From a candidate division WOR-3 bacterium (GTDB taxonomy: Bacteria; Hydrothermota; Tepidihabitantia; Tepidihabitantales; Tepidihabitantaceae): a stretch of 64,000 bases of DNA. A model generated the notes under the pieces. That model was not told the DNA's origin. It saw only the letters and a list, made by a program, of their open reading frames with translations, and did no database searches. Of the stretch, positions 1 through 64,000 are shown piece after piece. The first letter of the stretch is position 1. Each line of letters starts with the position of its first letter. The DNA lies in NCBI GenBank assembly GCA_965649295.1, contig CBFGKH010000007.1, forward strand, positions 75,464 through 139,463, in the 5' to 3' direction. Both the position numbers and the translations under genes were made by a program.

Positions 1-883
1 ACACGTCACCGGCAACATAGACTCCCGGTACACTCGTTTGCATATTCTCATCATGCCAAGCGACGATTCCGCCCAGTTCCGGCACGTGAACCATTCGACA
101 GCCAATCTGCCAGAGCAGCTCAGTCAGCGGTGTCAGGCCAACAGCCAGGCAGATTGTGTCAACGCGCAAACGGCGAGCGGTCCTGGGGATGGGTTGCATC
201 TGTGGACCGACTCGAGCAATAACAGCGCCGGTGACACGTTCCGTGCCCAATGCAGATACGATGGTGTGTGAGGTCAAAATTGGAACTCCGATGCGAGCCA
301 GCTTGGCGGCGTGGACATGGTAACCACCAATTTTGGGTAGCGCCTCGACGACCGCGGCAACGTTGATTCCGGCTTGGATTAGTTGATAAGATACGATGAG
401 TCCAATGTTTCCCGACCCTACCAGTAGTACACGCCTGCCTGGTCGTACACCATAGACATTCATCAGGGTCTGAACGGCACCAGCACCGTAGATGCCCGGC
501 AGGTCATTATTCGCGAAAAGTACGTTATTTTCGGCGGCGCCGGTAGCAACGACAACTTTCTCGTAATGGAGCGGTATCAGTCGGTCACTGGTGGCCAGTG
601 CCAGCACTTGCTGATCATAATGGCCAATGACCGAAGTTTGCGAAAGCAGTTCAATCTCAAGTTTCTTGGCTTCAGCAACGAGAATCGTGGCGATGTCCAT
701 TCCGCGAATACCGCAATATTGGTTTCTGTCGCCGAAGAACTTATGGGTCTGTTTGACCAACTGGCCACCAAGACGAGGAGCGTCATCTACGAGGACGACA
801 CTGACCCCAAGTCGGGCGGCGGCTATTGCCGCACAAATACCAGCTGGACCGCCGCCGACAATAGCGATAGCCGTAGATTTCAT
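1..883 (-). CDS. FAD/NAD(P)-binding oxidoreductase, HcnB / opine-oxidase subunit A / sarcosine-oxidase alpha-like. Partial: the 3' end runs off the window.
   Basis: Hand translation of the minus strand starting at the ATG at 883..881 gives MKSTAIAIVGGGPAGICAAIAAARLGVSVVLVDDAPRLGGQLVKQTHKFFG... This contains a GGGPAG dinucleotide-binding motif, and the frame stays open to position 1. It is absent from the ORF track because there is no stop codon inside the window. Start/stop overlap (ATGA) with the upstream 2Fe-2S gene. Confidence 0.7.
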   Translation of the reverse strand, partial: MKSTAIAIVGGGPAGICAAIAAARLGVSVVLVDDAPRLGGQLVKQTHKFFGDRNQYCGIRGMDIATILVAEAKKLEIELLSQTSVIGHYDQQVLALATSDRLIPLHYEKVVVATGAAENNVLFANNDLPGIYGAGAVQTLMNVYGVRPGRRVLLVGSGNIGLIVSYQLIQAGINVAAVVEALPKIGGYHVHAAKLARIGVPILTSHTIVSALGTERVTGAVIARVGPQMQPIPRTARRLRVDTICLAVGLTPLTELLWQIGCRMVHVPELGGIVAWHDENMQTSVPGVYVAGDV

Positions 884-1197
884 AGTAGCTTGCCTCTGCC
901 GGATTGGCGTTCCACGCGCATTCCTGGGCGCAGCAACTCCACGCAAACCATGACGTTGGGCCGACCATCAACGACCATTAGACAGGAGGCGCACTTGCCA
1001 ACTGCGCAAAAAAAGCCTCGGGGTCGTTTGCGGCGCTCGGCGTGGCGAAAGACATCGATACCATTGGCCACTAGCGCGGCAGCGATAGTGTCACCGGACA
1101 GTCCCTGCAACTTCTTTCCTTCAAAGTAGAACTCAATAGTCTGCGAGCGTTCAAACTTCAGGATTGGATGGATACTAATTCGACGCGTTTCCGCCAT
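880..1197 (-). CDS. (2Fe-2S)-binding protein, HcnA / sarcosine-oxidase alpha N-terminal-like
   Basis: 105 aa with the Cys cluster FFCAVGKCASCLMVVDGRPNVMVC, typical of the small 2Fe-2S subunit that pairs with HcnB-type flavoproteins. Translationally coupled to the downstream oxidoreductase. Confidence 0.6.
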   Translation of the reverse strand: MAETRRISIHPILKFERSQTIEFYFEGKKLQGLSGDTIAAALVANGIDVFRHAERRKRPRGFFCAVGKCASCLMVVDGRPNVMVCVELLRPGMRVERQSGRGKLL

Positions 1198-1203
1198 ATC
1201 TTC

Positions 1204-1983
1204 TTAGTTGCTCTCTAAATAGCGCAGAGCATTAACGAAAATAGATACACCGTCGATCCTACTGGGGCGCAATCGGTGCCAGCGTGGGTGATGTTCGGGG
1301 CGAATAAACCGCTCTGGATGTGGCATTAGTCCGAAGATACGACCAGTAGGGTCACAAATGCCGGCGATTCCCAGTACTGAACCATTTGGATTGTCGGGAT
1401 AGCGAGCCGGTTGGCCCTCAGCCGTGACGTAGCGCAAAACAATCTGGCGGTTAGTCTGCAATCTACGCAAAACTTCCGGGGTCTTGGTTACAAATTTCCC
1501 TTCAGCGTGGGCAACAGGCAACTCCAGCGGACCCTCCAGGCCGAGGGTGAAAACACACGGTGATGGGTCAACGGCAACGTTAACCCATCGATCTTCGTAA
1601 CGGCCGGAGTCATTAGCGTCGAGCGTCGCGGTCTGTGGTTCGAACAGACCATCGAAGGCGGGCAACATTCCTGCCTTTACCAGTACCTGAAAACCGTTAC
1701 AGATGCCGAGTATCAACCGACCATCCTCGACGAAGCGGGTGAGTTGTGGACGGAGTCGTTCCTTCAGTTCCGTCGCGAGAATTCTGCCTGACGCAACGTA
1801 GTCGCCATAAGAGAAACCACCTGGGATCACCAGTAGCTTGTAGCCGTCGAGCGGTCTCCTACCATCGAGGAGCTGATTAATGTGGACGATGTCAACACGG
1901 GCGCCAGCAGTCTCAAGCGCCAGCCTGGTTTCGTGTTCGCAGTTCGTCCCGGCGGCAAAGAGAACGCAGGCTGTGACAGCCAT
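1204..1983 (-). CDS. purQ: phosphoribosylformylglycinamidine synthase subunit PurQ (glutamine amidotransferase)
   Basis: 259 aa. Class-I GATase triad context: GGFSYGDY, ICNGFQ, HPER. Overall PurQ-like layout. Confidence 0.85.
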   Translation of the reverse strand: MAVTACVLFAAGTNCEHETRLALETAGARVDIVHINQLLDGRRPLDGYKLLVIPGGFSYGDYVASGRILATELKERLRPQLTRFVEDGRLILGICNGFQVLVKAGMLPAFDGLFEPQTATLDANDSGRYEDRWVNVAVDPSPCVFTLGLEGPLELPVAHAEGKFVTKTPEVLRRLQTNRQIVLRYVTAEGQPARYPDNPNGSVLGIAGICDPTGRIFGLMPHPERFIRPEHHPRWHRLRPSRIDGVSIFVNALRYLESN

Positions 1984-2140
1984 CGGCAGTCAGCTTAGCC
2001 CGGTGTCTTGGGCTGTCAAGCAGATAACTCCTTCTTGGGCCCGAGATCCGCTAATGCCTGTGCGCCGGTTTCTTCTTTCGACCGAATAGCACTCTCCGGC
2101 GGGTTCACGGGCGTTGCGACGACCGAGGTGGAATGGCAAG

Positions 2141-3511
2141 TCAGCGGCTGAGTCGAGGCGACCAAGAAGGAGAGAAGGCCCCCCCGATGTTAGTAACGCG
2201 TCGTTGATTTGTTCCGTTCCAGTCCATTGTGTAGAGTTCGTTTGTCCCGCTCCGCTGTGATACATACGCGATATGCAAACCGTCCGGCGACCACGTCGGG
2301 TCCTCGTTGTTACTACCGCCGGTAAGGCGCATGTAGGTGTCGCCCATGATGTTGGTAACACAGATCTGATTGCTGCCGCCGGGTTGGCGTTGAACAAAGG
2401 CAATGAGGTCGCCACGTGGCGACCAGGCAGGTGACGTGTTGTAGCTGCCTTCGAATGTGAGACGACGAAGACCGGTGCCGTCGGCGTTCATGACGTATAT
2501 CTGAGGGGAGCCGGTTCGATCTGAGACGAATGCAAGCTGACGGCCGTTAGGCGCCCAGCAGGGAGAGATATCGATACCTGGACTGTGGGTCAGACGCCGC
2601 AGATTGCGTCCGTCCGAATCAACAAGGTAGATTTCTGGCTGGCCCTCGAAGCTTAGAGAAATGGCGATGGTGCGGCCATCAGGCGACCAGGCTGGGGTAG
2701 TGTTCAGACCGGGACGGTCAGATACCAATGTCACTTTCCGCGAACCTAGTTCAAGACAATAGGTGTTGAGCGTGGTTCTACCGTAAGCGCTATAGCAGAT
2801 GCGATTGCCGTCTGGGGACCAGTCTGGATAGAGTTTCAACCCGCCGGAGGTTGTGAGCTGGACCATGTTGGCGCCGTCGTAGTCAACAACTGCCAGTTCT
2901 TTTGTCTCGCGATCGAACTGGCGGGAGAAGACGATCCGCGTACGGCTGACGCCTTCTTCGCCGGTAAGGAGTTTGATAACCTCGTCGGCCATCGTATGGG
3001 CAACCCAACGATGGTTACCCTCGAGGCTGAATTCCTTGGTGGCGATCAGCCGGCTCATTTCGAGGTCGTAGAGCCGAAGTGTAATGCCTGTGCCGCTGCG
3101 GCGCGGCACGATCTCGCCAGCAATGAGGACTTGGGCGCCGGTACTGCTCCAGCCTTTCAAGTCGGGTTTACGTGGATCGGTCGAGAAGGTGAAACGCCGT
3201 CCGGATTCTGGTTCCTGAAATGTGAAGTGGAGCGAAAACTTCAGGTCGGCGGTGAAGACTTCCTGGACCTCGCGGCCAGTTGCCGCGACGGTTGCGCTGA
3301 CATTCTTGGCGGCGTTGAAGTCAGCAATGACTAGGTCGAGTTTTTTGCGGCCACCACTAGATGTTAGCTTGAGCCAGAGTTCTTCAGCAGGGATGCCGAT
3401 GTCAGCCGGCGGAGCTGGGGTTAGAGTCGGTTGCTGGGCTGCAGCAATGGTGGTGACGGTCAGTAACAGTGGTAAGAAGAACAAACGAGAAAAACCGAGT
3501 CTCGGGGACAC
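2141..3511 (-). CDS. TolB-like periplasmic beta-propeller protein (PD40/WD40-like repeats)
   Basis: 456 aa with an N-terminal signal peptide. Repeated WSPDG / SPDG blade motifs (WSPDGNRI, WSPDGRTI, WAPNGRQL, WSPRGDLI, WSPDGLHI). Last gene of a 5-gene operon. Confidence 0.7.
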   Translation of the reverse strand: MSPRLGFSRLFFLPLLLTVTTIAAAQQPTLTPAPPADIGIPAEELWLKLTSSGGRKKLDLVIADFNAAKNVSATVAATGREVQEVFTADLKFSLHFTFQEPESGRRFTFSTDPRKPDLKGWSSTGAQVLIAGEIVPRRSGTGITLRLYDLEMSRLIATKEFSLEGNHRWVAHTMADEVIKLLTGEEGVSRTRIVFSRQFDRETKELAVVDYDGANMVQLTTSGGLKLYPDWSPDGNRICYSAYGRTTLNTYCLELGSRKVTLVSDRPGLNTTPAWSPDGRTIAISLSFEGQPEIYLVDSDGRNLRRLTHSPGIDISPCWAPNGRQLAFVSDRTGSPQIYVMNADGTGLRRLTFEGSYNTSPAWSPRGDLIAFVQRQPGGSNQICVTNIMGDTYMRLTGGSNNEDPTWSPDGLHIAYVSQRSGTNELYTMDWNGTNQRRVTNIGGAFSPSWSPRLSR

Positions 3512-3519
3512 GTGTGGTA

Positions 3520-4269
3520 TCAGCGAATAACCGGGAGCCAGTCGTGGAGCAGGAAATAGAAACGGCCAATGAGTAGTGAAATGCGGGCCATCACGGTGTA
3601 GCCGAATGATGCCCCGAATGCTACCATGATGAAGACAATGCCGATGCGCGAGGCAACACCGAGTGCGCCCTTATGTTCCTTCGAAAAATAGAAGTAGAAC
3701 AGCGTCGTTATGACACCGACAAAGACCACAATGTTGTTGACCGTTACCAGCGGGCGCAGAGTATCTGAGACCTGGGGCAACAGATAGCCCTGAATAGTTG
3801 CAACAAGCCCTAACCCTGAGCCAATGCCGACTGTGAAGGCGATCGGCCACCGCGAAATCCAATCGATACGCGGATTGACCAATGTTGGTACAAACATCAG
3901 AATGCACATACCGGCCAGGACAAGCAGTATCCAACTGAACTGGTGAAAGATGAGCATAAGGACTGAAAGGGCAGCAAGGGCGGGCAAGGTGAGGTTCGAG
4001 CGCGAGAGCATCAGCACACCGAGCGCTGCTGGTATCAGCAGGATCCAGGCTTCAACTGGATTGTGACTTGTAAGGTTGGTTTCGAAGCGTTCGACGAGCA
4101 TCGGATAGACATCAAATGCCCAGGCATAGATGATTGCAAAACCGGCTGATGTTCCAACATAGACATGCTCGGCCGCTTTGTAGAGGGGGTTGTCCTTATA
4201 TAGAAAGGAGAGAATACCGATGGTCAGCGTGGCTGCGACCCAGGTGCCAATGAGACTGAGCAGCATCAT
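3520..4269 (-). CDS. polytopic membrane protein, unknown function
   Basis: The ORF-track ORF 3520..4491 is trimmed to the Met at MMLLSLIG, whose ATG (4269..4267) overlaps the upstream stop (ATGA). Multiple hydrophobic helices follow. Confidence 0.5.
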   Translation of the reverse strand: MMLLSLIGTWVAATLTIGILSFLYKDNPLYKAAEHVYVGTSAGFAIIYAWAFDVYPMLVERFETNLTSHNPVEAWILLIPAALGVLMLSRSNLTLPALAALSVLMLIFHQFSWILLVLAGMCILMFVPTLVNPRIDWISRWPIAFTVGIGSGLGLVATIQGYLLPQVSDTLRPLVTVNNIVVFVGVITTLFYFYFSKEHKGALGVASRIGIVFIMVAFGASFGYTVMARISLLIGRFYFLLHDWLPVIR

Positions 4270-5087
4270 TTGTTCCTTCGGCGCGAGAGAATATAGCCGA
4301 GATTGCCGGCAATCAGGAGAATGATGATGAGACCATGGGCAGCAGATTGAGCCGGCATGCCGAGTGTGGCAGAGCCGGGTCGCTGAACTAGGGCCTCGTA
4401 TTCGGAAGCTCCTTGGAGGCCGCCAATCAGGCCGCGTATCTGGCCGGAGCGCAGATACTGGTAGAGATTCGGTGCATTGACACCTGTGCAACCGACAATG
4501 ATCGCCTGATTATAGCGGCCGCCAGCATATTGAATCCAGGCGTCGGCAACCGCCCCGTGCGCAAGGGAGACTAGCAGGTTGATGTCACGGTAGGTGTGTA
4601 CTGAGCGCATGAATTCGAAGGAATCGATCGGTACTCCACGGTAGTCCGTGTTGAAGTAGTCGCGAAGTTCACGGCCGATGCCGACCATCATTGCGGTGTA
4701 GCCTGGTCGATATCCTAGGTTGACGTAGTCCACACCGTAGGTCTTACCCAAATGCGGTGCAACTTGATTGAGCGCTATTTCGGCCAGAGGCAGACCAAGG
4801 GCAAGCTGGCCGGAGACGATAACCCGGATGCCTTTGCTAAAGGCATGAATCAGCAGGGCGACGAGCATTGGTTGGACCTCAGGAGCGGACGACGGGTCAA
4901 AGTCGATTGAAATCATCATGACCGAACCTGGAGCAAGACTGTCAACTGCCTGGAACGCGCTGCGCACCGGTTCAGAGATACGGACTGTGGTGCGTGGTTT
5001 GATTATTAGCGGCAGGGCCACGGCGATCGAGAGAAGCAGATACAGGATACGGCGATCAACTGCAGCCAAGCGTTGCCAGACGTTCAT
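4266..5087 (-). CDS. bitopic membrane protein with a central soluble domain, unknown function
   Basis: 273 aa. N-terminal transmembrane helix (ILYLLLSIAVALPLII), a soluble middle, and a C-terminal transmembrane helix (LIIILLIAGNLGYIL). Start and stop overlap the neighbouring genes. Confidence 0.5.
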   Translation of the reverse strand: MNVWQRLAAVDRRILYLLLSIAVALPLIIKPRTTVRISEPVRSAFQAVDSLAPGSVMMISIDFDPSSAPEVQPMLVALLIHAFSKGIRVIVSGQLALGLPLAEIALNQVAPHLGKTYGVDYVNLGYRPGYTAMMVGIGRELRDYFNTDYRGVPIDSFEFMRSVHTYRDINLLVSLAHGAVADAWIQYAGGRYNQAIIVGCTGVNAPNLYQYLRSGQIRGLIGGLQGASEYEALVQRPGSATLGMPAQSAAHGLIIILLIAGNLGYILSRRRNK

Positions 5088-5090
5088 GGT

Positions 5091-5795
5091 CTATGACAGG
5101 TAGGTTCTTTCAATGCCGAGGATGATGCGGAGTGACATTGCCATTCCGCCGAGCGCGAGCCCAATATTGATACCGCGAGCGGCGGCAGCCTGGGGAACGG
5201 CCATTAGCCAATCTTTGACAGCGGCCAAGCCCTCCAGGCGGCCGAATGCTGCAGGGTCGAGTCCTGGCCAGACCAGATGAACAAAGGAGCCTATTGCCCG
5301 CCAGACTGTTCCGCCGAGGGGTACATTGCCCATCATTACTAGACAGGCGGCACATAGCAACAGAGTAGCTGCGAAATTGCGTATGCGGAAGGCTCGATAG
5401 GCGGCTGAGACAATGAAAAAGGCTAGGCTCGCGAACATCGTCGATTGCAGTGGGATAATCATATAAGTGTAGAGCCACATGAATGGAGCGCGTAGGTCGA
5501 AGGGCGTGCGGAATCGAAACCAGGAGTAGAGGCCGAGTCCAACCGTGGCGACCAGTGATAGAATGAGTAGCAAGCTGTAGAACCAGTTTGGCGAACGACG
5601 CCACACTTGCAGCAGATGATGGCGCGTCAGCGAGTCAAGGCCGAGCAGTAGCGTGAACCCAGCAACGATTGTGTACCAGTTCAGGAACCGTGATTCGAGA
5701 TCACCGAACGGTCGGTGAGGAATGAAAAAGGCGACTATCAAAATGAGTGCGGTCAGGAAGACAATCGCCAGCGGGATACTGCGTCGTAACATCAC
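5091..5795 (-). CDS. polytopic membrane protein, unknown function
   Basis: 234 aa, about 6 predicted hydrophobic helices. Its start coincides with the stop of the upstream gene at 5795. Confidence 0.5.
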   Translation of the reverse strand: MMLRRSIPLAIVFLTALILIVAFFIPHRPFGDLESRFLNWYTIVAGFTLLLGLDSLTRHHLLQVWRRSPNWFYSLLLILSLVATVGLGLYSWFRFRTPFDLRAPFMWLYTYMIIPLQSTMFASLAFFIVSAAYRAFRIRNFAATLLLCAACLVMMGNVPLGGTVWRAIGSFVHLVWPGLDPAAFGRLEGLAAVKDWLMAVPQAAAARGINIGLALGGMAMSLRIILGIERTYLS

Positions 5796-6934
5796 TAGTA
5801 AGCGGGTGTTGCCCAGGTAACCAGCCTTTCGAACGCCGTGGCCAGAAATGGCACGCGGTGCCCTAGTAGAGTGTCGATCGTCCCGATCAGAACGACCAGT
5901 CCGATGAACACAATCAGCCAGAGTCGAATGAAGTCTTCACCCTTGAGCGAACCTAGCATCACCGGTTCGGGGCGAAGATAGCATGACGCAGCATAGATTT
6001 CTTCACCGATCATCGTGTAATCACAGGCCGCCACGAAGAACGGTAGCTGGGTGGTCTCAGTGGTTCCAGCGAGCTGGATTGCGCCAACCGAATGGCCGGT
6101 TTCGGCCATTATCAGCGATTCGGCATAGAAGTAGCCGAGCCAAAAGATGGCTCCTGGCTTCTCGCGGAGAATGATTCCATCAACACCAGCAGCGTAACCG
6201 AACTGGTCAGAAGTAAGGAAGCTAATGTTATCCGGATTGTAGAAGTCGGGACGACCGGTTTCGGTGTATGCTTCTTTGACAGTCTCTTGGGCAGCTGACA
6301 TCACGATTGGATCAGAATTAGGTACAAGCAGTCGGGTTGAGTATTCTGCAGACTTCCGAGCGATTTTGCGCAGGAGGGGGAGAGCCGCCACGACGACAAT
6401 GTCAGTGATATAGCCAAGGCCGAAAGAGAAGAGTATCGGTCTGCCCATTTCGGTTGCCCGGCCGAGCGCGTCGTCGATTGCATCGAGTCCGGCGATCTTG
6501 CGAACGTACATCTTGACACCACGGCGAGCGCGTTGAATGTAGAGGATGAAGATGGCGCTGATGACCACTGCCGCTACAAGGATGTTCACGCGGGCAGTGT
6601 TGAACCACTGGGCACTGCTTTGGACCGGTCCGAAGACTGCGCTGCGAGCAGTGTCAGTAGCGTAGCAGGCGTCCACAGCGTAGTAGTAGTCCGTGTGGTT
6701 CGCTACGTTGTTATCAGCGAACTCGGTGTTTGTTGCCGGTTCAGTTCCGACGACGACGAATCCCGTGTCAGGAGACTGCGAGCGGAGGACACGGTAGCCG
6801 AGTACTGGATTAGAATCTTCTGGTGGGGTCCAGCTGATGATTATCGAATTGCCCTGATCATTGGGGTTGTCGGTAGCGACAACATTGGCAGGCGGTAGTG
6901 CCGCTAGAATGGCGAGTAGCGAGAGAAGTGTCAT
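5795..6934 (-). CDS. membrane protein with N-terminal extracytoplasmic fibronectin-III-like domain
   Basis: 379 aa. Signal peptide, then an FN3-like segment (IISWTPPEDSNPVLGYRVLRSQSPDTGF...TDYYYAV), one transmembrane helix (VNILVAAVVISAIFILYI), a large domain, and a C-terminal transmembrane helix. First gene of the operon. Confidence 0.5.
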   Translation of the reverse strand: MTLLSLLAILAALPPANVVATDNPNDQGNSIIISWTPPEDSNPVLGYRVLRSQSPDTGFVVVGTEPATNTEFADNNVANHTDYYYAVDACYATDTARSAVFGPVQSSAQWFNTARVNILVAAVVISAIFILYIQRARRGVKMYVRKIAGLDAIDDALGRATEMGRPILFSFGLGYITDIVVVAALPLLRKIARKSAEYSTRLLVPNSDPIVMSAAQETVKEAYTETGRPDFYNPDNISFLTSDQFGYAAGVDGIILREKPGAIFWLGYFYAESLIMAETGHSVGAIQLAGTTETTQLPFFVAACDYTMIGEEIYAASCYLRPEPVMLGSLKGEDFIRLWLIVFIGLVVLIGTIDTLLGHRVPFLATAFERLVTWATPAY

Positions 6935-7033
6935 CGATATGCGAGGCGGTAAAGAGTAGCAGCGAATGGCGAACTGTCAAACACCGCTCGCGGCTGGGTT
7001 GTTGACAGGTCGGCGGCATGGCCATATGTTACC

Positions 7034-7849
7034 TTGATGGCCGAACATGATTTTGCAACTCAATCGCGCAAACCGTTGGTGGTTGGATCAGCAGGTGCAG
7101 ATCGCCTTGAAACAGAGCAACTGGTGTTTCGTCCTGACCCGGTGAGGACAGTAGTCATTGCCCGGTTACGACTTTTGCTGCTTGGCCTTGCCGTGCTGAT
7201 GCTCGTCATTACCATGGTTATACTCGTCGGTTACCGACCCCGCTACTCGGTTCGAACGCTTGCGGTAGGCGGTGATTCGGCGCCAGCTCCTGCATTCGTT
7301 TCTGCACCACTTCAATCTTTCAAGTCTGAGCAAGTTGTCCCGATCAATGACCGGTTTGCCGCTGTCCGGGTTGCCTTATGTAGCATTGACTCGACGGCGG
7401 CATTGGTTGAAGACCGCTGGCTTCGTACTAGAACCATGTTGCCTGCCAGTGAGCAGGACAGCGTTGGCGTGCATTCAGTTCTACCCGTGGTCCGTCGCGC
7501 GGCGATTCTGATCGACAGCACCGTCGTTGACGCTGTTCGACTGCGGCAGAATCTTGCGTTGATACGTACTGCGGTCGATCGGGCAGATGGCAACGACGCA
7601 TACAATCTCAGTCTAGTGTATGCCGCAGCTGGCCGCTACGTTGAAGCGGTAATCGGCCGTGACGCCGAACGCCGGTTTCACGTGGCAGCCATCGAGCAAG
7701 CGTTCCATTCGCTGGCCGCAGGTGATGTCGGCGATTACGATGTCAAGCTCGACGTTGCCAATAGTTACCGCTATCGAGCCGACAATCGTCAACGAATGAT
7801 TCAGCGATTGGCCCAGCAGCTCTCGGAAGCGGCCGGAAGGTTGCAGTGA
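7034..7849 (+). CDS. hypothetical membrane-anchored protein
   Basis: 271 aa with one transmembrane helix (LLLLGLAVLMLVITMVILV). No recognisable motif. Overlaps the next gene by 4 nt. Confidence 0.4.
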   Translation: MMAEHDFATQSRKPLVVGSAGADRLETEQLVFRPDPVRTVVIARLRLLLLGLAVLMLVITMVILVGYRPRYSVRTLAVGGDSAPAPAFVSAPLQSFKSEQVVPINDRFAAVRVALCSIDSTAALVEDRWLRTRTMLPASEQDSVGVHSVLPVVRRAAILIDSTVVDAVRLRQNLALIRTAVDRADGNDAYNLSLVYAAAGRYVEAVIGRDAERRFHVAAIEQAFHSLAAGDVGDYDVKLDVANSYRYRADNRQRMIQRLAQQLSEAAGRLQ

Positions 7850-8565
7850 GGGTCGGGCATCTGTTAGTTGGTGGCTTGGGGGTGCTGCTGCTTGTGATTG
7901 GCTGCGATTCAAGTGCCATGCGTCCAGGGGCTGTGCGGGGGAGCGTAATTTTGGGCTGCTGCGAATCGACTGATGTTCGGGGTAGTGTAGTTGAACTGCG
8001 GCGGACGGCGGATATTGTTGACCCGCCAGCCTACAGCGTACATGTGGGTTCTTCAGACCGTTTCTGGCGGGCGGACTTCATGATTATTGGAGTCGAGCCT
8101 GATTCCTACCACGTTCTGGTCTGGAAGGACGATGATGGGGATGAGACTATCAGTGATGGTGATCACGTTGGGGTACACCTTGGAGTCTATGCCCGTAATC
8201 AGCTTGGTTCAAAGTTGCTGGTCACACGGGCAGAAACAGTTGATGTCGGTGGGATTGAATTGAGGCGGCTGTGGCAATTGGCCGTCAGAGCTTGGGGAGA
8301 GAGGCAAGATACGGGCCGAGGGGTCCGATTTGGGTATCAATTCAATCATGACTGCGATCTGCAACTGCTGACAATCGGTTTTCCGAGCGGGGAGACACTG
8401 CCGGACTTCGGCTCGGTCGGTCCCCGGCTTGCTGATTCGATCTATGTGACAGCGACCTGGCGAGCTGGTGGCCAGGTGATGCCACGTGGTTGGTACGGAC
8501 TTGTATTTCGAGGCCGGTTCCGTCATCAGAGCTTCGTTCGCGCAGCTGCTGTGTTTGTCGAGTAG
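7846..8565 (+). CDS. hypothetical lipoprotein
   Basis: 239 aa. Signal peptide with lipobox LLVIGC. Acidic D-rich stretch. Confidence 0.4.
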   Translation: MRVGHLLVGGLGVLLLVIGCDSSAMRPGAVRGSVILGCCESTDVRGSVVELRRTADIVDPPAYSVHVGSSDRFWRADFMIIGVEPDSYHVLVWKDDDGDETISDGDHVGVHLGVYARNQLGSKLLVTRAETVDVGGIELRRLWQLAVRAWGERQDTGRGVRFGYQFNHDCDLQLLTIGFPSGETLPDFGSVGPRLADSIYVTATWRAGGQVMPRGWYGLVFRGRFRHQSFVRAAAVFVE

Positions 8566-8613
8566 GCCAAGTCTGCTTGACCGTGTCTTATCCGACTGTA
8601 TTATCGTGATGTC

Positions 8614-9816
8614 GTGAAACTCATCGAACAACTGGCGATTCAGACCGACTCAAAGATACTGCTGGTTGTATTGGATGGCCTTGGTGGTGTTCCACTTAGG
8701 GACAAAACCGAACTCGAGGCAGCCTGGAACCCGAATCTGAATGCGCTTGCGGCGCGGTCTGGCCTTGGCCTGCTAACGCCAATCGAGCCAGGTATCACGC
8801 CGGGCTCCGGACCAGCCCACCTTGCTCTCTTCGGCTACGATCCAATTGAGTATCAGGTCGGTAGGGGTGTGCTTGAAGCTTTGGGGGTTGGTCTCGAACT
8901 TGGTCCCGGAGATATCTGTTGCCGGGCCAATTTTGCTACGGTCGCAGCAAATGGCGTTATCAAAGATCGGCGGGCAGGCAGGATTGCCACAGATGAAAGT
9001 GCCGAGCTCTGTGAGCGGTTGCAGGCTGCTATTCCGCGAATTGGTGATGTTGAAGTGATAGTCCGTCCAGGCCGGGAGCATCGTTTTGTGGTTGTTTTCC
9101 GAGGCGATGGTCTTGCTGATGGCCTCAGTGAGTCTGACCCATTGCACGAAGGTGTGCCTGCTCTGCTAGTCCGACCGCTAGCAGCGGATGCCGAAAAATC
9201 CGCACGTGTCGCTAATGAGTTCATAAGCAGGGCAGCGACAGTATTGAAAGGCGAGGAGCGAGCTAACTTCGTTCTGTTGCGTGGCTTGGCGCGGCTACCC
9301 AAAATGCCAACGATGACAGAGCGGTTTCGGCTCAACCCGGCGTGTTCGGCAGTTTACCCGATGTATCGTGGTCTAGCTCGTCTTGTCGGTATGCGCGTGC
9401 TCGACGCTGGCCAGACCTGGGATTCGACTGTTGTGGCTGTTCGTGAACACAGAGATGAACACGACTTTTTTTTCATGCACTTCAAGGAGTTCGACAAGGC
9501 TGGTGAGGATGGAAACTTTGAGCTCAAACAGGAGCTAATAGAACGTTTTGATGAAGAGATTGTCCCCCAACTGCTTGACCTGAAGTTTGATGTCCTCTGT
9601 ATCACTGGCGATCATTCGACACCGGCAGTACTGCGTGGTCATTCGTGGCATCCGGTCCCGCTGTTGCTTTCTTCACGTTACTGCCGTTCCCAGTTGCGTG
9701 TCGAGGAGTTTGGTGAGCAGGCCTGCGCGCGTGGTATTATTGGGCACATACCCTCAAAGACGCTGATGAACCTCCTGCTGGCCCACGCTGGCAAGCTGGC
9801 CAAGTTTGGAGCTTGA
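8614..9816 (+). CDS. apgM: 2,3-bisphosphoglycerate-independent phosphoglycerate mutase, archaeal type (ApgM)
   Basis: 400 aa, GTG start. N-terminal LLVVLDGLGGVP...PGSGPAHLALFGYDP...GRGVLEALGVGLEL.PGDICCRANFATV matches the ApgM / alkaline-phosphatase-superfamily metalloenzyme signature. Confidence 0.85.
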   Translation: MKLIEQLAIQTDSKILLVVLDGLGGVPLRDKTELEAAWNPNLNALAARSGLGLLTPIEPGITPGSGPAHLALFGYDPIEYQVGRGVLEALGVGLELGPGDICCRANFATVAANGVIKDRRAGRIATDESAELCERLQAAIPRIGDVEVIVRPGREHRFVVVFRGDGLADGLSESDPLHEGVPALLVRPLAADAEKSARVANEFISRAATVLKGEERANFVLLRGLARLPKMPTMTERFRLNPACSAVYPMYRGLARLVGMRVLDAGQTWDSTVVAVREHRDEHDFFFMHFKEFDKAGEDGNFELKQELIERFDEEIVPQLLDLKFDVLCITGDHSTPAVLRGHSWHPVPLLLSSRYCRSQLRVEEFGEQACARGIIGHIPSKTLMNLLLAHAGKLAKFGA

Positions 9817-10377
9817 TTGACTCGTCGTGCCATTGTTTCAGTCTGGGACAAAGCCGGTATTACTGGACTTGCTGCTACGCTAGCCGCTGCTGGCTACGAG
9901 ATACTCTCGACATCGAAAACTGCCCAGGTGCTGCGTGAAGCGGGAATTCACGTTGTCGAGGTCTCTGAGTACACTGGCTCGCCAGAGATACTTGGTGGCA
10001 GGGTTAAGACACTACACCCACGTATCTGCGGTGGGATTCTAACAACGCGCAAGGACGAAACCGTGCCGCCGATAGATGTTGTCGTCTGCAATCTATATCC
10101 CTTCCGCGAAGCCTTTTCACGCAACGCTGGCTACGATGAGCTGATTGAGCTTATTGACATTGGCGGTGTCACCCTGCTGCGTGCGGCAGCCAAGAATCAT
10201 GAGTTTGTGACAGTGGTCCCTGGGCCAGAATACTATGCTGAGGTCGAGGCCGAAATCCGCAAGAACGGTGTCGTCGGATTAGAGTTGAGACGCAGGCTTG
10301 CGGCTGCGGCTTTCAGGATCACGAGTGACTACGATGCAGCCATAGCCGACTGGCTTGCATGTCTGCTCGCGAAGTAG
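9817..10377 (+). CDS. stand-alone IMP cyclohydrolase (PurH N-terminal MGS-like domain only)
   Basis: 186 aa. AIVSVWDKAGI..., GRVKTLHPRICGGIL, and ELIDIGGVTLLRAAAKNH (PurH cyclohydrolase signature DIGGP..RAAAKNH). It ends where the AICAR-transformylase domain would begin. TTG start directly after the apgM TGA. Confidence 0.7.
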   Translation: MTRRAIVSVWDKAGITGLAATLAAAGYEILSTSKTAQVLREAGIHVVEVSEYTGSPEILGGRVKTLHPRICGGILTTRKDETVPPIDVVVCNLYPFREAFSRNAGYDELIELIDIGGVTLLRAAAKNHEFVTVVPGPEYYAEVEAEIRKNGVVGLELRRRLAAAAFRITSDYDAAIADWLACLLAK

Positions 10378-10554
10378 CCTGACTAGAAAACCGCGACAGG
10401 GCGGTTCCGAGAGCAATTCTAAGGGTGAACCCTGAGTTTAGCGATGAAAGACACGCAATGCCCAGCGCCAGCTTAGAATTGCAGAATCTAACAACTGTCA
10501 ATCCTGAAACTCTGGTTCTCGACATCCCCGAATTACCTTCGTGCCATAACCCGC

Positions 10555-10582
10555 TTGACAGCGGACTATTGCATTCTAAGAT
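10555..10582 (+). promoter_or_regulatory. candidate sigma70 promoter for the giant adhesin gene
   Basis: TTGACA (10555-10560), 16-nt spacer, TAAGAT (10577-10582). Lies in a lower-GC 414-nt intergenic region. Confidence 0.35.
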
Positions 10583-10791
10583 ACCGGCAGTTCCGCTACG
10601 ACCAGTTGTGGAGTGCGCCACTGATTGGGCGACTGGTTGTGGTTCGGATTACATTGAGCTAACCGACCGCATATACCGCGCTAATGGTCAGGTCGTAGCA
10701 TTCTGGGCTGAGTATGGCTCGGCCGGCAAGTGTCGGTCAAAGACACGCCAGACTCGCAACCGTAAGCGAAAGACCGAAGCAGGAGGCACTG

Positions 10792-13700
10792 ATGCGTGTA
10801 ATCACAGCAATGCTTGCAGTGGCACTATTCTTGGTGTCGCTCGCGGGCGCACAAAACCAGGCGTTCTTGTTCAAATACCCTCGTTTCGTACAGGGTCAGG
10901 CAGGGACTGGAACTCCGGGGACCGGCGTTCCTTTTGCAGTATTGGGCGGTGCAAGAGCCGCTACAGCAGGCACTTATGCCTACAAACCGCGGTTGATTCT
11001 GACTACTGGTGCTGCAGCCCAGCAGATTAATTGGGTGGACAGCACATCACCAACACCTTTCATTTGGGCGCTTGATAACATAGCATGGGCGAACTGTCCG
11101 ACTTTCTATGTCCCGTCGGCCACTGGCGAGACAGCCAAAGTTTGGGCAGCGGTGAAGTGTGCCACTACCACCGTTGGCGAACGTGATACGTTAAGGTTTA
11201 GAATCCGGATTGGCACCAGCAACATCGATAGTCCGAATCAGAACGATACTGTGAAAGTACTGGATATGACGTCATCGGGTAACGGTGGTTGGCTGACAGG
11301 GCATATTTACGCTCCCGGTCCTGGGGCGCCACGTCAGAACTGTGTTGTCCTGGCGTTCGACGACGACATGTGCGTTGGTTCCTGTTTTACGGAGAACAAC
11401 AAAATCATCGAAGGTTACGACTCAACCGATGCAGGCTATTTTTACATGGCGGTCAGGGCGGGTACTATTGACTCACTCCAGGTGTATGCCCGGACAGAGT
11501 TCGTCCCTTCGCCGTTCTATACGCAGATACCGGCGCCTTGGACCGTTGTTCCCGGAGGCACGACTTCAGTAGATCTCACTTTGGGCCCTACGATTACCGA
11601 TGTGGCACGAAACATAGCTTGGCCCTACAGTAATGAGAACGTTAACGTCTGGGCGACAATTACTCCGCCGACTGGGGGAACGATTGACATTGCTCAGTTG
11701 CAGTACTCGACTGACGGAACCAACTGGACATCCAGCGTCGCGGACTCAACAGCATCCGGCAATCCCAGCGTTTACTATTTCCATTTTCAGGTTCCAACTG
11801 CTGACTCGGTGCTCTACCGTATCTATGCCCACAGCATCAATCCAGTGAGCGAGTCGTATTCATCGATAGTCAAGGTGATGATTCCGCTTGAACGGACGAT
11901 TTACCAGATTCAAGGACAAGCTTCCTCCTCGCCACTTGTCGGCAAGTATGTCCACACAGCCGGTATCGTGACTGGAATCTGCGGCAAAGATCGGGTCTAT
12001 ATCGGCACGGCCAGCGGCGGTCCCTGGAATGGACTGCTTTTCTACCGTGGCGCTGATACGATTACTTTGACCCTTACCCTTGGCGACAGTATTGATATTT
12101 CCGGGACAATTGCCGAGTTTCAGCAGCAGACCCAGATTGGTTCATCGGTACGAACCGTACGGAACGGCACCAATCGGCCGTATGACACGACTCGCGTGAG
12201 TTTGGCGCAGGCGAAACTGGAAGACTACGAAGGCGTACTGGTTGAGGTTGATACTGTGCGAATGTTGCAGTCCGGCGTCTTTGCCGGCAACGGCACCTAC
12301 CACTGTACAACTTTCGAAGGTCTAGATACGATGGTTGTTTACACCTACCAGCGTGCGCCAATTGTCGGTCAACCGATTCCCCAAGGTTACCATACGCTGG
12401 TCGCCAACGTGGCAGACTATACCGGTGTTGGGCGAGAACTGGTGCCGAGTAACATCGGCGCTTTCACCTTCATCGCACCGGATGTGCAGCTCGCCAGCAT
12501 ACTAGCACCGGCCGAGACAGTGGTTGTTGGCGAGCCCTGCGTGCCGGAGGTGAACATCACTAACCTCAGCACAATCAACACTGCGGCCAACTTCACTACG
12601 CGGTTCACTATTGCGCCGGCGGGCGGTGGTGTTCCAGTTTATAACGTTCAGAGTGGCTTTGTTTCAGTCGCCCCAGGCGTGACGCTACCCGTTTTGTTCA
12701 CGAACTGGAACGCTTACGACGGTGACTTTGCGATAAAGGCCTATGTTGAGTACGGCGCGGACCCGAATCGAAGTAACGACACGCTCGAAAGGCTATTGTT
12801 CGTTCGGACACGCGATGTCGGTGTCACGCAAATCAATTATCCTGCCGACACGGCATTCCTAAATGTTTCAGTCACTCCGCAGGTGCGTCTTGTGAACGCT
12901 GGCAATATCGTTGCAACGTTGAGCCTCCAGGTGACGATAACTGGTCCGGGCGGGATTGAGTATGACCGTACTGTTAATGGCATTGTGCTTGCGCCGGAAC
13001 AGGTGCTAGACTACTCGCTGGCCGATGCTTGGACGCCTGCCAACGTTGGCGACTACGTTGCGTCAGTGAGCGTTACGACCGCCTACGATAACAATCTTGC
13101 CAACAATCAGGTGACGGAGAATATTCTCGTTCTCACTGGTCCCGCTTCGCCAGTTCTCGTGACACCAGCGAATCATGCCCAGATCAATGATCCAACTCCA
13201 TTCTTCAGTTGGCAGACCTCGACTGGCGCGAACTGGTATCAGTTGCAGGTTTCGACCGATCCGGCATTTGTAGAACCATGCCTAATTGATGTCCAGCAGA
13301 CCAGTACTACCTACGTACCAGTCGCTGGTTTAGCAGATGGCCAGTACTACTGGCGCGTGCGGGCGTCAGCTAACAACGGTTTAGATTGGGGAGCTTACCA
13401 AGCTGAGCCATTTGACTTCGAACTGGACGCCACTCCACCGGCCCCGCCGCAACTTGTGACCCCTGGTCCGAACGCTGTTGACGTCGCGGTGAATACCGTC
13501 TTTGACTGGGAGGCACCTGAGTTCAAGAGAATCGGCGCCCAGCCTAACAGTGGAAAGTTCAAGTATGCAGGAACCGATGCAGTGGAGGCCTACCTCCTGC
13601 AGGTTGCCCGTGACGCTGGATTCAACCAGCTAGTCTATGACGTTGAGGTCCTCGGTGTCGTGACGGAATGGGCTCAGCCCGGGCCGACCTATCTGGACTA

Positions 13701-15057
13701 TGGAACAAGATACTGGTGGCGAGTGCGTGGCGAGGACAACTTTGGGAACGTCGGCGACTGGGGAACAGGGACTTTTACGACTGTGACAAACGTTGTTCCG
13801 CCAGGCGGCTGGACCGCTCGTCCTGACACAATGATTGGCGCCCCGGTTCGTGACGGCGGTGGCATCACCTACAACGCCGACAAAGGCTTGATGTACGCCA
13901 TCAAGGGCGGCAAGACCAATGAGTTCTGGCAGTACAACCCGGTAGAGACGACCTGGACCAAGCTCACTGACGTCACCGCTGGCACCAAGCCGGTCAACAA
14001 AGGCGCAGCCATCACCACCGGCGGCGGGTTCGTCTATGTGCTGAAGGGCAACAACACCTACGACTTCTACAAGTACGACATCGAGGCTGGGACCTGGGCT
14101 GCCTGCAAGCCCCTGCCCAAGGCGCTGGACCAGACTGCGACCCGGGGCAAGGCGGCCAAAGGCGGCGGCAGCCTGGCCTATGTCTATACTCGCGATTCGA
14201 GCTTCGTCTATACGCTGAAGGGCTCGGGCACGAACGAGTTCTACCGCTACGACGTGGCCCGCGACACCTTCTTCTCACTGGCGCCCGCGCCATACAACAC
14301 CAAGGCGAAGTACGACAAGGGTAGCTGGATTGCCTACGACGGCAGCCGGTTCATCTACCTGATGCAGAACAAGTACAACGCCTTGTTCAAGTATGATGTC
14401 GTGAATGAGGCTTGGGTGACGACGCCGACGCTCGACCCGATGCCACTGGTTGGCCGGTCGGGCAAGTCGAAGAAGGTCGGCGACGGCTCGTGCGCGGCCT
14501 TCAACACGAACGACGGTTACCTGTTCGCGATGAAGGGCAATAACACGCAGGAGGCGTGGAAGTACCTGCCTGGTACAAGCGACACCTGGGTCGAGCTCGA
14601 GACAATCCCGCAGGCTTATGAGGGCGGCAAGAAGAAGAAGGTGAAGGCTGGTGCCGGTGTAGCTTACTATCCGGCGACTCGCGTCTTCTTCGTCCAGAAG
14701 GGTAACAAGTCGAACCAGTTCTGGAAGTATGTGCCTGGCTCAGTGGTCTATGCCTCTCGTCCGCAGCGTGAGGGCATCGCGGTCAGTGGGCTAACCAGCG
14801 TTGGCCACAGTCTGGCGATCGCACCGAATCCGCTGGCTGGCGGTCAGGCAGTAGTGCGCTACACCTTGCCGCGGGCTGGAATGGTGAGCCTGAGCGTCTG
14901 CGATGTCACTGGCCGCGTGGTGATGGAGCGGACGTTTGCGGCTGGCCGGACCGGCGTACAGAGCCTCGACCTGCGCGGGCTCTCGGCTGGAGTGTACCTT
15001 GTCAAGCTAGACGCTAGTGGGTTCACTTTGAGCCAGAAGCTCGTAGTCGAGCGCTAG
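10792..15057 (+). CDS. giant secreted T9SS cargo protein: OB-like N-domain, CARDB-like/FN3-like repeats, 6-bladed Kelch-like propeller, T9SS C-terminal sorting domain
   Basis: I start it at MRVITAMLAVALFLVSLAGAQN (AGGAGG RBS 5 nt upstream) rather than at the ORF-track 10714. C-terminal blades with a recurring xxKGxxTxEFWxY motif. Terminal VVRYTLPRAGMVSLSVCDVTGRVV...VYLVKLDASGFTLSQKLVVER is a Por_Secre_tail-type T9SS CTD. Confidence 0.8.
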   Translation: MRVITAMLAVALFLVSLAGAQNQAFLFKYPRFVQGQAGTGTPGTGVPFAVLGGARAATAGTYAYKPRLILTTGAAAQQINWVDSTSPTPFIWALDNIAWANCPTFYVPSATGETAKVWAAVKCATTTVGERDTLRFRIRIGTSNIDSPNQNDTVKVLDMTSSGNGGWLTGHIYAPGPGAPRQNCVVLAFDDDMCVGSCFTENNKIIEGYDSTDAGYFYMAVRAGTIDSLQVYARTEFVPSPFYTQIPAPWTVVPGGTTSVDLTLGPTITDVARNIAWPYSNENVNVWATITPPTGGTIDIAQLQYSTDGTNWTSSVADSTASGNPSVYYFHFQVPTADSVLYRIYAHSINPVSESYSSIVKVMIPLERTIYQIQGQASSSPLVGKYVHTAGIVTGICGKDRVYIGTASGGPWNGLLFYRGADTITLTLTLGDSIDISGTIAEFQQQTQIGSSVRTVRNGTNRPYDTTRVSLAQAKLEDYEGVLVEVDTVRMLQSGVFAGNGTYHCTTFEGLDTMVVYTYQRAPIVGQPIPQGYHTLVANVADYTGVGRELVPSNIGAFTFIAPDVQLASILAPAETVVVGEPCVPEVNITNLSTINTAANFTTRFTIAPAGGGVPVYNVQSGFVSVAPGVTLPVLFTNWNAYDGDFAIKAYVEYGADPNRSNDTLERLLFVRTRDVGVTQINYPADTAFLNVSVTPQVRLVNAGNIVATLSLQVTITGPGGIEYDRTVNGIVLAPEQVLDYSLADAWTPANVGDYVASVSVTTAYDNNLANNQVTENILVLTGPASPVLVTPANHAQINDPTPFFSWQTSTGANWYQLQVSTDPAFVEPCLIDVQQTSTTYVPVAGLADGQYYWRVRASANNGLDWGAYQAEPFDFELDATPPAPPQLVTPGPNAVDVAVNTVFDWEAPEFKRIGAQPNSGKFKYAGTDAVEAYLLQVARDAGFNQLVYDVEVLGVVTEWAQPGPTYLDYGTRYWWRVRGEDNFGNVGDWGTGTFTTVTNVVPPGGWTARPDTMIGAPVRDGGGITYNADKGLMYAIKGGKTNEFWQYNPVETTWTKLTDVTAGTKPVNKGAAITTGGGFVYVLKGNNTYDFYKYDIEAGTWAACKPLPKALDQTATRGKAAKGGGSLAYVYTRDSSFVYTLKGSGTNEFYRYDVARDTFFSLAPAPYNTKAKYDKGSWIAYDGSRFIYLMQNKYNALFKYDVVNEAWVTTPTLDPMPLVGRSGKSKKVGDGSCAAFNTNDGYLFAMKGNNTQEAWKYLPGTSDTWVELETIPQAYEGGKKKKVKAGAGVAYYPATRVFFVQKGNKSNQFWKYVPGSVVYASRPQREGIAVSGLTSVGHSLAIAPNPLAGGQAVVRYTLPRAGMVSLSVCDVTGRVVMERTFAAGRTGVQSLDLRGLSAGVYLVKLDASGFTLSQKLVVER

Positions 15058-15141
15058 ACTAGCGCAGCCCTCGGGCTGCCCAACCTTGCGGTGGCGGGCA
15101 GATGCCCGCCACCGCAACTGGCAGATGGGTAATGGCTGTTG

Positions 15142-15169
15142 TTGTTTTCTATTGACAGCCGGGGGTAGG
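15142..15169 (+). promoter_or_regulatory. near-consensus sigma70 promoter upstream of the pilin gene
   Basis: TTGACA (15142-15147), 16 nt, TAAAAT (15164-15169). About 118-nt leader to the ATG at 15293. Confidence 0.5.
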
Positions 15170-15292
15170 GGGGTAAAATTATATTGCAGACGAGACTGGG
15201 TGCGCCTTGAGCCGCGGCAAGAGCAGGCCGTGTCCCGAGGTAGCTCGGTTTCCCTGCTAAACTAAATCCACACAAGAGAGGAGGTGGAGTCC

Positions 15293-15892
15293 ATGAAGAA
15301 TAAGGGCTTCACACTGATCGAACTGCTGGTGGTCATTCTGATCATCGGTATCCTGCTCGCCCTCATCATCCCGAACTTCGTGTTGTTCCAGGAGCGCGCT
15401 CGTCGCAGCTCAGTGAAGAACAACATGCACATCTTCCAGACGGCGCTCGAGGCATATGCCGTTGACCACAACGGTGCCTATCCGTCGGAAGACATTTCGT
15501 GGGCAGAGGATGAGGAATATGGTATCTGCTGCTGGTTCCCGGGCGGCGACCCGATCGGCGTCGGCGACGGCCCGATTCCGGGCAAGTTCCCGATCAACCC
15601 CTACAGCGGCGTCCGTTACGCTGACGGCGATGACATGTTCTGCGACGGCGCGGCCTTGGAACAGGGAACCAACGGCTATACCACCACGAACGATGACTGC
15701 CCGTACGAAGGTCTTGAAGCCGACGGTGGGTTCCAGGGTACCATCTCTGTCCTCGGCTGGGGCTGGGATGACACCTATGACGGCTCGATGCAGGAGTATG
15801 GCATCGTTGGTTGGGGCCGCGATATCACGGACCCGATGAACGACTACAACTCCGTCGAAGACATCCGTTCCTACTTCGTTCTCCACAACTAG
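15293..15892 (+). CDS. type IV pilin / pseudopilin (prepilin-type N-terminal methylation domain)
   Basis: MKNKG|FTLIELLVVILIIGILLALIIP is the class-III signal (G/F cleavage site, E at +5). AGGAGG RBS. The ORF track starts 3 codons earlier (15284). The C-terminal domain is D/G/W/Y-rich. Confidence 0.8.
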   Translation: MKNKGFTLIELLVVILIIGILLALIIPNFVLFQERARRSSVKNNMHIFQTALEAYAVDHNGAYPSEDISWAEDEEYGICCWFPGGDPIGVGDGPIPGKFPINPYSGVRYADGDDMFCDGAALEQGTNGYTTTNDDCPYEGLEADGGFQGTISVLGWGWDDTYDGSMQEYGIVGWGRDITDPMNDYNSVEDIRSYFVLHN

Positions 15893-15913
15893 TCGACCAC
15901 CATCAACTAGTCA

Positions 15914-15944
15914 GGCGGGGCGCATTGCGCCCCGCCGCTTTTGT
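15914..15944 (+). terminator. rho-independent terminator after the pilin gene
   Basis: GC hairpin ggcggggcg / cgccccgcc followed by gcttttgt. Confidence 0.6.
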
Positions 15945-16227
15945 CGCTGCTTGGCGCTGGTTGTAGCTTCCGATTCTGACGTGCTATCTTGATGAAGAAC
16001 AGCGGCAGTCTTTGTTCTTGAACCTCGGTACCGCGTGCCGCCGATAAAAAAGAGTAGGTAGGCGTCGTCCGGTCCGACTGCTGCGATGCTTGTAATTGGC
16101 AGTCTTTACGCGTTGCTGATGCTAATCTTCTGATCCTCGGCACCAGCCGAAAAACTGACCATCAACGTCTGCCTGGCGCTGACACTGCCCTTAGGCTGTT
16201 CCTTGTCCGATCCGATGGCTGTAGGTG

Positions 16228-17046
16228 CTATTCGAACGTCGCGAGGGCCGCAGGTAGTTGGTTGAGGGTGTGGATCGTTGCGTCGGCGCCGGCTTCGGCA
16301 GCTTCCATGCCGCCGCCCTGCGCGACAGGCTTGGTGCCAGCAGCGCCATCACGCCGGAGCCAGACGGTTTTCATCCCAACAGCACTGGCACCGGCGATGT
16401 CGTGCTTAGGGCTGTCGCCGACGAAGACCGCGTCGGCAGCGTCCACGCCGAGTCGCTCAAGAGCAATTGCAAAGATGCGCGGGTCAGGCTTGCGCACCCC
16501 GACTTCACGCGAGATGACGCGCACCGGAAAGTAGCTTTGGAGCCCAGAACGGGAGATTTTCTCACACTGGAGGTCGCAGGGGCCGTTAGTGACCGCGGCG
16601 AGCCGGTAGCGGTGTCTAAGCTCGTCGAGAACCGGCAGTACGTCGTCGTAGGGCACGTAACGGTTGCGACGCTCGATTGGGTAAAGGCAGGCGAGTTGCT
16701 CAGCAAGCATCGGGTCAGCAACGCCGCAAGCAGCCAGTGCTTCGAACCAGACTTCGAGGCGGAATCGTGGGGCCCAGGCGCGGAGCTCAGTCATTTCGGC
16801 ATCGTCGCCGGCGAATGTCGAGCTGAGCGCTTCCCACGAGGAAACATCAAAGTTGCCGTCGGCGGGGAAAAGGGGATGGGCACGGAACTTCTGGCGAGCG
16901 ATGCGACGCACTGCCTGACGCAGGTCTTCGGGCGGCGTGTTGTGGATGGCGCGGGCATACTGGGCAACGGCAAGGATCGCAGCGTCGGCTGCGGCCTCGT
17001 CCGGCAGCAGTGTGTCGTCAATGTCGAAGAGGACGGCTTGCAGCAT
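16228..17046 (-). CDS. HAD-superfamily hydrolase (subfamily IA-like)
   Basis: 272 aa. N-terminal motif I in VLFDIDDTLL. Motif III/IV in VFVGDSPKHDIAGASAVGM. Confidence 0.8.
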   Translation of the reverse strand: MLQAVLFDIDDTLLPDEAAADAAILAVAQYARAIHNTPPEDLRQAVRRIARQKFRAHPLFPADGNFDVSSWEALSSTFAGDDAEMTELRAWAPRFRLEVWFEALAACGVADPMLAEQLACLYPIERRNRYVPYDDVLPVLDELRHRYRLAAVTNGPCDLQCEKISRSGLQSYFPVRVISREVGVRKPDPRIFAIALERLGVDAADAVFVGDSPKHDIAGASAVGMKTVWLRRDGAAGTKPVAQGGGMEAAEAGADATIHTLNQLPAALATFE

Positions 17047-17085
17047 CAGTGATGAGCGGGCGATTGGAGCGTGGCCACTGCTCCT

Positions 17086-17517
17086 TCAGCCGAGCGGCTG
17101 GTGGTTGTCGTGGGGCTCGTGCCGCAGCAGGCCGAGCGATTCGAGTAGGTCGTGTACCTGCTGTTGGATGATGTCCCGAACCCGGCGATACTCCTCGATG
17201 CCCTTGCCGAACGGGTCAGGTATCTGCCACTGGACAACTTTGGCACCGGGCAAGAAAGGGCAGTCAACTTCGCAGCCCATGGTGACGAGGTAATTGAACC
17301 GCAGGTCCGGCAGGTCAGAGAAGCCTTTCGGCCGGGCAGCGGAGATGTCAATGCCGACTTCGTTCATCGCGGTTACGGTGTCGGTTTGGACCTGCGCGGC
17401 CGGAGCCGAGCCGGCTGAGGCGCACTCGACATCGCGGCCGAGTACCCGGCAGAACGCCTCGGCCATCTGGGAGCGGCACGAGTTGCCGACACAGGCAAAG
17501 AGAATGCGAGCTGCCAT
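17086..17517 (-). CDS. ArsC / low-molecular-weight phosphotyrosine phosphatase family protein (paralog 1)
   Basis: 143 aa. P-loop CVGNSCRS. MGCEVDCP cysteine pair. IPDPF near the C-terminus. Confidence 0.65.
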   Translation of the reverse strand: MAARILFACVGNSCRSQMAEAFCRVLGRDVECASAGSAPAAQVQTDTVTAMNEVGIDISAARPKGFSDLPDLRFNYLVTMGCEVDCPFLPGAKVVQWQIPDPFGKGIEEYRRVRDIIQQQVHDLLESLGLLRHEPHDNHQPLG

Positions 17518-17571
17518 TAACGGGAGTGTAGTCAGGTGGCGGCTGGTGTCAACGACCGCGGCAGTTGCGGC

Positions 17572-18006
17572 CTAGGCCCAGGCGATGTCGGGGTCGGCAA
17601 GCCAGCGCCGGATGTGGGTTTCGATGTCGTCGCGGATGCGGCGAAACGCGGCCAGCCGTTCGAGCTCGGAGCCGCCAGCAAGGGCGGGATTCGGGACCGG
17701 CCAGACCAGCCGCGTCGTGCCACCCGGCCAAGTGGTTGGCTCCGGGTCAGCCGATTCGTTGCAGAGGACTATGGCCAGGTCGATTGGCTCGCCGCCGAGC
17801 GCAGCCCGGAACGGCTGCGGTTCGCGGCGGTCGAGGTGAATGCCAATCTCGGCGAGGACTTGGCGGGCAAGCGGGTGGACCTCTCTGCCAGGAGTGAATC
17901 CGGCACTGCTCACATTGTAGGTATCGCCGCAGTGGTAGCGGGCAATAGCCTCGGCAATGGGCGAGCGGCAGGTGTTGTCGGCACAAAGGAACAGCACGTT
18001 AGGCAT
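17572..18006 (-). CDS. ArsC / LMW-PTP family protein (paralog 2)
   Basis: 144 aa. P-loop CADNTCRS. Only one downstream Cys (VLCNESADPEP). Confidence 0.6.
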   Translation of the reverse strand: MPNVLFLCADNTCRSPIAEAIARYHCGDTYNVSSAGFTPGREVHPLARQVLAEIGIHLDRREPQPFRAALGGEPIDLAIVLCNESADPEPTTWPGGTTRLVWPVPNPALAGGSELERLAAFRRIRDDIETHIRRWLADPDIAWA

Positions 18007-18066
18007 GCCTCAGTCTGACCGTGATGTACTAAGGCGATAGAAGCCGGTGGTCAGGCCCGTGTCAGC

Positions 18067-18510
18067 TCAGTTGGTACTGACGGTGGTGAGCCAATCGCGC
18101 AGCTTGGTTTCGATTGCATCGCGGGCAGCACGGAACGCGGCGAGCTTTTCTTCCTCGCTGCCGGTGACAGTGGCCGGGTCATCAATCGGCCAGTAGATGC
18201 GCTCAGTGAGGTCTGGCCAGGCAACCGGACAGGTCTCTGCTGCCTTTGCGCAGACAAAGATTGCCCAGCGTACCCGGACTTGCCCGAGGAACTCGCGGAC
18301 GCTCTTGGGCCGCAGGCCTTGGGTGCTGATGCCCTTCTCGGCAAGCACGCGTAATGCTAGCGGGTGGACCGCACTGGCTGGCTCAAGTCCGGCGCTGCGG
18401 GCATCGAAGCGATCGCCGGCCAGATGGCGCAAGAGCGCCTCGGCTAGCTGGCTGCGGCAGCTATTGGCTGTGCAAAGAAACAGAACGACGGGTTCGTTGT
18501 CAGACATCAA
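18067..18510 (-). CDS. arsC: thioredoxin-coupled arsenate reductase ArsC (LMW-PTP fold)
   Basis: 147 aa. CTANSCRS P-loop plus VCAKAAETCP, equivalent to the C82/C89 pair of Bacillus ArsC. WPIDDPATVTGSEEEKLAAFRAARDAIETKL parallels B. subtilis ArsC. Confidence 0.7.
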   Translation of the reverse strand: MMSDNEPVVLFLCTANSCRSQLAEALLRHLAGDRFDARSAGLEPASAVHPLALRVLAEKGISTQGLRPKSVREFLGQVRVRWAIFVCAKAAETCPVAWPDLTERIYWPIDDPATVTGSEEEKLAAFRAARDAIETKLRDWLTTVSTN

Positions 18511-18744
18511 ACAGCAGTTTGGGTTTGGATTGTCAGGCCAGGATTAGTTTCCGGTAAGGAACAAGTCAGGGATAACGGGGCGTGTGCCGTGTCTGGGTCT
18601 TGTCGTGGCGGTTGAATTCGTTAGAATGATAAGCAGTGCGGGGATGGAGTCCCCCTGAAACTGCCCGCTGGGCTGATGACTCCTGCAAGGCCGTGATGCA
18701 CTGACACACGGTTGTTCGGTAAGCGCTAATTTACGGAGGACTTC

Positions 18745-19980
18745 TTGCAGGAGACATTCTCCTTGGCCGCAATCTGGCTTGCCCTCGCTGTCGGGGCAAC
18801 AATCATCGCCAATCATCTACGGGTCTCGATTGCCCTGGTCGAAATCTGTGTCGGCGTAGTCGCTGGTGCTGTTGCCACTCGATTCTTTGGTCCGGATGCG
18901 CTTGGTGCAAATGCCGGCTGGTTACGGTTTCTCGCCGCGGCTGGTTCGGTACTGCTGACCTTTCTGGCTGGGGCTGAGCTCGAACCAGCGGTGCTGCGGC
19001 GCAAACTCGGTGAGGTGAGCGCAATTGGTCTGGTCGGGTTCTTTGCGCCGTTTCTGGGCTGCACAGCGGTCGCCCGATTCCTGCTTCACTGGGATATGCG
19101 GGCGAGTCTGCTTGCCGGGGTGGCGCTTTCGACCACCTCGATGGCCGTGGTCTATGCCGTGATGCTGGAGACCGGATTCAACAAAACTGAGTTCGGCAAG
19201 GGCATACTTGGCGCCTGCTTTGTCAACGACCTCGGTACTGTGCTGGCACTTGGGTTCATCTTCGCGCCATTCACCTACAAGACCGGTGTCTTTGCCTTGG
19301 TCACGGCGGTGGTGTTGATTGCGCTACCGTTTCTGACGCGTGGGCTCGCTAGCCGTTACGCGTATCGGACAGCTGCGATTCGCACCAAATGGGTCATGCT
19401 TGTTATCTTTGCGCTCGGCGCGCTCGCGCTCTGGTCAGAAAGCGAGGCGGTGCTGCCCGCCTACCTCATTGGAATGGTGCTGGCAGGCACGGCAGCGATG
19501 GACCACGACTTCGTGCGGCGCCTGCGCACCCTGACGGTTGGGTTCCTGACGCCATTCTACTTCATCCGCGCTGGTTCGCTTGTATCGGTGCCGGCGCTCA
19601 TCAGCGGGCCGCTGGCCTTTCTCGCCCTGCTTGGCGGCAAGGTTGTGACCAAGGTACTTGGCCTGTTTCCGGTCATTGCTCGGTTCCGCAAGGAGCGGAA
19701 TGAGCGCTGGTACTATACGCTGATGATGTCCACCGGCTTGACTTTCGGGACGATTGCCGCGCTCTACGGCTACTCGCATGGCATCGTCAGCGGCGCACAG
19801 TATTCCTTTCTTGTTGCCACCGTGATTGCCAGCGCGGTCGTGCCAACAGTGATTGCCACGTTAGCATTCCTGCCGCGTCACCTGCTGCCGGATGTTGACA
19901 CGCTTGGGCTGCCCGTAGAGGCGCGCGGTGACGTACGGCTGATTCCGGACGCCGAGGAAGAAGAACCAGCGGAGAGCTAG
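18745..19980 (+). CDS. cation:proton antiporter (CPA / Na+-H+ exchanger family)
   Basis: 411 aa, about 11-12 transmembrane helices, typical Na_H_Exchanger-like layout (GAELEP..., FLAGAEL). Divergent from the arsC trio. Confidence 0.7.
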   Translation: MQETFSLAAIWLALAVGATIIANHLRVSIALVEICVGVVAGAVATRFFGPDALGANAGWLRFLAAAGSVLLTFLAGAELEPAVLRRKLGEVSAIGLVGFFAPFLGCTAVARFLLHWDMRASLLAGVALSTTSMAVVYAVMLETGFNKTEFGKGILGACFVNDLGTVLALGFIFAPFTYKTGVFALVTAVVLIALPFLTRGLASRYAYRTAAIRTKWVMLVIFALGALALWSESEAVLPAYLIGMVLAGTAAMDHDFVRRLRTLTVGFLTPFYFIRAGSLVSVPALISGPLAFLALLGGKVVTKVLGLFPVIARFRKERNERWYYTLMMSTGLTFGTIAALYGYSHGIVSGAQYSFLVATVIASAVVPTVIATLAFLPRHLLPDVDTLGLPVEARGDVRLIPDAEEEEPAES

Positions 19981-19995
19981 CATGGCCAACCAGCG

Positions 19996-20220
19996 GTGGG
20001 AGCAGAGACGGTGCTTGGACCGCTGATTATAGTCACTGGCGCGTTCAGTCTGCTCGGCGGCAGTACGGCGTTCGCGATTATCTATCTGGAGTACCAACGG
20101 CACCAGCTTGGTCAGCGACGGGTGTTGGCTGAGTCGTTGCAGGCTGGCATTCTCGCTTTCGTCGTCCTTATGGTAATGGGACTTGCCGCAGGCCTGCTCG
20201 TTGGTCGCATCAGCAAATGA
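19996..20220 (+). CDS. small 2-TM membrane protein
   Basis: 74 aa, two hydrophobic helices. Its stop overlaps the next start. Confidence 0.4.
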   Translation: MGAETVLGPLIIVTGAFSLLGGSTAFAIIYLEYQRHQLGQRRVLAESLQAGILAFVVLMVMGLAAGLLVGRISK

Positions 20221-20885
20221 GCGAGCACGACATCCGGCCGAGTGCCAGCTACCATGAGCTGATTGATGCGCTGAGGTTTGGCTGTCCGGTCTGCGTCGTC
20301 GTCGGTCGGCGCATTCAGCGCTGGATTGACACCCTGCTCTATGAGCACGTCAATGACGGCCCAATCCGGGTCCGATTGCGGCGCTCACTTGGATTCTGTA
20401 ACCGGCACGCGTGGCTCGTGAGGGCGGCCGGGGATGCTCTTGGCCAGGTGACCATCTACGAGGACATCCTGACGGTAGCGGCACAACAACTGCAAGGCGG
20501 CCGGCTACCACTACCGGGTAGTGAGTGCATCTTGTGCCAGGAGGAAGCGGCAGTGCGAAGGGCGGCTATTGACGAGTTTGTCCGGCATCTGCACGATGAC
20601 GAACTGCAGGCTCGCTACCGCGAGTCAACCGGGCTCTGTCTAGTGCACCTTGGCGATGCCTTGGCGCACGCCGATGACGCCGCGCTGCGAACCGAGCTTC
20701 TCCAAGTCGAGTACCAAAAGGTCGTAGGTATCGTCGGTGACCTGGCTGAGCTCAAGCGGCGTCAGGACTGGCGCTTGGCCGGCAGGCCACCGGGCCGTGA
20801 GCGTGACGCTTGGGATCGAGCAATCGAGAAACTACGCGGTCGGCCGGGCACAAGCAGCGGAAACGAAGGCGTAGCTAGCAGATGA
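20217..20885 (+). CDS. Cys-rich protein with two tandem CxxC...CxxH metal-binding motifs, unknown function
   Basis: 222 aa. GCPVC...FCNRHAW and CILC...LCLVHLG form a duplicated CxxC-(30-40)-CxxH pattern. Stop overlaps the next start. Confidence 0.5.
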   Translation: MSEHDIRPSASYHELIDALRFGCPVCVVVGRRIQRWIDTLLYEHVNDGPIRVRLRRSLGFCNRHAWLVRAAGDALGQVTIYEDILTVAAQQLQGGRLPLPGSECILCQEEAAVRRAAIDEFVRHLHDDELQARYRESTGLCLVHLGDALAHADDAALRTELLQVEYQKVVGIVGDLAELKRRQDWRLAGRPPGRERDAWDRAIEKLRGRPGTSSGNEGVASR

Positions 20886-21478
20886 CAATGGCAGGAGACG
20901 ACCGAGTTATTGGTCGGTGCCGAATCTGCAACGAGCCAATGAAAGCCGGACAGGTCTTCTGTTTCGCCTGTGGCGCACGACCGAATGAGCGCGCACCGCA
21001 TCCCGGGTTTCGATTCGGTCTCGGCACCTTCGCCGTACTCGCAGTTGCCTGGTTACTGCTGGCTGGGCTGGTGGTTGTTCCGATTGTCTCAGGCCAGTCC
21101 TGGCGGACAGTGCTGGGGCGACCGGCGACTGCCGCAAGTGACGATGCTGACGAGGTCAGAGCTGCCGCCAATCTGACTGCCCAATATCAGCGCCGGGTGA
21201 ATCTGCTGCTGCGCGAGGTCGCCCACATTAGGCATGGCGGCGGCCGTCGTGCGTCGGTCGACTCGCTGGCCGCGATACTCGACTGGGCCCGGGTTCAGCT
21301 CCAAGCAACCCGACAGATGGCCGGCGTCTTTGCCGTCGTCACTGACTCCGAAGCCCAGAGCGACGTACAGCGGTTTCTCGACGACCGGCTCCACAAGATA
21401 CAGTCGCGGCTCGATCAAGTTTCGCCTGGCAGCCGCTACCAGCCTGCGGCCGCCCGCGCTGGAACCGCGCTGCCCTGA
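20882..21478 (+). CDS. zinc-ribbon membrane protein
   Basis: 198 aa. N-terminal CRICNEPMKAGQVFCFACG zinc ribbon, then a transmembrane helix (FAVLAVAWLLLAGLVVVPIV). Confidence 0.45.
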   Translation: MTMAGDDRVIGRCRICNEPMKAGQVFCFACGARPNERAPHPGFRFGLGTFAVLAVAWLLLAGLVVVPIVSGQSWRTVLGRPATAASDDADEVRAAANLTAQYQRRVNLLLREVAHIRHGGGRRASVDSLAAILDWARVQLQATRQMAGVFAVVTDSEAQSDVQRFLDDRLHKIQSRLDQVSPGSRYQPAAARAGTALP

Positions 21479-21790
21479 CCGCGACGCGAGCCAGTCAGGG
21501 CAGGCTGTTCTCAGCCGTGTGCCGTGCCGCTGACAGTCGGGACAAGCTGCCAAGCTTCTGTCGCGCGGGCAAACGCGGCCAGGGTCGAGTCCTTATTGCC
21601 GCCGCGGCGACCGTGAAGGCCATGGACAGCGAAGAATCAGTTAGCCGGTCGGTCGAACCAGAGAAACATGGTCGGCGCTACTGCGTCGCGTCTAGCCCGG
21701 CAAGTGGAGTTGGTTCAGCGGGAGCGAAGCTGGCGAACTGAGGCGTGGTCTTGTTTAAACACATCTGTGGCCAGGGATAGCCGTCGGGGC

Positions 21791-21818
21791 TTGACAGCAT
21801 TATGTCAGCATCTATGAT
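21791..21818 (+). promoter_or_regulatory. candidate sigma70 promoter for the TM2 gene
   Basis: TTGACA (21791-21796), 16 nt, TATGAT (21813-21818). AAGGAGGA RBS at 21827-21834. Confidence 0.45.
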
Positions 21819-21838
21819 TGGCCACAAAGGAGGACTGT

Positions 21839-22150
21839 GTGTATTGTAAGAACTGTGGTGCGGAGATTAGCGACAACGCCGACGTCTGTGTCAAGTGCGG
21901 CGTGGCCGTGACGAAGCCAATTGAGAAGCCCGAGAAGCTGCCCGGCCAGAAGGATTGGCTGACAGCGCTGCTACTTTCGATATTCCTCGGACAGTTGGGC
22001 GTGGACCGGTTCTATCTGGGCTATGTCGGGCTGGGAATCATCAAGTTACTGACCGCGGGCGGGTGTGGTATCTGGTGGTTGATTGATGTCATCATTATTG
22101 CCGGCAACAACCTGAAGGACGCCCAGGGCAGACCTTTGTACAAGAGCTAG
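21839..22150 (+). CDS. TM2-domain protein with N-terminal zinc ribbon
   Basis: GTG start 5 nt after the AAGGAGGA RBS; the ORF track uses TTG at 21818. CKNCGAEISDNADVCVKCG zinc ribbon. TM2 signature LLLSIFLGQLGVDRFYLGYVGLGIIKL. Confidence 0.7.
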   Translation: MYCKNCGAEISDNADVCVKCGVAVTKPIEKPEKLPGQKDWLTALLLSIFLGQLGVDRFYLGYVGLGIIKLLTAGGCGIWWLIDVIIIAGNNLKDAQGRPLYKS

Positions 22151-22163
22151 CAGAGAGCAGGTC

Positions 22164-22556
22164 GTGCAGCGACAGCAGCTTGTGACTGCGGCTTTGCTTT
22201 CGGCCGCAGTTGTTCTGCTGATAGTGATTCCGCCGTCATTCTTCGAGCGGCTTCCTTCGGTCTGTCTCCACCAATGGTTGTTTCGACTGGTCGGATTACG
22301 GGGGGCAGCTTGCTGCCCGGGCTGCGGTAGCGTGCGGGCGTTATCGCACCTGTTTCACGGTCAGATTGCCCAGGCAGTCAGGTACAACGTCAACTGCCTG
22401 TTGATTGCGCCGCTCGTCATCGGTCTCATTGCCCTCAATTTTGGTCGCTGGCTGCACGGCCGGATAACAAGTCAGAGCCGGATTACGGCACTCCGTGCTG
22501 GCGACTTGCCGGGTCGCATCGTCGAGCCGGATTGTGAGTCTTCGCGTATCATGTAA
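22164..22556 (+). CDS. DUF2752-family membrane protein
   Basis: 130 aa. CPGCGSVRA motif (DUF2752 consensus CPxCGxTRA) between two transmembrane helices. Confidence 0.6.
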   Translation: MQRQQLVTAALLSAAVVLLIVIPPSFFERLPSVCLHQWLFRLVGLRGAACCPGCGSVRALSHLFHGQIAQAVRYNVNCLLIAPLVIGLIALNFGRWLHGRITSQSRITALRAGDLPGRIVEPDCESSRIM

Positions 22557-23079
22557 CTACCTTTCCGTCCGAACCCAGCCGGACCGTTCTCCATTCGTAG
22601 TTTCCGTGCTTGAGGACACGGCGAATCGAATCCTGAATCCGCTCGCGCCGCTTATCGCGCGCTGGGCCGTCAAGAAGCACGAGCCTTCGGACCGACTCGC
22701 GTAGCGTCATACCGTCGAATACCACGAAGTCAACTGGGTCGAACATCGGCTTTAGGTCCTGTGGATAATAGCCGAGTCTGCTGATTGTGGGAACGCGCTT
22801 CTTGAGCATCGCCGGCAGTCGCCGTCGGCCCATCTCCTGCGCGCGTCGGCGCAGTTCTGCCTTTTGTTCCTCAAACCGCTCTTCGGCAAGGTCCATGCGC
22901 CGCTTTCTGTCTCGGAGTTCATCAAGCCACGTGCGTTTGGGCTTTGCTCGATACGATAGTTTCATCTCGCTGAGACGGTGGATTCCGCCACAACGCGGGC
23001 AGACGACTAGTATGCGCTGGAAGTCTTGGAATGCAGCCAGAATCGGAGTTCTCATAGCTTCCCTCGGTAAGTGGCCCAA
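22549..23079 (-). CDS. PD-(D/E)xK Holliday-junction-resolvase-like endonuclease-family protein; paralog with degenerate catalytic motif
   Basis: 176 aa. N-terminal CPRCGG zinc knuckle, coiled-coil middle. C-terminal LKPMFDPVDFVVFDGM...LVLLDGPARDKRRERIQDSIRRVLKHGNYEW aligns to its upstream paralog, but the VKTG lysine is replaced (DGPA). Confidence 0.5.
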   Translation of the reverse strand: MGHLPREAMRTPILAAFQDFQRILVVCPRCGGIHRLSEMKLSYRAKPKRTWLDELRDRKRRMDLAEERFEEQKAELRRRAQEMGRRRLPAMLKKRVPTISRLGYYPQDLKPMFDPVDFVVFDGMTLRESVRRLVLLDGPARDKRRERIQDSIRRVLKHGNYEWRTVRLGSDGKVVT

Positions 23080-23549
23080 TTGACCTTCCCGCGTTCAACC
23101 GCGTCTCTTATCTGCTTCTGAGTTGGGGTGAGTTGTGCACCGCCAGTCTTCACATCGAAGAAGAGGATTGAGTCAACTCTGCCGTTAGCAGCGGCAAGAC
23201 CGTTGAACGCAACGTAGTCAATCGGCTCAAAGAGCGGCCTGAGGTCGCGGCAGTCCATGTCGAACCCGCTCATCGCGGGGGCTACCTTTTCAAGTATCTT
23301 GCCGATGTTGATTGAGACCGTGGCCGTTTGAGAACGTTCCTTGAGCTTGCGCCGTGCTTCGCGCAGGTTCTTTCTCCTCTCTTCCAGGCTGGCTTCCCAT
23401 TCGTCCAGCACCGCTTTGGCTTCTGCGGGGACCGGGTCGCCAATGTAGAACATCACGGCGTCCGCGAGGGAGAACATCTCCCCGCTGTCCGGGCACTCTG
23501 CCAGTATTCGGCGGTCGGCCTGCAGCTCGGCGATAGTATTCTGTTTCAT
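23052..23549 (-). CDS. PD-(D/E)xK Holliday-junction-resolvase-like endonuclease (Endonuc_Holl / COG4741-like)
   Basis: 165 aa. C-terminal LRPLFEPIDYVAFNGL...VDSILFFDVKTGGAQLTPTQKQIRDAVERGKVNW (D...D-V-K core). The family assignment is from memory of the motif. Confidence 0.55.
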   Translation of the reverse strand: MKQNTIAELQADRRILAECPDSGEMFSLADAVMFYIGDPVPAEAKAVLDEWEASLEERRKNLREARRKLKERSQTATVSINIGKILEKVAPAMSGFDMDCRDLRPLFEPIDYVAFNGLAAANGRVDSILFFDVKTGGAQLTPTQKQIRDAVERGKVNWATYRGKL

Positions 23550-23618
23550 TCGTTTCTCCAGTTTCTCCCAGTCTCGTCCAAGCGGGACAAAAGCGCGGAG
23601 CTGTCGCCCCTGTCGGGA

Positions 23619-23646
23619 GCATAGGAGTGCGAGTGAGCGAAGTCAA
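23619..23646 (-). promoter_or_regulatory. candidate promoter for the nuclease pair
   Basis: On the minus strand: TTGACT (23646..23641), 16 nt, TATGCT (23624..23619). Confidence 0.35.
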
Positions 23647-23749
23647 GCAACGATAACGTCTGTCATGTCATTGGAATATGTGTACTTTAACATTGGAAAT
23701 AGCGGGCAGCCGGATGCGCAAGCGGTGGGACGTGGTACGTGGCCAGCGG

Positions 23750-24116
23750 TCAGCGGGAGCCGGTCGCCGGTCTGATTCGGACGCCGTCGCGGGTGATGAT
23801 TATGAGACGGCCTCGTATTCTGTCCTCGGACAACGACTGGAAGTGACGCCGGAACGTCGCGGTTGCCTGTGCGACGGTCATCCGGTAGAGCTTGGCAACC
23901 ACTATGCCGCCGCACTTTGCAGGTGGGAATCTGAGCGAGCGCGTGAAGTCCTTGTCCATTGTGACGATAACCAGTTGCTCCCTGACCGCCCGTTCGAAGA
24001 CCGCTTCGTCGGGTGCACCGGCCAGTTCAGTATGTTTAGTGTCGAAGACTGAGTGGCCGGCAGCGCAGATACTCTACGATCGGGTCGTAGAGATTCTCAT
24101 TCGCCAGTATCCTCAC
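23750..24116 (-). pseudogene. DUF5615 (PIN-like/Mut7-C toxin-like) gene interrupted by a 1-nt frameshift
   Basis: The GTG start overlaps the DUF433 stop. Frame A reads VRILANENLYDPIVEYLR then hits a stop. Frame B continues ...AAGHSVFDTKHTELAGAPDEAVFERAVREQLVIVTMDKDFTRS...IIITRDGVRIRPATGSR. The shift lies near 24058-24066. Confidence 0.55.
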
Positions 24117-24337
24117 ATCGTGACGCCGGCTTCTTCTTCGGCCAGCATTGCCGCATAGCCGATACAGGCTTGGATGTCGTTATCGGTGAGGTCAGGATAA
24201 GCCCTTCTGATGCCGTCGTATGTCTCGCCGGCCGCTAGCAGGTCGAGGATGATATGGACAGGAATCCGGGTCCCTCTAATACAGGGCTTGCCGCTGCAGA
24301 TCCGCGCGTCAGAGGAAATTCTGTCTTGCCAGAGCAT
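24113..24337 (-). CDS. DUF433 antitoxin-like protein
   Basis: 74 aa. CSGKPCIRGTRIPVHIILDLLAAGETYDGIRRAYPDLTDNDIQACIGYAA is the DUF433 signature. Confidence 0.75.
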   Translation of the reverse strand: MLWQDRISSDARICSGKPCIRGTRIPVHIILDLLAAGETYDGIRRAYPDLTDNDIQACIGYAAMLAEEEAGVTM

Positions 24338-24781
24338 GATCTAGTCTATGTCGAGCACATAGGCAGTCGAGGGCGAAGAGTGCGTGCGCGGATGTCAGCC
24401 GTCAGAATGTGTCCGTGCGTCAAACAGGGAAACGCGGAGCGAAGCAGCCGCTGGTCTTGCGGTAGATGCGGACGAGGAGGAGCATCACCGGGACTGGGAT
24501 GAGCACGCCGACTGGTCACTTACTCGCTTTAGCGCAAGCGATTACGCAAATCTTGACATGAGACCGGCGGTACACATAATTAGCTCGTTTTGACTGGCCT
24601 GGAAGGGTAGGCCGTGATGCGCTGCAAGCGGATGCTGCAATGGCATCCATGTTCGAATCGTTGGTCCCTGACGACAAACTGAGTCCGTAAAGGCTGTGTC
24701 GGTTCTGCTAGTGGGCAGATGGGCAGCGCCGGCGCACCGAAGGGGTTATGGCGTTGCTCGTGATGGGAGGATCAAATCAGC

Positions 24782-25558
24782 ATGATGGCGCGGCTTAGTC
24801 TTGTCCTGGCTGCAGCCTTGTCAATAGCTGTGGCTGATGTGGTGATAACGAAGAATGATGCCTTCCGGGGCGAGATTGTGTCGGTGGATGCTATTGCCAC
24901 TGATACCTTTGTTGTACGGTTGAAAATAGCCACGGGCGGCATCCGCGTAATTCCGGTGGCAGACATAATCGAGGTGAGAACACCTGACCAGAGTAAGGCT
25001 GACTGGATTAGTGGAACCGTACCTAGTATGAAGGTTGTCGTGGGTGAAGACGGCGAAGTGCCACCCCTGACAATTCTGCCGACGCAGCCCGATTCCAATT
25101 CGTTGGCGAAGGATGACCCGATTCGAGCAGGAGCATGGTTGCTGGGTGGCGGCGCCAGCCTTTCAGTGCAGTCGGTGGCCAATGTAACCAGCACGACATT
25201 GTCTATCACACCAGGCATTAGTTACTTTGTTGCCCGTGGGATTGGGCTTGGTGGCGAGCTGAACGTCGCATCCACGGCTGTGGGCGGGAATTCAAATTCC
25301 ACCACGTTTCTCGGGCTCAAGGCAACCGGTGCATTCGGCCCGAAGGACAGTAGGTTGTTCATGCTTGCCGAGTTCGGGCTTGGCACGGTTGGTAGTGGCG
25401 GTTCGACGACCAGAACTACTCTGGGCATAGGCGTCCTGCCGGTGGCAGCCAGCCATCTGGGCGTTCCTCTCAAACTTGCGCTTCATCTTGACCGCACCGG
25501 CGGGGCGACACTCTCAACCTGGCTGTTGTCGGTTGGCATGTGTGCGCTGGTGCATTGA
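24782..25558 (+). CDS. secreted Gly/Thr/Ser-rich protein (possible outer-membrane beta-barrel), unknown function
   Basis: 258 aa. Signal peptide, then alternating G/S/T-rich beta-strand-like segments. Confidence 0.4.
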   Translation: MMARLSLVLAAALSIAVADVVITKNDAFRGEIVSVDAIATDTFVVRLKIATGGIRVIPVADIIEVRTPDQSKADWISGTVPSMKVVVGEDGEVPPLTILPTQPDSNSLAKDDPIRAGAWLLGGGASLSVQSVANVTSTTLSITPGISYFVARGIGLGGELNVASTAVGGNSNSTTFLGLKATGAFGPKDSRLFMLAEFGLGTVGSGGSTTRTTLGIGVLPVAASHLGVPLKLALHLDRTGGATLSTWLLSVGMCALVH

Positions 25559-25611
25559 CACGCGGGAGTTTAGTTAGAGAGCACTGCTAGCACAAAGAAA
25601 GGAGGTAGGCG

Positions 25612-26361
25612 ATGATCAAGCTGCGGAGACGGGACGATTCCGGGAAGATAACCGAATGGGAGGTCACATACGGTGAGCTTGAAATGGGGTTGATGCTGAA
25701 CAAGATTGATCCCCTAATTGAAGTCTGGTCAGACACGCTGACCCAGGGCCAGTGGAAACCGGTCCACGAGTTGACGCTGTACAAGGAGTTCGTTGGCGAA
25801 CGTCAAGACAAGGGAGAGGGCAAGTGGACGTGCGGGGTGTGTGGCAGACAGTGCAAGGGCACCAACGACCGCTGCTGGTACTGCAACATGCCAAAAGGCA
25901 GCGGACAAACAGCAGCAGCAATAGAACAGTCTTACACGGCTCTCGGCACACTAGAGTCGGATAGTCAATATAGTGGCTATCGTAGATTCTCCGCAGGTTT
26001 GTTCGCCCTCTTGCTCCTAGTATTTGCGCTGCCATTCGTGCGTTTGACATGCGGCGGCGACGAAGTGGCGAGATTCTCAGGCTATGAGCTGGCTGTCGGG
26101 AAAACCGTAGAGACTTCGAGTACCGGTGGCCATGAACAGCGCACGGTGCGCCCCAATTTTCTTGCGATACTCGTCATTGCTACTGCGATCGCTGGTCTTT
26201 CCCTGTGCGTGATGTCAGACCGCGCAGGTGCTGTGGCTAGGACAGTGGCAAGTGGGATTGGGATACTGCTTCTGTTTGTTCTATCGAGCAGCGTCACTGA
26301 TGAAATCGCCAAGGAAGGGGGGGCGTACTCAAGGTGGAATTCCTTGGAGGCTACTACCTGA
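25612..26361 (+). CDS. zinc-ribbon membrane protein
   Basis: 249 aa. AAGGAGG RBS. CGVCGRQCKGTNDRCWYCNMP zinc ribbon followed by four hydrophobic helices. Confidence 0.55.
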   Translation: MIKLRRRDDSGKITEWEVTYGELEMGLMLNKIDPLIEVWSDTLTQGQWKPVHELTLYKEFVGERQDKGEGKWTCGVCGRQCKGTNDRCWYCNMPKGSGQTAAAIEQSYTALGTLESDSQYSGYRRFSAGLFALLLLVFALPFVRLTCGGDEVARFSGYELAVGKTVETSSTGGHEQRTVRPNFLAILVIATAIAGLSLCVMSDRAGAVARTVASGIGILLLFVLSSSVTDEIAKEGGAYSRWNSLEATT

Positions 26362-26564
26362 GCCTGTTTCTGTTTCTAGGCGCAAGTGTTCTCAACTTTC
26401 TGTCACTGCTTCCCAAGCCCGTGGCAGATGCGACTCCGGCAACCGGTCCGCCGACGCGATCTACGTCCAGACAGGTGAATTACTGTCCGAATTGCGGTAA
26501 ACCCGTTTCGTCGGGGGATACCTTCTGCTCTAATTGCGGTGACCGGGTACGAGAAGATGTCTGA
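26334..26564 (+). CDS. small membrane protein with C-terminal zinc ribbon
   Basis: 76 aa. Transmembrane helix, then CPNCGKPVSSGDTFCSNCG. GTG start inside the 3' end of the previous gene, with a weak RBS. Confidence 0.4.
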   Translation: MEFLGGYYLSLFLFLGASVLNFLSLLPKPVADATPATGPPTRSTSRQVNYCPNCGKPVSSGDTFCSNCGDRVREDV

Positions 26565-26582
26565 ATTCAAAGGAGGTAAGCC

Positions 26583-26876
26583 ATGAACAGACTGTCGTTC
26601 GGTTTATGCGTGGGTTTCATCCTCACACTTGTGGGAATTGACTGGGTTTGGCGGGCGCTTTACGGAATCCTGGACGCTGCATTCGGGCGCAGACAGGTTC
26701 AAACGTTCAACATTGTACTCCTACTGGGAAGCGTGGTCGCTGTGTTTGCGGGTCTCTGGATGCTGGCGCGAGCGACGCAGCCCGGCAGCAGCGGTGCCGG
26801 ACAATCTGTCTGCGCCTGTGGCGCAAGAGTAGCGCCCAACGCTAAGTTCTGCGCGAACTGCGGCCGACAGGTCTGA
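26583..26876 (+). CDS. small membrane protein with C-terminal zinc ribbon
   Basis: 97 aa. AGGAGG RBS. Two transmembrane helices, then CACGARVAPNAKFCANCG. Confidence 0.5.
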   Translation: MNRLSFGLCVGFILTLVGIDWVWRALYGILDAAFGRRQVQTFNIVLLLGSVVAVFAGLWMLARATQPGSSGAGQSVCACGARVAPNAKFCANCGRQV

Positions 26877-26901
26877 CAAACAAACACAGGGAGGTCGTGC
26901 G

Positions 26902-27384
26902 TTGCCTAGCTGTGCTAGGTGTGCGGCCTTAGTCAAGGACGGTCAGAAGTTCTGTCACCGGTGTGGCGCGGATCTGGCCGATGAGGCCGCGGAAGAGCAC
27001 ACCGAGGAAGAGCAGCGCGATGGCGTACATCGTGAACGGCTTGACCGCCCAGTTGACAAAGAGCGTGAGCCCGACCGGCTTGGCGCTGCGGCCGGCCTTG
27101 AGCACCTCGGCGAAGTCTATCTTCACCATGATGGGATACATCATGAAGAAGAGGCAGACGGCAATCGGGATGGAGATGACCGGCGCGCCGCCGGAATAGA
27201 TAGCGAGGCCGTCCAGAGTGCGCGCGACCGAAGGCGCAAGCCGGCCGAGCAGGATGCCCGCGCCGATGCAGGCCAGCACCCAGACGGTCAGGTATTTCTC
27301 AAAGACGCTCAGGCCTTTGGGTTTCTTCTCGATACGGGCTTCAGTGACGGGGGACACCTGCCTGCCTCCTCAGGTGGACACTGA
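26902..27384 (+). CDS. possible zinc-ribbon ORF; only the first ~25 aa are convincing
   Basis: AGGGAGG RBS 6 nt before the TTG start. [20 protein letters not shown] zinc ribbon. The remainder is a charged low-complexity read-through that is antisense to the acr3 fragment. Confidence 0.3.
26929..27357 (-). pseudogene. acr3 (arsenite efflux permease) N-terminal remnant
   Basis: The 142 aa ([23 protein letters not shown]...[13 protein letters not shown]...[22 protein letters not shown]) match the Acr3 N-terminus and then stop. No continuation in any frame downstream. Confidence 0.5.
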
Positions 27385-27631
27385 CCGCGGCGAGCCAGCG
27401 CCGGCCGTAGTTGATAATCAGCGAGCCGAGCGCGCCGAAGATGCCGGCGACACCGATGCCGACCGGGCAGCCGGGATTGCCGCAACAGGGACAGACGCCA
27501 CCGCCAATTGCAGCATAGGCGGCCGAGATAGCCGCCCAGAGCCCGAAGTAACGGAACAGGCCGGCGAGTGTCCGGGCAGCCCGGCCGCGGGGAACGACAG
27601 GCGTGGCCCGGGCAGAAGAAGGCAGAGCCAC
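27341..27631 (-). CDS. small membrane protein with [10 protein letters not shown] motif
   Basis: 96 aa. One transmembrane segment carrying [15 protein letters not shown]. Confidence 0.4.
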
Positions 27632-27642
27632 CTGTTCAGCAC

Positions 27643-28044
27643 TCAGGTCTGGCGGGCGGCCAGCGCGTCTGCTGTCGCGCCGACCACTCGGGCGATGTCG
27701 TCGTTGGTGTGGTCGAAGGCGTGACGCTTTTCGATTCCTAGCTCGGTGACGACGACATGGACCGCCGGGCTGACGCCGATGTTCTCCAGACTCTTGCGGA
27801 CGCAGGCAACCGGACAGCCGTCAATTGCCACACAGGGCTTCGCCTGCGCGCTCCTGACGAAGCTCTCCAGTTGCGCGCCGACACCGACGGCACAGTACAT
27901 CGAGCCCTGGCCGTAGCCGTCAAGCGCCCGGGCCGCATCGTTGGCAATCTGGCCGACGTTGGAACCGCCGGAGCAGGCAAGCAGCAGGACGTCCCTGGCG
28001 CCGCAGGTGCAGGTCGGCTTCTGCGACGAGTCGCTGCCCGCCAT
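27643..28044 (-). CDS. DGC-domain putative zinc-binding protein
   Basis: 133 aa. CTCGARDVLLLACSGGSNVG and AIDGCPVACVRK (DGC signature). Confidence 0.65.
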   Translation of the reverse strand: MAGSDSSQKPTCTCGARDVLLLACSGGSNVGQIANDAARALDGYGQGSMYCAVGVGAQLESFVRSAQAKPCVAIDGCPVACVRKSLENIGVSPAVHVVVTELGIEKRHAFDHTNDDIARVVGATADALAARQT

Positions 28045-28045
28045 G

Positions 28046-28285
28046 TCAGTTTCCTCCTGCCAGCAGTTTCTTCAGCTCGTCCATGGACGGGACTTTGCCC
28101 TGCGAGACGACCTTGCCGTCAATCACGAGGCCGGGGGTCATGAAGACGCCCATGGCGGCGAACTTCTTCAGGTCGGTGACATGTTCGATGTCGGCGGCGA
28201 TGTTCAGCTCGGCGAGCGCGTCGCGAACCCTTTTCTCGAGTTCCTGGCAGCGCTGGCAGCCGATTCCGAGAACCTGGACTTTCAT
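28046..28285 (-). CDS. thioredoxin-family small protein (redox-active disulfide protein 2 / Thioredoxin_3-like)
   Basis: 79 aa from the internal Met of ORF 28046..28792: MKVQVLGIGCQRCQELEKRVRDALAELNIAADIEHVTDLKKFAAMGVFMTPGLVIDGKVVSQGKV. CxxC active site. Confidence 0.75.
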   Translation of the reverse strand: MKVQVLGIGCQRCQELEKRVRDALAELNIAADIEHVTDLKKFAAMGVFMTPGLVIDGKVVSQGKVPSMDELKKLLAGGN

Positions 28286-28302
28286 GCTGTCACTCCTTTC
28301 GG

Positions 28303-29472
28303 TTACAGCAGGCCATACAGCAGTCCAACGACGGTTGAGAGCACCACAACCAGCAGGATGTAGGTGAATGCCTTCTTCGGGCCGATGGTGCGAATGATGA
28401 CAATCATCGATGGCAGGGAAAGCGCCGGGCCGGAGAGCAGTAGAGCCAGTGCCGGGCCTTTGCCCATGCCCGAGCCAAGCAGGCCCTGCAGAATCGGGAT
28501 TTCGGTCAGGGTGGCGAAGTACATCAAGGCGCCGGAGACCGAGGCGAAGAGGTTCGACCAGAGCGAGTTGCCGCCGACTAGGCCGGCAATGATGGAGTCG
28601 GGAATCACGCCCGCGTTCAGGCCGGGCCGGCCGAGCAGGAATCCGGCGACGAAGACTCCGCCGAGGAGCAGGGGCAGAATCTGCTTGGCGAATGTCCAGG
28701 TCGAGAGCACCCAGGCCCTGCGCTCGTCGGAGTTGAACCAGCGCCAGACCATCAGCAGCACAGCCAGCAGGAACGCGCCGGCGATGAACCACTTCACCGA
28801 GTAGACCGCGCTGAAGAAGCCGATTGGCTCTCTGGGTTTGCCCCAGTTGGCAAAGACGAGGAAGAGAATCATCGCGGCGAAGTAAAGCATGTTCTGCCCG
28901 AGGTTGCGCCGGGACGCTTCCGGAGAGAGTCCGGCGATGCCCGCACCTTCGGCCCGCCGGCGCTCGGACTTCAGGAAGATGAGCGCCATCAGCAGGCCGA
29001 TGACGATGGAGAAGACGACCGCGCCGACTGCCCGGGCGAGTCCGAGTTCGAGACCGAGCACGCGGCCGGTCATCAGGATGGCGAGGACATTGATGGCCGG
29101 GCCGGAGTAGAGAAAGGTCGTCGCGACGCCGAGCCCGGCGCCGGCGTAGTAGATGCCCATGAACATCGGCAGGACGGTGCAGGAGCAGACCGCGAGAATC
29201 GCGCCCGAGACCGAGGCGACAGAGTAGGCCAGCACCTTGTTCGACTTCGGGCCGAAGTACTTGAGGACGGCTTCCTTGGAGATGAAGTTCTGGATTGCGC
29301 CGGCGATGAAGAAGGCGGGCACAAGGCAGAGGAGGACGTGGAGCCGGGCGTAGTCCTGAAGCATCAGGAAGCCTTCGAGCAGCGCACCCTGAACCCGGGC
29401 CTTCTCGACCGGCAGGAAATAGAAGAGCAGAAAGGCGGCGAGGATGACGATGAACTTCGTGCGTTCCCTCAA
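28303..29472 (-). CDS. arsP: ArsP-like organoarsenical permease (DUF318 / predicted-permease family)
   Basis: 389 aa polytopic. AVCSCTVLPMF resembles the ArsP TPFCSCSTVP thiol motif. Two repeated halves. Confidence 0.7.
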   Translation of the reverse strand: MRERTKFIVILAAFLLFYFLPVEKARVQGALLEGFLMLQDYARLHVLLCLVPAFFIAGAIQNFISKEAVLKYFGPKSNKVLAYSVASVSGAILAVCSCTVLPMFMGIYYAGAGLGVATTFLYSGPAINVLAILMTGRVLGLELGLARAVGAVVFSIVIGLLMALIFLKSERRRAEGAGIAGLSPEASRRNLGQNMLYFAAMILFLVFANWGKPREPIGFFSAVYSVKWFIAGAFLLAVLLMVWRWFNSDERRAWVLSTWTFAKQILPLLLGGVFVAGFLLGRPGLNAGVIPDSIIAGLVGGNSLWSNLFASVSGALMYFATLTEIPILQGLLGSGMGKGPALALLLSGPALSLPSMIVIIRTIGPKKAFTYILLVVVLSTVVGLLYGLL

Positions 29473-29475
29473 GGA

Positions 29476-29997
29476 CTACTCCCAGCCGAACTGACGGAAC
29501 TTCGCGACGATGGAGTCGCGCGGATAGACGCCGATGTGGCGGAAGAGCTCGTTGCCTTCCGGGTCGTAGAAAATCTGAGTCGGAATGACCTGAATCCGGG
29601 CCTCAGCCGTCAGTTGCTTCTCCTCGTAGACGTTGATGATGCGGATGTCAACCTTGCCCTGATACTCGGCCATCATCGGTTCGAGGATGTCTTTCATCGT
29701 CTGGCAAGGAATGCACCTCTCGGAGCCGTAGTCCCACATCCGGGGCAGGACTTTGGGCCTGGGCGGCGGCTCAGGCCTAGGTTCGGGCTTCGGCTCGGGT
29801 TTAGGTGCAGCCGGTTCACTGGCGGCGACGGCCAGGGTTTCCGCCGGGGGCAGCGTCTCGGGAATCTCGCTCTGCGCGGCGAGAGAGCTGTCAGCAGCGG
29901 CTGTCTTGCCGGCGGGTTGAGGAGCATTGGGACAGCCGGGCAGCAGCGCCAGCAGCAGGACAGGTGCAAGTAAGGTGAGGGTGGACTGTTTCATCAA
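29476..29997 (-). CDS. thioredoxin-fold lipoprotein
   Basis: 173 aa. Lipobox LLPGC. Pro/Glu/Lys linker (PKPEPKPEPRPEPPP). C-terminal CIPC active site with a Trx-like fold. Confidence 0.65.
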   Translation of the reverse strand: MMKQSTLTLLAPVLLLALLPGCPNAPQPAGKTAAADSSLAAQSEIPETLPPAETLAVAASEPAAPKPEPKPEPRPEPPPRPKVLPRMWDYGSERCIPCQTMKDILEPMMAEYQGKVDIRIINVYEEKQLTAEARIQVIPTQIFYDPEGNELFRHIGVYPRDSIVAKFRQFGWE

Positions 29998-30009
29998 TTG
30001 GCCTCCGGA

Positions 30010-30711
30010 CTAGCGTCTGACCAGTTCATAGGCGAAGTATGCAGCCACGAGCAGCAGCAGCACGCCCGAGGCTTTCCTGAGAATGACCGAGGCCTTGTTC
30101 AGGCCTTTGGAGTTGACCAGCGCTTCGGCAAGGCCGATGGAGGTGCCGGCGAGCAGCACCAGCACAGAATGGCCGAGAGCATAGGTGAAGAGCAAGAGCC
30201 CGCCGTAGACCACGTTGCCCTTTGACGCCACGTAGGACAGGATGACGGCGAGAATCGGCATGGCGCAGGGCGTGGCGATGACGCCGGTCAGAGCGCCGAG
30301 CAGGAAGGCGCCGATAACCCCGCCGGCCTTCGGGGCGAAGCCGCGCGGCAGCGGAAGTTCGAAGTTCGGGAAAAAGAGAATCTGGACGCCCATCACCACA
30401 CAGACGATGATGATGAGGATGGGCCAGAACCTGGACGTCGTGCCGAAGAGCGTGCCGGCAAGGCCGGCAATCATTCCGAGCGCGGTGAATGCGGCGGCGA
30501 TGCCGAGGAAGAGAAAGAGCGCAAGCAGCAGCGCATAGCTCTTGCTCCTGCCCGGCGTGTAGCCGCCGACAAAGCCGATGGCCAGAGGGATTGACGCCAG
30601 CACGCAGGGGTTGAGGGCGGTGACGAGCCCGCCGAGGAACACGACCGGGACCGCCAGCAGCGGCTGGGAGGTAATCAGCTTCTCGGCGTTGGCGAGCAGG
30701 GAGGAGAGCAT
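30010..30711 (-). CDS. ccdA: cytochrome-c-biogenesis / thiol-disulfide electron transporter CcdA (DsbD core)
   Basis: 233 aa, 6 transmembrane helices, with the two conserved Cys in LNPCVL and ATPCAMP. Confidence 0.8.
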   Translation of the reverse strand: MLSSLLANAEKLITSQPLLAVPVVFLGGLVTALNPCVLASIPLAIGFVGGYTPGRSKSYALLLALFLFLGIAAAFTALGMIAGLAGTLFGTTSRFWPILIIIVCVVMGVQILFFPNFELPLPRGFAPKAGGVIGAFLLGALTGVIATPCAMPILAVILSYVASKGNVVYGGLLLFTYALGHSVLVLLAGTSIGLAEALVNSKGLNKASVILRKASGVLLLLVAAYFAYELVRR

Positions 30712-30717
30712 CGCCTC

Positions 30718-31557
30718 TCAGGCTGCCGGTTTGGCTGCAGCGACCTTGATGCTCGTAACGCTGGCGGCAGCCGCCCGCGGTTCATCCGCGGTCAATCCCG
30801 ACTCGCGCACGAGCGCCTGCAGAGTCGGGTCGCTGGCCGGGACTTCGACCGGGAACCGGTCTTCGCCGACTACGCTGATGTCCGTGAAGCCGGCAGCGGC
30901 GATTGTGGCGAGGTAGTCGGCTTTCAGATTTGCTCCGGATATGCAGCCGACATAGGCGGCTGCCGAGTCGAGCAGGGCCGGCGGCAGGGGCGCGGTGAGA
31001 ACAATGTCGGAAACGAGCAGCCGGCCACCGGGTTTGAGCACGCGCAAGGCCTCGCGGAAAACCTGCGGCTTGTCCGGCGAGAGGTTGACGACGCAGTTGG
31101 AAATCACGACGTCAATTGAGTTGTCGGCAACCGGCAGGTGTTCGATTTCACCAAGTCGGAACTCGACGTTGGCAATGCCCGCCTTGCGGGCATTCTGCCG
31201 GGCGCGCTCGACCATCTCCGGGGTCATGTCCACGCCAATGACCTTTCCGGTCGGGCCGACCTTGCGCGCGGCGAGAAAGCAGTCAAAGCCGGCACCCGAA
31301 CCAAGGTCGAGCACGGTTTCGCCCCGCTTTAGGCTGGCGAGGGCGACCGGATTGCCGCAGCCAAGCCCGAGATTCGCATCAGGCGGAACCCCGGCCAAAT
31401 CCTCGTCCGAATAGCCAATCGCGCGGGCAGTTGCAGTCGGGCTACCGTTGCCGCAACAACACTTAGTCTGCGGGCCGCAGCAGGAGTCTGATTGCCGAGG
31501 TATCGAGCCGTAAGCATCGCGGACCGCCTGCTTGATATCCTTGTCGTGACCTGACAC
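30718..31557 (-). CDS. arsM: arsenite S-adenosylmethionine methyltransferase ArsM
   Basis: 279 aa. N-terminal Cys pairs (SCCGP, CCCG). SAM motif VLDLGSGAGFD. DVVISNCVVNLSPDK. Confidence 0.8.
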   Translation of the reverse strand: MSGHDKDIKQAVRDAYGSIPRQSDSCCGPQTKCCCGNGSPTATARAIGYSDEDLAGVPPDANLGLGCGNPVALASLKRGETVLDLGSGAGFDCFLAARKVGPTGKVIGVDMTPEMVERARQNARKAGIANVEFRLGEIEHLPVADNSIDVVISNCVVNLSPDKPQVFREALRVLKPGGRLLVSDIVLTAPLPPALLDSAAAYVGCISGANLKADYLATIAAAGFTDISVVGEDRFPVEVPASDPTLQALVRESGLTADEPRAAAASVTSIKVAAAKPAA

Positions 31558-31925
31558 TAGCGGTGCGCTTCCTTGGTTGAGGATGTGCTACAGCTCGTAC
31601 GCTCCGAGCCTTTGGGTCGGCGGGCCGTGCAGCGACCGGGCTTGCCGGCCTTGGCCAGTTGCCGAGCCTGGTCAAGGAACTCCAGCACCGACTCATCAGC
31701 CAGCCGGTAGCGCATCCCGCGGCCGTCGCGTCGGGAGACGATGATGCCGGCCTGCTCGAGCACCGACAGATGGTGTGACACCACCGAGAAGCTGGTTGGA
31801 AAGTGGGGGGCAAGTTCACAGACACACCGTTCGCCAGCAGCCAACAATTCAACAAGCCGCATCCGATACTCAGAGCCGAGCGCTGCCAGATAGGCCGTTG
31901 TCAACTGCCGACTGCTGATATCCAT
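31557..31925 (-). CDS. arsR: ArsR/SmtB-family arsenite-responsive repressor
   Basis: 122 aa from the internal Met of ORF 31557..32279. RMRLVELLAAGERCVCELAP carries the ELCVCDL-type As(III) site, followed by a helix-turn-helix. 1-nt overlap with arsM. Confidence 0.8.
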   Translation of the reverse strand: MDISSRQLTTAYLAALGSEYRMRLVELLAAGERCVCELAPHFPTSFSVVSHHLSVLEQAGIIVSRRDGRGMRYRLADESVLEFLDQARQLAKAGKPGRCTARRPKGSERTSCSTSSTKEAHR

Positions 31926-31945
31926 ATTTCTAAAAATATAGAAAT
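31926..31945 (-). promoter_or_regulatory. candidate ArsR operator: AT-rich palindrome ATTTCTA-N6-TAGAAAT abutting the arsR start codon
   Basis: Minus-strand reading: ggatATTTCTAtatnnnTAGAAATatg. A perfect 7-bp inverted repeat with a 6-nt spacer inside an AT island, in an otherwise ~60% GC genome. Confidence 0.4.
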
Positions 31946-32476
31946 ATCCGGCGATGTCAACGGTGTCGAAACGGCGGTGGGTGTTGGGCGGCGGCGGTTG
32001 ATAAGGGCAGGGCTGGGTAAGGGTAGTTGGGTTTCGGGCGGCGCAGGGGCGGAGACCACCCGTGCCGCTGCGCCGCCCGGAGGAGGTTTCCATGCCGAGA
32101 CGCTGTCGGTTCTGCTGTCTGCTCTGTCCTAGTTTCTTCTGTTGGACGAGCCGGAAATCCCGAGGTTGCATGGGAAGCGACTGACCAGCAGCGGCGGTAG
32201 CTAACTTATGGAGAATAAAGCAGATGTGTTGCGCAGCCCGGTCAGGCCGTATCAAACGCGGACAGCGACCAGTTCGCACCGGCCGCTGTCATCTGCGAGA
32301 AGGAGGCTTGTGTGCTCTGACTTGCCCGTTCTGCCACAGCAGTCTGCTGCAGCTCGATATGTATGACGCTTTCTTGGACAGATGGTTGCACTGGTTTGCT
32401 TGACCGCTGGTTATGGGGCAATAGAATCGTATTGCTGGGCCGGTTCCATAACTCAAGAAGTCTCATAGGAGTACAG

Positions 32477-34636
32477 ATGAAGTCTTACTTTCTTGTCCTG
32501 GCCGTTCTATTGGCGATTCCGGCGGTGGCTCGGCCGCAGTACCGGATGGGGTTCAATTACGCCGATCTGGCCAAGGTTGCGCCGGACAAGGAAGTGATAG
32601 TGGTGCTGCCAGCGCCGGGCTGCCGTGATCACCGCGACCTAGTACGGGTTGACCTGACTGACCAGATGCCGCCGGTTGGTGACCAGTTGGCGCAGGGTTC
32701 GTGCATGTCCTGGGCAGTGGGCTACTATCATCGCACTCAGCTTGAGTATCGGGAGCGGGGCTGGGACCTGACCGATCCGCGCCACCGCTTCAGCGCCGCG
32801 TTTCTCTACAATCAGGTGAATGGCGGGGCTGACCGCGGTTCCGGATTTGAGGACAACATGCCCTTAGTCTGCGAGCAGGGCGCGGCAAGCGAGGCCTTGA
32901 TGCCGTATGACCAGTATGACTGTGTCTCCTGGCCGTCCGAGGCCGCCTACTATGAGGCGATTCCTTATCGCTGCCGCGACTGGGGCTGGTTGCGGGTGCG
33001 CAATGAGACCGAGCTAGCGAATGTCAAGCAGATTTTGGCCAATGGCAGCACCTGCGTCATCGCCATCTGGTGCTGGGACAACTTCATGAACATCTCCCGT
33101 TACAACAACACCTACTGTGTTGCCGACCGCGCTGGCCAGAACGGCGGTGGCCACGGTGTCTGCATTGTCGGTTACGACGACACGCTGACCACCCGCGACG
33201 GCCAGGGTGCATTTCGGATAGTCAACTCCTGGGGCACGGGCTGGGGCGACCGCGGCTACTTCTGGATGTCCTATCAGGCGGTGATGAACACCGACCTCTC
33301 CCAGCGGGTTGTCGGCTATCTTATTGACACGGTCGGTTACCAGCCGACGCTTTTTGCTCGGGTTCGGCTGAACCATCCCACCAGGGACCGAATTGGTCTG
33401 CAGTTTCTCGTTGGCCGGGCGAGCTCGCCGAGCTGGTATCGGGAGTTTCGCACCTGGCGTCAGGCTGCGGTTGACCAGCCGTTCCCACCGAACAACATCG
33501 TCTTTGACCTGACTGAGGCGAGCGAGTATCTCACCGGTCAGACTGCTGAGTCGGTCTATTTCTGCTGCTGGGACACGCGCCTTGACGGCCGGGACGGCGC
33601 GGTCGAGCAGATGGGCAGCAAGTATCTGCCTTGGTACAACTGGTATCCGAGCACTACCGTGCCGACTGCGATTCCCGACAATGGCGGAATGGTGCTGGTC
33701 GGCACTCGGGTCGAACAGCACGACCAGGATGCGAGCGCGGCAACAGTTCTCGCACCGCTGGGCGTGGTCGAGCCGGGCCAGGCCTACCGGCCCCAGGCCA
33801 GGGTCTATAACTACGGCACTACCATTGCCAGCTTCCCAGTCTTTCTGCGCATCGCTCCAGACTGGCGCGACAGTCGTAATGTCAACGGGCTTGCGCCGGG
33901 CGAATCGTGCGATGTCGAGTTTGGCTACTGGACAGCGCCGCCAGAAGGCGTGGCAGTCCTGAGCTGCTCGACCGCGCTGGCCGGCGACTCCTACTATGCC
34001 AACGACACCGTCTCAGCAACGGTGCGGGTGCGCTATCACGATGTGGCAGTAGTCGAGGTATTGGCACCACCAGCTAGAGTTGACTCAGGAGTCGGGCTGA
34101 TGCCAAGGGTGCGCTGTCGTAACAACGGCACCCAGACCGAGACGTTTCTCTTGCGCTTTGTCATTCCGGGCGAATCCTACAACCGACTGGCCCAGCTTGG
34201 GCTAGCCCCTGGTGCTGAAGGCCAGGCCCTGTTTCCAACCTGGACACCGCGAGTTCTGGGCAGTCATGCCTACACCTGCTCGCTTAGCCTGAGCAGCGAC
34301 CAGAACCCAGAGAACAACCGCATCGAAGGAACGGTTGAAGTGGCGGCTGGTTCGGGTGTCGAGGAGCTGGCGGGCATCAGGCCGGGATTTGGTCTGGTCG
34401 AGGCCATGCCCAACCCGTTCGCCACAAGCACGGTAATTCGCTACTCGCTCGGCCGGCCCGGCCCGGCAACAGTCCACATCTGCGACGTTACCGGCCGCAT
34501 CGTCTTCACAAGCGCACTTGACCATTCGACCACAGGAGCAGTTGTCCTTGACGGGCGTTCGCTTCCTGCCGGCACCTACATTGTCCGACTCGAAGCTAAG
34601 GGCCAGACAGCAACCGCAGCAATCGTCCGGCGCTAG
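32477..34636 (+). CDS. secreted papain-family (C1) cysteine peptidase with CARDB-like domains and T9SS C-terminal sorting domain
   Basis: Start at MKSYFLVLAVLLAIPAVA (AGGAG RBS); the ORF track starts at 32363. QGSCMSWAV (Cys), GGGHGVCIVGYDD (His), NSWGTGWGDRGYFWMSY (Asn/Trp). Terminal IRYSLGRPGPATVHICDVTGRIV...YIVRLEAKGQTATAAIVRR is a T9SS CTD. Confidence 0.8.
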   Translation: MKSYFLVLAVLLAIPAVARPQYRMGFNYADLAKVAPDKEVIVVLPAPGCRDHRDLVRVDLTDQMPPVGDQLAQGSCMSWAVGYYHRTQLEYRERGWDLTDPRHRFSAAFLYNQVNGGADRGSGFEDNMPLVCEQGAASEALMPYDQYDCVSWPSEAAYYEAIPYRCRDWGWLRVRNETELANVKQILANGSTCVIAIWCWDNFMNISRYNNTYCVADRAGQNGGGHGVCIVGYDDTLTTRDGQGAFRIVNSWGTGWGDRGYFWMSYQAVMNTDLSQRVVGYLIDTVGYQPTLFARVRLNHPTRDRIGLQFLVGRASSPSWYREFRTWRQAAVDQPFPPNNIVFDLTEASEYLTGQTAESVYFCCWDTRLDGRDGAVEQMGSKYLPWYNWYPSTTVPTAIPDNGGMVLVGTRVEQHDQDASAATVLAPLGVVEPGQAYRPQARVYNYGTTIASFPVFLRIAPDWRDSRNVNGLAPGESCDVEFGYWTAPPEGVAVLSCSTALAGDSYYANDTVSATVRVRYHDVAVVEVLAPPARVDSGVGLMPRVRCRNNGTQTETFLLRFVIPGESYNRLAQLGLAPGAEGQALFPTWTPRVLGSHAYTCSLSLSSDQNPENNRIEGTVEVAAGSGVEELAGIRPGFGLVEAMPNPFATSTVIRYSLGRPGPATVHICDVTGRIVFTSALDHSTTGAVVLDGRSLPAGTYIVRLEAKGQTATAAIVRR

Positions 34637-34645
34637 CCTGCTCGC

Positions 34646-36235
34646 CTAGCGCCGGAACCGGCGGCGGATAGCGAGAAGAAAGAGGGCGAGCACACCGACG
34701 CCAACCAACGCCTGCGTCGCCATCAGGACGGTCTGATACCAGCAGCTCAGGTTTTCGAGTTGGAACCGGAAGTAGCCCGGCACCATATTGACCAGACCAG
34801 AGAGCAGTGCCCAGCCGGTCCGTTCGAGTATCTGCGCTGGCGTGGGCCCGGGTCTGATTCGCCAGAGCACGGGCGCGGCACTGCCGTAGCCAAACCAGAA
34901 GTAGAGGTTCGCAAACGCGAGCCAGACCTGAGCCAGGCGCCCTAGCGCCAGTTGTGGTGACTCACCGTAGTTGCTGACGACCTTGTAGAGCCAGAGGGCA
35001 AAGCGGAAGAATCCGCGTGCCTGGGTTCGGCGATACTCCATCTCGGCAACGTGAAAGTCGCCGGCATCAGAATAGGAACCGTACCTTTCGGTTGCGAGCC
35101 GAATTTCCCGCGCGACGCGCTCGACATCCTGCTTTACCAGTTGTTCGGTTCTACCCCAAATCTCTTGCTGGGGTCTTGTTTCTTGTTCGGCTGTCTCGCC
35201 TTCGAGCCCTGGCCTATCAGCAGAAAACAGCTCTGGTAGTGTCCCAACCTGCTCCTCGGGCAGCCCAGTTCTTTTTGCCAACTGTTCGGGATTCCATTCT
35301 TGGTGCGGCGTGAATGCGAACTGGGCGTCGAAGATGAACTTCTTGGGGTCGGTCTCCCACTTCACATTGGCGAAACGTACGAGCAACCGGTCAGTGAGAA
35401 TATCGGTATGCAGGAACGAGACGCGGTTCATATTCTCGCTAATGTCCCGGAACACAACCTGACCGGCCGGCGCAATGATGCGGCCTTGCCTATGGTCTTG
35501 CTCCATCGTGATGTCGGAAGTGCCGTGAACGAAGTCCAAGTCCCAGAGCAGGATGGTTGCCTTTTCGCCAATCTCGGTGCCGGCAAAGAGCAACTGATTG
35601 CGCAGGGAGGCGCGATTGAAGTCCACTGGGCCATCGAACTTGGCCCGAGTGAGGTCTGCAGGGCCAATGAATCTCGTATGGCCGAAGATGGCCTCGGCGC
35701 GGAACCGCGCGAAGCTGAAGTCGGCCGTGTTGCTGAACCGCGCTCCGTGGAAGTCGGCCTTGGCGCGGAACTGCGCTCCCAAGAAGTCGGCCTTGGCGCG
35801 GAACTGCGCTCCGCGGAAGTCGCAGACGGGGAAGACGAACTGCACGAAGTTGTGCTTTCCGTCCATCGCCGGAAAGATGAAGCCGGTGAACTGCCAGGGC
35901 TCGCTCGGGTTGATTCTGGCGGCATAGGCCTTGGTCAGCACTTCGTTGGCCTCGCCGAAGACCCAGTGCCTAGGATTGTTTTCCTGCCACTTCTTTGTTT
36001 TGTCGTCTCCGGCCTTGTTGAGCAGGGCGACTAGGTATGATGCCAGATGTTGCCAGAAGTTGGCAGGGTCTTTCTGTTCTACCGGTTGATGAAAGATGCA
36101 GAGGTCACTGCCGTGTTCGGCGTCGAAAGGGCAGCTCCAGCCTGATTGATACTGGTAGTTGCACCGTTTCTTCTCTGGCGCTGGGGTTGGGGCCTGCATT
36201 GGGCTGAGTGTAGGCAGTTGGGACAGGCCGGTCAA
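34646..36235 (-). CDS. pentapeptide-repeat protein with N-terminal Cys/His knuckle and C-terminal membrane anchor
   Basis: 529 aa. CNYQYQSGWSCPFDAEHGSDLCIFH. Repeats FRGAQFRAKADFLGAQFRAKADFHGARFSNTADFSFARFRAEAIFGHTRF. C-terminal helix WYQTVLMATQALVGVGVLALFLLAI. Confidence 0.7.
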   Translation of the reverse strand: MTGLSQLPTLSPMQAPTPAPEKKRCNYQYQSGWSCPFDAEHGSDLCIFHQPVEQKDPANFWQHLASYLVALLNKAGDDKTKKWQENNPRHWVFGEANEVLTKAYAARINPSEPWQFTGFIFPAMDGKHNFVQFVFPVCDFRGAQFRAKADFLGAQFRAKADFHGARFSNTADFSFARFRAEAIFGHTRFIGPADLTRAKFDGPVDFNRASLRNQLLFAGTEIGEKATILLWDLDFVHGTSDITMEQDHRQGRIIAPAGQVVFRDISENMNRVSFLHTDILTDRLLVRFANVKWETDPKKFIFDAQFAFTPHQEWNPEQLAKRTGLPEEQVGTLPELFSADRPGLEGETAEQETRPQQEIWGRTEQLVKQDVERVAREIRLATERYGSYSDAGDFHVAEMEYRRTQARGFFRFALWLYKVVSNYGESPQLALGRLAQVWLAFANLYFWFGYGSAAPVLWRIRPGPTPAQILERTGWALLSGLVNMVPGYFRFQLENLSCWYQTVLMATQALVGVGVLALFLLAIRRRFRR

Positions 36236-36245
36236 GTGGGCAAAG

Positions 36246-36400
36246 GTGGGGCGACGCGATACTCCCTCGTCATTCCGAGGGCTGTCCTTGCCCGAGGAAT
36301 CGCCGAAGTGCTATGCCTGGGGGGTGCGAGGCGGGAAGGCGATCCCTCGTCGCTGCGCTCCTCGGGATGACAGGAGAGAATGCGTCTCGGGATGACAGAG
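36246..36400. repeat. REP-like short dispersed repeat: two to three copies here and an inverted copy at 42453..42490
   Basis: 36336-36375 ggcgatccctcgtcgctgcgctcctcgggatgacag is the reverse complement (1 mismatch) of 42455-42489 tgtcatcccgaggagcgcagcgccgagggatcgcc. Related copy at 36246-36292 (gtcattccgagggctgtccttgcccgaggaatcgcc). Confidence 0.6.
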
Positions 36401-36786
36401 GGTGATGGCAGTTGTGGCTGGTTGCACCTCTTTTCGGGTGCAGGGGCGAATCGTGCCAGCAGGCGCTATCTCCTGAGCCCACAATATGTTGGCCAGGTTT
36501 TCCGCTGCCCCCACTCCTCTGTCCCGGGGATGGTCTCCATGGTTCTTTGTCGCGGGGTCTTTAGTCCTGTCTCTTGCGCTGACTCAGTAACCCTTGGCGA
36601 TTGGGATTGCGGCCGAGTCTGCCTAAGACTTCGGGCTCGCGCTTCTGGGCCTCTTTCGGTTGATGCTCGTGACTGGGTTTGGCCCGTTCTTTGGGACAAA
36701 GTTACCCGCTCGGCCTTACGGGTTGCTTGTAGCAGTCCTTGCTACTCGCTTTTGGTCGCTGCCTGCGTCGGGCTTTGGGCCGGGCT

Positions 36787-37248
36787 TTAGCGTGGGTTTG
36801 TGGTGCTCAGTTCGAACAGGCGCTCAGCAAGGGAAGTGACAAGTTCGGCCCGGGCAAGGCCCTTGCGCCAGCGGGCAGGGATGGCATCCTCGCCGTAGTA
36901 GGCACCGGCAAGCTGACCATAGACCGCGGCAGTCGTGTCGGTGTCTTCGCCGAGACTGACCGCGAGCGTACAACCAGTTTCGAAATCATCTGAGTTGTAG
37001 AGCGCCCAGAGCGCCGCTTCGAGCGTGTGAACGACGTAGCCGGTGCCGCGGATATCGGGCGGCTGCTTCTGTTTGAACGAGCCGGCCGCGACTTGGTCAA
37101 TCTTGGGTGCGAGCGGCTCGGATTGCCAGAGGCCGGGAACGGGCGAATAGTGGTCGGCGAGCAGGTCCTGTTTTGATGCGCCGAGCGCATCGCCGCAGGC
37201 GAGGCCGAGCAGCGAGCCGCGGATGCGGCTGCGTTTGTCGGGTGTCAT
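36787..37248 (-). CDS. ADP-ribosylglycohydrolase-family protein, unusually short (mini-ARH)
   Basis: 153 aa. N-terminal [16 protein letters not shown] and C-terminal [31 protein letters not shown] signatures are both present, but the ~130-aa middle region of typical ARHs is missing. Confidence 0.5.
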
Positions 37249-37296
37249 CAGCCTAGAAGCAGCGGTGACATTGGGACGGGCCCAAACCGGTACTGG

Positions 37297-37689
37297 CTAG
37301 AGGCGCGCGAGGTGAGACTCGAACCCGAGGACTACGGTCTTCTGACCCCGGCGAGCGACCTTGTGGCCCTCGGCCCGAAGGAGCTTGGCGACGGCAGCAA
37401 TGCCGCCGGGGTACTTCGGATTCAGTTCGCCACCGGCTTTGAGCGTGCGCCAGTAGGGGGTGATGCGTTTGTCGCCGGCAGCACGCCGTTCTTCGGCTGC
37501 GTGGGCGGCAATCCAGGCGAAGATGCCGGTTGTCAGCGGACAGGCGATGTCGGTTTTGTGCTTGCGAGCAAGGGCCTGCCGGATTTCGGTGATGGTCACG
37601 AGTTTGCCTTTGGGCACGCGGCGCATCAGTTCGTCCACCTCCAATGGAGCGGGGATGACAAATGTGCCGGTACCCCAACGTTTGTTCAT
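37297..37689 (-). CDS. MGMT-family DNA-binding-domain protein lacking the catalytic Cys (alkyltransferase-like, ATL-like)
   Basis: 130 aa. Winged-helix-like VPKGKLVTITEIRQALARKH..., and ITPYWRTLKAGGEL in place of the PCHRVV / PWHRVV motif. Assignment by motif resemblance only. Confidence 0.4.
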   Translation of the reverse strand: MNKRWGTGTFVIPAPLEVDELMRRVPKGKLVTITEIRQALARKHKTDIACPLTTGIFAWIAAHAAEERRAAGDKRITPYWRTLKAGGELNPKYPGGIAAVAKLLRAEGHKVARRGQKTVVLGFESHLARL

Positions 37690-37803
37690 CCGTTCGTCAA
37701 TCGGCGCGATGCGGGGCAGGCCTTTGGCGTCGGTCAGTTTCTGCTGCCAGGTTTTCTTTTTGTCAGACTGGCGGCGACTGGTCGTAGTTCTACCCTAGCC
37801 TTC

Positions 37804-38226
37804 TTAGCGTTGGATGCTGAGCGGAACGATGACGTCGTAGTTCGGAACGGTGTCGGCAGGGAAGTATTCGGCGGTGTCGGCATAGGTGCGGCCGCCGTAG
37901 ATAAACCAGGCGCGGGCGCGGACACCGGTGGTGTAGGTGCCGGTGGCCCGTTCGTAGCGGAAGGTGGTGGTATAGGCAAGTGTTGCCTCGCCGTTGCCGT
38001 CGGTGGTGCGGTCGTCGTCAAGCTCGAATCCGGGCAGGACATTGCCGCTGCGGTCAATGACGTCGGTGTGGATGAAGAGGCGCTGGCCCGCAACCGGCCG
38101 TCCCTGGGAGTCGGTGACGGTGACGACAGCGCGGATTATCCAGGTGCGGTCGGCATACTTGCAGGCGAAGAGCGGCAGCAGGAGCGCCGGCAGGAGAAAA
38201 GAGAGCAGGCGGAGCTGGTAGCGCAC
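37804..38226 (-). CDS. hypothetical lipoprotein
   Basis: 140 aa. Signal peptide with lipobox LFAC. Confidence 0.45.
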   Translation of the reverse strand: MRYQLRLLSFLLPALLLPLFACKYADRTWIIRAVVTVTDSQGRPVAGQRLFIHTDVIDRSGNVLPGFELDDDRTTDGNGEATLAYTTTFRYERATGTYTTGVRARAWFIYGGRTYADTAEYFPADTVPNYDVIVPLSIQR

Positions 38227-38306
38227 AGTAGGTTATAGCACGGGGAAGTGGTCAAGTCAAAGGGCAAAGCGCAGCGGACAGATGGGAGAGAGTGGTGGAT
38301 GCCGGA

Positions 38307-38828
38307 CTAGCGGCCGGCGTCCAGCTCGATTCGGGCTGAGTCGAGCTGGTTGACAATGGCCTGGCGCAGGGTGGCGAGTGAGTCGGGGTCGTCGGTCAGC
38401 TCGATTTCGAGGACGAGGTTGCGGGCCAGTCCGAGCCGCGCCCGAACCGGGCCGACTACTTCTTCAGCACCCGGGCCGATTCGGTCAGCAGCGGTCTCAG
38501 CAGCCTGTTCGAGTCGCTCAATTCGCTGCAGAACGGCAGTGGCAAAGGCTTCGGCACTGTCAGGGGTGACCTGGGCACGGAGCGGGTCGCGGTTGCGGAG
38601 GCTCGCGATGATAAAAGTGCCGATGGCGATGGCGCCGATGGTGGCGACCAGAATTGCGGTGATGTCGCGCCAGCCGGGACCGGTCGGTTTGGGTGCTGGC
38701 GGCAGGCCAATTTCCGGGCCGGTTGTGTCTGGGCTTTGGCGGATGCGGGGGTCGAGCTTGGTGCGGCACTCGCGGCAGAACCGGGCTGTGTCGTCGTTGG
38801 GCTGGCCGCACGCCGGGCAGACGTTCAT
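38307..38828 (-). CDS. zinc-ribbon membrane protein
   Basis: 173 aa. CPACGQPNDDTARFCRECRTKL, then a transmembrane helix (ILVATIGAIAIGTFIIA). Confidence 0.5.
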   Translation of the reverse strand: MNVCPACGQPNDDTARFCRECRTKLDPRIRQSPDTTGPEIGLPPAPKPTGPGWRDITAILVATIGAIAIGTFIIASLRNRDPLRAQVTPDSAEAFATAVLQRIERLEQAAETAADRIGPGAEEVVGPVRARLGLARNLVLEIELTDDPDSLATLRQAIVNQLDSARIELDAGR

Positions 38829-38940
38829 CGGTAGCAGGGGTTGGTGCTAGTCAAAGGGAAATCGCCCGGTCGGGGGAGAGCCGAGCGCGAGACTGCTGAG
38901 TTTGGCATGGCGGGCAGAATAGACCGCTGGCAGCGGGTTG

Positions 38941-39681
38941 TCAAATCGGGCTGGGGCGAAAGGAGCGGAGCAGGAGCGAGGGAAAGTGGGTTTGGACAAA
39001 ATCGAGGATGACCGGCAGAAGTCGGGATACGATAGCGTCGGCATTGGTGAGTGAGGAGGCCGGAGTGTGGAGCAGGTGGTCGAGCAGCCCGATTTCGGCT
39101 GGGCTGAGGAGAACGCCGGGTTCATCGCCGGCGCAGGCCGGGCAGATGATGCCACCGGCCTCGGCGGCGAACCATGCCGACTGTTCGCGAATTGGCTGTC
39201 GACAGCGCAGGCACTGGCGTAGCCCGGGCCGGAATCCGCCAAAGCTGGCAGCCTTGAGCAGGAACGAGCCGACCAAGGTGGTGAAGCCGGTCTCGGCCTG
39301 CTCAATGACGCCGAGATAGGTGTCGAGCAGGCCGAAGAGTTGGGGATTCTGGTCTTGGGGAGGGGCAGTGCGCAGGGCAAGTTCGGTAACCTGTTCGGCA
39401 GCGAGATACCGTTCTGGTCGGAGTGCGATGCCGGAGTGGGCGTTGACCAGTTCGGCATCGGCAATCGTGTAGAGGGAGCGGCTTTCGTGCCAGTAGTAGA
39501 TGATGCGGGAGCGGGCAAAGAGGTCGAGGGCGGCGCCAAACTTGCTTTTGGGCCGGCGCGCGCCTTTGGCCAGGCCGGTGACCCGGCCATGGTCGGCGGT
39601 GAGCAGGGTGACGAGCTTGCTCGATTCCTTGTACTCCTGAACGTGGAGGCAGATGGCGTCGAGGCGGAGGATGCGGCGCAT
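38941..39681 (-). CDS. recO: DNA repair protein RecO
   Basis: 246 aa. N-terminal OB region. CLRCRQP...CPACAG zinc-finger pair, as in RecO. Confidence 0.75.
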   Translation of the reverse strand: MRRILRLDAICLHVQEYKESSKLVTLLTADHGRVTGLAKGARRPKSKFGAALDLFARSRIIYYWHESRSLYTIADAELVNAHSGIALRPERYLAAEQVTELALRTAPPQDQNPQLFGLLDTYLGVIEQAETGFTTLVGSFLLKAASFGGFRPGLRQCLRCRQPIREQSAWFAAEAGGIICPACAGDEPGVLLSPAEIGLLDHLLHTPASSLTNADAIVSRLLPVILDFVQTHFPSLLLRSFRPSPI

Positions 39682-39741
39682 GTCAGGAAGAGACTGAGCA
39701 GCGGGCGAGATGCAATCGCAGGACTGAGCCGACAGCGGGCA

Positions 39742-40677
39742 TCAGGCTTCGGAGCGGATTTCGCCGACGAGTTCTTCAATCAGGTCTTCGAGTGAGACGA
39801 TGCCGGTGACACGGTCCTGCTCGTCGGTGACCACGGCCAGGTGCTCGCCGCGCCGCTGAAGCTGACGCAGTACTGCCAGAGCGCGGCTCTGGCCGGGTAC
39901 GCGGGAGATGCGGCGGATGCGATGGGCAGGCGCGGCCAGCAGGTCCTTGACCACGATTACGCCGGTGATGTTGTCAGGTCGGTCGGTATATACCGGAATG
40001 CGGGAGAAACCGTATTCGCTGGTGACGGCCATTATCTCGTTCAGGCCGGCGTCGTGGCGCACCGACTTCACTTCCTCAATCGGTATCTGGATTTCGGCGA
40101 CCGGCATGGCGGAGAAGCGGAACAGCCGTTTGGCAATCTGGGCGGTGCGGGGAGCAGCCGCACCGGCCCGGCGGCTGAGCGCGGCGACATAGTCTTCGGG
40201 TGTGATTGTCGGCTCGCCGCGAGTTGCCGGCCGCGGGCCAAGGAGTCGGCCAATGCCGCTTAGAACAAAGACGAGCGGCCAGAAGAGAATTCGCACGGTT
40301 CCGAGTGGCAGGGCAGCGCGCCGCAGCCAGCGGTTGGGGAAGGCCTGACCAATGGTCTTGGGCAGGTATTCGCTGCCGACAAAGGCGGCCGCGACAGCAA
40401 TCAGCACGGCGATGGGCGCGGCTGCTGGGCCGAAATGGAGGGTGAAGAATCGGGTGAGGAGGATGGAGAGGAAGTTGTAGGCAAGATTGGTGCCGATGAG
40501 AATCGTGACGATTGCCTGGTCCCGCTGGTCGAGCAGGGTCAGGGCAGCGCGGGCGCCGGCCAGGCCGCGTTCGGCCCAGTTGGTGAGTCGAATCCAGTTG
40601 GCGCGGTAGAGCGAGGCCTCGGTGGCGCAGAAAAACGCGCCGGCACCAATCAGGAAGAGGGCGGCAATTGGTTCCAT
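39742..40677 (-). CDS. CNNM/hemolysin-family protein (DUF21 transmembrane + CBS pair, no CorC_HlyC domain)
   Basis: 311 aa. DUF21 helices, then two CBS motifs, ending ...LEDLIEELVGEIRSEA. Confidence 0.7.
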   Translation of the reverse strand: MEPIAALFLIGAGAFFCATEASLYRANWIRLTNWAERGLAGARAALTLLDQRDQAIVTILIGTNLAYNFLSILLTRFFTLHFGPAAAPIAVLIAVAAAFVGSEYLPKTIGQAFPNRWLRRAALPLGTVRILFWPLVFVLSGIGRLLGPRPATRGEPTITPEDYVAALSRRAGAAAPRTAQIAKRLFRFSAMPVAEIQIPIEEVKSVRHDAGLNEIMAVTSEYGFSRIPVYTDRPDNITGVIVVKDLLAAPAHRIRRISRVPGQSRALAVLRQLQRRGEHLAVVTDEQDRVTGIVSLEDLIEELVGEIRSEA

Positions 40678-40680
40678 TGG

Positions 40681-41928
40681 CTAGTCGGCGTCGGGCTGGG
40701 AGCAGACCACGACTTTTTCGAGCTTGGTGCCGTCGGTTTCGCGGACGGTTATTTCGATCTGGCCATGCCGGATGCGGTCGCCGGGAACCGGCAGCCGGCC
40801 CAACCGTTCGTGGATGAATGACGACAGGCGTTCGTGGTCAATGTTGCGGAAGGCGTTGGCAAAGAGCCGGTTGAGCGTGGCTAGGTCAATCTCGCCGTCA
40901 ACGAGATAGCAGCCGTTCTCGACTTTGGAATAGGGCAGTTCTTCGGCCAGGTCGTATTCGTCGGTAATCTCGCCGAAGACGGCTTCGAGCAGGTCTTCGA
41001 GAGTGACCAGCCCGGCAGTCTGGCCGAACTCGTCAACGACGATGGCGATGTGGGAGCCGCGGCGCCGTAGCTCGTCAAGGAGCTGCGGCAAGGGCTTGAC
41101 CTCGGGCACAAAATAGGGTGGCCGGGCAATGGCTGAGACCGGGGTCTGCTCGTCGGTTGCAGCCAGCAGTTCCCGGACATGAATCGTACCGGTAATGCGG
41201 TCAACCGTCTCGCGATAGACTGGCAGGCGCGAGAATCCGGCCCGCCGACAGATGGCCGTCGCCTCAGCCACGGTTGTCGTTTCCGGCACCGCGACAATGT
41301 CAATACGTGGGGTCATCACTTCCGAGACAGTCCGGCGGTCGAGGTCAATCAGGTTGCGCAGCACCTCATCTTCGGTGCCCTGGAGGATGCCTTGGTTGCG
41401 GCCAAGCTCAACCATCGTGTGGAGCTCGTCGTCGGTGAGGGCATCGGGTTCAGGCCGGCGCGGAGCCAGGCGCCGGGCAAGACCGGCGACGAGTAGCACT
41501 GCTGGCCGCAGGACAAATCCGACGGCTGGTAGCGCCTGGGCCGAAACCAGCGCAAAGCGGGTCGGTATGCGACTGGCAATGACTTTGGGCGTGACCTCGC
41601 TCAGCACCAGGACCAGCGCGGTCTCAACTATGCCGCCCAAGCCAATGATTAGTGCCTCGCTTCCGCCGGTGCGTCGAACAATGCCGAGCAGAACAATCGT
41701 GACCAGCGCGGCGATGACCATGTTGACTATCAGATTGCCGAGCAGAATCGTGCCGAGCAGCCGGCCCGGGTCACGCAGTAGCGACTCGATGCGGCGGCTC
41801 GTACCCGGATGGGTGGTGCGGAGTTTCTCGCGCTGGCCGGGCGTGAGCGAGAAGAGGGCGGTCTCGGAGCCGGAGAAGAAAGCTGAGCAGAGTAGGAGCA
41901 GGACGATGGCGAGAGCCGCGAAGAACAT
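40681..41928 (-). CDS. CNNM/CorC-family protein (DUF21 + CBS pair + CorC_HlyC transporter-associated domain)
   Basis: 415 aa. Full YbeX/CorC-like layout including the C-terminal ...[23 protein letters not shown] domain. Confidence 0.8.
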
Positions 41929-41985
41929 TGGCTAGCAGCGGGCAGCGGGTTTGGCGATAGCCGGTTTCATCGCTGTCGAGCCGAA

Positions 41986-42390
41986 CTAGTCGCGGCCGAG
42001 AAAGCGGCGGTAAAACGGCTCCATCTGGCGGTGAGTCAGGCCGAGCAGATGGAGAACGCCGTGCAGGATGAGTCGCTGCAGTTCATCGTGATAGCCGACA
42101 CCGTAGCGGCGGGCCTGCTGGCGGGCAGTATCTCGGGAGACATAGACTTCACCAAGCGGAAGTGATGGTTGTCGGTTGGGGACTAGTGGCTGAAGCTTGA
42201 ATGACAGGACATCGGTGGGCCGGTCGCGGCGGCGATAGCGGCGGTTCAGGTCTTGAATATAGCGGTCGTTTACGAAGATGACCGAAACCGCGATAGCCGG
42301 TGATTTGAACTCGCGGTCGAGCTGCCGAACCAGCCGCCGAGTGGCCGCCAGCAGGCGCTGGTCACGGGTGCCAAATACCATTACTCTCAT
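41986..42390 (-). CDS. ybeY: rRNA maturation endoribonuclease YbeY
   Basis: 134 aa. HGVLHLLGLTH zinc-binding H3xH5xH motif. Confidence 0.85.
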   Translation of the reverse strand: MRVMVFGTRDQRLLAATRRLVRQLDREFKSPAIAVSVIFVNDRYIQDLNRRYRRRDRPTDVLSFKLQPLVPNRQPSLPLGEVYVSRDTARQQARRYGVGYHDELQRLILHGVLHLLGLTHRQMEPFYRRFLGRD

Positions 42391-42567
42391 TGCTCAGTCA
42401 ACACCAGTCCTGCTTCATACCTAGCCACCAGCATTAGACACCCGAGACTCTTCCTTTGTCATCCCGAGGAGCGCAGCGCCGAGGGATCGCCTATCCGTCG
42501 CCTCACATCGGCCCAGCATGGCATTCACTGCAACAGCTAGCCCGGTACTGCCTTCTATCATCAGGGC

Positions 42568-43563
42568 CTATTCGCGTGCAGCACTCGTCCCGTTGGTTCG
42601 GTCATAGGCCTTGATGATGCGCGAGACCAGCGGTGGCCTGACCACGTCGGCGTCGGTTAGCTGGATAATGGCGATGCCCGGCACATTGGCCAGGCGCTCG
42701 CTTGCGTCAATCAGGCCGGAGACGTGGTGGCTGGCGAGGTCAATTTGAGTCACGTCGCCGGTAACAATTGCCTTGGAATTCCAGCCCAGCCGGGTGAGAA
42801 ACATCCGCATCTGGGTTGAGGTCGTGTTCTGGGCTTCGTCGAGGATGATATAGGCGTCGGAAAGAGTCCGGCCACGCATGAACGCCAGCGGCGCGACCTC
42901 GATGACCTCCTGTTCAATCAGACGCTGGGTGCGTTCCAGGGGCATCATGTCAAAGAGGGCGTCATAGAGCGGACGCAGGTAGGGGTCAACCTTCTCTTTG
43001 AACGAGCCGGGCAGATAGCCAAGCGATTCGCCGGCTTCGACTGCTGGCCGGGTGAGGATGATGCGGCTGCAGCGGCCAGAAGTGAGCGAGGCGAGGGCGG
43101 CTGCCACTGCCAAATAGGTCTTGCCGGTGCCAGCCGGACCAATAGCAAAGATGATGTCGTTGTCGGTCATCGCCGCGAGGTAGGCTCGCTGGTTGCGTGT
43201 CTTGGGGACTATCGTCTTGCGCGGAGTCTTGAGCGCCAATGCTTCGGATTCGGTCGGCTGGGCACTGCCGCCAGACCGCTGACTGCGCAACAGTCGCGAG
43301 GCAAGGGCGTCAATGAACTCCGGTGACACTGGCTCGCCGTTGCGGCAGCGAGTGATAATAGTGTTGATGGTCTCCAGCAGGGCAGCCTCTTCCTCTTTTG
43401 GGCCGGAGAGATTGAGGCAGCCGGCGCGGGCGACGATACGGGTGCGGAAGTGACGGCTGAGCGCGTGGAGATTGGCGTCTGCCGGCCCAAGCAGGATTAG
43501 CGGGTCAATATCCTCAACCGTTATCGAATGGACGCAGTTATCAGACTGGGATGGCTCTTTCAT
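42568..43563 (-). CDS. phoH: PhoH-like ATPase (YbeZ)
   Basis: 331 aa. Walker A GPAGTGKT. LTRPAVEAGESLGYLPGSFKEKVDPYLRPLYDAL PhoH signature. N-terminal KH-like region. Confidence 0.85.
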   Translation of the reverse strand: MKEPSQSDNCVHSITVEDIDPLILLGPADANLHALSRHFRTRIVARAGCLNLSGPKEEEAALLETINTIITRCRNGEPVSPEFIDALASRLLRSQRSGGSAQPTESEALALKTPRKTIVPKTRNQRAYLAAMTDNDIIFAIGPAGTGKTYLAVAAALASLTSGRCSRIILTRPAVEAGESLGYLPGSFKEKVDPYLRPLYDALFDMMPLERTQRLIEQEVIEVAPLAFMRGRTLSDAYIILDEAQNTTSTQMRMFLTRLGWNSKAIVTGDVTQIDLASHHVSGLIDASERLANVPGIAIIQLTDADVVRPPLVSRIIKAYDRTNGTSAARE

Positions 43564-43804
43564 TGTCGGGAATATGGGAACCTGGGCAGCGGTAGGCTGC
43601 CTTGTGCCGGACTGGTCTTGTGTCCAACTGCAATCGTATTTTATCCCTGACGGCTCAGACGGTCAAGCAAGATGAGGTCAGCGGGTCTGCTCGGCAATCT
43701 CTTGTACGCGGACGACACTTGGAACGATGATCGATTCGCGGCGTGCGACTGCGGTCTTCGCCATCCGGACGCTAACCTCAGCTATCTGCCTGAAGTGACG
43801 CGAC

Positions 43805-43833
43805 TTGACACAGGCTGTCGCGGATGGTATCAT
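43805..43833 (+). promoter_or_regulatory. candidate sigma70 promoter for the 2749-aa gene
   Basis: TTGACA (43805-43810), 17 nt, TATCAT (43828-43833). Confidence 0.35.
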
Positions 43834-43967
43834 TACTACGGTCTAATGCGGCCCAAGGAAAGGGTTACAGAAAGAAAAGCCGCGGTCTCACAGAGGCTGC
43901 GCTATGCAATCAGCAAAGCAAGCGGGGAGACTAGAGCCCCGATTTGATTGTCAGCACGGGAGGTAAA

Positions 43968-46900
43968 ATGCTGAGACAGTTCCATTCTGCCAGAATCGCC
44001 CTCGCGGTTGTGCTGCTGCTAGGAGCAGCCGTACCGGCTTGGGCCATAACCGTAACCAGCACCGGCAGCGGAAACTGGGGTGCGGCAATCTGGACGCCCA
44101 GCCCACCGGCTTTCGGAGACGATGTCATCATCGCTGCCGGCCACACGGTTACTCTCAACGTCAATCCACCAGACCTTGGCAGTCTCACAGTCAATGGCAC
44201 TCTGCAGCGACCCAGCGATGCCAGCAACTACCAGCTCTATGTTTTGGGTAACATCACAGTTGCTGTTGGTGGTTCAATTAACTTCTCGGCTGGAACCGGG
44301 GTTGTCACCGTGACCTGCGATGGGTCGGTGACAAACAACAGCGCCTCGGCCAGTGCACTGAATCTCACTCGCTGCCCGCTGACTGTTGGCGGCACTTTGA
44401 ATAACAATGCTGGTACGATTACCACGACGACTGGCAACGTTACTGTTACCGGTCTTTACACGAATGCCAGCGGAGCGACTCACAACCATACCGGCGCCGG
44501 CGTAGTGCAGTTCAACGGCGGTTTCACTAACTCCGGGATTTACGCACACTCCGGCACCGGCGCGCTGACAATCGGTGGCACCGGCCTGAATAATGCGGTT
44601 GCCGGTGCCTCCTTCACATGCGCGGCTGCTAGTCTGACAATCAATGGCGGGTTGCAGAACAGCGCCAATACCTGCACCTACAGCGCAGCTGGTCCATTCA
44701 ACATCACTGGCAATGTGACGAACTCCGGTACTTTTACCATTTCCGGTGCCGCGAACGTCACCGTTGACCCAAACTTCACCAACACTGGGACGGTGAATTT
44801 CTCCTACAATCCGGGTGCGGCGGCAAGCTGTTCGCTCTATGTTGTCGGCGACCTGAACAACAATGCCGGGTCGTTCACGCTGAACCACCACGGTCTGCGA
44901 GTGGGCGGCAACTTGACCAATGGCGGCACGTTCACCAAGGCCGGTACCAATAACTTTATCCGGCCGATGCGGGTGCTGGGCAAGCTGGTGAACAACTCCA
45001 AGTTCTACGTCACTACCACCAGCACGATCTACAATCTCTATGTCGGCGACACCCTGCGTAATGAGGACTCGATCAACGTCGCCGGTGCGACCACCCGGAA
45101 TGACACAGTTGGTTCGCTCGTAAACAACAAGTCTATTGTCTATGGTGCTCAGGGACTGGTTGTCTGGCGTGAGGCCGGCGAGGCTAACTTCGCTAACAGC
45201 GTTGCGACCAGTCGCTTCAACCGCACCGGCAACGGTCTGACCGAGGTTAAGGACAACCACACCAACGCCGGTCTTGATACGATTCAGGGAACCGGTGCCT
45301 TCACAGTTGGTGGTGTCTTGAACAACAGCGGCCGATTCCGTGCCACCAACACCGGTGCCTACACCGCTGATGTCAACGCGGGGCAGCTCATCAATTCCAA
45401 TAGTTTCGTACTGGCTGGCACCCATGGCCTAAATGTCACTGGTAATGTGACGAATGCCGGTACCTTTTCGAGAAGCGCCGGCACCAATGCTCGGCCGATC
45501 CGTGTTGGCGGCGACTGGAGCAACGCCGGTGGCAGCAGTCTCTATGTGCTCGCGACCAACACCGCCTCGCGGTTTGTCGTGCTCGGTACCTTGACTAACA
45601 ACGCCGACACGATGCACATCACCGGTGCGGGTTCGACTTACTACGATACCATCGGCACGCTGGTGAATAACCGCGTTTTGAACTATGTGGCGGCCAATCT
45701 GCAGGTGAACAACAATTTCACCAATGGTACTGGCACCGCTGGTCGGTTCCGGCACACTGGTGGCGGCGCCATTCGTGTGACCGGTAACCTAACAAACAAT
45801 GATACGCTCCTGTTCACGGCAACGAGCGGCCGACTCGTCGTACTCGGGACCCGGACCAACAACGACTATGACACTCTGGTAGGCGCCAATAACCGCTGGG
45901 ACACAGCCGGAACCTTGGTGAACAACGGCCGGATTGTCTACAATTTCCAGCAACTGCAGGTGCTGGACGGTGGGTTCACCAACAACGCTGGCTGCACCTA
46001 CCTGCGTCTGGGAGGAACAAACACGACCAACATGACCCGGGTGGACGGTGACCTGACTAACCATGGCGACCTGCTGTTCCGGTCGGCTGCCGGCGGTCGG
46101 TTTGTCGTGCTTGGCACGTTCACCAACTCTGCCACCGGTTACGACTCGATGGTCGGAGCCGGTCAGTGGGACACAGTTGGCGTGCTTGTGAACAACAACC
46201 GCATCGTCTATGGCAATCAGTGGTTGCAAGTGCTGACCAGTTTCACCAATGCCGGCGTTTACCAGCGACTGGCAACGACGAACCTTACCCGGGTTGGCGA
46301 TGCTGCTCAGGGCACCGGCGATGTGCTGAACAACGGCAAGCTACTGTTCAACATCAATGCCGGTCGGTTCTGCGCGTTCGGCACAGTGACGAATAACGAC
46401 TCAATCTACGTCAACGGAGTCACTACGAGCACGGATACGTTTGGCAACCTCATCAATAACAAGAATCTCATCTACACAAATCAGAGCATCTGGGTTAGGG
46501 GCGACTTTACGAACAACGCACCTGATGGTGTGCACAAGCGCACCGCTCCCGCCGCAGCGACGATGCTGGTCGAGGGCAACCTGACCAACCATCGCATTCT
46601 TGACCTGTCCAATATGACGAGCTGGCTGCGGGTGCGCGGCACACTGACGAACAACGACTCGCTCTGCCACACCGCCAACGTGACCGACAGCGTGACGACG
46701 CGATTTGTCAACGGACCGTCCGCGCGGGCGTGGCTGCCACTGGCCAATCTTTGGACCGGGCCGAACGGTGATATGGAGAACCACGGGCTGTTCTGGAAGA
46801 ACACCGGCTCGGTGATTGTGGGCGATACTTACATCAATACTGGAATTGACTCGATTCGTGGCAGCACGACTCGCAACGTTGGTACGCTGGTCAACAGTGG

Positions 46901-49900
46901 TACCATCTGTCAGCGAGTCAACGCCGCCACAACTTTCACGGTAAGCGGTAACTGCCAGAACAGCGGTTTCTTTGACAACCGCGGCTCCCAGCTTGCGCTG
47001 ACGGTCGGTGGTGACTTCACCAATACCGGCATCTACCGCGACTCGGCTCAGTGTGTGCTGACGGTTGGCGGGCACCTCAATAACGGGCCGACTGGCGTGA
47101 TTGACAAGTATCCAACGTCGCTGGGTACATACTGGCACCGCCGTAACTTCAACGGCAGCGTAACGAACCAGAACTCGACGCCGGGCGCGTTTGACCTGAC
47201 CTGGGCTTATGTCTATTTCGGCGGTAACAACCCGGGAACAGTAACAAGCGTGACCGAGCTGGTCTGTGACTCGGTTCGCGTAGAGAAAGGCGATGCAGCC
47301 ACAACTCTGACGTTCAACAACACCGGGCTGCGGATTCCAGTGAACAACCTGACCATCGCCCGGGGTACGATGATAATGAACGGTGGCAGTCTCTGGGTGG
47401 ACAACTCCGGCGCGAACGTCGGCCGTGTACAGGGTCTGCAAGGTGCCGGGTTGACAATGCAGGGCCGGCTGCAGATTCAAGGAGGCTGCCAGGCCGACAT
47501 CCGCTGGCTCGATCAGAAGAACTTAACCGGTGTGAGCCGGTTCGTCGTTGATGGGGCCGGAACGGTCGTCAACATAGACAGCATCCATGAGTTGAATGCT
47601 CTTTCGCCTTTGCCAGCACCGGTCTGCAGTATTCTCGGTGGTGCAGTGCACTACAAGGGTTCCGGTACCGTCGCCAATAGTTCACTCTACATCATTCAGA
47701 ACGGAACCGAAGGCGGTGGCTGGTATGCGACCGGTGGCGATGTTTACTTCTACGGCAACATCTACTGTACCGGTCCGACTAACTTTGTCGCTGGGTCAGG
47801 AGCAGCGCTTCACTTTGTTGGCAACAAGAGTTCGACCGTCACCATGACGACGGGGCCGATTATCGGTGTCACAAACTGGAGTCTTGGCACGTTGCTGGTC
47901 GAGAAACAATCTCCCCAGAATCTCTTTTTGACCTCAACTGCCTCGCTTGGTGACAACTATGTGCAGACAGCGGATGTTTATGTCATATTCGGTGCAACGC
48001 TGAGTCTTGGCGGCACATTCTCGTCTTCAGCCTATGGTTACCGGATCAATGGCAGCATCCAGAACGACGGGGTCATATCCATCGGTGGGACTCCGAACTA
48101 TGGCATCTACGTCAGCGGCAACTGGATCGGCATCGGCTCTTATACGCACGGCCAGCGGCCGGTAACTTTTGATGGCCCGGGCAATGCTACCCTGAACGTC
48201 GGAGCAAGTTCGCCGTTCTACAATCTGACCGTGACTAAGCCAAGTGGCAGTCTTACGCTTGGTTCGAACCTGCAGGTTCATAATCAACTCCAGGTGACCA
48301 ATGGCACCCTGAACCTGGCCAGCAAGACGCTGACATTGGGCACCAATAGTGCTGCGGGCCAGGTTGTTGTTAGTGGCGCAAACAGTATCTTTTCGGCAGT
48401 CGGTCAGCCAGGCGCAACGATCACAGCGCAGAGCGCTTCCTACCCTTACGCTTTCAGTGTTCAGAGTGGTGGCCGGATTGCTGCGAGCTACGCGACTTTC
48501 AACCGGATGAATGCGAATGGTATCAACATTCCGGGTGGAGCTTTTGTTGACCCGCCCTATTTCCAAAACTGCACTTTCCAGAACGGTGCGGCGGCGCCGA
48601 GCGCGATGCTGACCATCGAGAACAACCAGACTCTCGACAACATGCGCTATCTCAACTTCGATGGCAGCGGTGACAAGAATATCCGCAAAACCCTGAACCA
48701 GGGCTATATTCGGGTGCGCGGCGGTTCGGGTTTGCGCTGGGGTGAGTCCTATGAACAGGATCCGAACAACCTGATTGACTGGGGCGGCGAGCACGACGTG
48801 CGTGTCTCTCACATCATCGTACCGGCCGGCTCGCTCGATTCCGGAGTCTTGATTGCACCGCGTTGCTCGGTTGAGAACCTTGGACTGGTGACCGAGCCGT
48901 CCTACCAGGTGCGGATGAAGATCGGTTCGTTCTACGATGAGATGGTAACGGTGACGAACCACGAGGCGGACACAAGGCAGGAAGTCGTGTTCCCGGCGCG
49001 GTCAGACTGGCCGCGTGGCTTTGGGTACGCGGTTAGCTGCTCGACTCGACTGACCGGCGACCAGTTCCCGAGTAACGACCGGATGACCGGTACAGTTGAT
49101 GTTCACGTCCATGATGCAGCGGCTGAGGCGTTCGGACTACCGGCCAACGGCGGCTCAATACTGCCCGGCACGGTTCTCAATCCGACCGGCGTAGTCCGAA
49201 ACACCAGCTTCAGCAACGTGCCGACCGACATTCCAGCGACGCTGGTGTTTGGAACCGGACCGACGCCTTACAGCGGCTCTGGTACGGCAACCAATGTTGC
49301 GGTTGGCGCGACTGCGACAGTGAACTTCGAGGCAACACCACCGTTGGCAGCCGGCTATTACACGATGACCTTGAGCACTGCTCACGTTCCGGATGTCGTG
49401 CCCGAAAACAACACGCTCAGCGGTGAGTTTTTGGTGATGGCGGCGGCGAGTGGCCTCAGTCCGGACAATGACTCGTTCAACTACCGCAATATCGCACTTT
49501 CCTGGAGTCCGGTTGCGCAGGCTGACTCATATCGGGTTGAAGTTGACAACAACAGCGACTTCGCCTCGCCGGAGTTCGTTGCCAGCGGCATCACAAGTAC
49601 GGGTGTGACGACCAGCGCGCTCCTCGACGGCCACTACTACTGGCGGGTCTGTGGTGTCGGTCACAATATCCTTGGGCCGTGGGCCAGCAGCCAGTTTGAC
49701 CTTGATGCGACGCCACCGGTAGCGCCAACGCTTGTTCAGCCGGCGCCCGGCGCAACGAATGTCAGTCGAATTCCGACGTTCGAGTGGACGGAGGTGACGT
49801 TCAAGTCCAAGGACCGGCTGGCAACGACCCAGCCATTGGGTACCGATCTTGTCGTGCACTACGACCTGACCCTGGCGCGCGATCCGGCATTCAGCGACAT

Positions 49901-52217
49901 CGTGTTCAGCGTTCAGACCAGCGGACTTACTTATGTTTGCCCGGTGCAGCTTGATTACGCAACCGATTATTGGTGGCGGGTGCGCGGCACCGACAACTTT
50001 GGTAACATCGGAGCTTGGGGTAGTGGCAACTTCCGCACCATCGGCACGGCAGCGCCGGTACTGGTCGAGCCAGTCCCGAACGCTCGACTGAACGACGCGA
50101 CACCTTACTTTGACTGGCTGCCAGCAGTTGATGCAGACTACTACCAGTTGCAGGTTTCACTCTATCCCGACTTCCATGAGACCTCGATTGACATCGAAAC
50201 CGATGCGACCGACTTCACGCCGGTTGCAGCACTGGGTGACGGCCACTACTACTGGCACGTTCGTTCTTCGGCCAATGGCGGCGTCTCCTACGGCGACTGG
50301 TCGGCGACGCGCGAGTTTGACCTCGATGCCACGCCACCGGCAGCACCGGCTCTCATCTATCCGGGCAACAACGCGACGAACATCCCAGTCTGGCTGACCT
50401 TTGACTGGAGTGATGTCTCGCTACTAGGCAAGAGCAAGCCAGCCGGCAATCAGGGACAGCAGGACGTCATTGACTACTACGATATCCAGCTTGCCACTGA
50501 CCGGAACTTCACGAATCTCGTGTTCAGCACCTCGATTCCGACCTCGCAGTACACGCCGGTCAATCCGCTGCAGTATTCGACTCGCTACTGGTGGCGGGTG
50601 CGCGGGATTGATGACTTCGAGAACGTCGGTCAGTGGGCGCGGGATTCATTCACGACCACGGTGACGGTGCCGGGAGCGCCGGTACTCATCTCGCCGACAA
50701 ACGGAGCTAACTACGTGGCGGTGAACGGCAACCTGGTCTGGTATTCGGCAGTCGGTGCAGCCGAATATGACATCTATCTCGACGTCGTCAATCCGCCGGT
50801 CCGCCTCCTGGCCGAGCATGTAACCGACACGACCGTTGCCTACGCGGACCTGCCGCCAGGCACGCTTCATTACTGGCGCGTGGTAGCACGCAACCCGGGC
50901 GGCACGACGCCGTCCGAAGTCTGGTCATTTACGACCGGGGCGGCCCTGCCGCCCGGTTGGACTGCGCGTCGTGATACGCTGACCGGTACGGCGGTGAAGG
51001 ACGGCGGTGGCTTGGTTTGCGACCCCGATGGACGGCAGCTCTACGCCCTCAAGGGTAATAAGACCTTTGAGTTCTGGCGCTACACGCCGGCAGAATCAAC
51101 CTGGACAACGATGCCGCTGGTGCCGCCGGGGCCGAACCTAAAGCAGGTTTCGAAGGGCGCAGCGATTACCTACGGCAACGGCTATGTCTATGTGATGAAG
51201 GGCAACGGCACGACCGAGTTCTACCGTTTCAACACGACGACGAGAGACTGGGAGTCTGCCCTGCGCAGTATCCCGCTGGAGCCGACGCAGCGGATGACCA
51301 AGGGCAAGCCGGTCAAAGCTGGCGGCGGCCTGGCCTATGTCAACAAACAGGATACCGCTGAGTATGTGTATGTGCTCAAGGGCACCAGCACCGAGTTCTA
51401 CAAATACGACATCGTTCGCGACACGTTCTACACGCTTGACGCCGCGCCCTACAATACCAAGGCGAAGTATGACAAGGGTTCCTGGATTGTCTATGACGGC
51501 AGCCGCTACATCTACGCGATGCAGGCGAAGTACAACGCCCTGTTCCGTTACGATGTTGTAGGCGAGCAGTGGGTGACAACGCCGGCACTCTCGCAGATGC
51601 CGTTTGTCGGCCGTTCGCGCAAGTCGAAGAAGGTTGGCGACGGTTCGGCTGCGACCTGGGACGGTCGGGCCATCTACGCGTTCAAGGGTAACAACACGCA
51701 GGAGTTCTGGACTTATCGGCCTGGGGCTGACGGCGATACCTGGGTTGAGCTGGAGACGATTCCGCAGGCATACGCGGAGGGCAAGAAGAAGAAGGTCAAG
51801 GCCGGAGCGGCACTGGCCTTCTACCCAGAGACCGGAGTCATCTATGCCCTGAAGGGCAACAAGTCGAACCAGTTCTGGGTCTATACTCCGAGCGCAACGC
51901 TCGCCTGGACACCACGGCCGAGCCGCGAAGGCGTGAGCGTCGAAGCCACCAGCCAAAACTCGCGATCGGCGCTGGCGATAGTTCCGAATCCGCTGACTGG
52001 CAACCAGGCAGTAGTCCGTTACAGCCTGTCGCGGCCGGGAATGGTCAGCCTGAGCGTCTGTGATGTCACTGGTCGAGTGGTGATGACGCGAGCATTTGCG
52101 GCTGGCCGGACCGGCGCGCAGAACTTGGACCTGCGTGAGCTTGCTGCCGGAGTGTATCTGGTCAAGCTCGACGCGGACGGGTTCAGTTCGAGCCAGAAGC
52201 TCGTGGTCGAACGTTAG
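43968..52217 (+). CDS. giant (about 2749 aa) secreted T9SS cargo protein: degenerate beta-helix-like repeat region, CARDB/FN3-like domains, Kelch-like propeller, T9SS CTD
   Basis: Start at MLRQFHSARIALAVVLLLGAAVPAWA (GGGAGGT RBS); the ORF track starts at 43944. About 1500 aa of N/T/G-rich LTNN / VNN repeats. C-terminal ~430 aa are paralogous to the C-terminus of the 10792..15057 gene, including the T9SS CTD. Confidence 0.8.
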   Translation: MLRQFHSARIALAVVLLLGAAVPAWAITVTSTGSGNWGAAIWTPSPPAFGDDVIIAAGHTVTLNVNPPDLGSLTVNGTLQRPSDASNYQLYVLGNITVAVGGSINFSAGTGVVTVTCDGSVTNNSASASALNLTRCPLTVGGTLNNNAGTITTTTGNVTVTGLYTNASGATHNHTGAGVVQFNGGFTNSGIYAHSGTGALTIGGTGLNNAVAGASFTCAAASLTINGGLQNSANTCTYSAAGPFNITGNVTNSGTFTISGAANVTVDPNFTNTGTVNFSYNPGAAASCSLYVVGDLNNNAGSFTLNHHGLRVGGNLTNGGTFTKAGTNNFIRPMRVLGKLVNNSKFYVTTTSTIYNLYVGDTLRNEDSINVAGATTRNDTVGSLVNNKSIVYGAQGLVVWREAGEANFANSVATSRFNRTGNGLTEVKDNHTNAGLDTIQGTGAFTVGGVLNNSGRFRATNTGAYTADVNAGQLINSNSFVLAGTHGLNVTGNVTNAGTFSRSAGTNARPIRVGGDWSNAGGSSLYVLATNTASRFVVLGTLTNNADTMHITGAGSTYYDTIGTLVNNRVLNYVAANLQVNNNFTNGTGTAGRFRHTGGGAIRVTGNLTNNDTLLFTATSGRLVVLGTRTNNDYDTLVGANNRWDTAGTLVNNGRIVYNFQQLQVLDGGFTNNAGCTYLRLGGTNTTNMTRVDGDLTNHGDLLFRSAAGGRFVVLGTFTNSATGYDSMVGAGQWDTVGVLVNNNRIVYGNQWLQVLTSFTNAGVYQRLATTNLTRVGDAAQGTGDVLNNGKLLFNINAGRFCAFGTVTNNDSIYVNGVTTSTDTFGNLINNKNLIYTNQSIWVRGDFTNNAPDGVHKRTAPAAATMLVEGNLTNHRILDLSNMTSWLRVRGTLTNNDSLCHTANVTDSVTTRFVNGPSARAWLPLANLWTGPNGDMENHGLFWKNTGSVIVGDTYINTGIDSIRGSTTRNVGTLVNSGTICQRVNAATTFTVSGNCQNSGFFDNRGSQLALTVGGDFTNTGIYRDSAQCVLTVGGHLNNGPTGVIDKYPTSLGTYWHRRNFNGSVTNQNSTPGAFDLTWAYVYFGGNNPGTVTSVTELVCDSVRVEKGDAATTLTFNNTGLRIPVNNLTIARGTMIMNGGSLWVDNSGANVGRVQGLQGAGLTMQGRLQIQGGCQADIRWLDQKNLTGVSRFVVDGAGTVVNIDSIHELNALSPLPAPVCSILGGAVHYKGSGTVANSSLYIIQNGTEGGGWYATGGDVYFYGNIYCTGPTNFVAGSGAALHFVGNKSSTVTMTTGPIIGVTNWSLGTLLVEKQSPQNLFLTSTASLGDNYVQTADVYVIFGATLSLGGTFSSSAYGYRINGSIQNDGVISIGGTPNYGIYVSGNWIGIGSYTHGQRPVTFDGPGNATLNVGASSPFYNLTVTKPSGSLTLGSNLQVHNQLQVTNGTLNLASKTLTLGTNSAAGQVVVSGANSIFSAVGQPGATITAQSASYPYAFSVQSGGRIAASYATFNRMNANGINIPGGAFVDPPYFQNCTFQNGAAAPSAMLTIENNQTLDNMRYLNFDGSGDKNIRKTLNQGYIRVRGGSGLRWGESYEQDPNNLIDWGGEHDVRVSHIIVPAGSLDSGVLIAPRCSVENLGLVTEPSYQVRMKIGSFYDEMVTVTNHEADTRQEVVFPARSDWPRGFGYAVSCSTRLTGDQFPSNDRMTGTVDVHVHDAAAEAFGLPANGGSILPGTVLNPTGVVRNTSFSNVPTDIPATLVFGTGPTPYSGSGTATNVAVGATATVNFEATPPLAAGYYTMTLSTAHVPDVVPENNTLSGEFLVMAAASGLSPDNDSFNYRNIALSWSPVAQADSYRVEVDNNSDFASPEFVASGITSTGVTTSALLDGHYYWRVCGVGHNILGPWASSQFDLDATPPVAPTLVQPAPGATNVSRIPTFEWTEVTFKSKDRLATTQPLGTDLVVHYDLTLARDPAFSDIVFSVQTSGLTYVCPVQLDYATDYWWRVRGTDNFGNIGAWGSGNFRTIGTAAPVLVEPVPNARLNDATPYFDWLPAVDADYYQLQVSLYPDFHETSIDIETDATDFTPVAALGDGHYYWHVRSSANGGVSYGDWSATREFDLDATPPAAPALIYPGNNATNIPVWLTFDWSDVSLLGKSKPAGNQGQQDVIDYYDIQLATDRNFTNLVFSTSIPTSQYTPVNPLQYSTRYWWRVRGIDDFENVGQWARDSFTTTVTVPGAPVLISPTNGANYVAVNGNLVWYSAVGAAEYDIYLDVVNPPVRLLAEHVTDTTVAYADLPPGTLHYWRVVARNPGGTTPSEVWSFTTGAALPPGWTARRDTLTGTAVKDGGGLVCDPDGRQLYALKGNKTFEFWRYTPAESTWTTMPLVPPGPNLKQVSKGAAITYGNGYVYVMKGNGTTEFYRFNTTTRDWESALRSIPLEPTQRMTKGKPVKAGGGLAYVNKQDTAEYVYVLKGTSTEFYKYDIVRDTFYTLDAAPYNTKAKYDKGSWIVYDGSRYIYAMQAKYNALFRYDVVGEQWVTTPALSQMPFVGRSRKSKKVGDGSAATWDGRAIYAFKGNNTQEFWTYRPGADGDTWVELETIPQAYAEGKKKKVKAGAALAFYPETGVIYALKGNKSNQFWVYTPSATLAWTPRPSREGVSVEATSQNSRSALAIVPNPLTGNQAVVRYSLSRPGMVSLSVCDVTGRVVMTRAFAAGRTGAQNLDLRELAAGVYLVKLDADGFSSSQKLVVER

Positions 52218-52244
52218 TATCCGGCCGCTTGGGGGCGGCAAGCA

Positions 52245-52284
52245 AAGGGAGCGGCAGGCTGGTCTGCCGCTCCCTTTGACTTTG
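52245..52284 (+). terminator. rho-independent terminator after the 2749-aa gene
   Basis: 13-bp perfect stem aagggagcggcag / ctgccgctccctt with a 6-nt loop, followed by tgactttg. Confidence 0.6.
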
Positions 52285-52403
52285 GGCAGAGACTGGCTAA
52301 GATTAGCTGTTGAAACGGTGCCGTTGCTTGGACCGCAGCAGCCTCGTGAGCGGGTCTGGGCCGGTGCCGGAAGACTGGTGAAAAAGCCGAGCGCGAGGGT
52401 TAC

Positions 52404-55400
52404 ATGCGGAAATGTCTGTTGCTCTTGTCCATTGCGGCCTTGCCGCTGTTCGCCGAGTCCATCGCGACAACTGTACGTTTTGATATCAAGGAGCTGTCGC
52501 TGTCAGTAACTGACGGCGGCGATGTTGTTGAGTTAGCAGGTTATCCGGCACTGGTTCAGCCGGGAATGCCGCGTCTGCCACGGGTTGTGCAGACGGTGGT
52601 AATTCCGGCTGGTGCCGAGCCAACCGGTGTCGAGGTAACCGAAGTTGAGTGGCAGCCGGTACCGGGCCGGTTCAACGTCGTACCGGCCCAGCCCGATGTG
52701 CCGCTACCGATGCCGGGCAAGAGTTTTGCGTTGCCCAACGTGGCGCGAGATGCTGCTGTTTACAGTTCAACTGCTCCTTATCCGGCAGCGGTTGTTCGGT
52801 TGCTCGATGCCGGCACGATGAACGGGTATCGCCTCGCTCATGTTGAGCTGCGGCCGGTGCGCTATATTCCGGGAACTGGCGAGCTTCTGCTGGCGACGCG
52901 TATCAGCTACCAGCTGGAGTATGCCCGTTCGGCCGAAGTCGGAACTGTCCCAACGCAAGCACAACTGGAAGAGGCTGGCCGGCGGTTGCGGCAGCTTGTT
53001 GTCAACCCGGGTGATGTCAGTCGTTTCGCACCGCGGGTGTCTAGGTCTGCGCTCTCGACGCTACCACCGGGCAACTATCCTTATGTCATCATCTCGGCGC
53101 CGCCGGTTGACACCTGTTTTCAGCGCCTGGCTGATTGGAAGACGCGCAAAGGCGTGCCGGCAACTGTTGTTACGGTTTCTTATATTGCTGCTAACTACAC
53201 TGGCACTGATACGCAGACGAAGATTCGGAACTTCATCATTGATGCTTACCAGACGTGGGGCACGAACTACGTCCTCTTGGGTGGTTCGGGCGACCAGAAG
53301 AATTCGGGGCAGAACCTGGTGCCGGCGCGGCGCTGCTACTATACTGCATCAGGAGCGGGCTACTACAGCGACGAGGACATGATTCCCTGCGACCTCTATT
53401 ACGGCGGGCTTGACGGAACCTGGAACGCCGACGGCGATACTATCTGGGGCGAGCGGACCGATAACGCCGACATGTACGCCGACGTGCACGTCGGCCGGGC
53501 CTCGGTCTATACCGTGGCACAGGCCCAGAACTTCGTCAACAAGGTGCTGACCTATGAGCAGAACCCGCCGACGAACTATGTGCGCAAGATGCTCCTGCCG
53601 GCAGCGATTCTCTGGTCGAGCTACAACGAACGGCCGACGCAGGAGTCTATTGCCCGGATGACGCCGACTGAATGGCTTGATGCCAAGCTGTATGAGCGGA
53701 CGAGCACACTGTCGCGGACAAGAATGCGCGATTCGATGAACTCGGGTTTCGGCATGGGCCATTGGGTTGGTCATGGTGACGAGTATGGTATCTACATGGG
53801 CTCAAGCCCCTATCTCAACTCTAGCGATGCGCAGACCCTGACTAATGGTGACAAGATTGGCGTCCATGCTTCGATTGCCTGCTTTACCGGCGCCTGGGAC
53901 GAAGTTCCTTCGGGTGGTGATTGTTTTGCCGAGCACCTGATGAATCGGGTCGGCGGTGGCACCGCGGCAGTGCTGATGAACTCGCGTTATGGCTGGGGCG
54001 CGTATATTCCTGGCACTGGTTACGTATTCGGGCCGTCAGAGCGCCTGGACACGACCTTCTGCTCGGCGGTGCTCAATCAGAACAACTTCCGGGTTGGGCC
54101 GGCTCTCACCTATGCCAAGAGCTCATGGGTTCCTTATGCCGATTCGACCGGCCGTTACGATATGATGCGGTGGTGTATCTATGAGCTCAATATCTTTGGA
54201 GACCCGGAGCTGCCAATCTGGACCGACGAGCCAGCGACCCTGACGGTCGCGCATGCCGGGACGATTACAACCGGTATGAATCTGCCATATACCGTGACCG
54301 TTACCACGGGCGCAAGCGTGCCACTGGAGTCGGCCAGGGTCGTGCTCTGGAAGGGTAATGAGGTCTATGCGAGCGGTCTGACCAATGCCAGCGGACAGGT
54401 AATCTTGCTCGTGTCGCCGCAGACTGTCGGCACAATGCTTCTGACAGTTACGAAGCGCAATTATCGGCCTCATCTGGGGACAGTGAACGTGACAGCCGGA
54501 CCAACCTACGATGTCGGTTGTGCGACAATTCTCGTGCCGAGCGGCACGATTGACTCCGGCACAGTTGTGACGCCGGCGTGCACGGTGGCGAACTATGGCA
54601 CCGGCACAGCGAGCTACACGGTGCGGATGAAGATTGGCGCGGCCTACAATCAGACCGCGACCGTGACAAACCAGCCAGCCGGCGCCCGAACTTATGTCAC
54701 TTTCCCGGCTTGGACAGCAACTGGTCGGGGCAGCTTCAGCGTGAGCTGCTCCACCGAACTCGGCAGCGATGTGAACCAGGGCAATGACAAGCAGACCGGC
54801 AGCGTCATGCTGGCGGTGCGCGATGTCGGTTGCGCGGCGATTGTTGCGCCGAGCGGTACGATTGACTCCGGCACAGTTGTGACGCCGGCGTGCACGGTGG
54901 CGAACTATGGCACCGGCACAGCGAGCTACACGGTGCGGATGAAGATTGGCGCGGCTTACAATCAGGCCGCGACCGTGACAAACCAGCCAGCCGGCGCGCG
55001 GACCTACGTCACCTTCCCAGCCTGGACAGCGACTAGCCGGGGCAGCTTCAGTGTGAGCTGTTCGACTGAACTGGCGGGTGACGGTGTGGCTAGCAATGAC
55101 AAACAGACCGGCACTGTGACGGTGGTAGTGCGCGATATCGAAGTCATGGCGATTCTAGCACCAACCGGCACGGTTGATTCGGGCACGGTGATTACACCGC
55201 AAGCGACAGTCCGGAACAACGGTACTGCTGCGGCAACGTTCACGGTGCAACTGACGATAGCCGGCGGCTCGTATTCGAACACGCAGACCGTGACCAATCT
55301 GGCTGCGGGCGCGGCTCAGACGGTGACATTTGCGAACTGGACAGCGTTGCCGCGAGGCGGGCCGTATGCGGTGAACTGTGTGGCGGTGCTGACCGGCGAC

Positions 55401-57986
55401 ATGGTGCCGGCAAACAACTCGGCAAACGGTAGCGTGACAGTAGCGGTGCGCGATGTCGGCTGTTCGGTGCTGCTGGCACCAAGTGGGACAGTTGACTCCG
55501 GTACGGTGGTGACACCGGCCTGCACAGTGGCAAACTACGGGACTGGCCCAGCAAGCTACACGGTGCGGATGCGGATTGGCGCGAGCTATGAGCAGACAGC
55601 AGTAGTGACGAATCAGCCGGCCGGTGCGCGAACCTATGTCACTTTCCCGGTTTGGACCGCAACTGGCCGGGGCACCTTCGCCGTGACCTGTTCGACCGAG
55701 TATGGGAATGATATGGTCAGCGATAACGACAAGCAGACGGGCAACGTGACTCTGGCAGTGCGCGATGTTGGCTGCCTGGCCATTCTTGCGCCGCTGGGGA
55801 TGATTGACTCCGGCACAGTGGTGACGCCGGCTTGCAGTGTGGTCAACTACGGGGCCAGTCCAGCGACTTACACGGTGCGGATGCAGATTGGGGCTGACTA
55901 CGATGAGATTGCGCAGGTGACCAGTCAGGCACCAGGGGCTAGGAGCCTGATTCTTTTCCCGGCCTGGACTGCCCAGAGGCGGGGTGGCTTCGCGGTGAGT
56001 TGTGCCACCGAATACAGTGACGACATGGTGCCGGACAATAATACTGCGAGTCAGGCTGGGTTGGTCGCGGTGCACGATGCTGCGGTCACGGCTGTGACCT
56101 GGCCAGTCGGCGCAGTGCCACCAGGGCCGCTGGTGCCAACCGCGATGCTCAGCAATCGTGGCAATCTGCGGGAGCCGGTTAGAGTCTTCTGCTCTATCAA
56201 CTCACTGCCTAGTTATCAGGACAGTGTCGTGCTGGCGGCTGGTCTGCCGGTTGGGCTTGATACCGTGATTAGTTTCAGTCCGTGGCTGGCGAGTTTTGGC
56301 GATTATGTCGTACGTTGCTCGGTTGCGCTGGTAACAGAGCAGCAACCGGCGAACAACGTCACCGGCCACAGCTTCCACGTTATTGGGCTGCCCGATGTGG
56401 GCTGTGCAGCAATTGTCGCGCCGACCGGCACGATTGACACAGCGACGGCCGTGGTGCCGAAGGCGTGGGTGCGCAACTGGGGCAGCGTCACGGCCAGTCT
56501 TGATGTGGTCTGTCGCATTCAGCGCGGAACGACGACGGTTCATAGCGACACGCAGTTCGTGGCGGCGTTGGGGTCAGGCGAGAGCCTGCTCGTGTCGTTT
56601 GCTGCCTGGCCGCAGCCGCACCAGCCGGGTCGTTATCTCGTCGCCTGTTCTACGCGCTGGGTGATGGACAGCGTGCCGACCAATGACCGCGTTGAGACTG
56701 AGTTCCTAGTCACTGTCGGGCAGACCGTAACCGGCTGGCAGCCGGCGGAGTCGCTGCCAAGCAGCGTTCCGGTTCGTGAAGGCGGCGCACTCTGCTGCGA
56801 CCAGGAGTGGCAGATGGTCTTCTCGCTCCTTGGCAACCGTACCCGCGAGTTCTTCGGATTTGATCCATACAGCGGTCGCTGGACTCAACTGCCGCCAATG
56901 CCAGCTGGCGCTAGCAATCGGCCCGTGGCTCGGGGCGGAGCGCTTTGTGCGGGCGGTGGTCAGGTCTATGCCCTGAAAGGGAACAGTACGCGCGAGTTCT
57001 ACCGCTACGACCCAGCGACTGGGACCTGGACGGAGTTGGAGCCGGTGCCGCTGGCCCTGGATCAGTCGGCAACGCGGGGTCGGCCGGTGCGGGCCGGCGC
57101 GAGCCTTGCCTATGTCAGTCGTAATGACTCAGGGTTCGTGTATGTCCTAAAGGGCTATGGCACTGAGTTCTATCGCTACGATGTCGCCAGCGATACGCAT
57201 GTCAGCCTTGGCAGTGTGCCGTATTCGACGCAGCCGCGCTATGACAAAGGCTCGTGGCTTGTCTATGACGGCAGCCGCTATCTCTATCTCCTGCAGGGGC
57301 GTTACAATGCCCTGTTCCGTTATGATGTAGGGGCTGAGCAGTGGGTGACGGCGCCGGCGTTGACACCAATGCCTTTCAACAGCAGCCGGCCCAGTAACAA
57401 GAAATCGGGTGACGGCGGCTGCGCCAGTTCGGATGGTCGGGTCATCTATGCGCTCAAGGGCAACAATACCCAGGAGTTCTGGCAGTACCGACCTGGTACG
57501 ACGGGCGATACCTGGGTTGAGCTGGAGACGATTCCGCGCTCGATGTTCCCGGGTGGTCAGCGCAAGAAGGTAAGGTATGGCGGTGGGATTGCCTATTTCG
57601 CTCCGACAGGCGTGCTCTATGCCCAGAAGGGTAACAGCTCACGCCAGTTCTGGGTCTATACACCGGCCCGGACAGTGCTGGCACAGCGGCCGCAGCGCGA
57701 TGGTGTCCAGGCAGAAGAGGCAGTGAACGACGATTCTCCAATGAGGCTTGGGCCGAACCCGCTCCGTTCCGGGTTCCTCAACCTGAGCATTGGTGCGTTC
57801 TCGCAGCCGGTTACCATATCCATCCACGATGCGCTCGGCCGCTCGGTTCTCACTCGCCAGTTGGGCGTCGGCCGTAGCGGCACGCGCGCTACGCTTGACC
57901 TGCGGGCGCTGCCGGCTGGAGTCTATCTTGTCCGGCTCGATCGCGGGGATCGGTGCGAGTCACGCAAGTTGGTCATCGAAGAGTAG
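52404..57986 (+). CDS. gingipain-like peptidase-C25-family protein fused to about 7 CARDB-like repeats, a Kelch-like propeller and a T9SS CTD (1860 aa)
   Basis: Signal peptide. C25-like catalytic region (YVIISAPP..., WVGHGDEYG, HASIACFTGAWD). 104-aa repeats DVGCAAIVAPSGTIDSGTVVTPACTVANYGTG... C-terminal blades and CTD paralogous to the other two giants. Confidence 0.8.
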   Translation: MRKCLLLLSIAALPLFAESIATTVRFDIKELSLSVTDGGDVVELAGYPALVQPGMPRLPRVVQTVVIPAGAEPTGVEVTEVEWQPVPGRFNVVPAQPDVPLPMPGKSFALPNVARDAAVYSSTAPYPAAVVRLLDAGTMNGYRLAHVELRPVRYIPGTGELLLATRISYQLEYARSAEVGTVPTQAQLEEAGRRLRQLVVNPGDVSRFAPRVSRSALSTLPPGNYPYVIISAPPVDTCFQRLADWKTRKGVPATVVTVSYIAANYTGTDTQTKIRNFIIDAYQTWGTNYVLLGGSGDQKNSGQNLVPARRCYYTASGAGYYSDEDMIPCDLYYGGLDGTWNADGDTIWGERTDNADMYADVHVGRASVYTVAQAQNFVNKVLTYEQNPPTNYVRKMLLPAAILWSSYNERPTQESIARMTPTEWLDAKLYERTSTLSRTRMRDSMNSGFGMGHWVGHGDEYGIYMGSSPYLNSSDAQTLTNGDKIGVHASIACFTGAWDEVPSGGDCFAEHLMNRVGGGTAAVLMNSRYGWGAYIPGTGYVFGPSERLDTTFCSAVLNQNNFRVGPALTYAKSSWVPYADSTGRYDMMRWCIYELNIFGDPELPIWTDEPATLTVAHAGTITTGMNLPYTVTVTTGASVPLESARVVLWKGNEVYASGLTNASGQVILLVSPQTVGTMLLTVTKRNYRPHLGTVNVTAGPTYDVGCATILVPSGTIDSGTVVTPACTVANYGTGTASYTVRMKIGAAYNQTATVTNQPAGARTYVTFPAWTATGRGSFSVSCSTELGSDVNQGNDKQTGSVMLAVRDVGCAAIVAPSGTIDSGTVVTPACTVANYGTGTASYTVRMKIGAAYNQAATVTNQPAGARTYVTFPAWTATSRGSFSVSCSTELAGDGVASNDKQTGTVTVVVRDIEVMAILAPTGTVDSGTVITPQATVRNNGTAAATFTVQLTIAGGSYSNTQTVTNLAAGAAQTVTFANWTALPRGGPYAVNCVAVLTGDMVPANNSANGSVTVAVRDVGCSVLLAPSGTVDSGTVVTPACTVANYGTGPASYTVRMRIGASYEQTAVVTNQPAGARTYVTFPVWTATGRGTFAVTCSTEYGNDMVSDNDKQTGNVTLAVRDVGCLAILAPLGMIDSGTVVTPACSVVNYGASPATYTVRMQIGADYDEIAQVTSQAPGARSLILFPAWTAQRRGGFAVSCATEYSDDMVPDNNTASQAGLVAVHDAAVTAVTWPVGAVPPGPLVPTAMLSNRGNLREPVRVFCSINSLPSYQDSVVLAAGLPVGLDTVISFSPWLASFGDYVVRCSVALVTEQQPANNVTGHSFHVIGLPDVGCAAIVAPTGTIDTATAVVPKAWVRNWGSVTASLDVVCRIQRGTTTVHSDTQFVAALGSGESLLVSFAAWPQPHQPGRYLVACSTRWVMDSVPTNDRVETEFLVTVGQTVTGWQPAESLPSSVPVREGGALCCDQEWQMVFSLLGNRTREFFGFDPYSGRWTQLPPMPAGASNRPVARGGALCAGGGQVYALKGNSTREFYRYDPATGTWTELEPVPLALDQSATRGRPVRAGASLAYVSRNDSGFVYVLKGYGTEFYRYDVASDTHVSLGSVPYSTQPRYDKGSWLVYDGSRYLYLLQGRYNALFRYDVGAEQWVTAPALTPMPFNSSRPSNKKSGDGGCASSDGRVIYALKGNNTQEFWQYRPGTTGDTWVELETIPRSMFPGGQRKKVRYGGGIAYFAPTGVLYAQKGNSSRQFWVYTPARTVLAQRPQRDGVQAEEAVNDDSPMRLGPNPLRSGFLNLSIGAFSQPVTISIHDALGRSVLTRQLGVGRSGTRATLDLRALPAGVYLVRLDRGDRCESRKLVIEE
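54510..56700 (+). repeat. in-frame tandem repeat array (period 312 bp, about 7 units); units 1 and 2 (54510-54821, 54822-55133) nearly identical at DNA level
   Basis: Reading units 1 and 2 side by side shows only scattered substitutions over about 300 nt. Later units (starting near 55134, 55446, 55758, 56070, 56394) are progressively more diverged. Confidence 0.75.
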
Positions 57987-58016
57987 TTTCTGAAAGGCGG
58001 CAACAATGGCGGCGGG

Positions 58017-58054
58017 CGAAAAGCCCGCCGCCTCAGCTTCTGTTCGGGTCGTCT
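58017..58054 (+). terminator. rho-independent terminator after the C25-peptidase gene
   Basis: ggcggcgggc gaaaa gcccgccgcc (10-bp stem) followed by a T-containing tail tcagcttctgttc. Confidence 0.5.
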
Positions 58055-58559
58055 TTCTGAAGCAGCTGGCAGAACGGCCAAGGCCGGTGCCAGAACCGGG
58101 TCAATAGCAGCTTGGGCGACGCACTTGCAGGTAGTGAGCCAAGCCGATTTCCGAACCTGAACCCAAGTAGCTCCGACAATTGGTCGGATAATCTGTCCTT
58201 CGGGGGTTGTCGTCGGACTCTTCCTAGCTGGTTTCGTCACCATTGGCGAGACCTGTCTTGAGATTCAGCCGGAAAGAGTGGCAGAATCAGCGGGCAAGGC
58301 CGACTGAGAGAGCTGTCGGCTAGGAGTCGGCGAGGCAGTCCCGGGGACAGGGGAGGGGGAGGAACGAGAAATTGGCTATCAGATTGCAGGAGCCAGAGTT
58401 AGAAGCGATGAGGGTGATCCGGCTCTGCACCCCAAAAGAGGTGCAACTGGGGTTTGTTGCCAGCCAAACCGTAGGCATTTGCGGAGCACGTAGTGCGGCC
58501 GGAATGCGGGGCGGCTCTGAACTCTTAGGTGAGTAGGCACGCCTAGCAGCAGGGATGGG

Positions 58560-59354
58560 TCAGGGCAGGAAGTGGCGGTAGAGGTCGGCGCGGCGGTCAG
58601 CGAACAGGTCGTTGCGCGGTGTGGCGTGTTTGTCCAGAGCGCGGAGCGGGTCGATCTCGACGATGCGCACTTCTTCGGTTTCGGCAGGGGCCTGGTCGAG
58701 AATCGCACCGTCAGGGCCGACAATCTGGCTCTTGCCGGTGAAGTGGAGGGTGTGCCGGCCAACAGTCTCAAAGCCGGTGCGATTGGCGAGAACCCAGTAG
58801 AGGCGGTTTTCGATTGCTCGGGAACGAGTCGTGGTCTGGGCAACGTCGAGCACGAGGTTGGCACAGTGGCAGATAATCTGCGCACCCTGAAGGGCAAGGC
58901 AGCGGGCAGCCTCGGGAAAGAAGTGGTCAAAGCAGACGAGCATTCCGACTTTGACACCGGCGTAGTCGAAAACCGGGAAAGGCAGGTTACCGGGCGTGAA
59001 GATATCTTTTTCGTCGAGGAAGAGGTGGGCTTTGCGATAGAGGCGGGTTGTCCCATCAGGCGTGACCATGGCGGCTGAGTTGTAGATACTGTCGCCGGCA
59101 CGTTCAGGCAGGCCGAAAACGATGGCGAGCTGGCGCTCGCGGCTGATGTGGAGCAGTTCGTCTGTTGACGGCCCGGGGATCGGCTCGGCCGCAGCGATGA
59201 GGGCCTCTTTCGATGGAAAGAGGTAGCCGGTCGTGCACATCTCGGGCAGGACAAGGAGGTCGGCCTCGACTTTTGCCAGGGCCTGCCGGATACGGTGCAG
59301 ATTGTCGGTCTTGTCGTGTAGAGTTGGACAGAACTGAAAAAAGCCTATTCTCAT
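58560..59354 (-). CDS. carbon-nitrogen hydrolase (nitrilase superfamily) protein
   Basis: 264 aa. Catalytic E-K-C context: LLVLPEM, YRKAHLF, GMLVCFD. Confidence 0.8.
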   Translation of the reverse strand: MRIGFFQFCPTLHDKTDNLHRIRQALAKVEADLLVLPEMCTTGYLFPSKEALIAAAEPIPGPSTDELLHISRERQLAIVFGLPERAGDSIYNSAAMVTPDGTTRLYRKAHLFLDEKDIFTPGNLPFPVFDYAGVKVGMLVCFDHFFPEAARCLALQGAQIICHCANLVLDVAQTTTRSRAIENRLYWVLANRTGFETVGRHTLHFTGKSQIVGPDGAILDQAPAETEEVRIVEIDPLRALDKHATPRNDLFADRRADLYRHFLP

Positions 59355-59366
59355 GCTGGTGTGCCC

Positions 59367-60251
59367 TCAGCTTCTCGGTTTGAACCCTTCGCCCAGAACC
59401 TCATAGACATCGGTGATGATGATGAACGCCTTGGGGTCAATCTGGCGGGCGATTTCGCGGCACTGGCCGACTTGACGTTTGGCAAGAACACAGAAGACAA
59501 TCGGCCGGCTTTCGCCGGTCCAGGCGCCGGTTGCCGGCAGGACCGTGGCACCGCGGCGGAGTTCTTTGGTGACAGCATTGGCAATCGCTTCAGCCTGAGT
59601 CGAGACGATGAACATTGCTCGGGTGTAGCTCAGGCCTTCGAGCACGAGGTCTATTGCCCGGGTTTGAAGGTAGAGGTTGAGGAAACCAAAAAGCGCTAGC
59701 TCGAAGTTGCTAAAGGAGATGCCGGCAGCCGAGATGACTATCGCATCAACGACAAGGATGGCAGTGCCGGTCGAGAGGTTGGAACGGGCATTGATGACCT
59801 GGCCGATGATGTCGGAACCGCCGGTTGAACCACCACCGCGGAAGACAAGACCGAGTCCAGTACCGAGTAGAATGCCGCCGAAGACACACGCAAGAATCGT
59901 GTTGTCGGTCGCAGGTTTGATGTGGAGCAGGTAAGTCGCACCGTCAATCATCAGCGATGAGACTGCAACACCGATTAGCGAACGGACAGCATAGCCGCGA
60001 CCAAGCACAGTGAAGCCAAGGATGAAAAGCGGGATGTTGAGAACAAGAATCGTCGTGCCGACCGGCCAGCGGAAGAAGTAGTTGAGAATCATTGCGATAC
60101 CGCCGACGCCGCCCGGAACGATGCGGTGAGGCAGTAAGAAGAGATTGTAGGCCATCGCCATCACAATCGCTCCGGTTGTGATGAAGAACGCCTGCGACAA
60201 CCAGACCTTTGTACGATTCGGCATGGGACAGTCTAGTTGGAGGTGCGGCAA
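59367..60251 (-). CDS. YitT-family membrane protein (DUF161 + DUF2179)
   Basis: 294 aa. Glycine-rich transmembrane helices (GGVGGIAMIL, GGGSTGGSDIIG) and the C-terminal DUF2179-like VVSTQAEAIANAVTKELRRGATVL. Confidence 0.75.
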   Translation of the reverse strand: MPHLQLDCPMPNRTKVWLSQAFFITTGAIVMAMAYNLFLLPHRIVPGGVGGIAMILNYFFRWPVGTTILVLNIPLFILGFTVLGRGYAVRSLIGVAVSSLMIDGATYLLHIKPATDNTILACVFGGILLGTGLGLVFRGGGSTGGSDIIGQVINARSNLSTGTAILVVDAIVISAAGISFSNFELALFGFLNLYLQTRAIDLVLEGLSYTRAMFIVSTQAEAIANAVTKELRRGATVLPATGAWTGESRPIVFCVLAKRQVGQCREIARQIDPKAFIIITDVYEVLGEGFKPRS

Positions 60252-60337
60252 TAGTCAATGCGGCACAGGTCTCAGTTTGTTAAGTTATAGTAAAGCAATC
60301 TAATAGCAGTAATGTCGCACTAACGGAGAATGTCGCA

Positions 60338-63300
60338 TTGGGTATTGACAACCGAGTCACGGCTAACTACAATCACTTTGTGCAGCAGGCTGTTGGAAGT
60401 CTTCTGCCAGACCAGGTCGTATCCGACCGGTATCAGATTCTATCCTATCTGGGCGGAGGGGAAGCAACTGAAGTCTATAAAGTTAGGGACTTAGTTGGTG
60501 GTAGGGTGCTGGCGCTGAAGGCGCTGCGACCTGACGCGCCTAAGGATGCTGAGCTCAGGCTGTCGCGTGAGTTCTACCATCTGTCTCGTTTCTCGCATAA
60601 AGGAATTGTCGCAGCACTCGACTACGGGTCAACTGCCGAACGCAGGCCATTCTTTACAATGGAGTTCGTAGATGGTCTGCCGATAACTTCTTTCTTTAAA
60701 AACGGTTATGAGCCCAGCTTGGTAGATGTTACTGTTGGGATACTGCGTGCGCTTGACTCGATCCACGCGCAGGGACTGATTCACTGCGACCTGAAGCCAG
60801 CAAACATCCTTGTGACAACCGAAACCGGCGTGCCAAGTCCTAAGCTCCTTGACTTTGGTTTCGCGGAGCAGATGAGCCTGACTGCAACTGCCCAGCCACG
60901 CGGGACACTAGGCTATGTCGCGCCAGAAGTGTTTAAGGGTACTGATGCTGATGCCAGGGCAGACCTATACTCTCTGGGTTTGGTGCTTTACGAGGTGATT
61001 ACCGGGCGCGGTCCGGCCCGCGAGCGCAACCTGCGTCAATGGCTGAAGATGCAGTACCGGTCTGATTTTGAGCCGCCCCGCAGCATTGACCCGAAGATTC
61101 CGGAGGCATTCGAGGCGGTTGTTCTTTCGTTGCTGCAGCGGGAGCCGGAGCGCCGACCCCATTCAGCAGCAGCAGTTATTGAGCTTCTGACCGGCAGGCA
61201 GGAAGAAGCTGTCATCGAGGCTGGCCCACGCAAGTACCTGATGGCGCCGGGATTTGTCGGGCGCAGTGATGAGCTGGGTGAGTTGCGCGACGCTCTTGAT
61301 GCCGCAGGCCGCGGCAAGCCAGGAGCTGTCGCAGTGTCGGGCGACCGTGGTGTTGGCAAGAGCCGGCTACTGGCTGAGTTCAAGTTCCTGGCCCAGCTTG
61401 AGGGTGCGACAATTCTCTCTTGCGAGCCGGTCTCGCTTGGTGCCAGGCCGCAGTCCCTAATCGAGACAGTTCTCAACTACCTGCGGGTCTATGCCAACAC
61501 GGTGCTGCCAGTCGCTGAGGAGGGCCGAGGCGGGTCCGAGGAGAGCAAGTATCGGCTATTTGAGACAGTCGCCCAGCGGCTGAAAGAGCTATCAGCTTCG
61601 CACCGGGTTGAGCACTCTTTGGTGCTGCTGGTTGATGACTTCGAGCTGTTTGATCCGACCAGCCTTGAGTTTCTGCGCTATCTCGTCTTCAGTCTCGAAA
61701 AGGAACGGCTGCTAGTCCTTGTCGCGGGGCTGAAGGAGAAGCGATTTCTAGACCTGATTGAGGAGTTGGGTCGGCGGCCCAACTCCCGCCACATCGCCCT
61801 GCCGCCGATGGGACGGGCCGAAGTGCGCAGTCTGGCCATTTCCCTGCTCGGCGATATTGCGGCAATTGACAGCCTGGCAGAGTGGCTCGAAGGGACGACT
61901 GGCGGCAATCCGCTTTTCGTTATCGAGACAATCCACTCGCTCATCGAAGGGAAGATACTGACTCTGCGCGGCGGCCGCTGGGTGCTGGTCGAGGAGGCGC
62001 TCGAGTCGTACCGACCGCCGAACACAGTCACGGAGGTGGTACGCCGTCGGCTAGAGGGTCTCTCCAATGACGAACTGGAGATTCTCCAGGTTGGTGCGGC
62101 AGCGGCTGGGCCGTTCACCCTTGAGTTCCTGCGCGCGGTTTCAGGTCTGGACGAACGCGTGCTGTTCAACGCCATTGGCCGGTTGCGGTCAATGGGTTTG
62201 TTGCGGTCTTTTGGCGGGGATGGCCAGGGACAGTTTGCTCTTTCGAGCAAGATTCTTGAGGCAGCGGTCACTGAGCGACTATCGCCCAGTGCCCGACGGG
62301 ACAATCATCGTCGAGTCGCGCTGGCGATTGAGCTGCTCTATCCAGACCGGCTGGACCGGCTGGTATTTGACCTTGCCCATCACTATACACAGGCAGGCAT
62401 AACCGACCGGGCGTATAGCTACGCACTGAAGGCCGGGACAAGGGCACGCGAGTTTGGGCTGACCGAGCTTGCGCTTGGTTTCTATGAGACCGCCTTCTCA
62501 CTGGCTGGACAGAGTATTACGCCGCGGGAGCGGGTAGAGCTGATTGAGAGAGTGGGTGAGCTTCGTGAGGCGACCGGCCGTTACCACGAAGCGATTGACA
62601 TTTACAAGCAGGGGATGAGCATCGTTGTGGCCGAGTCATCCGCTGGCCGGCCAGCGCTGGCTCGGTTCCTACGCAAGCTCGGATTGGTCTATCAGAAACT
62701 GGGTAACCAGGAAGAGTCAATAAGCTATCTAAGTCAGGCGCTCGCCTTGCAGCGGGACAAGGTGTCGGCCGACTATGTTCACATCCTGAATGACTTGGGC
62801 TGGTCCTACAGCACCGCCGGTCAGTTGGCAAAGGCGGAGGAGGTTCTGACTCAGGCGATGCAACTGGTTGAGCGGTTGCGGTCGCAGGATGAACGGACTT
62901 ACCAGCAACTCTCTGCGCGCACATTGTATAACTTCAGCGTGCAGGCCTATTCGCGGCGTGACAATGTGCTAGCTTTGCAGCTTGCCGAACGGTCGCTCGC
63001 CGCCTACGAGGCGTTGCAGGATGAGTACTACACGAGCAAAGTCAGTCAGTTCATTGCTACACTTTGGTGGCGGCGGGGTGAGTTGGGCCGAGCTCGGGCC
63101 TGTTATCAGCGTTACCTGCCAGGTCAGCGCAAGACGGGCGACGTCTATTTCCTGCTCCGTTCGCTGCAAGGACTGGGTATTATCAGTCAACAGGAAGGCG
63201 ACTGGAATAGCGCCCATGACTGCTATGCCGAAGCTCTGACCCTAGCTGAGCGGATTGGGGACCGGGCAGCGATGGTTGATCTTTACTCGAATATTGGCAC

Positions 63301-64000
63301 GACCTGCGATGAGCGGGGTGAATGGTCGGCAGCCCAGGAGCACTTCACCCGAGCGCTTGATCTTATTGCCGGCGAGAAAGGTCAATCGCCAGCGCGGCGA
63401 GCCATCATCATGGCCAATCTCGCGTATCTCCGTACAAGACAGGGCGAGCTGGAAGAGGCTGAACGGCTGTTTGCCGAAGCGGAGCAACTGGCCGCAGCCG
63501 ACCCTAGTGAACCTGACCTTGGGTTCTATTTGCCGCTTTATCGGGCGCATTACTTCCTGCGCGCGGAGAAGCACGACCTGTGCCGACAGGCACTGGGCCG
63601 GGCATTCGCGGCTGTGCGGCGGCGAAATGACCGGCACCAGAAGGCACTTGTTCACGTCGCTGCTGCTGAGTATCGGCTGGCCTGCGGGGAGTTTGACCGG
63701 GCCCAGCACAACGCGCTCCAGGCTTTGCTCTTGCTGGCGGAAGTCCCGACTTCACGAGAGTATGCAATTGCCTTGCGCTGGTCAGGTCTGGCTAAGAGCC
63801 TTTTGGGCAAGCCAGAACGGGGAACGCAGGAGATCAAGCGCAGCATCGAGTTACTACGTGAGGTCGGGGCGAAGTATGACCTGGCGCTGTCACTAGTTGC
63901 TTCGGTTCAAGCTTTGGCCACTGCGGATCGGTCGGATATCACTGTGGATATGAAGATGCCGATGGCATTCCGGCCGCTGCCCCAGCAGGAGGTAACCGAA
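60338..64000 (+). CDS. Ser/Thr protein kinase fused to AAA/STAND ATPase and TPR repeats (PknK-like). Partial: the 3' end runs off the window.
   Basis: Hand translation from the TTG at 60338 (GGAG 9 nt upstream): YQILSYLGGGEATEVYKVRD, HCDLKPANIL, DFG, GTLGYVAPE. Then Walker A GDRGVGKS, then multiple TPR-like helices. Open to the window end. Absent from the ORF track because there is no stop in the window. Confidence 0.75.
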   Translation, partial: MGIDNRVTANYNHFVQQAVGSLLPDQVVSDRYQILSYLGGGEATEVYKVRDLVGGRVLALKALRPDAPKDAELRLSREFYHLSRFSHKGIVAALDYGSTAERRPFFTMEFVDGLPITSFFKNGYEPSLVDVTVGILRALDSIHAQGLIHCDLKPANILVTTETGVPSPKLLDFGFAEQMSLTATAQPRGTLGYVAPEVFKGTDADARADLYSLGLVLYEVITGRGPARERNLRQWLKMQYRSDFEPPRSIDPKIPEAFEAVVLSLLQREPERRPHSAAAVIELLTGRQEEAVIEAGPRKYLMAPGFVGRSDELGELRDALDAAGRGKPGAVAVSGDRGVGKSRLLAEFKFLAQLEGATILSCEPVSLGARPQSLIETVLNYLRVYANTVLPVAEEGRGGSEESKYRLFETVAQRLKELSASHRVEHSLVLLVDDFELFDPTSLEFLRYLVFSLEKERLLVLVAGLKEKRFLDLIEELGRRPNSRHIALPPMGRAEVRSLAISLLGDIAAIDSLAEWLEGTTGGNPLFVIETIHSLIEGKILTLRGGRWVLVEEALESYRPPNTVTEVVRRRLEGLSNDELEILQVGAAAAGPFTLEFLRAVSGLDERVLFNAIGRLRSMGLLRSFGGDGQGQFALSSKILEAAVTERLSPSARRDNHRRVALAIELLYPDRLDRLVFDLAHHYTQAGITDRAYSYALKAGTRAREFGLTELALGFYETAFSLAGQSITPRERVELIERVGELREATGRYHEAIDIYKQGMSIVVAESSAGRPALARFLRKLGLVYQKLGNQEESISYLSQALALQRDKVSADYVHILNDLGWSYSTAGQLAKAEEVLTQAMQLVERLRSQDERTYQQLSARTLYNFSVQAYSRRDNVLALQLAERSLAAYEALQDEYYTSKVSQFIATLWWRRGELGRARACYQRYLPGQRKTGDVYFLLRSLQGLGIISQQEGDWNSAHDCYAEALTLAERIGDRAAMVDLYSNIGTTCDERGEWSAAQEHFTRALDLIAGEKGQSPARRAIIMANLAYLRTRQGELEEAERLFAEAEQLAAADPSEPDLGFYLPLYRAHYFLRAEKHDLCRQALGRAFAAVRRRNDRHQKALVHVAAAEYRLACGEFDRAQHNALQALLLLAEVPTSREYAIALRWSGLAKSLLGKPERGTQEIKRSIELLREVGAKYDLALSLVASVQALATADRSDITVDMKMPMAFRPLPQQEVTE

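Follow-up and report, generated by a model that had tools for sequence, protein, structure and literature searches.

A probable major type IV pilin gene of a WOR-3-type bacterium, carried on a conserved cassette with a structured 5' leader

A 64,000-nt stretch of DNA from a candidate division WOR-3 bacterium (hereafter the window, meaning the whole stretch that was analysed) carries a gene that probably encodes the major pilin of a type IVa-like pilus, making it functionally pilA, and that is set in a compact cassette with the marks of high expression. The protein is a type IV-class prepilin, its relatives usually head a pilus gene cluster, and the transcript would begin with a long hairpin whose pairing has been maintained while its sequence has diverged. 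The elements of the cassette, in order along the window, are as follows.

15130..15151, plus strand: UP-element-like T-rich tract directly 5' of the −35 hexamer (putative function)
15152..15179, plus strand: sigma-70-type promoter, TTGACA-16-TAAAAT, matching 11 of 12 consensus positions
15186..15257, plus strand: leader hairpin, leader nt 1-72, beginning at the transcript 5' end predicted from the −10 hexamer
15258..15292, plus strand: A-rich tract and extended Shine-Dalgarno sequence, with AGGAGGTG at 15279..15286, 6 nt 5' of the ATG
15293..15892, plus strand: prepilin CDS, 199 aa plus stop
15293..15307, plus strand: leader peptide MKNKG, part of the prepilin CDS
15914..15945, plus strand: intrinsic terminator, a 10-bp all-GC stem with a 3-nt loop (15914..15936), then GCTTTTGTC

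Results

The protein is a type IV-class prepilin with an acidic head

An automated list of open reading frames had put the pilin start at GTG 15284; we place it at ATG 15293, because every homologue begins M-x-x-K/R-G-F. From this codon the product opens MKNKG|FTLIELLVVILIIGILLALIIPNF, the prepilin N-terminus being MKNKG|FTLIELLVV, with the mature part running from Phe6, Glu10 at position +5 and FVLHN at the C-terminal end. The protein has a class III signal peptide (a short basic leader ending in Gly, Phe at +1 and Glu at +5) and a pilin fold, in which a helix at residues 8-58 is followed by an acidic antiparallel beta-sheet head at residues ~61-199. Its assignment as a type IV-class pilin, already made in the initial annotation, was borne out by the Pfam N_methyl model (PF07963; 33.5 bits, cut-off 21.2) and by TIGR02532 (32.4 bits, cut-off 16.3). 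Several narrower models matched the N-terminal part below their cut-offs: the type II secretion pseudopilin model GspG (TIGR01710) reached 55.7 bits (cut-off 88.85) over residues 4-67 only, corresponding to model positions 1-63 of 134, the Myxococcus-type PilA model (NF041775) reached 53.3 bits (cut-off 400) over residues 2-56 only, and the sub-threshold ComGC match was confined to the first 55-65 residues. The Pfam T2SSG model (PF08334) did not match the window pilin.

More than 100 full-length homologues, 50-65% identical, were found in the protein database; those that are named are called 'prepilin-type N-terminal cleavage/methylation domain-containing protein', and all entries with a stated organism come from candidate division WOR-3. 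Among 114 homologues with overall identities of just 53-64%, residues 5-60 hardly vary, which is the pattern expected of what would be the polymerising helix of a major pilin.

The 139-aa head of the window protein contains 27 Asp+Glu versus 4 Lys+Arg, together with 5 Trp, 23 Gly and 4 Cys, in line with its earlier description as acidic, rich in Trp and Gly and bearing several Cys. Across the family, heads of ~145 residues have a median of 32 Asp+Glu versus 5 Lys+Arg, with medians of 1 Trp and 16 Gly; acidity is thus a family-wide trait, and richness in Trp and Gly one of the window's lineage only. The acidic head has no Pfam relative and no close PDB relative, and its domain family is small, with 257 of 1.84 billion cluster representatives at E ≤ 1e-3 and 20 at E ≤ 1e-30. 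Of 114 homologues, 106 have Cys136, which lies in a DCPY motif. For a putative disulfide bond in the C-terminal region, the likely partner of Cys136 is the Cys just before FPGGD (29 sequences) or that of EYGIC (48), with 20 sequences having neither, and an analysis of the three Cys positions indicated alternating partners for Cys136, although a simple pairwise comparison of the FPGGD-proximal Cys with DCPY gave no clean covariation. Conservation extends to FVLHN at the C-terminus, which is common to a shorter paralogue in the pilus cluster of relatives.

Three proteins (P0071, P0127 and P0145) carry the pilin head domain without a prepilin N-terminus. Two head-domain proteins have a zinc ribbon and a DUF4190 membrane anchor fused in at ..ILALIIPNFVLFQERARR, and one 493-aa protein consists of N-terminal repeats followed by the pilin head domain. 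Since the head occurs without a prepilin N-terminus, it is a portable domain, and this lineage-specific acidic head domain is a new element.

Promoter, ribosome-binding tract and terminator are conserved around the gene

We compared the window with a set of 66 distinct family genes with flanks, 40 of which had at least 1.3 kb of downstream and 34 at least 900 nt of upstream sequence. Shuffles of 14000..17500 would yield 0.7 such sites; the window promoter is the only one there, and it ranks first among the 15 in 1..20000. Of 63 distinct family loci, 62 carry TTGACA in perfect form, or in one case TTGACG, separated by 16-18 nt from a −10 hexamer. All 62 match 10-12 of the 12 consensus positions, and the distance from the −10 end to the ATG is 102-156 nt in all but two of these 62 loci. 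A+T makes up 68% of the T-rich tract 5' of the window's −35 hexamer and 41% of the window as a whole; in most of 61 family loci the −35 hexamer adjoins a tract of T or A, with a mean of 56% A+T against 43% for the loci. The promoter spacer (15158..15173 in the window) contains a run of 5-7 G just 5' of the −10 hexamer, which in the window reads GGGGGTAGGGGGG; most GC-rich family loci have such a run and AT-rich lineages are without it.

Downstream in the leader, AAAAGA[GA]AGGAGGTG is invariant or nearly so among 40 aligned leaders, the window's version being CACAAGAGAGGAGGTG, and AGGAGGTG occurs only once in the whole 64 kb. The Shine-Dalgarno core is unpaired in the window's minimum free energy (MFE) fold and is flanked by a weak 5-bp helix (ATCCA/TGGAG). 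At the other end of the gene, the terminator, with its 10 G-C pairs (−24.4 kcal/mol), is the top-ranked terminator-like site in 1..20000. A GC-rich hairpin follows the stop codon in 65 of 65 distinct family loci (median start 17 nt after the stop), with at least 4 T in the next 9 nt in 51 of them, and it is kept even where ABC and pilus genes come next.

Near-consensus promoter and strong terminator had both been called from the window sequence, and the phylogenetic footprint is far better evidence for the two than a consensus match alone. By comparison of ~60 diverged loci, promoter, leader, ribosome-binding tract and terminator are conserved as one cassette. The layout of a highly expressed major pilin gene, which the initial annotation had seen in this arrangement, thereby gains support from the conservation of the cassette together with the usual place of the orthologue at the head of a pilus cluster, although the expression level itself is predicted.

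The window gene is displaced from the pilus cluster that its relatives head

Within the 64 kb the gene is a stand-alone transcription unit. No second GFTLIE-type motif was present in the six frames, tblastn with a relative's ABC, minor-pilin, PilM/N, PilO, PilP and PilQ proteins returned only the pilin itself, and Pfam searches of every window ORF of at least 150 aa revealed no PilB/T2SSE, PilC/T2SSF, prepilin peptidase, PilM/N/O or secretin. Its upstream neighbour encodes a 1447-aa Kelch protein with a T9SS sorting domain, and downstream, on the other strand, lie a HAD hydrolase gene and two LMW-phosphatase/ArsC-like genes.

The surroundings are different in most relatives. A pilus cluster lies no more than 900 nt 3' of the orthologue in 30 of the 40 loci with at least 1.3 kb downstream and ~6 kb away in 3 further loci, and it has the following order.

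Relatives' cluster, first part: ABC ATPase, ABC permease, 298-aa TPR-like protein, four prepilin-type genes (minor pilins)
Relatives' cluster, continued: PilM/N fusion, PilO, two small proteins, PilQ-type secretin

The PilM/N fusion matches TIGR01175 (137.8 bits, cut-off 133), and the secretin has AMIN and Secretin domains in precomputed Pfam assignments; PilB, PilC and PilD were not seen in the relatives' available flanks. In L001 (10714..13333) and throughout the 30 cluster-linked loci, the ABC ATPase, ABC-2 permease and 298-aa TPR-like protein genes always stand between the pilin and the minor pilins. The first prepilin gene of the L001 cluster (13394..13930) encodes a 178-aa paralogue that is 31% identical to the window pilin, ends in FVLHN and matches GspG model positions 1-125 of 134; no copy of this paralogue occurs in the window. 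Seven of the 40 loci, the window included, have no pilus cluster in the available flank, and the closest homologue (65% identical) is cluster-linked. The gene had been called an orphan, and this description holds within the 64 kb and fails as a property of the family.

A second habitual neighbour of the family is the rRNA operon. The orthologue lies directly 3' of the 23S-5S rRNA genes, on the same strand, in 22 of the 34 loci with at least 900 nt upstream (for example L001 6133..9291, L005 326..3636 and L007 6603..9784), and in rRNA-linked loci the rRNA-side hairpin and T-tract adjoin the pilin −35 hexamer. This habitual position is a new element. The window pilin is not rRNA-linked, and an arrangement that adjoins neither rRNA nor pilus cluster is, from the distribution over loci, a derived minority state. 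Because orthologues usually head the pilus cluster, we assign the family to the role of major pilin in a type IVa-like pilus, with the window gene as a displaced copy of it.

We considered whether the gene might instead encode GspG, the major pseudopilin of a type II secretion system (T2SS), whose product would form a short periplasmic piston in place of a surface pilus. The GspG model is matched below its cut-off, over N-terminal residues only, the Pfam T2SSG model finds nothing, and the mature window pilin has 194 residues whereas the GspG model has 134 positions. The genes linked to it in relatives are PilM (above cut-off), PilN, PilO and an AMIN-bearing secretin, with no GspC- or GspL-type gene seen among them. 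Major pilin genes usually have a separate, very strong promoter and terminator, as this gene does, whereas gspG normally lies inside the gsp operon. We therefore regard a pseudopilin as unlikely.

That the window copy is a decaying relic, left by a rearrangement or by loss of the pilus machinery, would fit its separation from the rRNA genes and pilus cluster that accompany most orthologues, and also the lack of pilus machinery in the 64 kb. Yet every column invariant in the 114 homologues is retained, as are the 11/12 promoter, the hairpin, the perfect Shine-Dalgarno sequence and the terminator, and other stand-alone copies (L007/L008, L152 and L156) likewise have intact signals, so that decay is very unlikely.

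The window holds several further features. A fluoride riboswitch (RF01734; 53.1 bits, gathering score 34) lies at 18631..18692 on the plus strand, just 5' of a Na+/H+ exchanger family gene (18745..19980). An apparent arsenic or redox resistance gene set occupies 17086..18006 and 28303..32279 and comprises two LMW-phosphatase/ArsC-like genes, an ArsP permease, a thioredoxin, a DsbD-like protein, a SAM methyltransferase and an ArsR-type regulator. Four large proteins with T9SS C-terminal sorting domains are encoded at 10714..15057, 32363..34636, 43944..52217 and 52404..57986, with Kelch repeats in three, a papain-like domain in one and a gingipain-like C25 peptidase in one; given these sorting domains, the organism is a diderm with type IX secretion. 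Two adjacent minus-strand genes at 22549..23549 both match PF10107 (Holliday-junction-resolvase-like endonuclease).

The leader forms a hairpin whose pairing is conserved

The −10 hexamer of the window ends 113 nt before the ATG, and transcription is predicted to start at ~15186, ~7 nt past the −10 hexamer, which gives a leader of ~107 nt; the initial annotation had put it at 118 nt, of which the long leader stands and the length does not. For the window leader (15186..15295) the computed MFE is −43.7 kcal/mol (z = −2.77). Each of 60 non-identical family leaders folds as one long imperfect hairpin of 19-38 bp, the stem of which starts 5-8 nt past the −10 hexamer, i.e. at the predicted 5' end, in 55 of them. 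In most leaders the hairpin ends ~30-40 nt 5' of the ATG, and most folds, the window's included, leave the Shine-Dalgarno core unpaired. Against dinucleotide shuffles the median z-score of the 60 leaders was −4.2, with 85% below −2.

The arm sequences differ widely between sub-lineages. Nevertheless, each leader's own arms pair at a mean of −37.1 kcal/mol versus −19.6 kcal/mol for arms taken from leaders less than 60% identical, and the own arm was better than every dissimilar arm in 47 of 60 leaders. A covariance model built from one subgroup found diverged leaders, including the window's (E = 3.7e-5, partial match). Covariation was counted in an alignment of 25 leaders fitted to the covariance model's own structure (alignment A6), in which 87.3% of cells were paired (71.4 ± 1.0% in shuffles), 28 of 29 pairs had changed on both sides (17.5 ± 2.1 in shuffles) and the covariation score was 0.544 (0.251 in shuffles), each of these three values being reached by 0 of 500 shuffles, while slid controls gave at most 48% paired. 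A MAFFT alignment of 40 leaders analysed with RNAalifold gave no consensus structure because that alignment is not structural, and a close subgroup of 19 leaders showed 83% pairing with covariation that was not significant; the covariation evidence therefore rests on A6 plus the alignment-free tests. Collectively, these comparisons indicate that the hairpin is under selection for structure rather than for sequence.

An inverted repeat at this place might also be a DNA operator for a dimeric repressor just 3' of the promoter, as +1 to +72 is a typical operator position and covariation is also expected of inverted repeats at the DNA level. However, 18% of the hairpin pairs are G-U, which on the other strand would be A-C mismatches, in 50 of 60 leaders it is the sense strand that gives the more stable fold (P = 1.3e-9), and the covariance model scores far higher on the plus strand (131.7 versus 30.8 bits on the minus strand at locus L097). 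The repeat is moreover too variable in length and sequence for one DNA-binding protein. From the strand asymmetry and the G-U pairs it follows that the structure acts in RNA, and we consider an operator highly improbable.

Rfam 15 gave no match at the gathering threshold and none at E ≤ 1 over window 15100..15960, and at locus L097 it gave chance-level matches only, all 5' of the leader. The leader hairpin is thus a well-supported structured 5' UTR that is new and has no Rfam counterpart. L106 has the leader and ribosome-binding tract twice, the second time (638..756, minus strand) in opposite orientation and immediately 5' of the family pilin, which suggests that two pilin genes may be transcribed divergently in that organism.

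The hairpin is most likely an mRNA stabiliser

An attenuator was rejected, as no U-run follows the hairpin. An upstream ORF from (A/G)TGCG, a motif on the 5' arm, was rejected as well, as the motif is present in 31 of 60 leaders only, its frames and stops are inconsistent and only 6 of the ORFs end at the Shine-Dalgarno sequence.

In our analysis, the hairpin is most likely a 5'-terminal stem-loop that would stabilise the mRNA. We favour this role because the hairpin begins directly at the predicted 5' end, leaves the very strong ribosome-binding site behind it exposed, lacks a U-run on its 3' side and has an apical half that varies freely in length and sequence across the family. According to the titles of references 92-95 and 109 in PMC3997798, 5'-terminal stem-loops stabilise the mRNAs of ompA, papA (a pilus subunit) and aprE.

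The leader had also been suggested to be regulatory. A specific regulatory RNA, which a protein or ribonuclease might bind or which might act as a sensor and tune pilin synthesis, is conceivable but doubtful. Such a function would suit the conservation of the hairpin with compensatory changes, the recurrence of (A/G)TGCG on the 5' arm in those 31 of 60 leaders, which hints at more than a passive hairpin, and a subgroup in which the 3' flank (UCAUC..UCC) could pair with GGAGGUGA; the ancestral site directly 3' of 23S-5S rRNA, too, suggests growth coupling. But the freely varying apical half leaves no conserved pocket, the ribosome-binding site is free in most folds and in the window's, the possible anti-Shine-Dalgarno pairing is missing in the window's lineage, the missing U-run speaks against attenuation, and Rfam holds no matching family. 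What survives of the suggestion is the conserved hairpin at the 5' end, and the free ribosome-binding site fits a stabiliser better than a switch.

In its broadest form, the regulatory reading sees in the hairpin a cis-regulatory RNA, new and present throughout the lineage, on which a ribonuclease or other protein would dock and so couple pilin output to growth state. It fits the ancestral place of the cassette, right after the 23S-5S rRNA genes, and we hold it to be possible at a low level of confidence. If true, promoter, hairpin, ribosome-binding site, pilin and terminator would form a portable module working wherever it is placed, as in the window.

Discussion

Taking the gene as a probable major pilin and the hairpin as the likely stabiliser, we propose the following course of events. 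The near-consensus sigma-70 promoter with its upstream T-tract would fire at ~15186, and the first 72 nt of the mRNA would fold at once into the long hairpin. This would leave no free 5' end, and the message may thereby be shielded from 5'-end-dependent decay. The A-rich tract with its unpaired AGGAGGTG Shine-Dalgarno core would then allow efficient translation, and the strong terminator would keep the message monocistronic and cap its 3' end. The prepilin would insert in the inner membrane, be cut after Gly5 by a prepilin peptidase and be polymerised through its near-invariant N-terminal helix by a PilM/N/O/P/Q-type machine presumably encoded elsewhere in the genome, yielding a pilus fibre with a very acidic surface.

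WOR-3 bacteria are uncultured, and a literature search on WOR-3 pili found no publication. A major pilin gene that is known and, to judge by its signals, apparently built for very high expression offers a handle for detecting pili by metatranscriptomics and metaproteomics, and structural studies could take the pilin as a way into an unusually acidic pilus surface. With the conserved leader hairpin, a candidate phylum contributes a well-supported structured 5' UTR that had not been described, and the rRNA-pilin linkage is an unusual genome organisation that is open to tests of co-regulation. Current understanding of type IV pilus function is unchanged by these findings.

Comparison with known systems

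In kind the window gene is nothing unusual: it is a probable major type IV pilin gene whose cassette is strong and monocistronic by its signals. With the type IVa pilins (Thermus thermophilus PilA4, Myxococcus xanthus PilA and Pseudomonas PilA) it shares the short basic leader ending in Gly with Phe at +1 and Glu at +5, the helix of ~50 residues followed by a beta-sheet head, the separate gene with its own terminator (strong expression being predicted for the window gene) and, in its relatives, the link to minor pilins and PilMNOPQ. M. xanthus PilA is similarly large, compared with the 194 mature residues of the window pilin. An ABC transporter trio follows the pilin gene in M. xanthus, where pilGHI come after pilA, and also in the window gene's relatives.

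No named family scores better than GspG (TIGR01710/PF08334) over the N-terminal 63 residues of the window pilin, which also has similar 'YP' and 'P-[WY]-G' motifs, and the cluster paralogue in relatives covers nearly the whole GspG model. In contrast, the window pilin itself falls below the TIGR01710 cut-off, lacks a PF08334 match and is ~60 residues longer, and the accompanying genes in relatives are of the PilM/N/O/Q type.

As for the leader, those of E. coli ompA and papA and B. subtilis aprE, known here from the reference titles in PMC3997798, have a stable hairpin beginning within a few nt of the 5' end, as the WOR-3 leader does with respect to its predicted 5' end. A strong ribosome-binding site stands exposed behind the hairpin in each case, and the mRNA encodes an envelope or fibre protein made in great abundance, an abundance that is predicted for the pilin. 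The WOR-3 hairpin differs from them in being much longer (~72 nt, 19-38 bp) and of unrelated sequence, with a stabilising role that is predicted, and, unlike these leaders, it is conserved over a whole candidate phylum-level group.

Follow-up and report, generated by a model that had tools for sequence, protein, structure and literature searches.

What might two adjacent and related genes do together, when one of them encodes a nuclease with a complete catalytic motif and the other a nuclease with a crippled active site? This question is raised by a locus in a 64,000-nucleotide stretch of DNA from a candidate division WOR-3 bacterium (assembly GCA_965649295.1, contig CBFGKH010000007.1, positions 75,464–139,463), hereafter called the window, in whose coordinates all features are given. 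The two genes, designated A and B, belong to PF10107 (COG4741), which was described as a predicted endonuclease distantly related to the archaeal Holliday junction resolvase with the motif E-(V/I)D-E(V/I)K (PMC1189080), and which is functionally uncharacterized (PMC1189080, PMC3424549). In this family, a predicted nuclease of no known function since 2005, the whole branch analyzed here exists only as a coupled pair of a competent and a crippled protein.

Paralogous nucleases of the PF10107 family

Gene A (23052–23549, minus strand), identified by open reading frame and Pfam analyses, starts with ATG and codes for a 165-aa PF10107 nuclease with a complete motif. Gene B (22549–23055, minus strand) codes for a 168-aa paralog with a crippled site. 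Both proteins exceeded the curated PF10107 (Endonuc_Holl) cutoff of 23.8 bits (A, 80.6 bits, E = 1.5e-22; B, 32.3 bits, E = 1.1e-7), and BLASTP aligned them with each other over the full length at 26% identity (E = 1e-16), a match which implies that A and B are paralogs and that their resemblance is not due to chance. The initial annotation had described tandem PD-(D/E)xK-type paralogs and proposed a profile search against PF10107; this description was borne out, as both proteins matched this member of the PD-(D/E)xK clan. The comparison with Hjc that it also proposed gave no match: the Hjc Pfam profile detected none of the 125 aligned family members, all of which matched PF10107. Searches of PDB by sequence and profile revealed no relative of A or B among solved structures, and an NCBIfam search of the two proteins gave no match.

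A and B share a layout of an N-terminal hairpin, a long helix and a nuclease domain. A three-part organization had been noted from the start, and an N-terminal part, a long helix and a nuclease domain were indeed present in both proteins; however, the supposed zinc knuckle corresponded to a single CxxC per chain, i.e., half a zinc site, and A of the window had only CPDS (residues 19–22), in which the second Cys is gone. An AF2 model of A, with a pLDDT of 76, predicts the hairpin, a solitary helix of 38 residues (residues 42–79) and then a helix-strand-strand-strand-helix arrangement, and puts the motif residues at canonical places. The core fold of the PD-(D/E)xK superfamily is alpha-beta-beta-beta-alpha-beta, in which strand 2 begins with Asp and strand 3 carries (D/E)xK. 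This model was based on a 125-row family alignment; an earlier input of 25 sequences gave a poor nuclease domain (pLDDT 37–62). The N-termini of A and B were polar (MKQNTIAELQADRRILAECPDSGE... and MRTPILAAFQDFQRILVVCPRCGG..., respectively) and were modeled by AF2 as a short helix and hairpin, unlike the hydrophobic segment of COG4741 proteins.

An intact and a crippled active site

The catalytic set E...D...(D/E)xK was intact in A (E87, D111 and D132-V-K134, and also Q144), and the family motif was present as E87, I110-D111 and D132-V-K134, within the sequence PIDYVAF...FFDVKTG. E87, D111 and K134 were invariant in an alignment of 25 A-type sequences. The corresponding sequence of B, PVDFVVF...LLDGPAR, had K85 where A has E87 and P131 where Lys is expected, and did not fit the E-(V/I)D-E(V/I)K motif; as judged from sequence, B is a PF10107 member by homology and not by motif. 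The view that one copy is apparently catalytically dead, first taken from the contrast between FFDVKTG in A and DGPA in B, agrees with the same asymmetry in all 64 distinct pairs described below. The DGPA replacement on which that view was built was correctly recognized, but the second lost residue, the helix-1 Glu (E87 in A, K85 in B), had been missed.

Residues E87, D111, [DE]132 and K134 were kept in every A-type protein of the 64 pairs. In contrast, the helix-1 Glu was absent from all full-length B-types, which had Lys, Arg, Asn, Ser, Cys or Met instead, and every B lacked either the Lys (replaced with Pro, Gln, Glu, Ala, Thr, Val or other residues) or the acid preceding it (replaced with Ser, Thr or Ala). 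In a 45-sequence alignment of B-type proteins, both Cys of the CxxC motif (C19 and C22) were invariant, as were D100, D109, F113, G115 and Q141 of the nuclease domain; B of the window has D129 besides D100, D109 and Q141. Residues K135, R136 and R137 of B are located near D100 and D109, and near D129, which is kept in this clade.

Gene boundaries and expression signals

The stop codon of A (TGA, 23054–23052) overlaps the ATG of B at 23055 by 4 nt, forming an ATGA junction (23052–23055, minus strand) which was read from the sequence and recurs in relatives. The start of B was re-assigned to this ATG on the basis of homolog N-termini and the conserved junction. The 28-nt overlap reported initially had resulted from taking the first TTG (23079) as the start of B, and is replaced by the 4-nt overlap. 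Similarly, the end at position 23646 had been derived from a spurious overlapping open reading frame, and A starts at 23549. By coincidence, position 23646 is the start of the promoter-like site described below.

A Shine-Dalgarno-like GAGGGA (23060–23065, minus strand), also read from the sequence, precedes the ATG of B by 5 nt and falls within the final codons of A (..YRGKL); junction sequences of related pairs carry GGAGG in its place. Most bacterial-type pairs had an ATGA or GTGA junction with an internal GGAGG, one lineage had TAATG, and archaeal-type pairs had a gap of 3–16 nt between A and B. At the level of sequence, the ATGA overlap indicates translational coupling of the two genes. 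A GGAG sequence (23556–23559, minus strand), 6 nt upstream of the ATG of A, is the likely ribosome-binding site of this gene. About 70 nt upstream of A, a candidate sigma-70-like promoter (TTGACT-17-TATGCT; 23618–23646, minus strand) was recognized by its consensus match, in a scan that returned 4 sites versus 0.4 expected in shuffles. This candidate would give A and B their own transcription start, apart from the remnant of a toxin-antitoxin (TA) module located further upstream.

Distribution and evolution of the gene pair

We found 64 distinct pairs in which A was followed by B, and in all of them A was intact and B was crippled. Their hosts were WOR-3, a Bdellovibrio MAG, Bathyarchaeia, Hadesarchaea and a Thaumarchaeota MAG. 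The distribution was patchy over distant phyla and both domains: 1.84 billion representatives yielded only approximately 84 B-type clusters. Transfer appears to have carried this branch of PF10107 through bacteria and archaea alike. Where upstream DNA exists, B occurred without a full A in only two cases, L035 (which has a 32-aa remnant of A) and L078. One A gene (L014) was interrupted by a 3.5-kb insertion, and the A/B module is therefore dispensable. One pair was detected in 2.9 million viral contigs, and annotated phages and plasmids contained distant single-gene relatives only; a phage origin of the pair was rejected on these grounds.

Nine close comparisons gave dN/dS values of 0.05–0.19 for A and 0.06–0.21 for B, and thus both genes are under purifying selection. 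The possibility that B is a decaying pseudogene was ruled out by these values and by its conservation across domains. In a neighbor-joining tree, A and B formed separate clades (support 99/100 and 100/100, respectively), with single-gene long forms outside both. These long forms (224–231 aa) kept the motif and were mostly found in housekeeping contexts. Pairwise A-A and B-B distances were correlated (r = 0.81, 496 locus pairs). Moreover, one locus (P0100/L051) had an in-frame A-B fusion, at the place where a stop codon separates the two genes in its relatives. This fusion is a single sequence, and a sequencing error is possible. A second apparent fusion (P0099) was discarded as a probable frameshift artefact, in which the C-terminus of the A half is out of frame. 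The conserved asymmetry, purifying selection, coupling, co-phylogeny and one fusion favor a functional A+B unit.

Genomic context

The neighbor of the pair in the window (23750–24337, minus strand), which lies outside the A/B unit and was recognized by Pfam and three-frame translations, consists of a DUF433 antitoxin-like gene (24113–24337, minus strand; Pfam DUF433, 2.6e-24) and a frameshifted remnant of a DUF5615 (PIN-like) toxin gene. The N-terminal 27 codons of the latter run from GTG 24116 to a stop codon, the rest is in another frame and extends to 23750, and the DUF5615 match was limited to profile positions 55–109 (E = 0.0023). The initial annotation had placed the pair directly downstream of this module. 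The pair is indeed located on that side, at a distance of 200 nt, but a frameshift has disrupted the DUF5615 gene. A linkage of the module to the pair was not upheld: DUF433/DUF5615 was found beside no other A/B pair, including that of the closest relative, which has an 88% identical B and a partly syntenic locus. A functional link with the TA pair was thus ruled out by its absence from every other locus and by the frameshifted toxin gene here. The suggested defense island was likewise not seen in the window, where A and B are flanked by membrane, zinc-ribbon and arsenic-resistance-type genes.

In other genomes, where a search for the pair next to TA or defense genes had been proposed, it was often located among defense and mobile-element genes, though not with DUF433/DUF5615. 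Neighbors differed between loci, and often included restriction-modification (R-M), Dnd, GmrSD, TIR, OLD or integrase genes. Examples are R-M/HNH (L003), Dnd (L006), GmrSD/HEPN/VRR_NUC/TIR/integrase (L007), VRR_NUC and OLD (L114), ThsB-TIR/integrase/TraG (P0139 loci), a methyltransferase with BglII and OLD (L117), integrase/Vsr/Dcm/Mrr_N/HNH (L118), and GmrSD/integrase/ResIII with a methyltransferase (L120). Type IIG R-M enzymes were the second most common neighbor family (6 of 145 flanking proteins), and L004, L119 and the window had no defense neighbors; this association with defense is a qualitative reading of neighbors. All-against-all clustering of neighbors detected no conserved third gene in the bacterial clade.

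A beta-CASP MBL nuclease gene was present ≤300 nt upstream in 15 of the 41 pairs with enough upstream DNA. Only archaeal-type subclades had this gene; the whole bacterial 'DGP' clade, to which the pair of the window belongs, lacked it. In addition, HerA-Mre11-Rad50 genes were located 1.3–6.5 kb from the pair in four archaeal-type loci (L047, L059/L114-116, L065 and L066); of these, only L059/L114-116 had a confirmed NurA. PADLOC-DB v2 gave no match for A, B, the beta-CASP partner, the 165-aa neighbor of this partner or six open reading frames flanking bacterial pairs.

Comparison with known systems

COG4741 members were reported as stand-alone proteins whose N-terminus has a hydrophobic segment, a predicted membrane anchor or secretion leader (PMC1189080). 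A and B resemble this family in that both score as members, A has the family motif and the domain is a minimal nuclease core. However, they carry a CxxC hairpin and a long helix instead of the hydrophobic segment and, compared with PF10107 as described, they occur obligatorily in tandem, one of the two being crippled in a conserved way. The papers found to mention PF10107/COG4741 contained no account of such a pair.

The archaeal Holliday junction resolvases Hjc and Hje are homodimeric PD-(D/E)xK enzymes that act on branched DNA, and Hjc is a symmetric homodimer which makes paired nicks. A role of Hjc in acting on branched DNA has been reported (PMC7690668). A/B share with Hjc/Hje the superfamily motif logic (Glu, Asp, Glu/Asp-x-Lys) and a small nuclease core, but are two different chains, of which one is competent, with an extra N-terminal hairpin and helix.

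A similar logic is found in XPF-ERCC1 and MUS81-EME1, in which a homodimeric PD-(D/E)xK-type nuclease was duplicated and one copy lost catalysis; ERCC1 and EME1 are the inactive subunits, and these heterodimers cut one strand at a DNA junction. Likewise, all 64 of 64 A/B pairs combined a paralog that keeps the catalytic residues with one that lacks them, and the A and B clades each had a single origin. In contrast, XPF-ERCC1 and MUS81-EME1 have an ERCC4 domain and (HhH)2 dimerization and no sequence relation to A/B, which are 165–170-aa prokaryotic proteins of a mobile cassette, and the resemblance is therefore one of principle and not of membership. XPF-type nucleases are homodimers in archaea and heterodimers in eukaryotes (PMC6320978). 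A/B would be a prokaryotic example of the route from a homodimer to an active/inactive heterodimer that is known from eukaryotic XPF and MUS81.

In the zinc hook of Rad50, two chains each contribute one CxxC to a shared zinc ion at the tip of a coiled coil. Each A/B chain generally has one CP-x-CG next to a long helix, and two chains could share a four-Cys site. However, in A/B the motif lies at the N-terminus ahead of a single helix, unlike that of the hook, which forms the apex of an antiparallel coiled coil, and A of the window is without the second Cys; zinc binding is a putative lead only.

Proposed function and rival explanations

Our working interpretation, in which we have moderate confidence, is that A and B form an obligate heteromeric PD-(D/E)xK DNA endonuclease that has only one active site and resides in mobile defense-island DNA. 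It includes the proposals that both genes came from one ancient duplication of a homodimer-type PF10107 nuclease, and that they constitute a small cassette moving between bacteria and archaea, mostly into defense islands and integrated elements. We infer a physical heterodimer, nicking or asymmetric cleavage, a DNA substrate and a defense role. A would provide the sole complete active site (Glu in helix 1, Asp before strand 2 and Asp-x-Lys after strand 3), and selection would maintain B, which lacks Glu and Lys, as a non-catalytic partner. The ATGA-coupled junction would yield near-equal amounts of the two proteins, which may pair via their N-terminal CxxC hairpins and long helices. Such a complex would bring an active and an inactive nuclease head to DNA and would be expected to cut one strand or to cut asymmetrically, whereas a homodimeric resolvase makes symmetric cuts in pairs; B could add to DNA binding or to specificity, or hold A in check. 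As the mobile cassette lands mostly in defense islands and integrated elements, its likeliest role would be against foreign DNA, or in serving the mobile element, and not in housekeeping recombination. Several observations weigh against this reading: PADLOC gave no match, several loci (L004, L119 and the window) had no defense neighbors, and B retains D100 and D109, as well as D129 in this clade, with K135, R136 and R137 nearby, so that residual or rescued catalysis by B may occur.

The single-active-site heteromer gives PF10107 a concrete testable hypothesis. Should the cassette prove protective against phages or plasmids, it would be a very small (∼1 kb) two-gene defense system, with a three- or four-gene version in archaea that includes the beta-CASP nuclease, and a natural nicking heterodimer would have practical interest. 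An extended version, which we regard as doubtful, is that A/B represent an unrecognized self-contained immune or conflict module of bacteria and archaea and a prokaryotic counterpart of XPF-ERCC1, in which an obligate heterodimer, joined through a coiled coil of parallel helices and a zinc site formed by CxxC motifs of both chains, nicks or asymmetrically cuts invading DNA, and the archaeal beta-CASP nuclease encoded just upstream takes over the nicked DNA.

A different and rather unlikely possibility is that A and B are a nuclease and its inhibitor, similar to TA or abortive infection systems, in which toxic A homodimers are poisoned by B in inactive A:B complexes until loss or titration of B, upon infection or loss of the element, frees A. 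Like type II TA systems, the mobile cassette is a small overlapping two-gene operon (165 + 168 aa, ATGA overlap); it has defense-rich neighborhoods, the dead paralog B has the whole dimerization layout of A, and a decayed TA module adjoins the pair in the window. However, B is as conserved as A, and its five invariant nuclease-domain residues would be needless for a mere helix plug. The in-frame A-B fusion is hard to square with release of a toxin, A and B matched no TA family in Pfam, NCBIfam or PADLOC, and the nuclease gene precedes that of its partner, an order other than the most common one in TA systems.

It appears quite unlikely that A/B are a chromosomal repair or recombination factor, i.e., a nuclease for branched DNA or end processing that works with beta-CASP and Mre11-Rad50-HerA-NurA, with defense contexts being incidental. 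The upstream beta-CASP genes and the nearby HerA-Mre11-Rad50 genes of archaeal-type loci, the latter fitting repair equally well, are consistent with such a role, as is the relation of the PF10107 name and motif to junction resolvases (PMC1189080). Conversely, the patchy distribution, the locus-specific neighbors with common integrase, conjugation and R-M genes, the lack of beta-CASP in the entire bacterial 'DGP' clade, and the split A gene of L014 argue against it. Finally, A and B might no longer cooperate, with A being an ordinary homodimeric nuclease, B having a non-nuclease job, such as that of a DNA-binding operon regulator, and their adjacency reflecting operon inertia. Although B has lost catalytic residues and is nonetheless under selection, as this explanation would have it, we consider it very improbable: gene order and coupling persist in both domains even though the pair has repeatedly moved into unrelated surroundings, the A-A and B-B distances are correlated, loci with B but no full A are very rare, and one A-B fusion exists.

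Two tandem paralogs in the PF10107 family

The initial annotation had described tandem paralogs sharing one layout, and this central observation is correct, because both proteins match PF10107 ('Endonuclease related to archaeal Holliday junction resolvase'; Pfam cutoff 23.8 bits) and are 26% identical across their full lengths (E 1e-16 in a direct comparison). Gene A (23052-23549, minus strand) encodes a 165-aa protein scoring 80.6 bits, and gene B, directly after it on the same strand, scores 32.3 bits. The 28-nt overlap assigned to the genes was an artefact of choosing the first TTG as the B start; judged by the N-terminal ends of 45 B homologs and by the junctions in related loci, B starts at ATG 23055, overlapping the TGA of A as ATGA, with an SD-like GAGGGA within the last codons of A (GGAGG in relatives). 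The proposed zinc knuckle is only half there: each protein has a single CxxC, half of a four-ligand zinc site, and window A has CPDS at this position. The exact B protein is present in a public protein collection (P0028, on a 160-kb NCBI contig). The best match to A in that collection was 85% identical and the exact protein was not returned; gene A may be uncalled in the source annotation.

PF10107-like ORFs from 114 sequences (113 fetched loci and the window) were all placed on one profile, and 25 A-type proteins, 45 B-type proteins and several single-gene long forms (unpaired relatives) were aligned. E87, D111, D/E132 and K134 were kept in every A-type on this profile, matching E-(V/I)D-E(V/I)K, the COG4741 motif described by Feder and Bujnicki (PMC1189080). 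The Glu was absent from all full-length B-types, which had K, R, N, S, C or M there, and in every B the Lys or the acid before it was missing. Pro occupied the Lys position in the 'DGP' clade of bacterial B-types, to which window B belongs, and Q, E, A, T, V and other residues occurred elsewhere; in some B lineages the acid was replaced by S, T or A. The annotated contrast between an intact core in A and DGPA in B was confirmed and extended to the Glu, since window B has K85 and P131 at the Glu and Lys positions and keeps D100, D109, D129 and Q141. Such lineage-varying damage would be expected if catalysis had been given up in B. That B is completely dead catalytically is an inference, as it retains one or two metal-ligand Asp residues and has K135/R136/R137 nearby.

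Among the matches listed by a full-text literature search for PF10107 or COG4741, no paper described a tandem active/inactive pair, and a search for resolvase-like defence gene pairs gave nothing relevant. PF10107 itself is a known family that has not been characterised; what appears to be new is its occurrence as an obligate pair, together with the spread of this pair across domains and its association with beta-CASP.

Selection, phylogeny and distribution

Nine close comparisons gave dN/dS values of 0.05-0.19 in gene A and 0.06-0.21 in gene B; the latter values ruled out B as a pseudogene. Among B genes with upstream DNA available, only two occurred without a full A, one in a locus with a 32-aa A remnant and the other in a fused ORF. 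A neighbour-joining tree separated an A clade (99/100 bootstraps), a B clade (100/100) and a third clade of single-gene long forms (224-231 aa, motif kept), and A-A and B-B distances between loci were correlated (r = 0.81). Together, the clade structure and this correlation indicate a single old duplication, after which A and B were inherited and transferred jointly.

Hosts in genome records were WOR-3, a Bdellovibrio MAG, Bathyarchaeia, Hadesarchaea and a Thaumarchaeota MAG, the closest being candidate division WOR-3 (88% identity). The family is rare: in a set of 1.84 billion representatives, a B profile detected 84 clusters with the threshold at E <= 1e-30, and 1,728 when it was relaxed to E <= 1e-3. 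P0100 (331 aa; L051 9509-10504) is an in-frame A-B fusion, and in two close relatives of this locus (L043 and L049) A and B are in the same frame with a single stop codon between them; the fusion is either a natural read-through product or a sequencing error.

Genomic neighbourhoods

The pair had been placed next to a toxin-antitoxin-like module. The DUF433 antitoxin-like gene is present and intact (24113-24337, minus strand), and the DUF5615 (PIN-like) toxin gene (23750-24116, minus strand) is frameshifted, with 27 N-terminal codons from GTG 24116 to a stop and 69 or more C-terminal codons in another frame, reflecting either a decaying module or an assembly error. A promoter-like site (23646-23618) lies between this remnant and A. 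The suggested defence island was not borne out in the window, where the flanking genes are nothing like one: DUF6062, several zinc-ribbon membrane proteins, TM2, DUF2752 and a Na+/H+ exchanger flank the four-gene minus-strand block, with an ArsP/ArsR/methyltransferase/DsbD cluster farther away. G+C is 0.54-0.59 across ~21.6-26.8 kb, including the pair and the toxin-antitoxin remnant, versus 0.60-0.68 outside; the lower G+C at 21600-26800 hints mildly that the DNA there is foreign or variable. Five genes near the pair (20882-21478, 21818-22150, 25612-26361, 26334-26564 and 26902-27384) encode an N-terminal zinc-ribbon (CxxC...CxxC), most with predicted membrane segments and one with TM2, an unusual local concentration of one architecture. 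In the closest relative (L011) the position of the pair is partly syntenic, since the zinc-ribbon gene and the exchanger found in the window also lie downstream of it there; DUF433/DUF5615 are absent from this locus.

Neighbours in other loci included WYL, AAA and a peptidase (L001); REase-ARP, MTase, HinfI and HNH (L003); housekeeping genes (L004); DndC/D/E (L006); GmrSD, HEPN, VRR_NUC, TIR, integrase and DEAD/MZB helicase (L007); VRR_NUC, OLD-TOPRIM and NurA-HerA-Mre11-Rad50 (L114-116); integrase, ThsB-TIR and TraG/TraC (loci of protein P0139); rve integrase, MTase with BglII, and OLD-TOPRIM directly upstream (L117); integrases, Vsr, Mrr_N, HNH, and Dcm directly upstream (L118); nothing defence-like (L119); and GmrSD, integrase and ResIII with MTase (L120). 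A scan of 145 ORFs located no more than 1.4 kb from 55 pairs most often found a metallo-beta-lactamase/RMMBL (beta-CASP) nuclease (14 ORFs), followed by Type IIG restriction-modification enzymes (6 ORFs). Ten single-gene long-form loci, a rough control, had mainly housekeeping neighbours and no recurrent partner. No PADLOC model matched the A/B and neighbouring proteins scanned. The defence-island association of the pair is qualitative.

A beta-CASP gene was located within 300 nt upstream in 15 of 41 pairs with enough upstream DNA, and it is confined to archaeal-type subclades. Co-directional with A and immediately upstream of it (L043 7177-8580, L018 7788-9470, L116 5675-7572 and 12 more loci), it encodes a ~470-aa nuclease that, among solved structures, is most closely related to EF2904 and RNase J. 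An overlapping 165-172-aa ORF, for which no family match was found, often precedes it; in the P0139 loci both genes are nearby but divergent. A, B and the beta-CASP gene, with or without the small ORF, may constitute a three- or four-gene system. Four archaeal-type loci (L047 2658-7553; L116 11254-17220; L065; L066) have HerA, Mre11 and Rad50 genes at a distance of 1.3-6.5 kb from the A/B pair. Among loci with these genes, NurA was confirmed in L114-116 only, where an OLD-family TOPRIM gene follows them.

Predicted structure and possible function

The AF2 model of A, built from a 125-row family alignment (mean pLDDT 76), begins with a short helix and a beta hairpin bearing the CxxC position in its turn, followed by a solitary 38-residue helix (residues 42-79, pLDDT 85-92). 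Next come helix 82-94 (E87), three strands (103-105, 112-116 and 127-131) and helix 142-152 (Q144); D111 immediately precedes the second strand, and D132 and K134 come right behind the third. The predicted element order is that of a minimal PD-(D/E)xK core. Because the long helix is exposed in the monomer model, it suggests pairing with a partner helix; the single CxxC per chain adjoining this helix suggests, as a lead only, a shared inter-chain zinc site. The likeness to the Rad50 hook lies in one CxxC and one long helix per chain, with window A short of one Cys.

The best-supported reading of the sequences is that A and B would form a heteromeric nuclease with one live site, in A, and a conserved non-catalytic paralog, B. 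A coupled operon would keep their synthesis in step, and a small mobile cassette would carry them as a unit. In principle, though not in membership, this resembles the active/inactive heterodimers of the XPF family, whose enzymes are homodimeric in archaea and heterodimeric in eukaryotes (PMC6320978). A toxin-antitoxin-like arrangement, with A as the nuclease and B as its inhibitor, is unlikely. We regard as more doubtful still a role in repair in connection with beta-CASP and Mre11-Rad50; neither the window nor any of the bacterial 'DGP' clade has the beta-CASP gene. That A and B are two functionally uncoupled proteins seems quite improbable; 64 distinct A-then-B pairs were found.

Interrupted, additional and distant copies

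In L014, a WOR-3 MAG, A is split into N- and C-terminal halves (2314-2757 and 6238-6537) by a ~3.5-kb insertion, and B is intact just downstream. Within the insertion is a 679-aa ORF whose product groups with restriction-modification proteins of Type IIG (Eco57I-like). An additional divergent B-like copy (L046 2516-3235, minus strand) lies just upstream of an ordinary pair. An uninterrupted frame of ~2,800 codons in a metagenome-assembled genome (L029 2-8443) includes a segment that weakly resembles PF10107 (~48 bits, at the E and D..D positions). Plasmids from Acidianus hospitalis and Sulfolobus islandicus (H2, NC_011299.1 7436-7774; H3, NC_012624.1 27265-27603) have annotated single-gene PF10107 relatives that are distant, and others of this kind are annotated in Acinetobacter records and on a plasmid of Nostoc.
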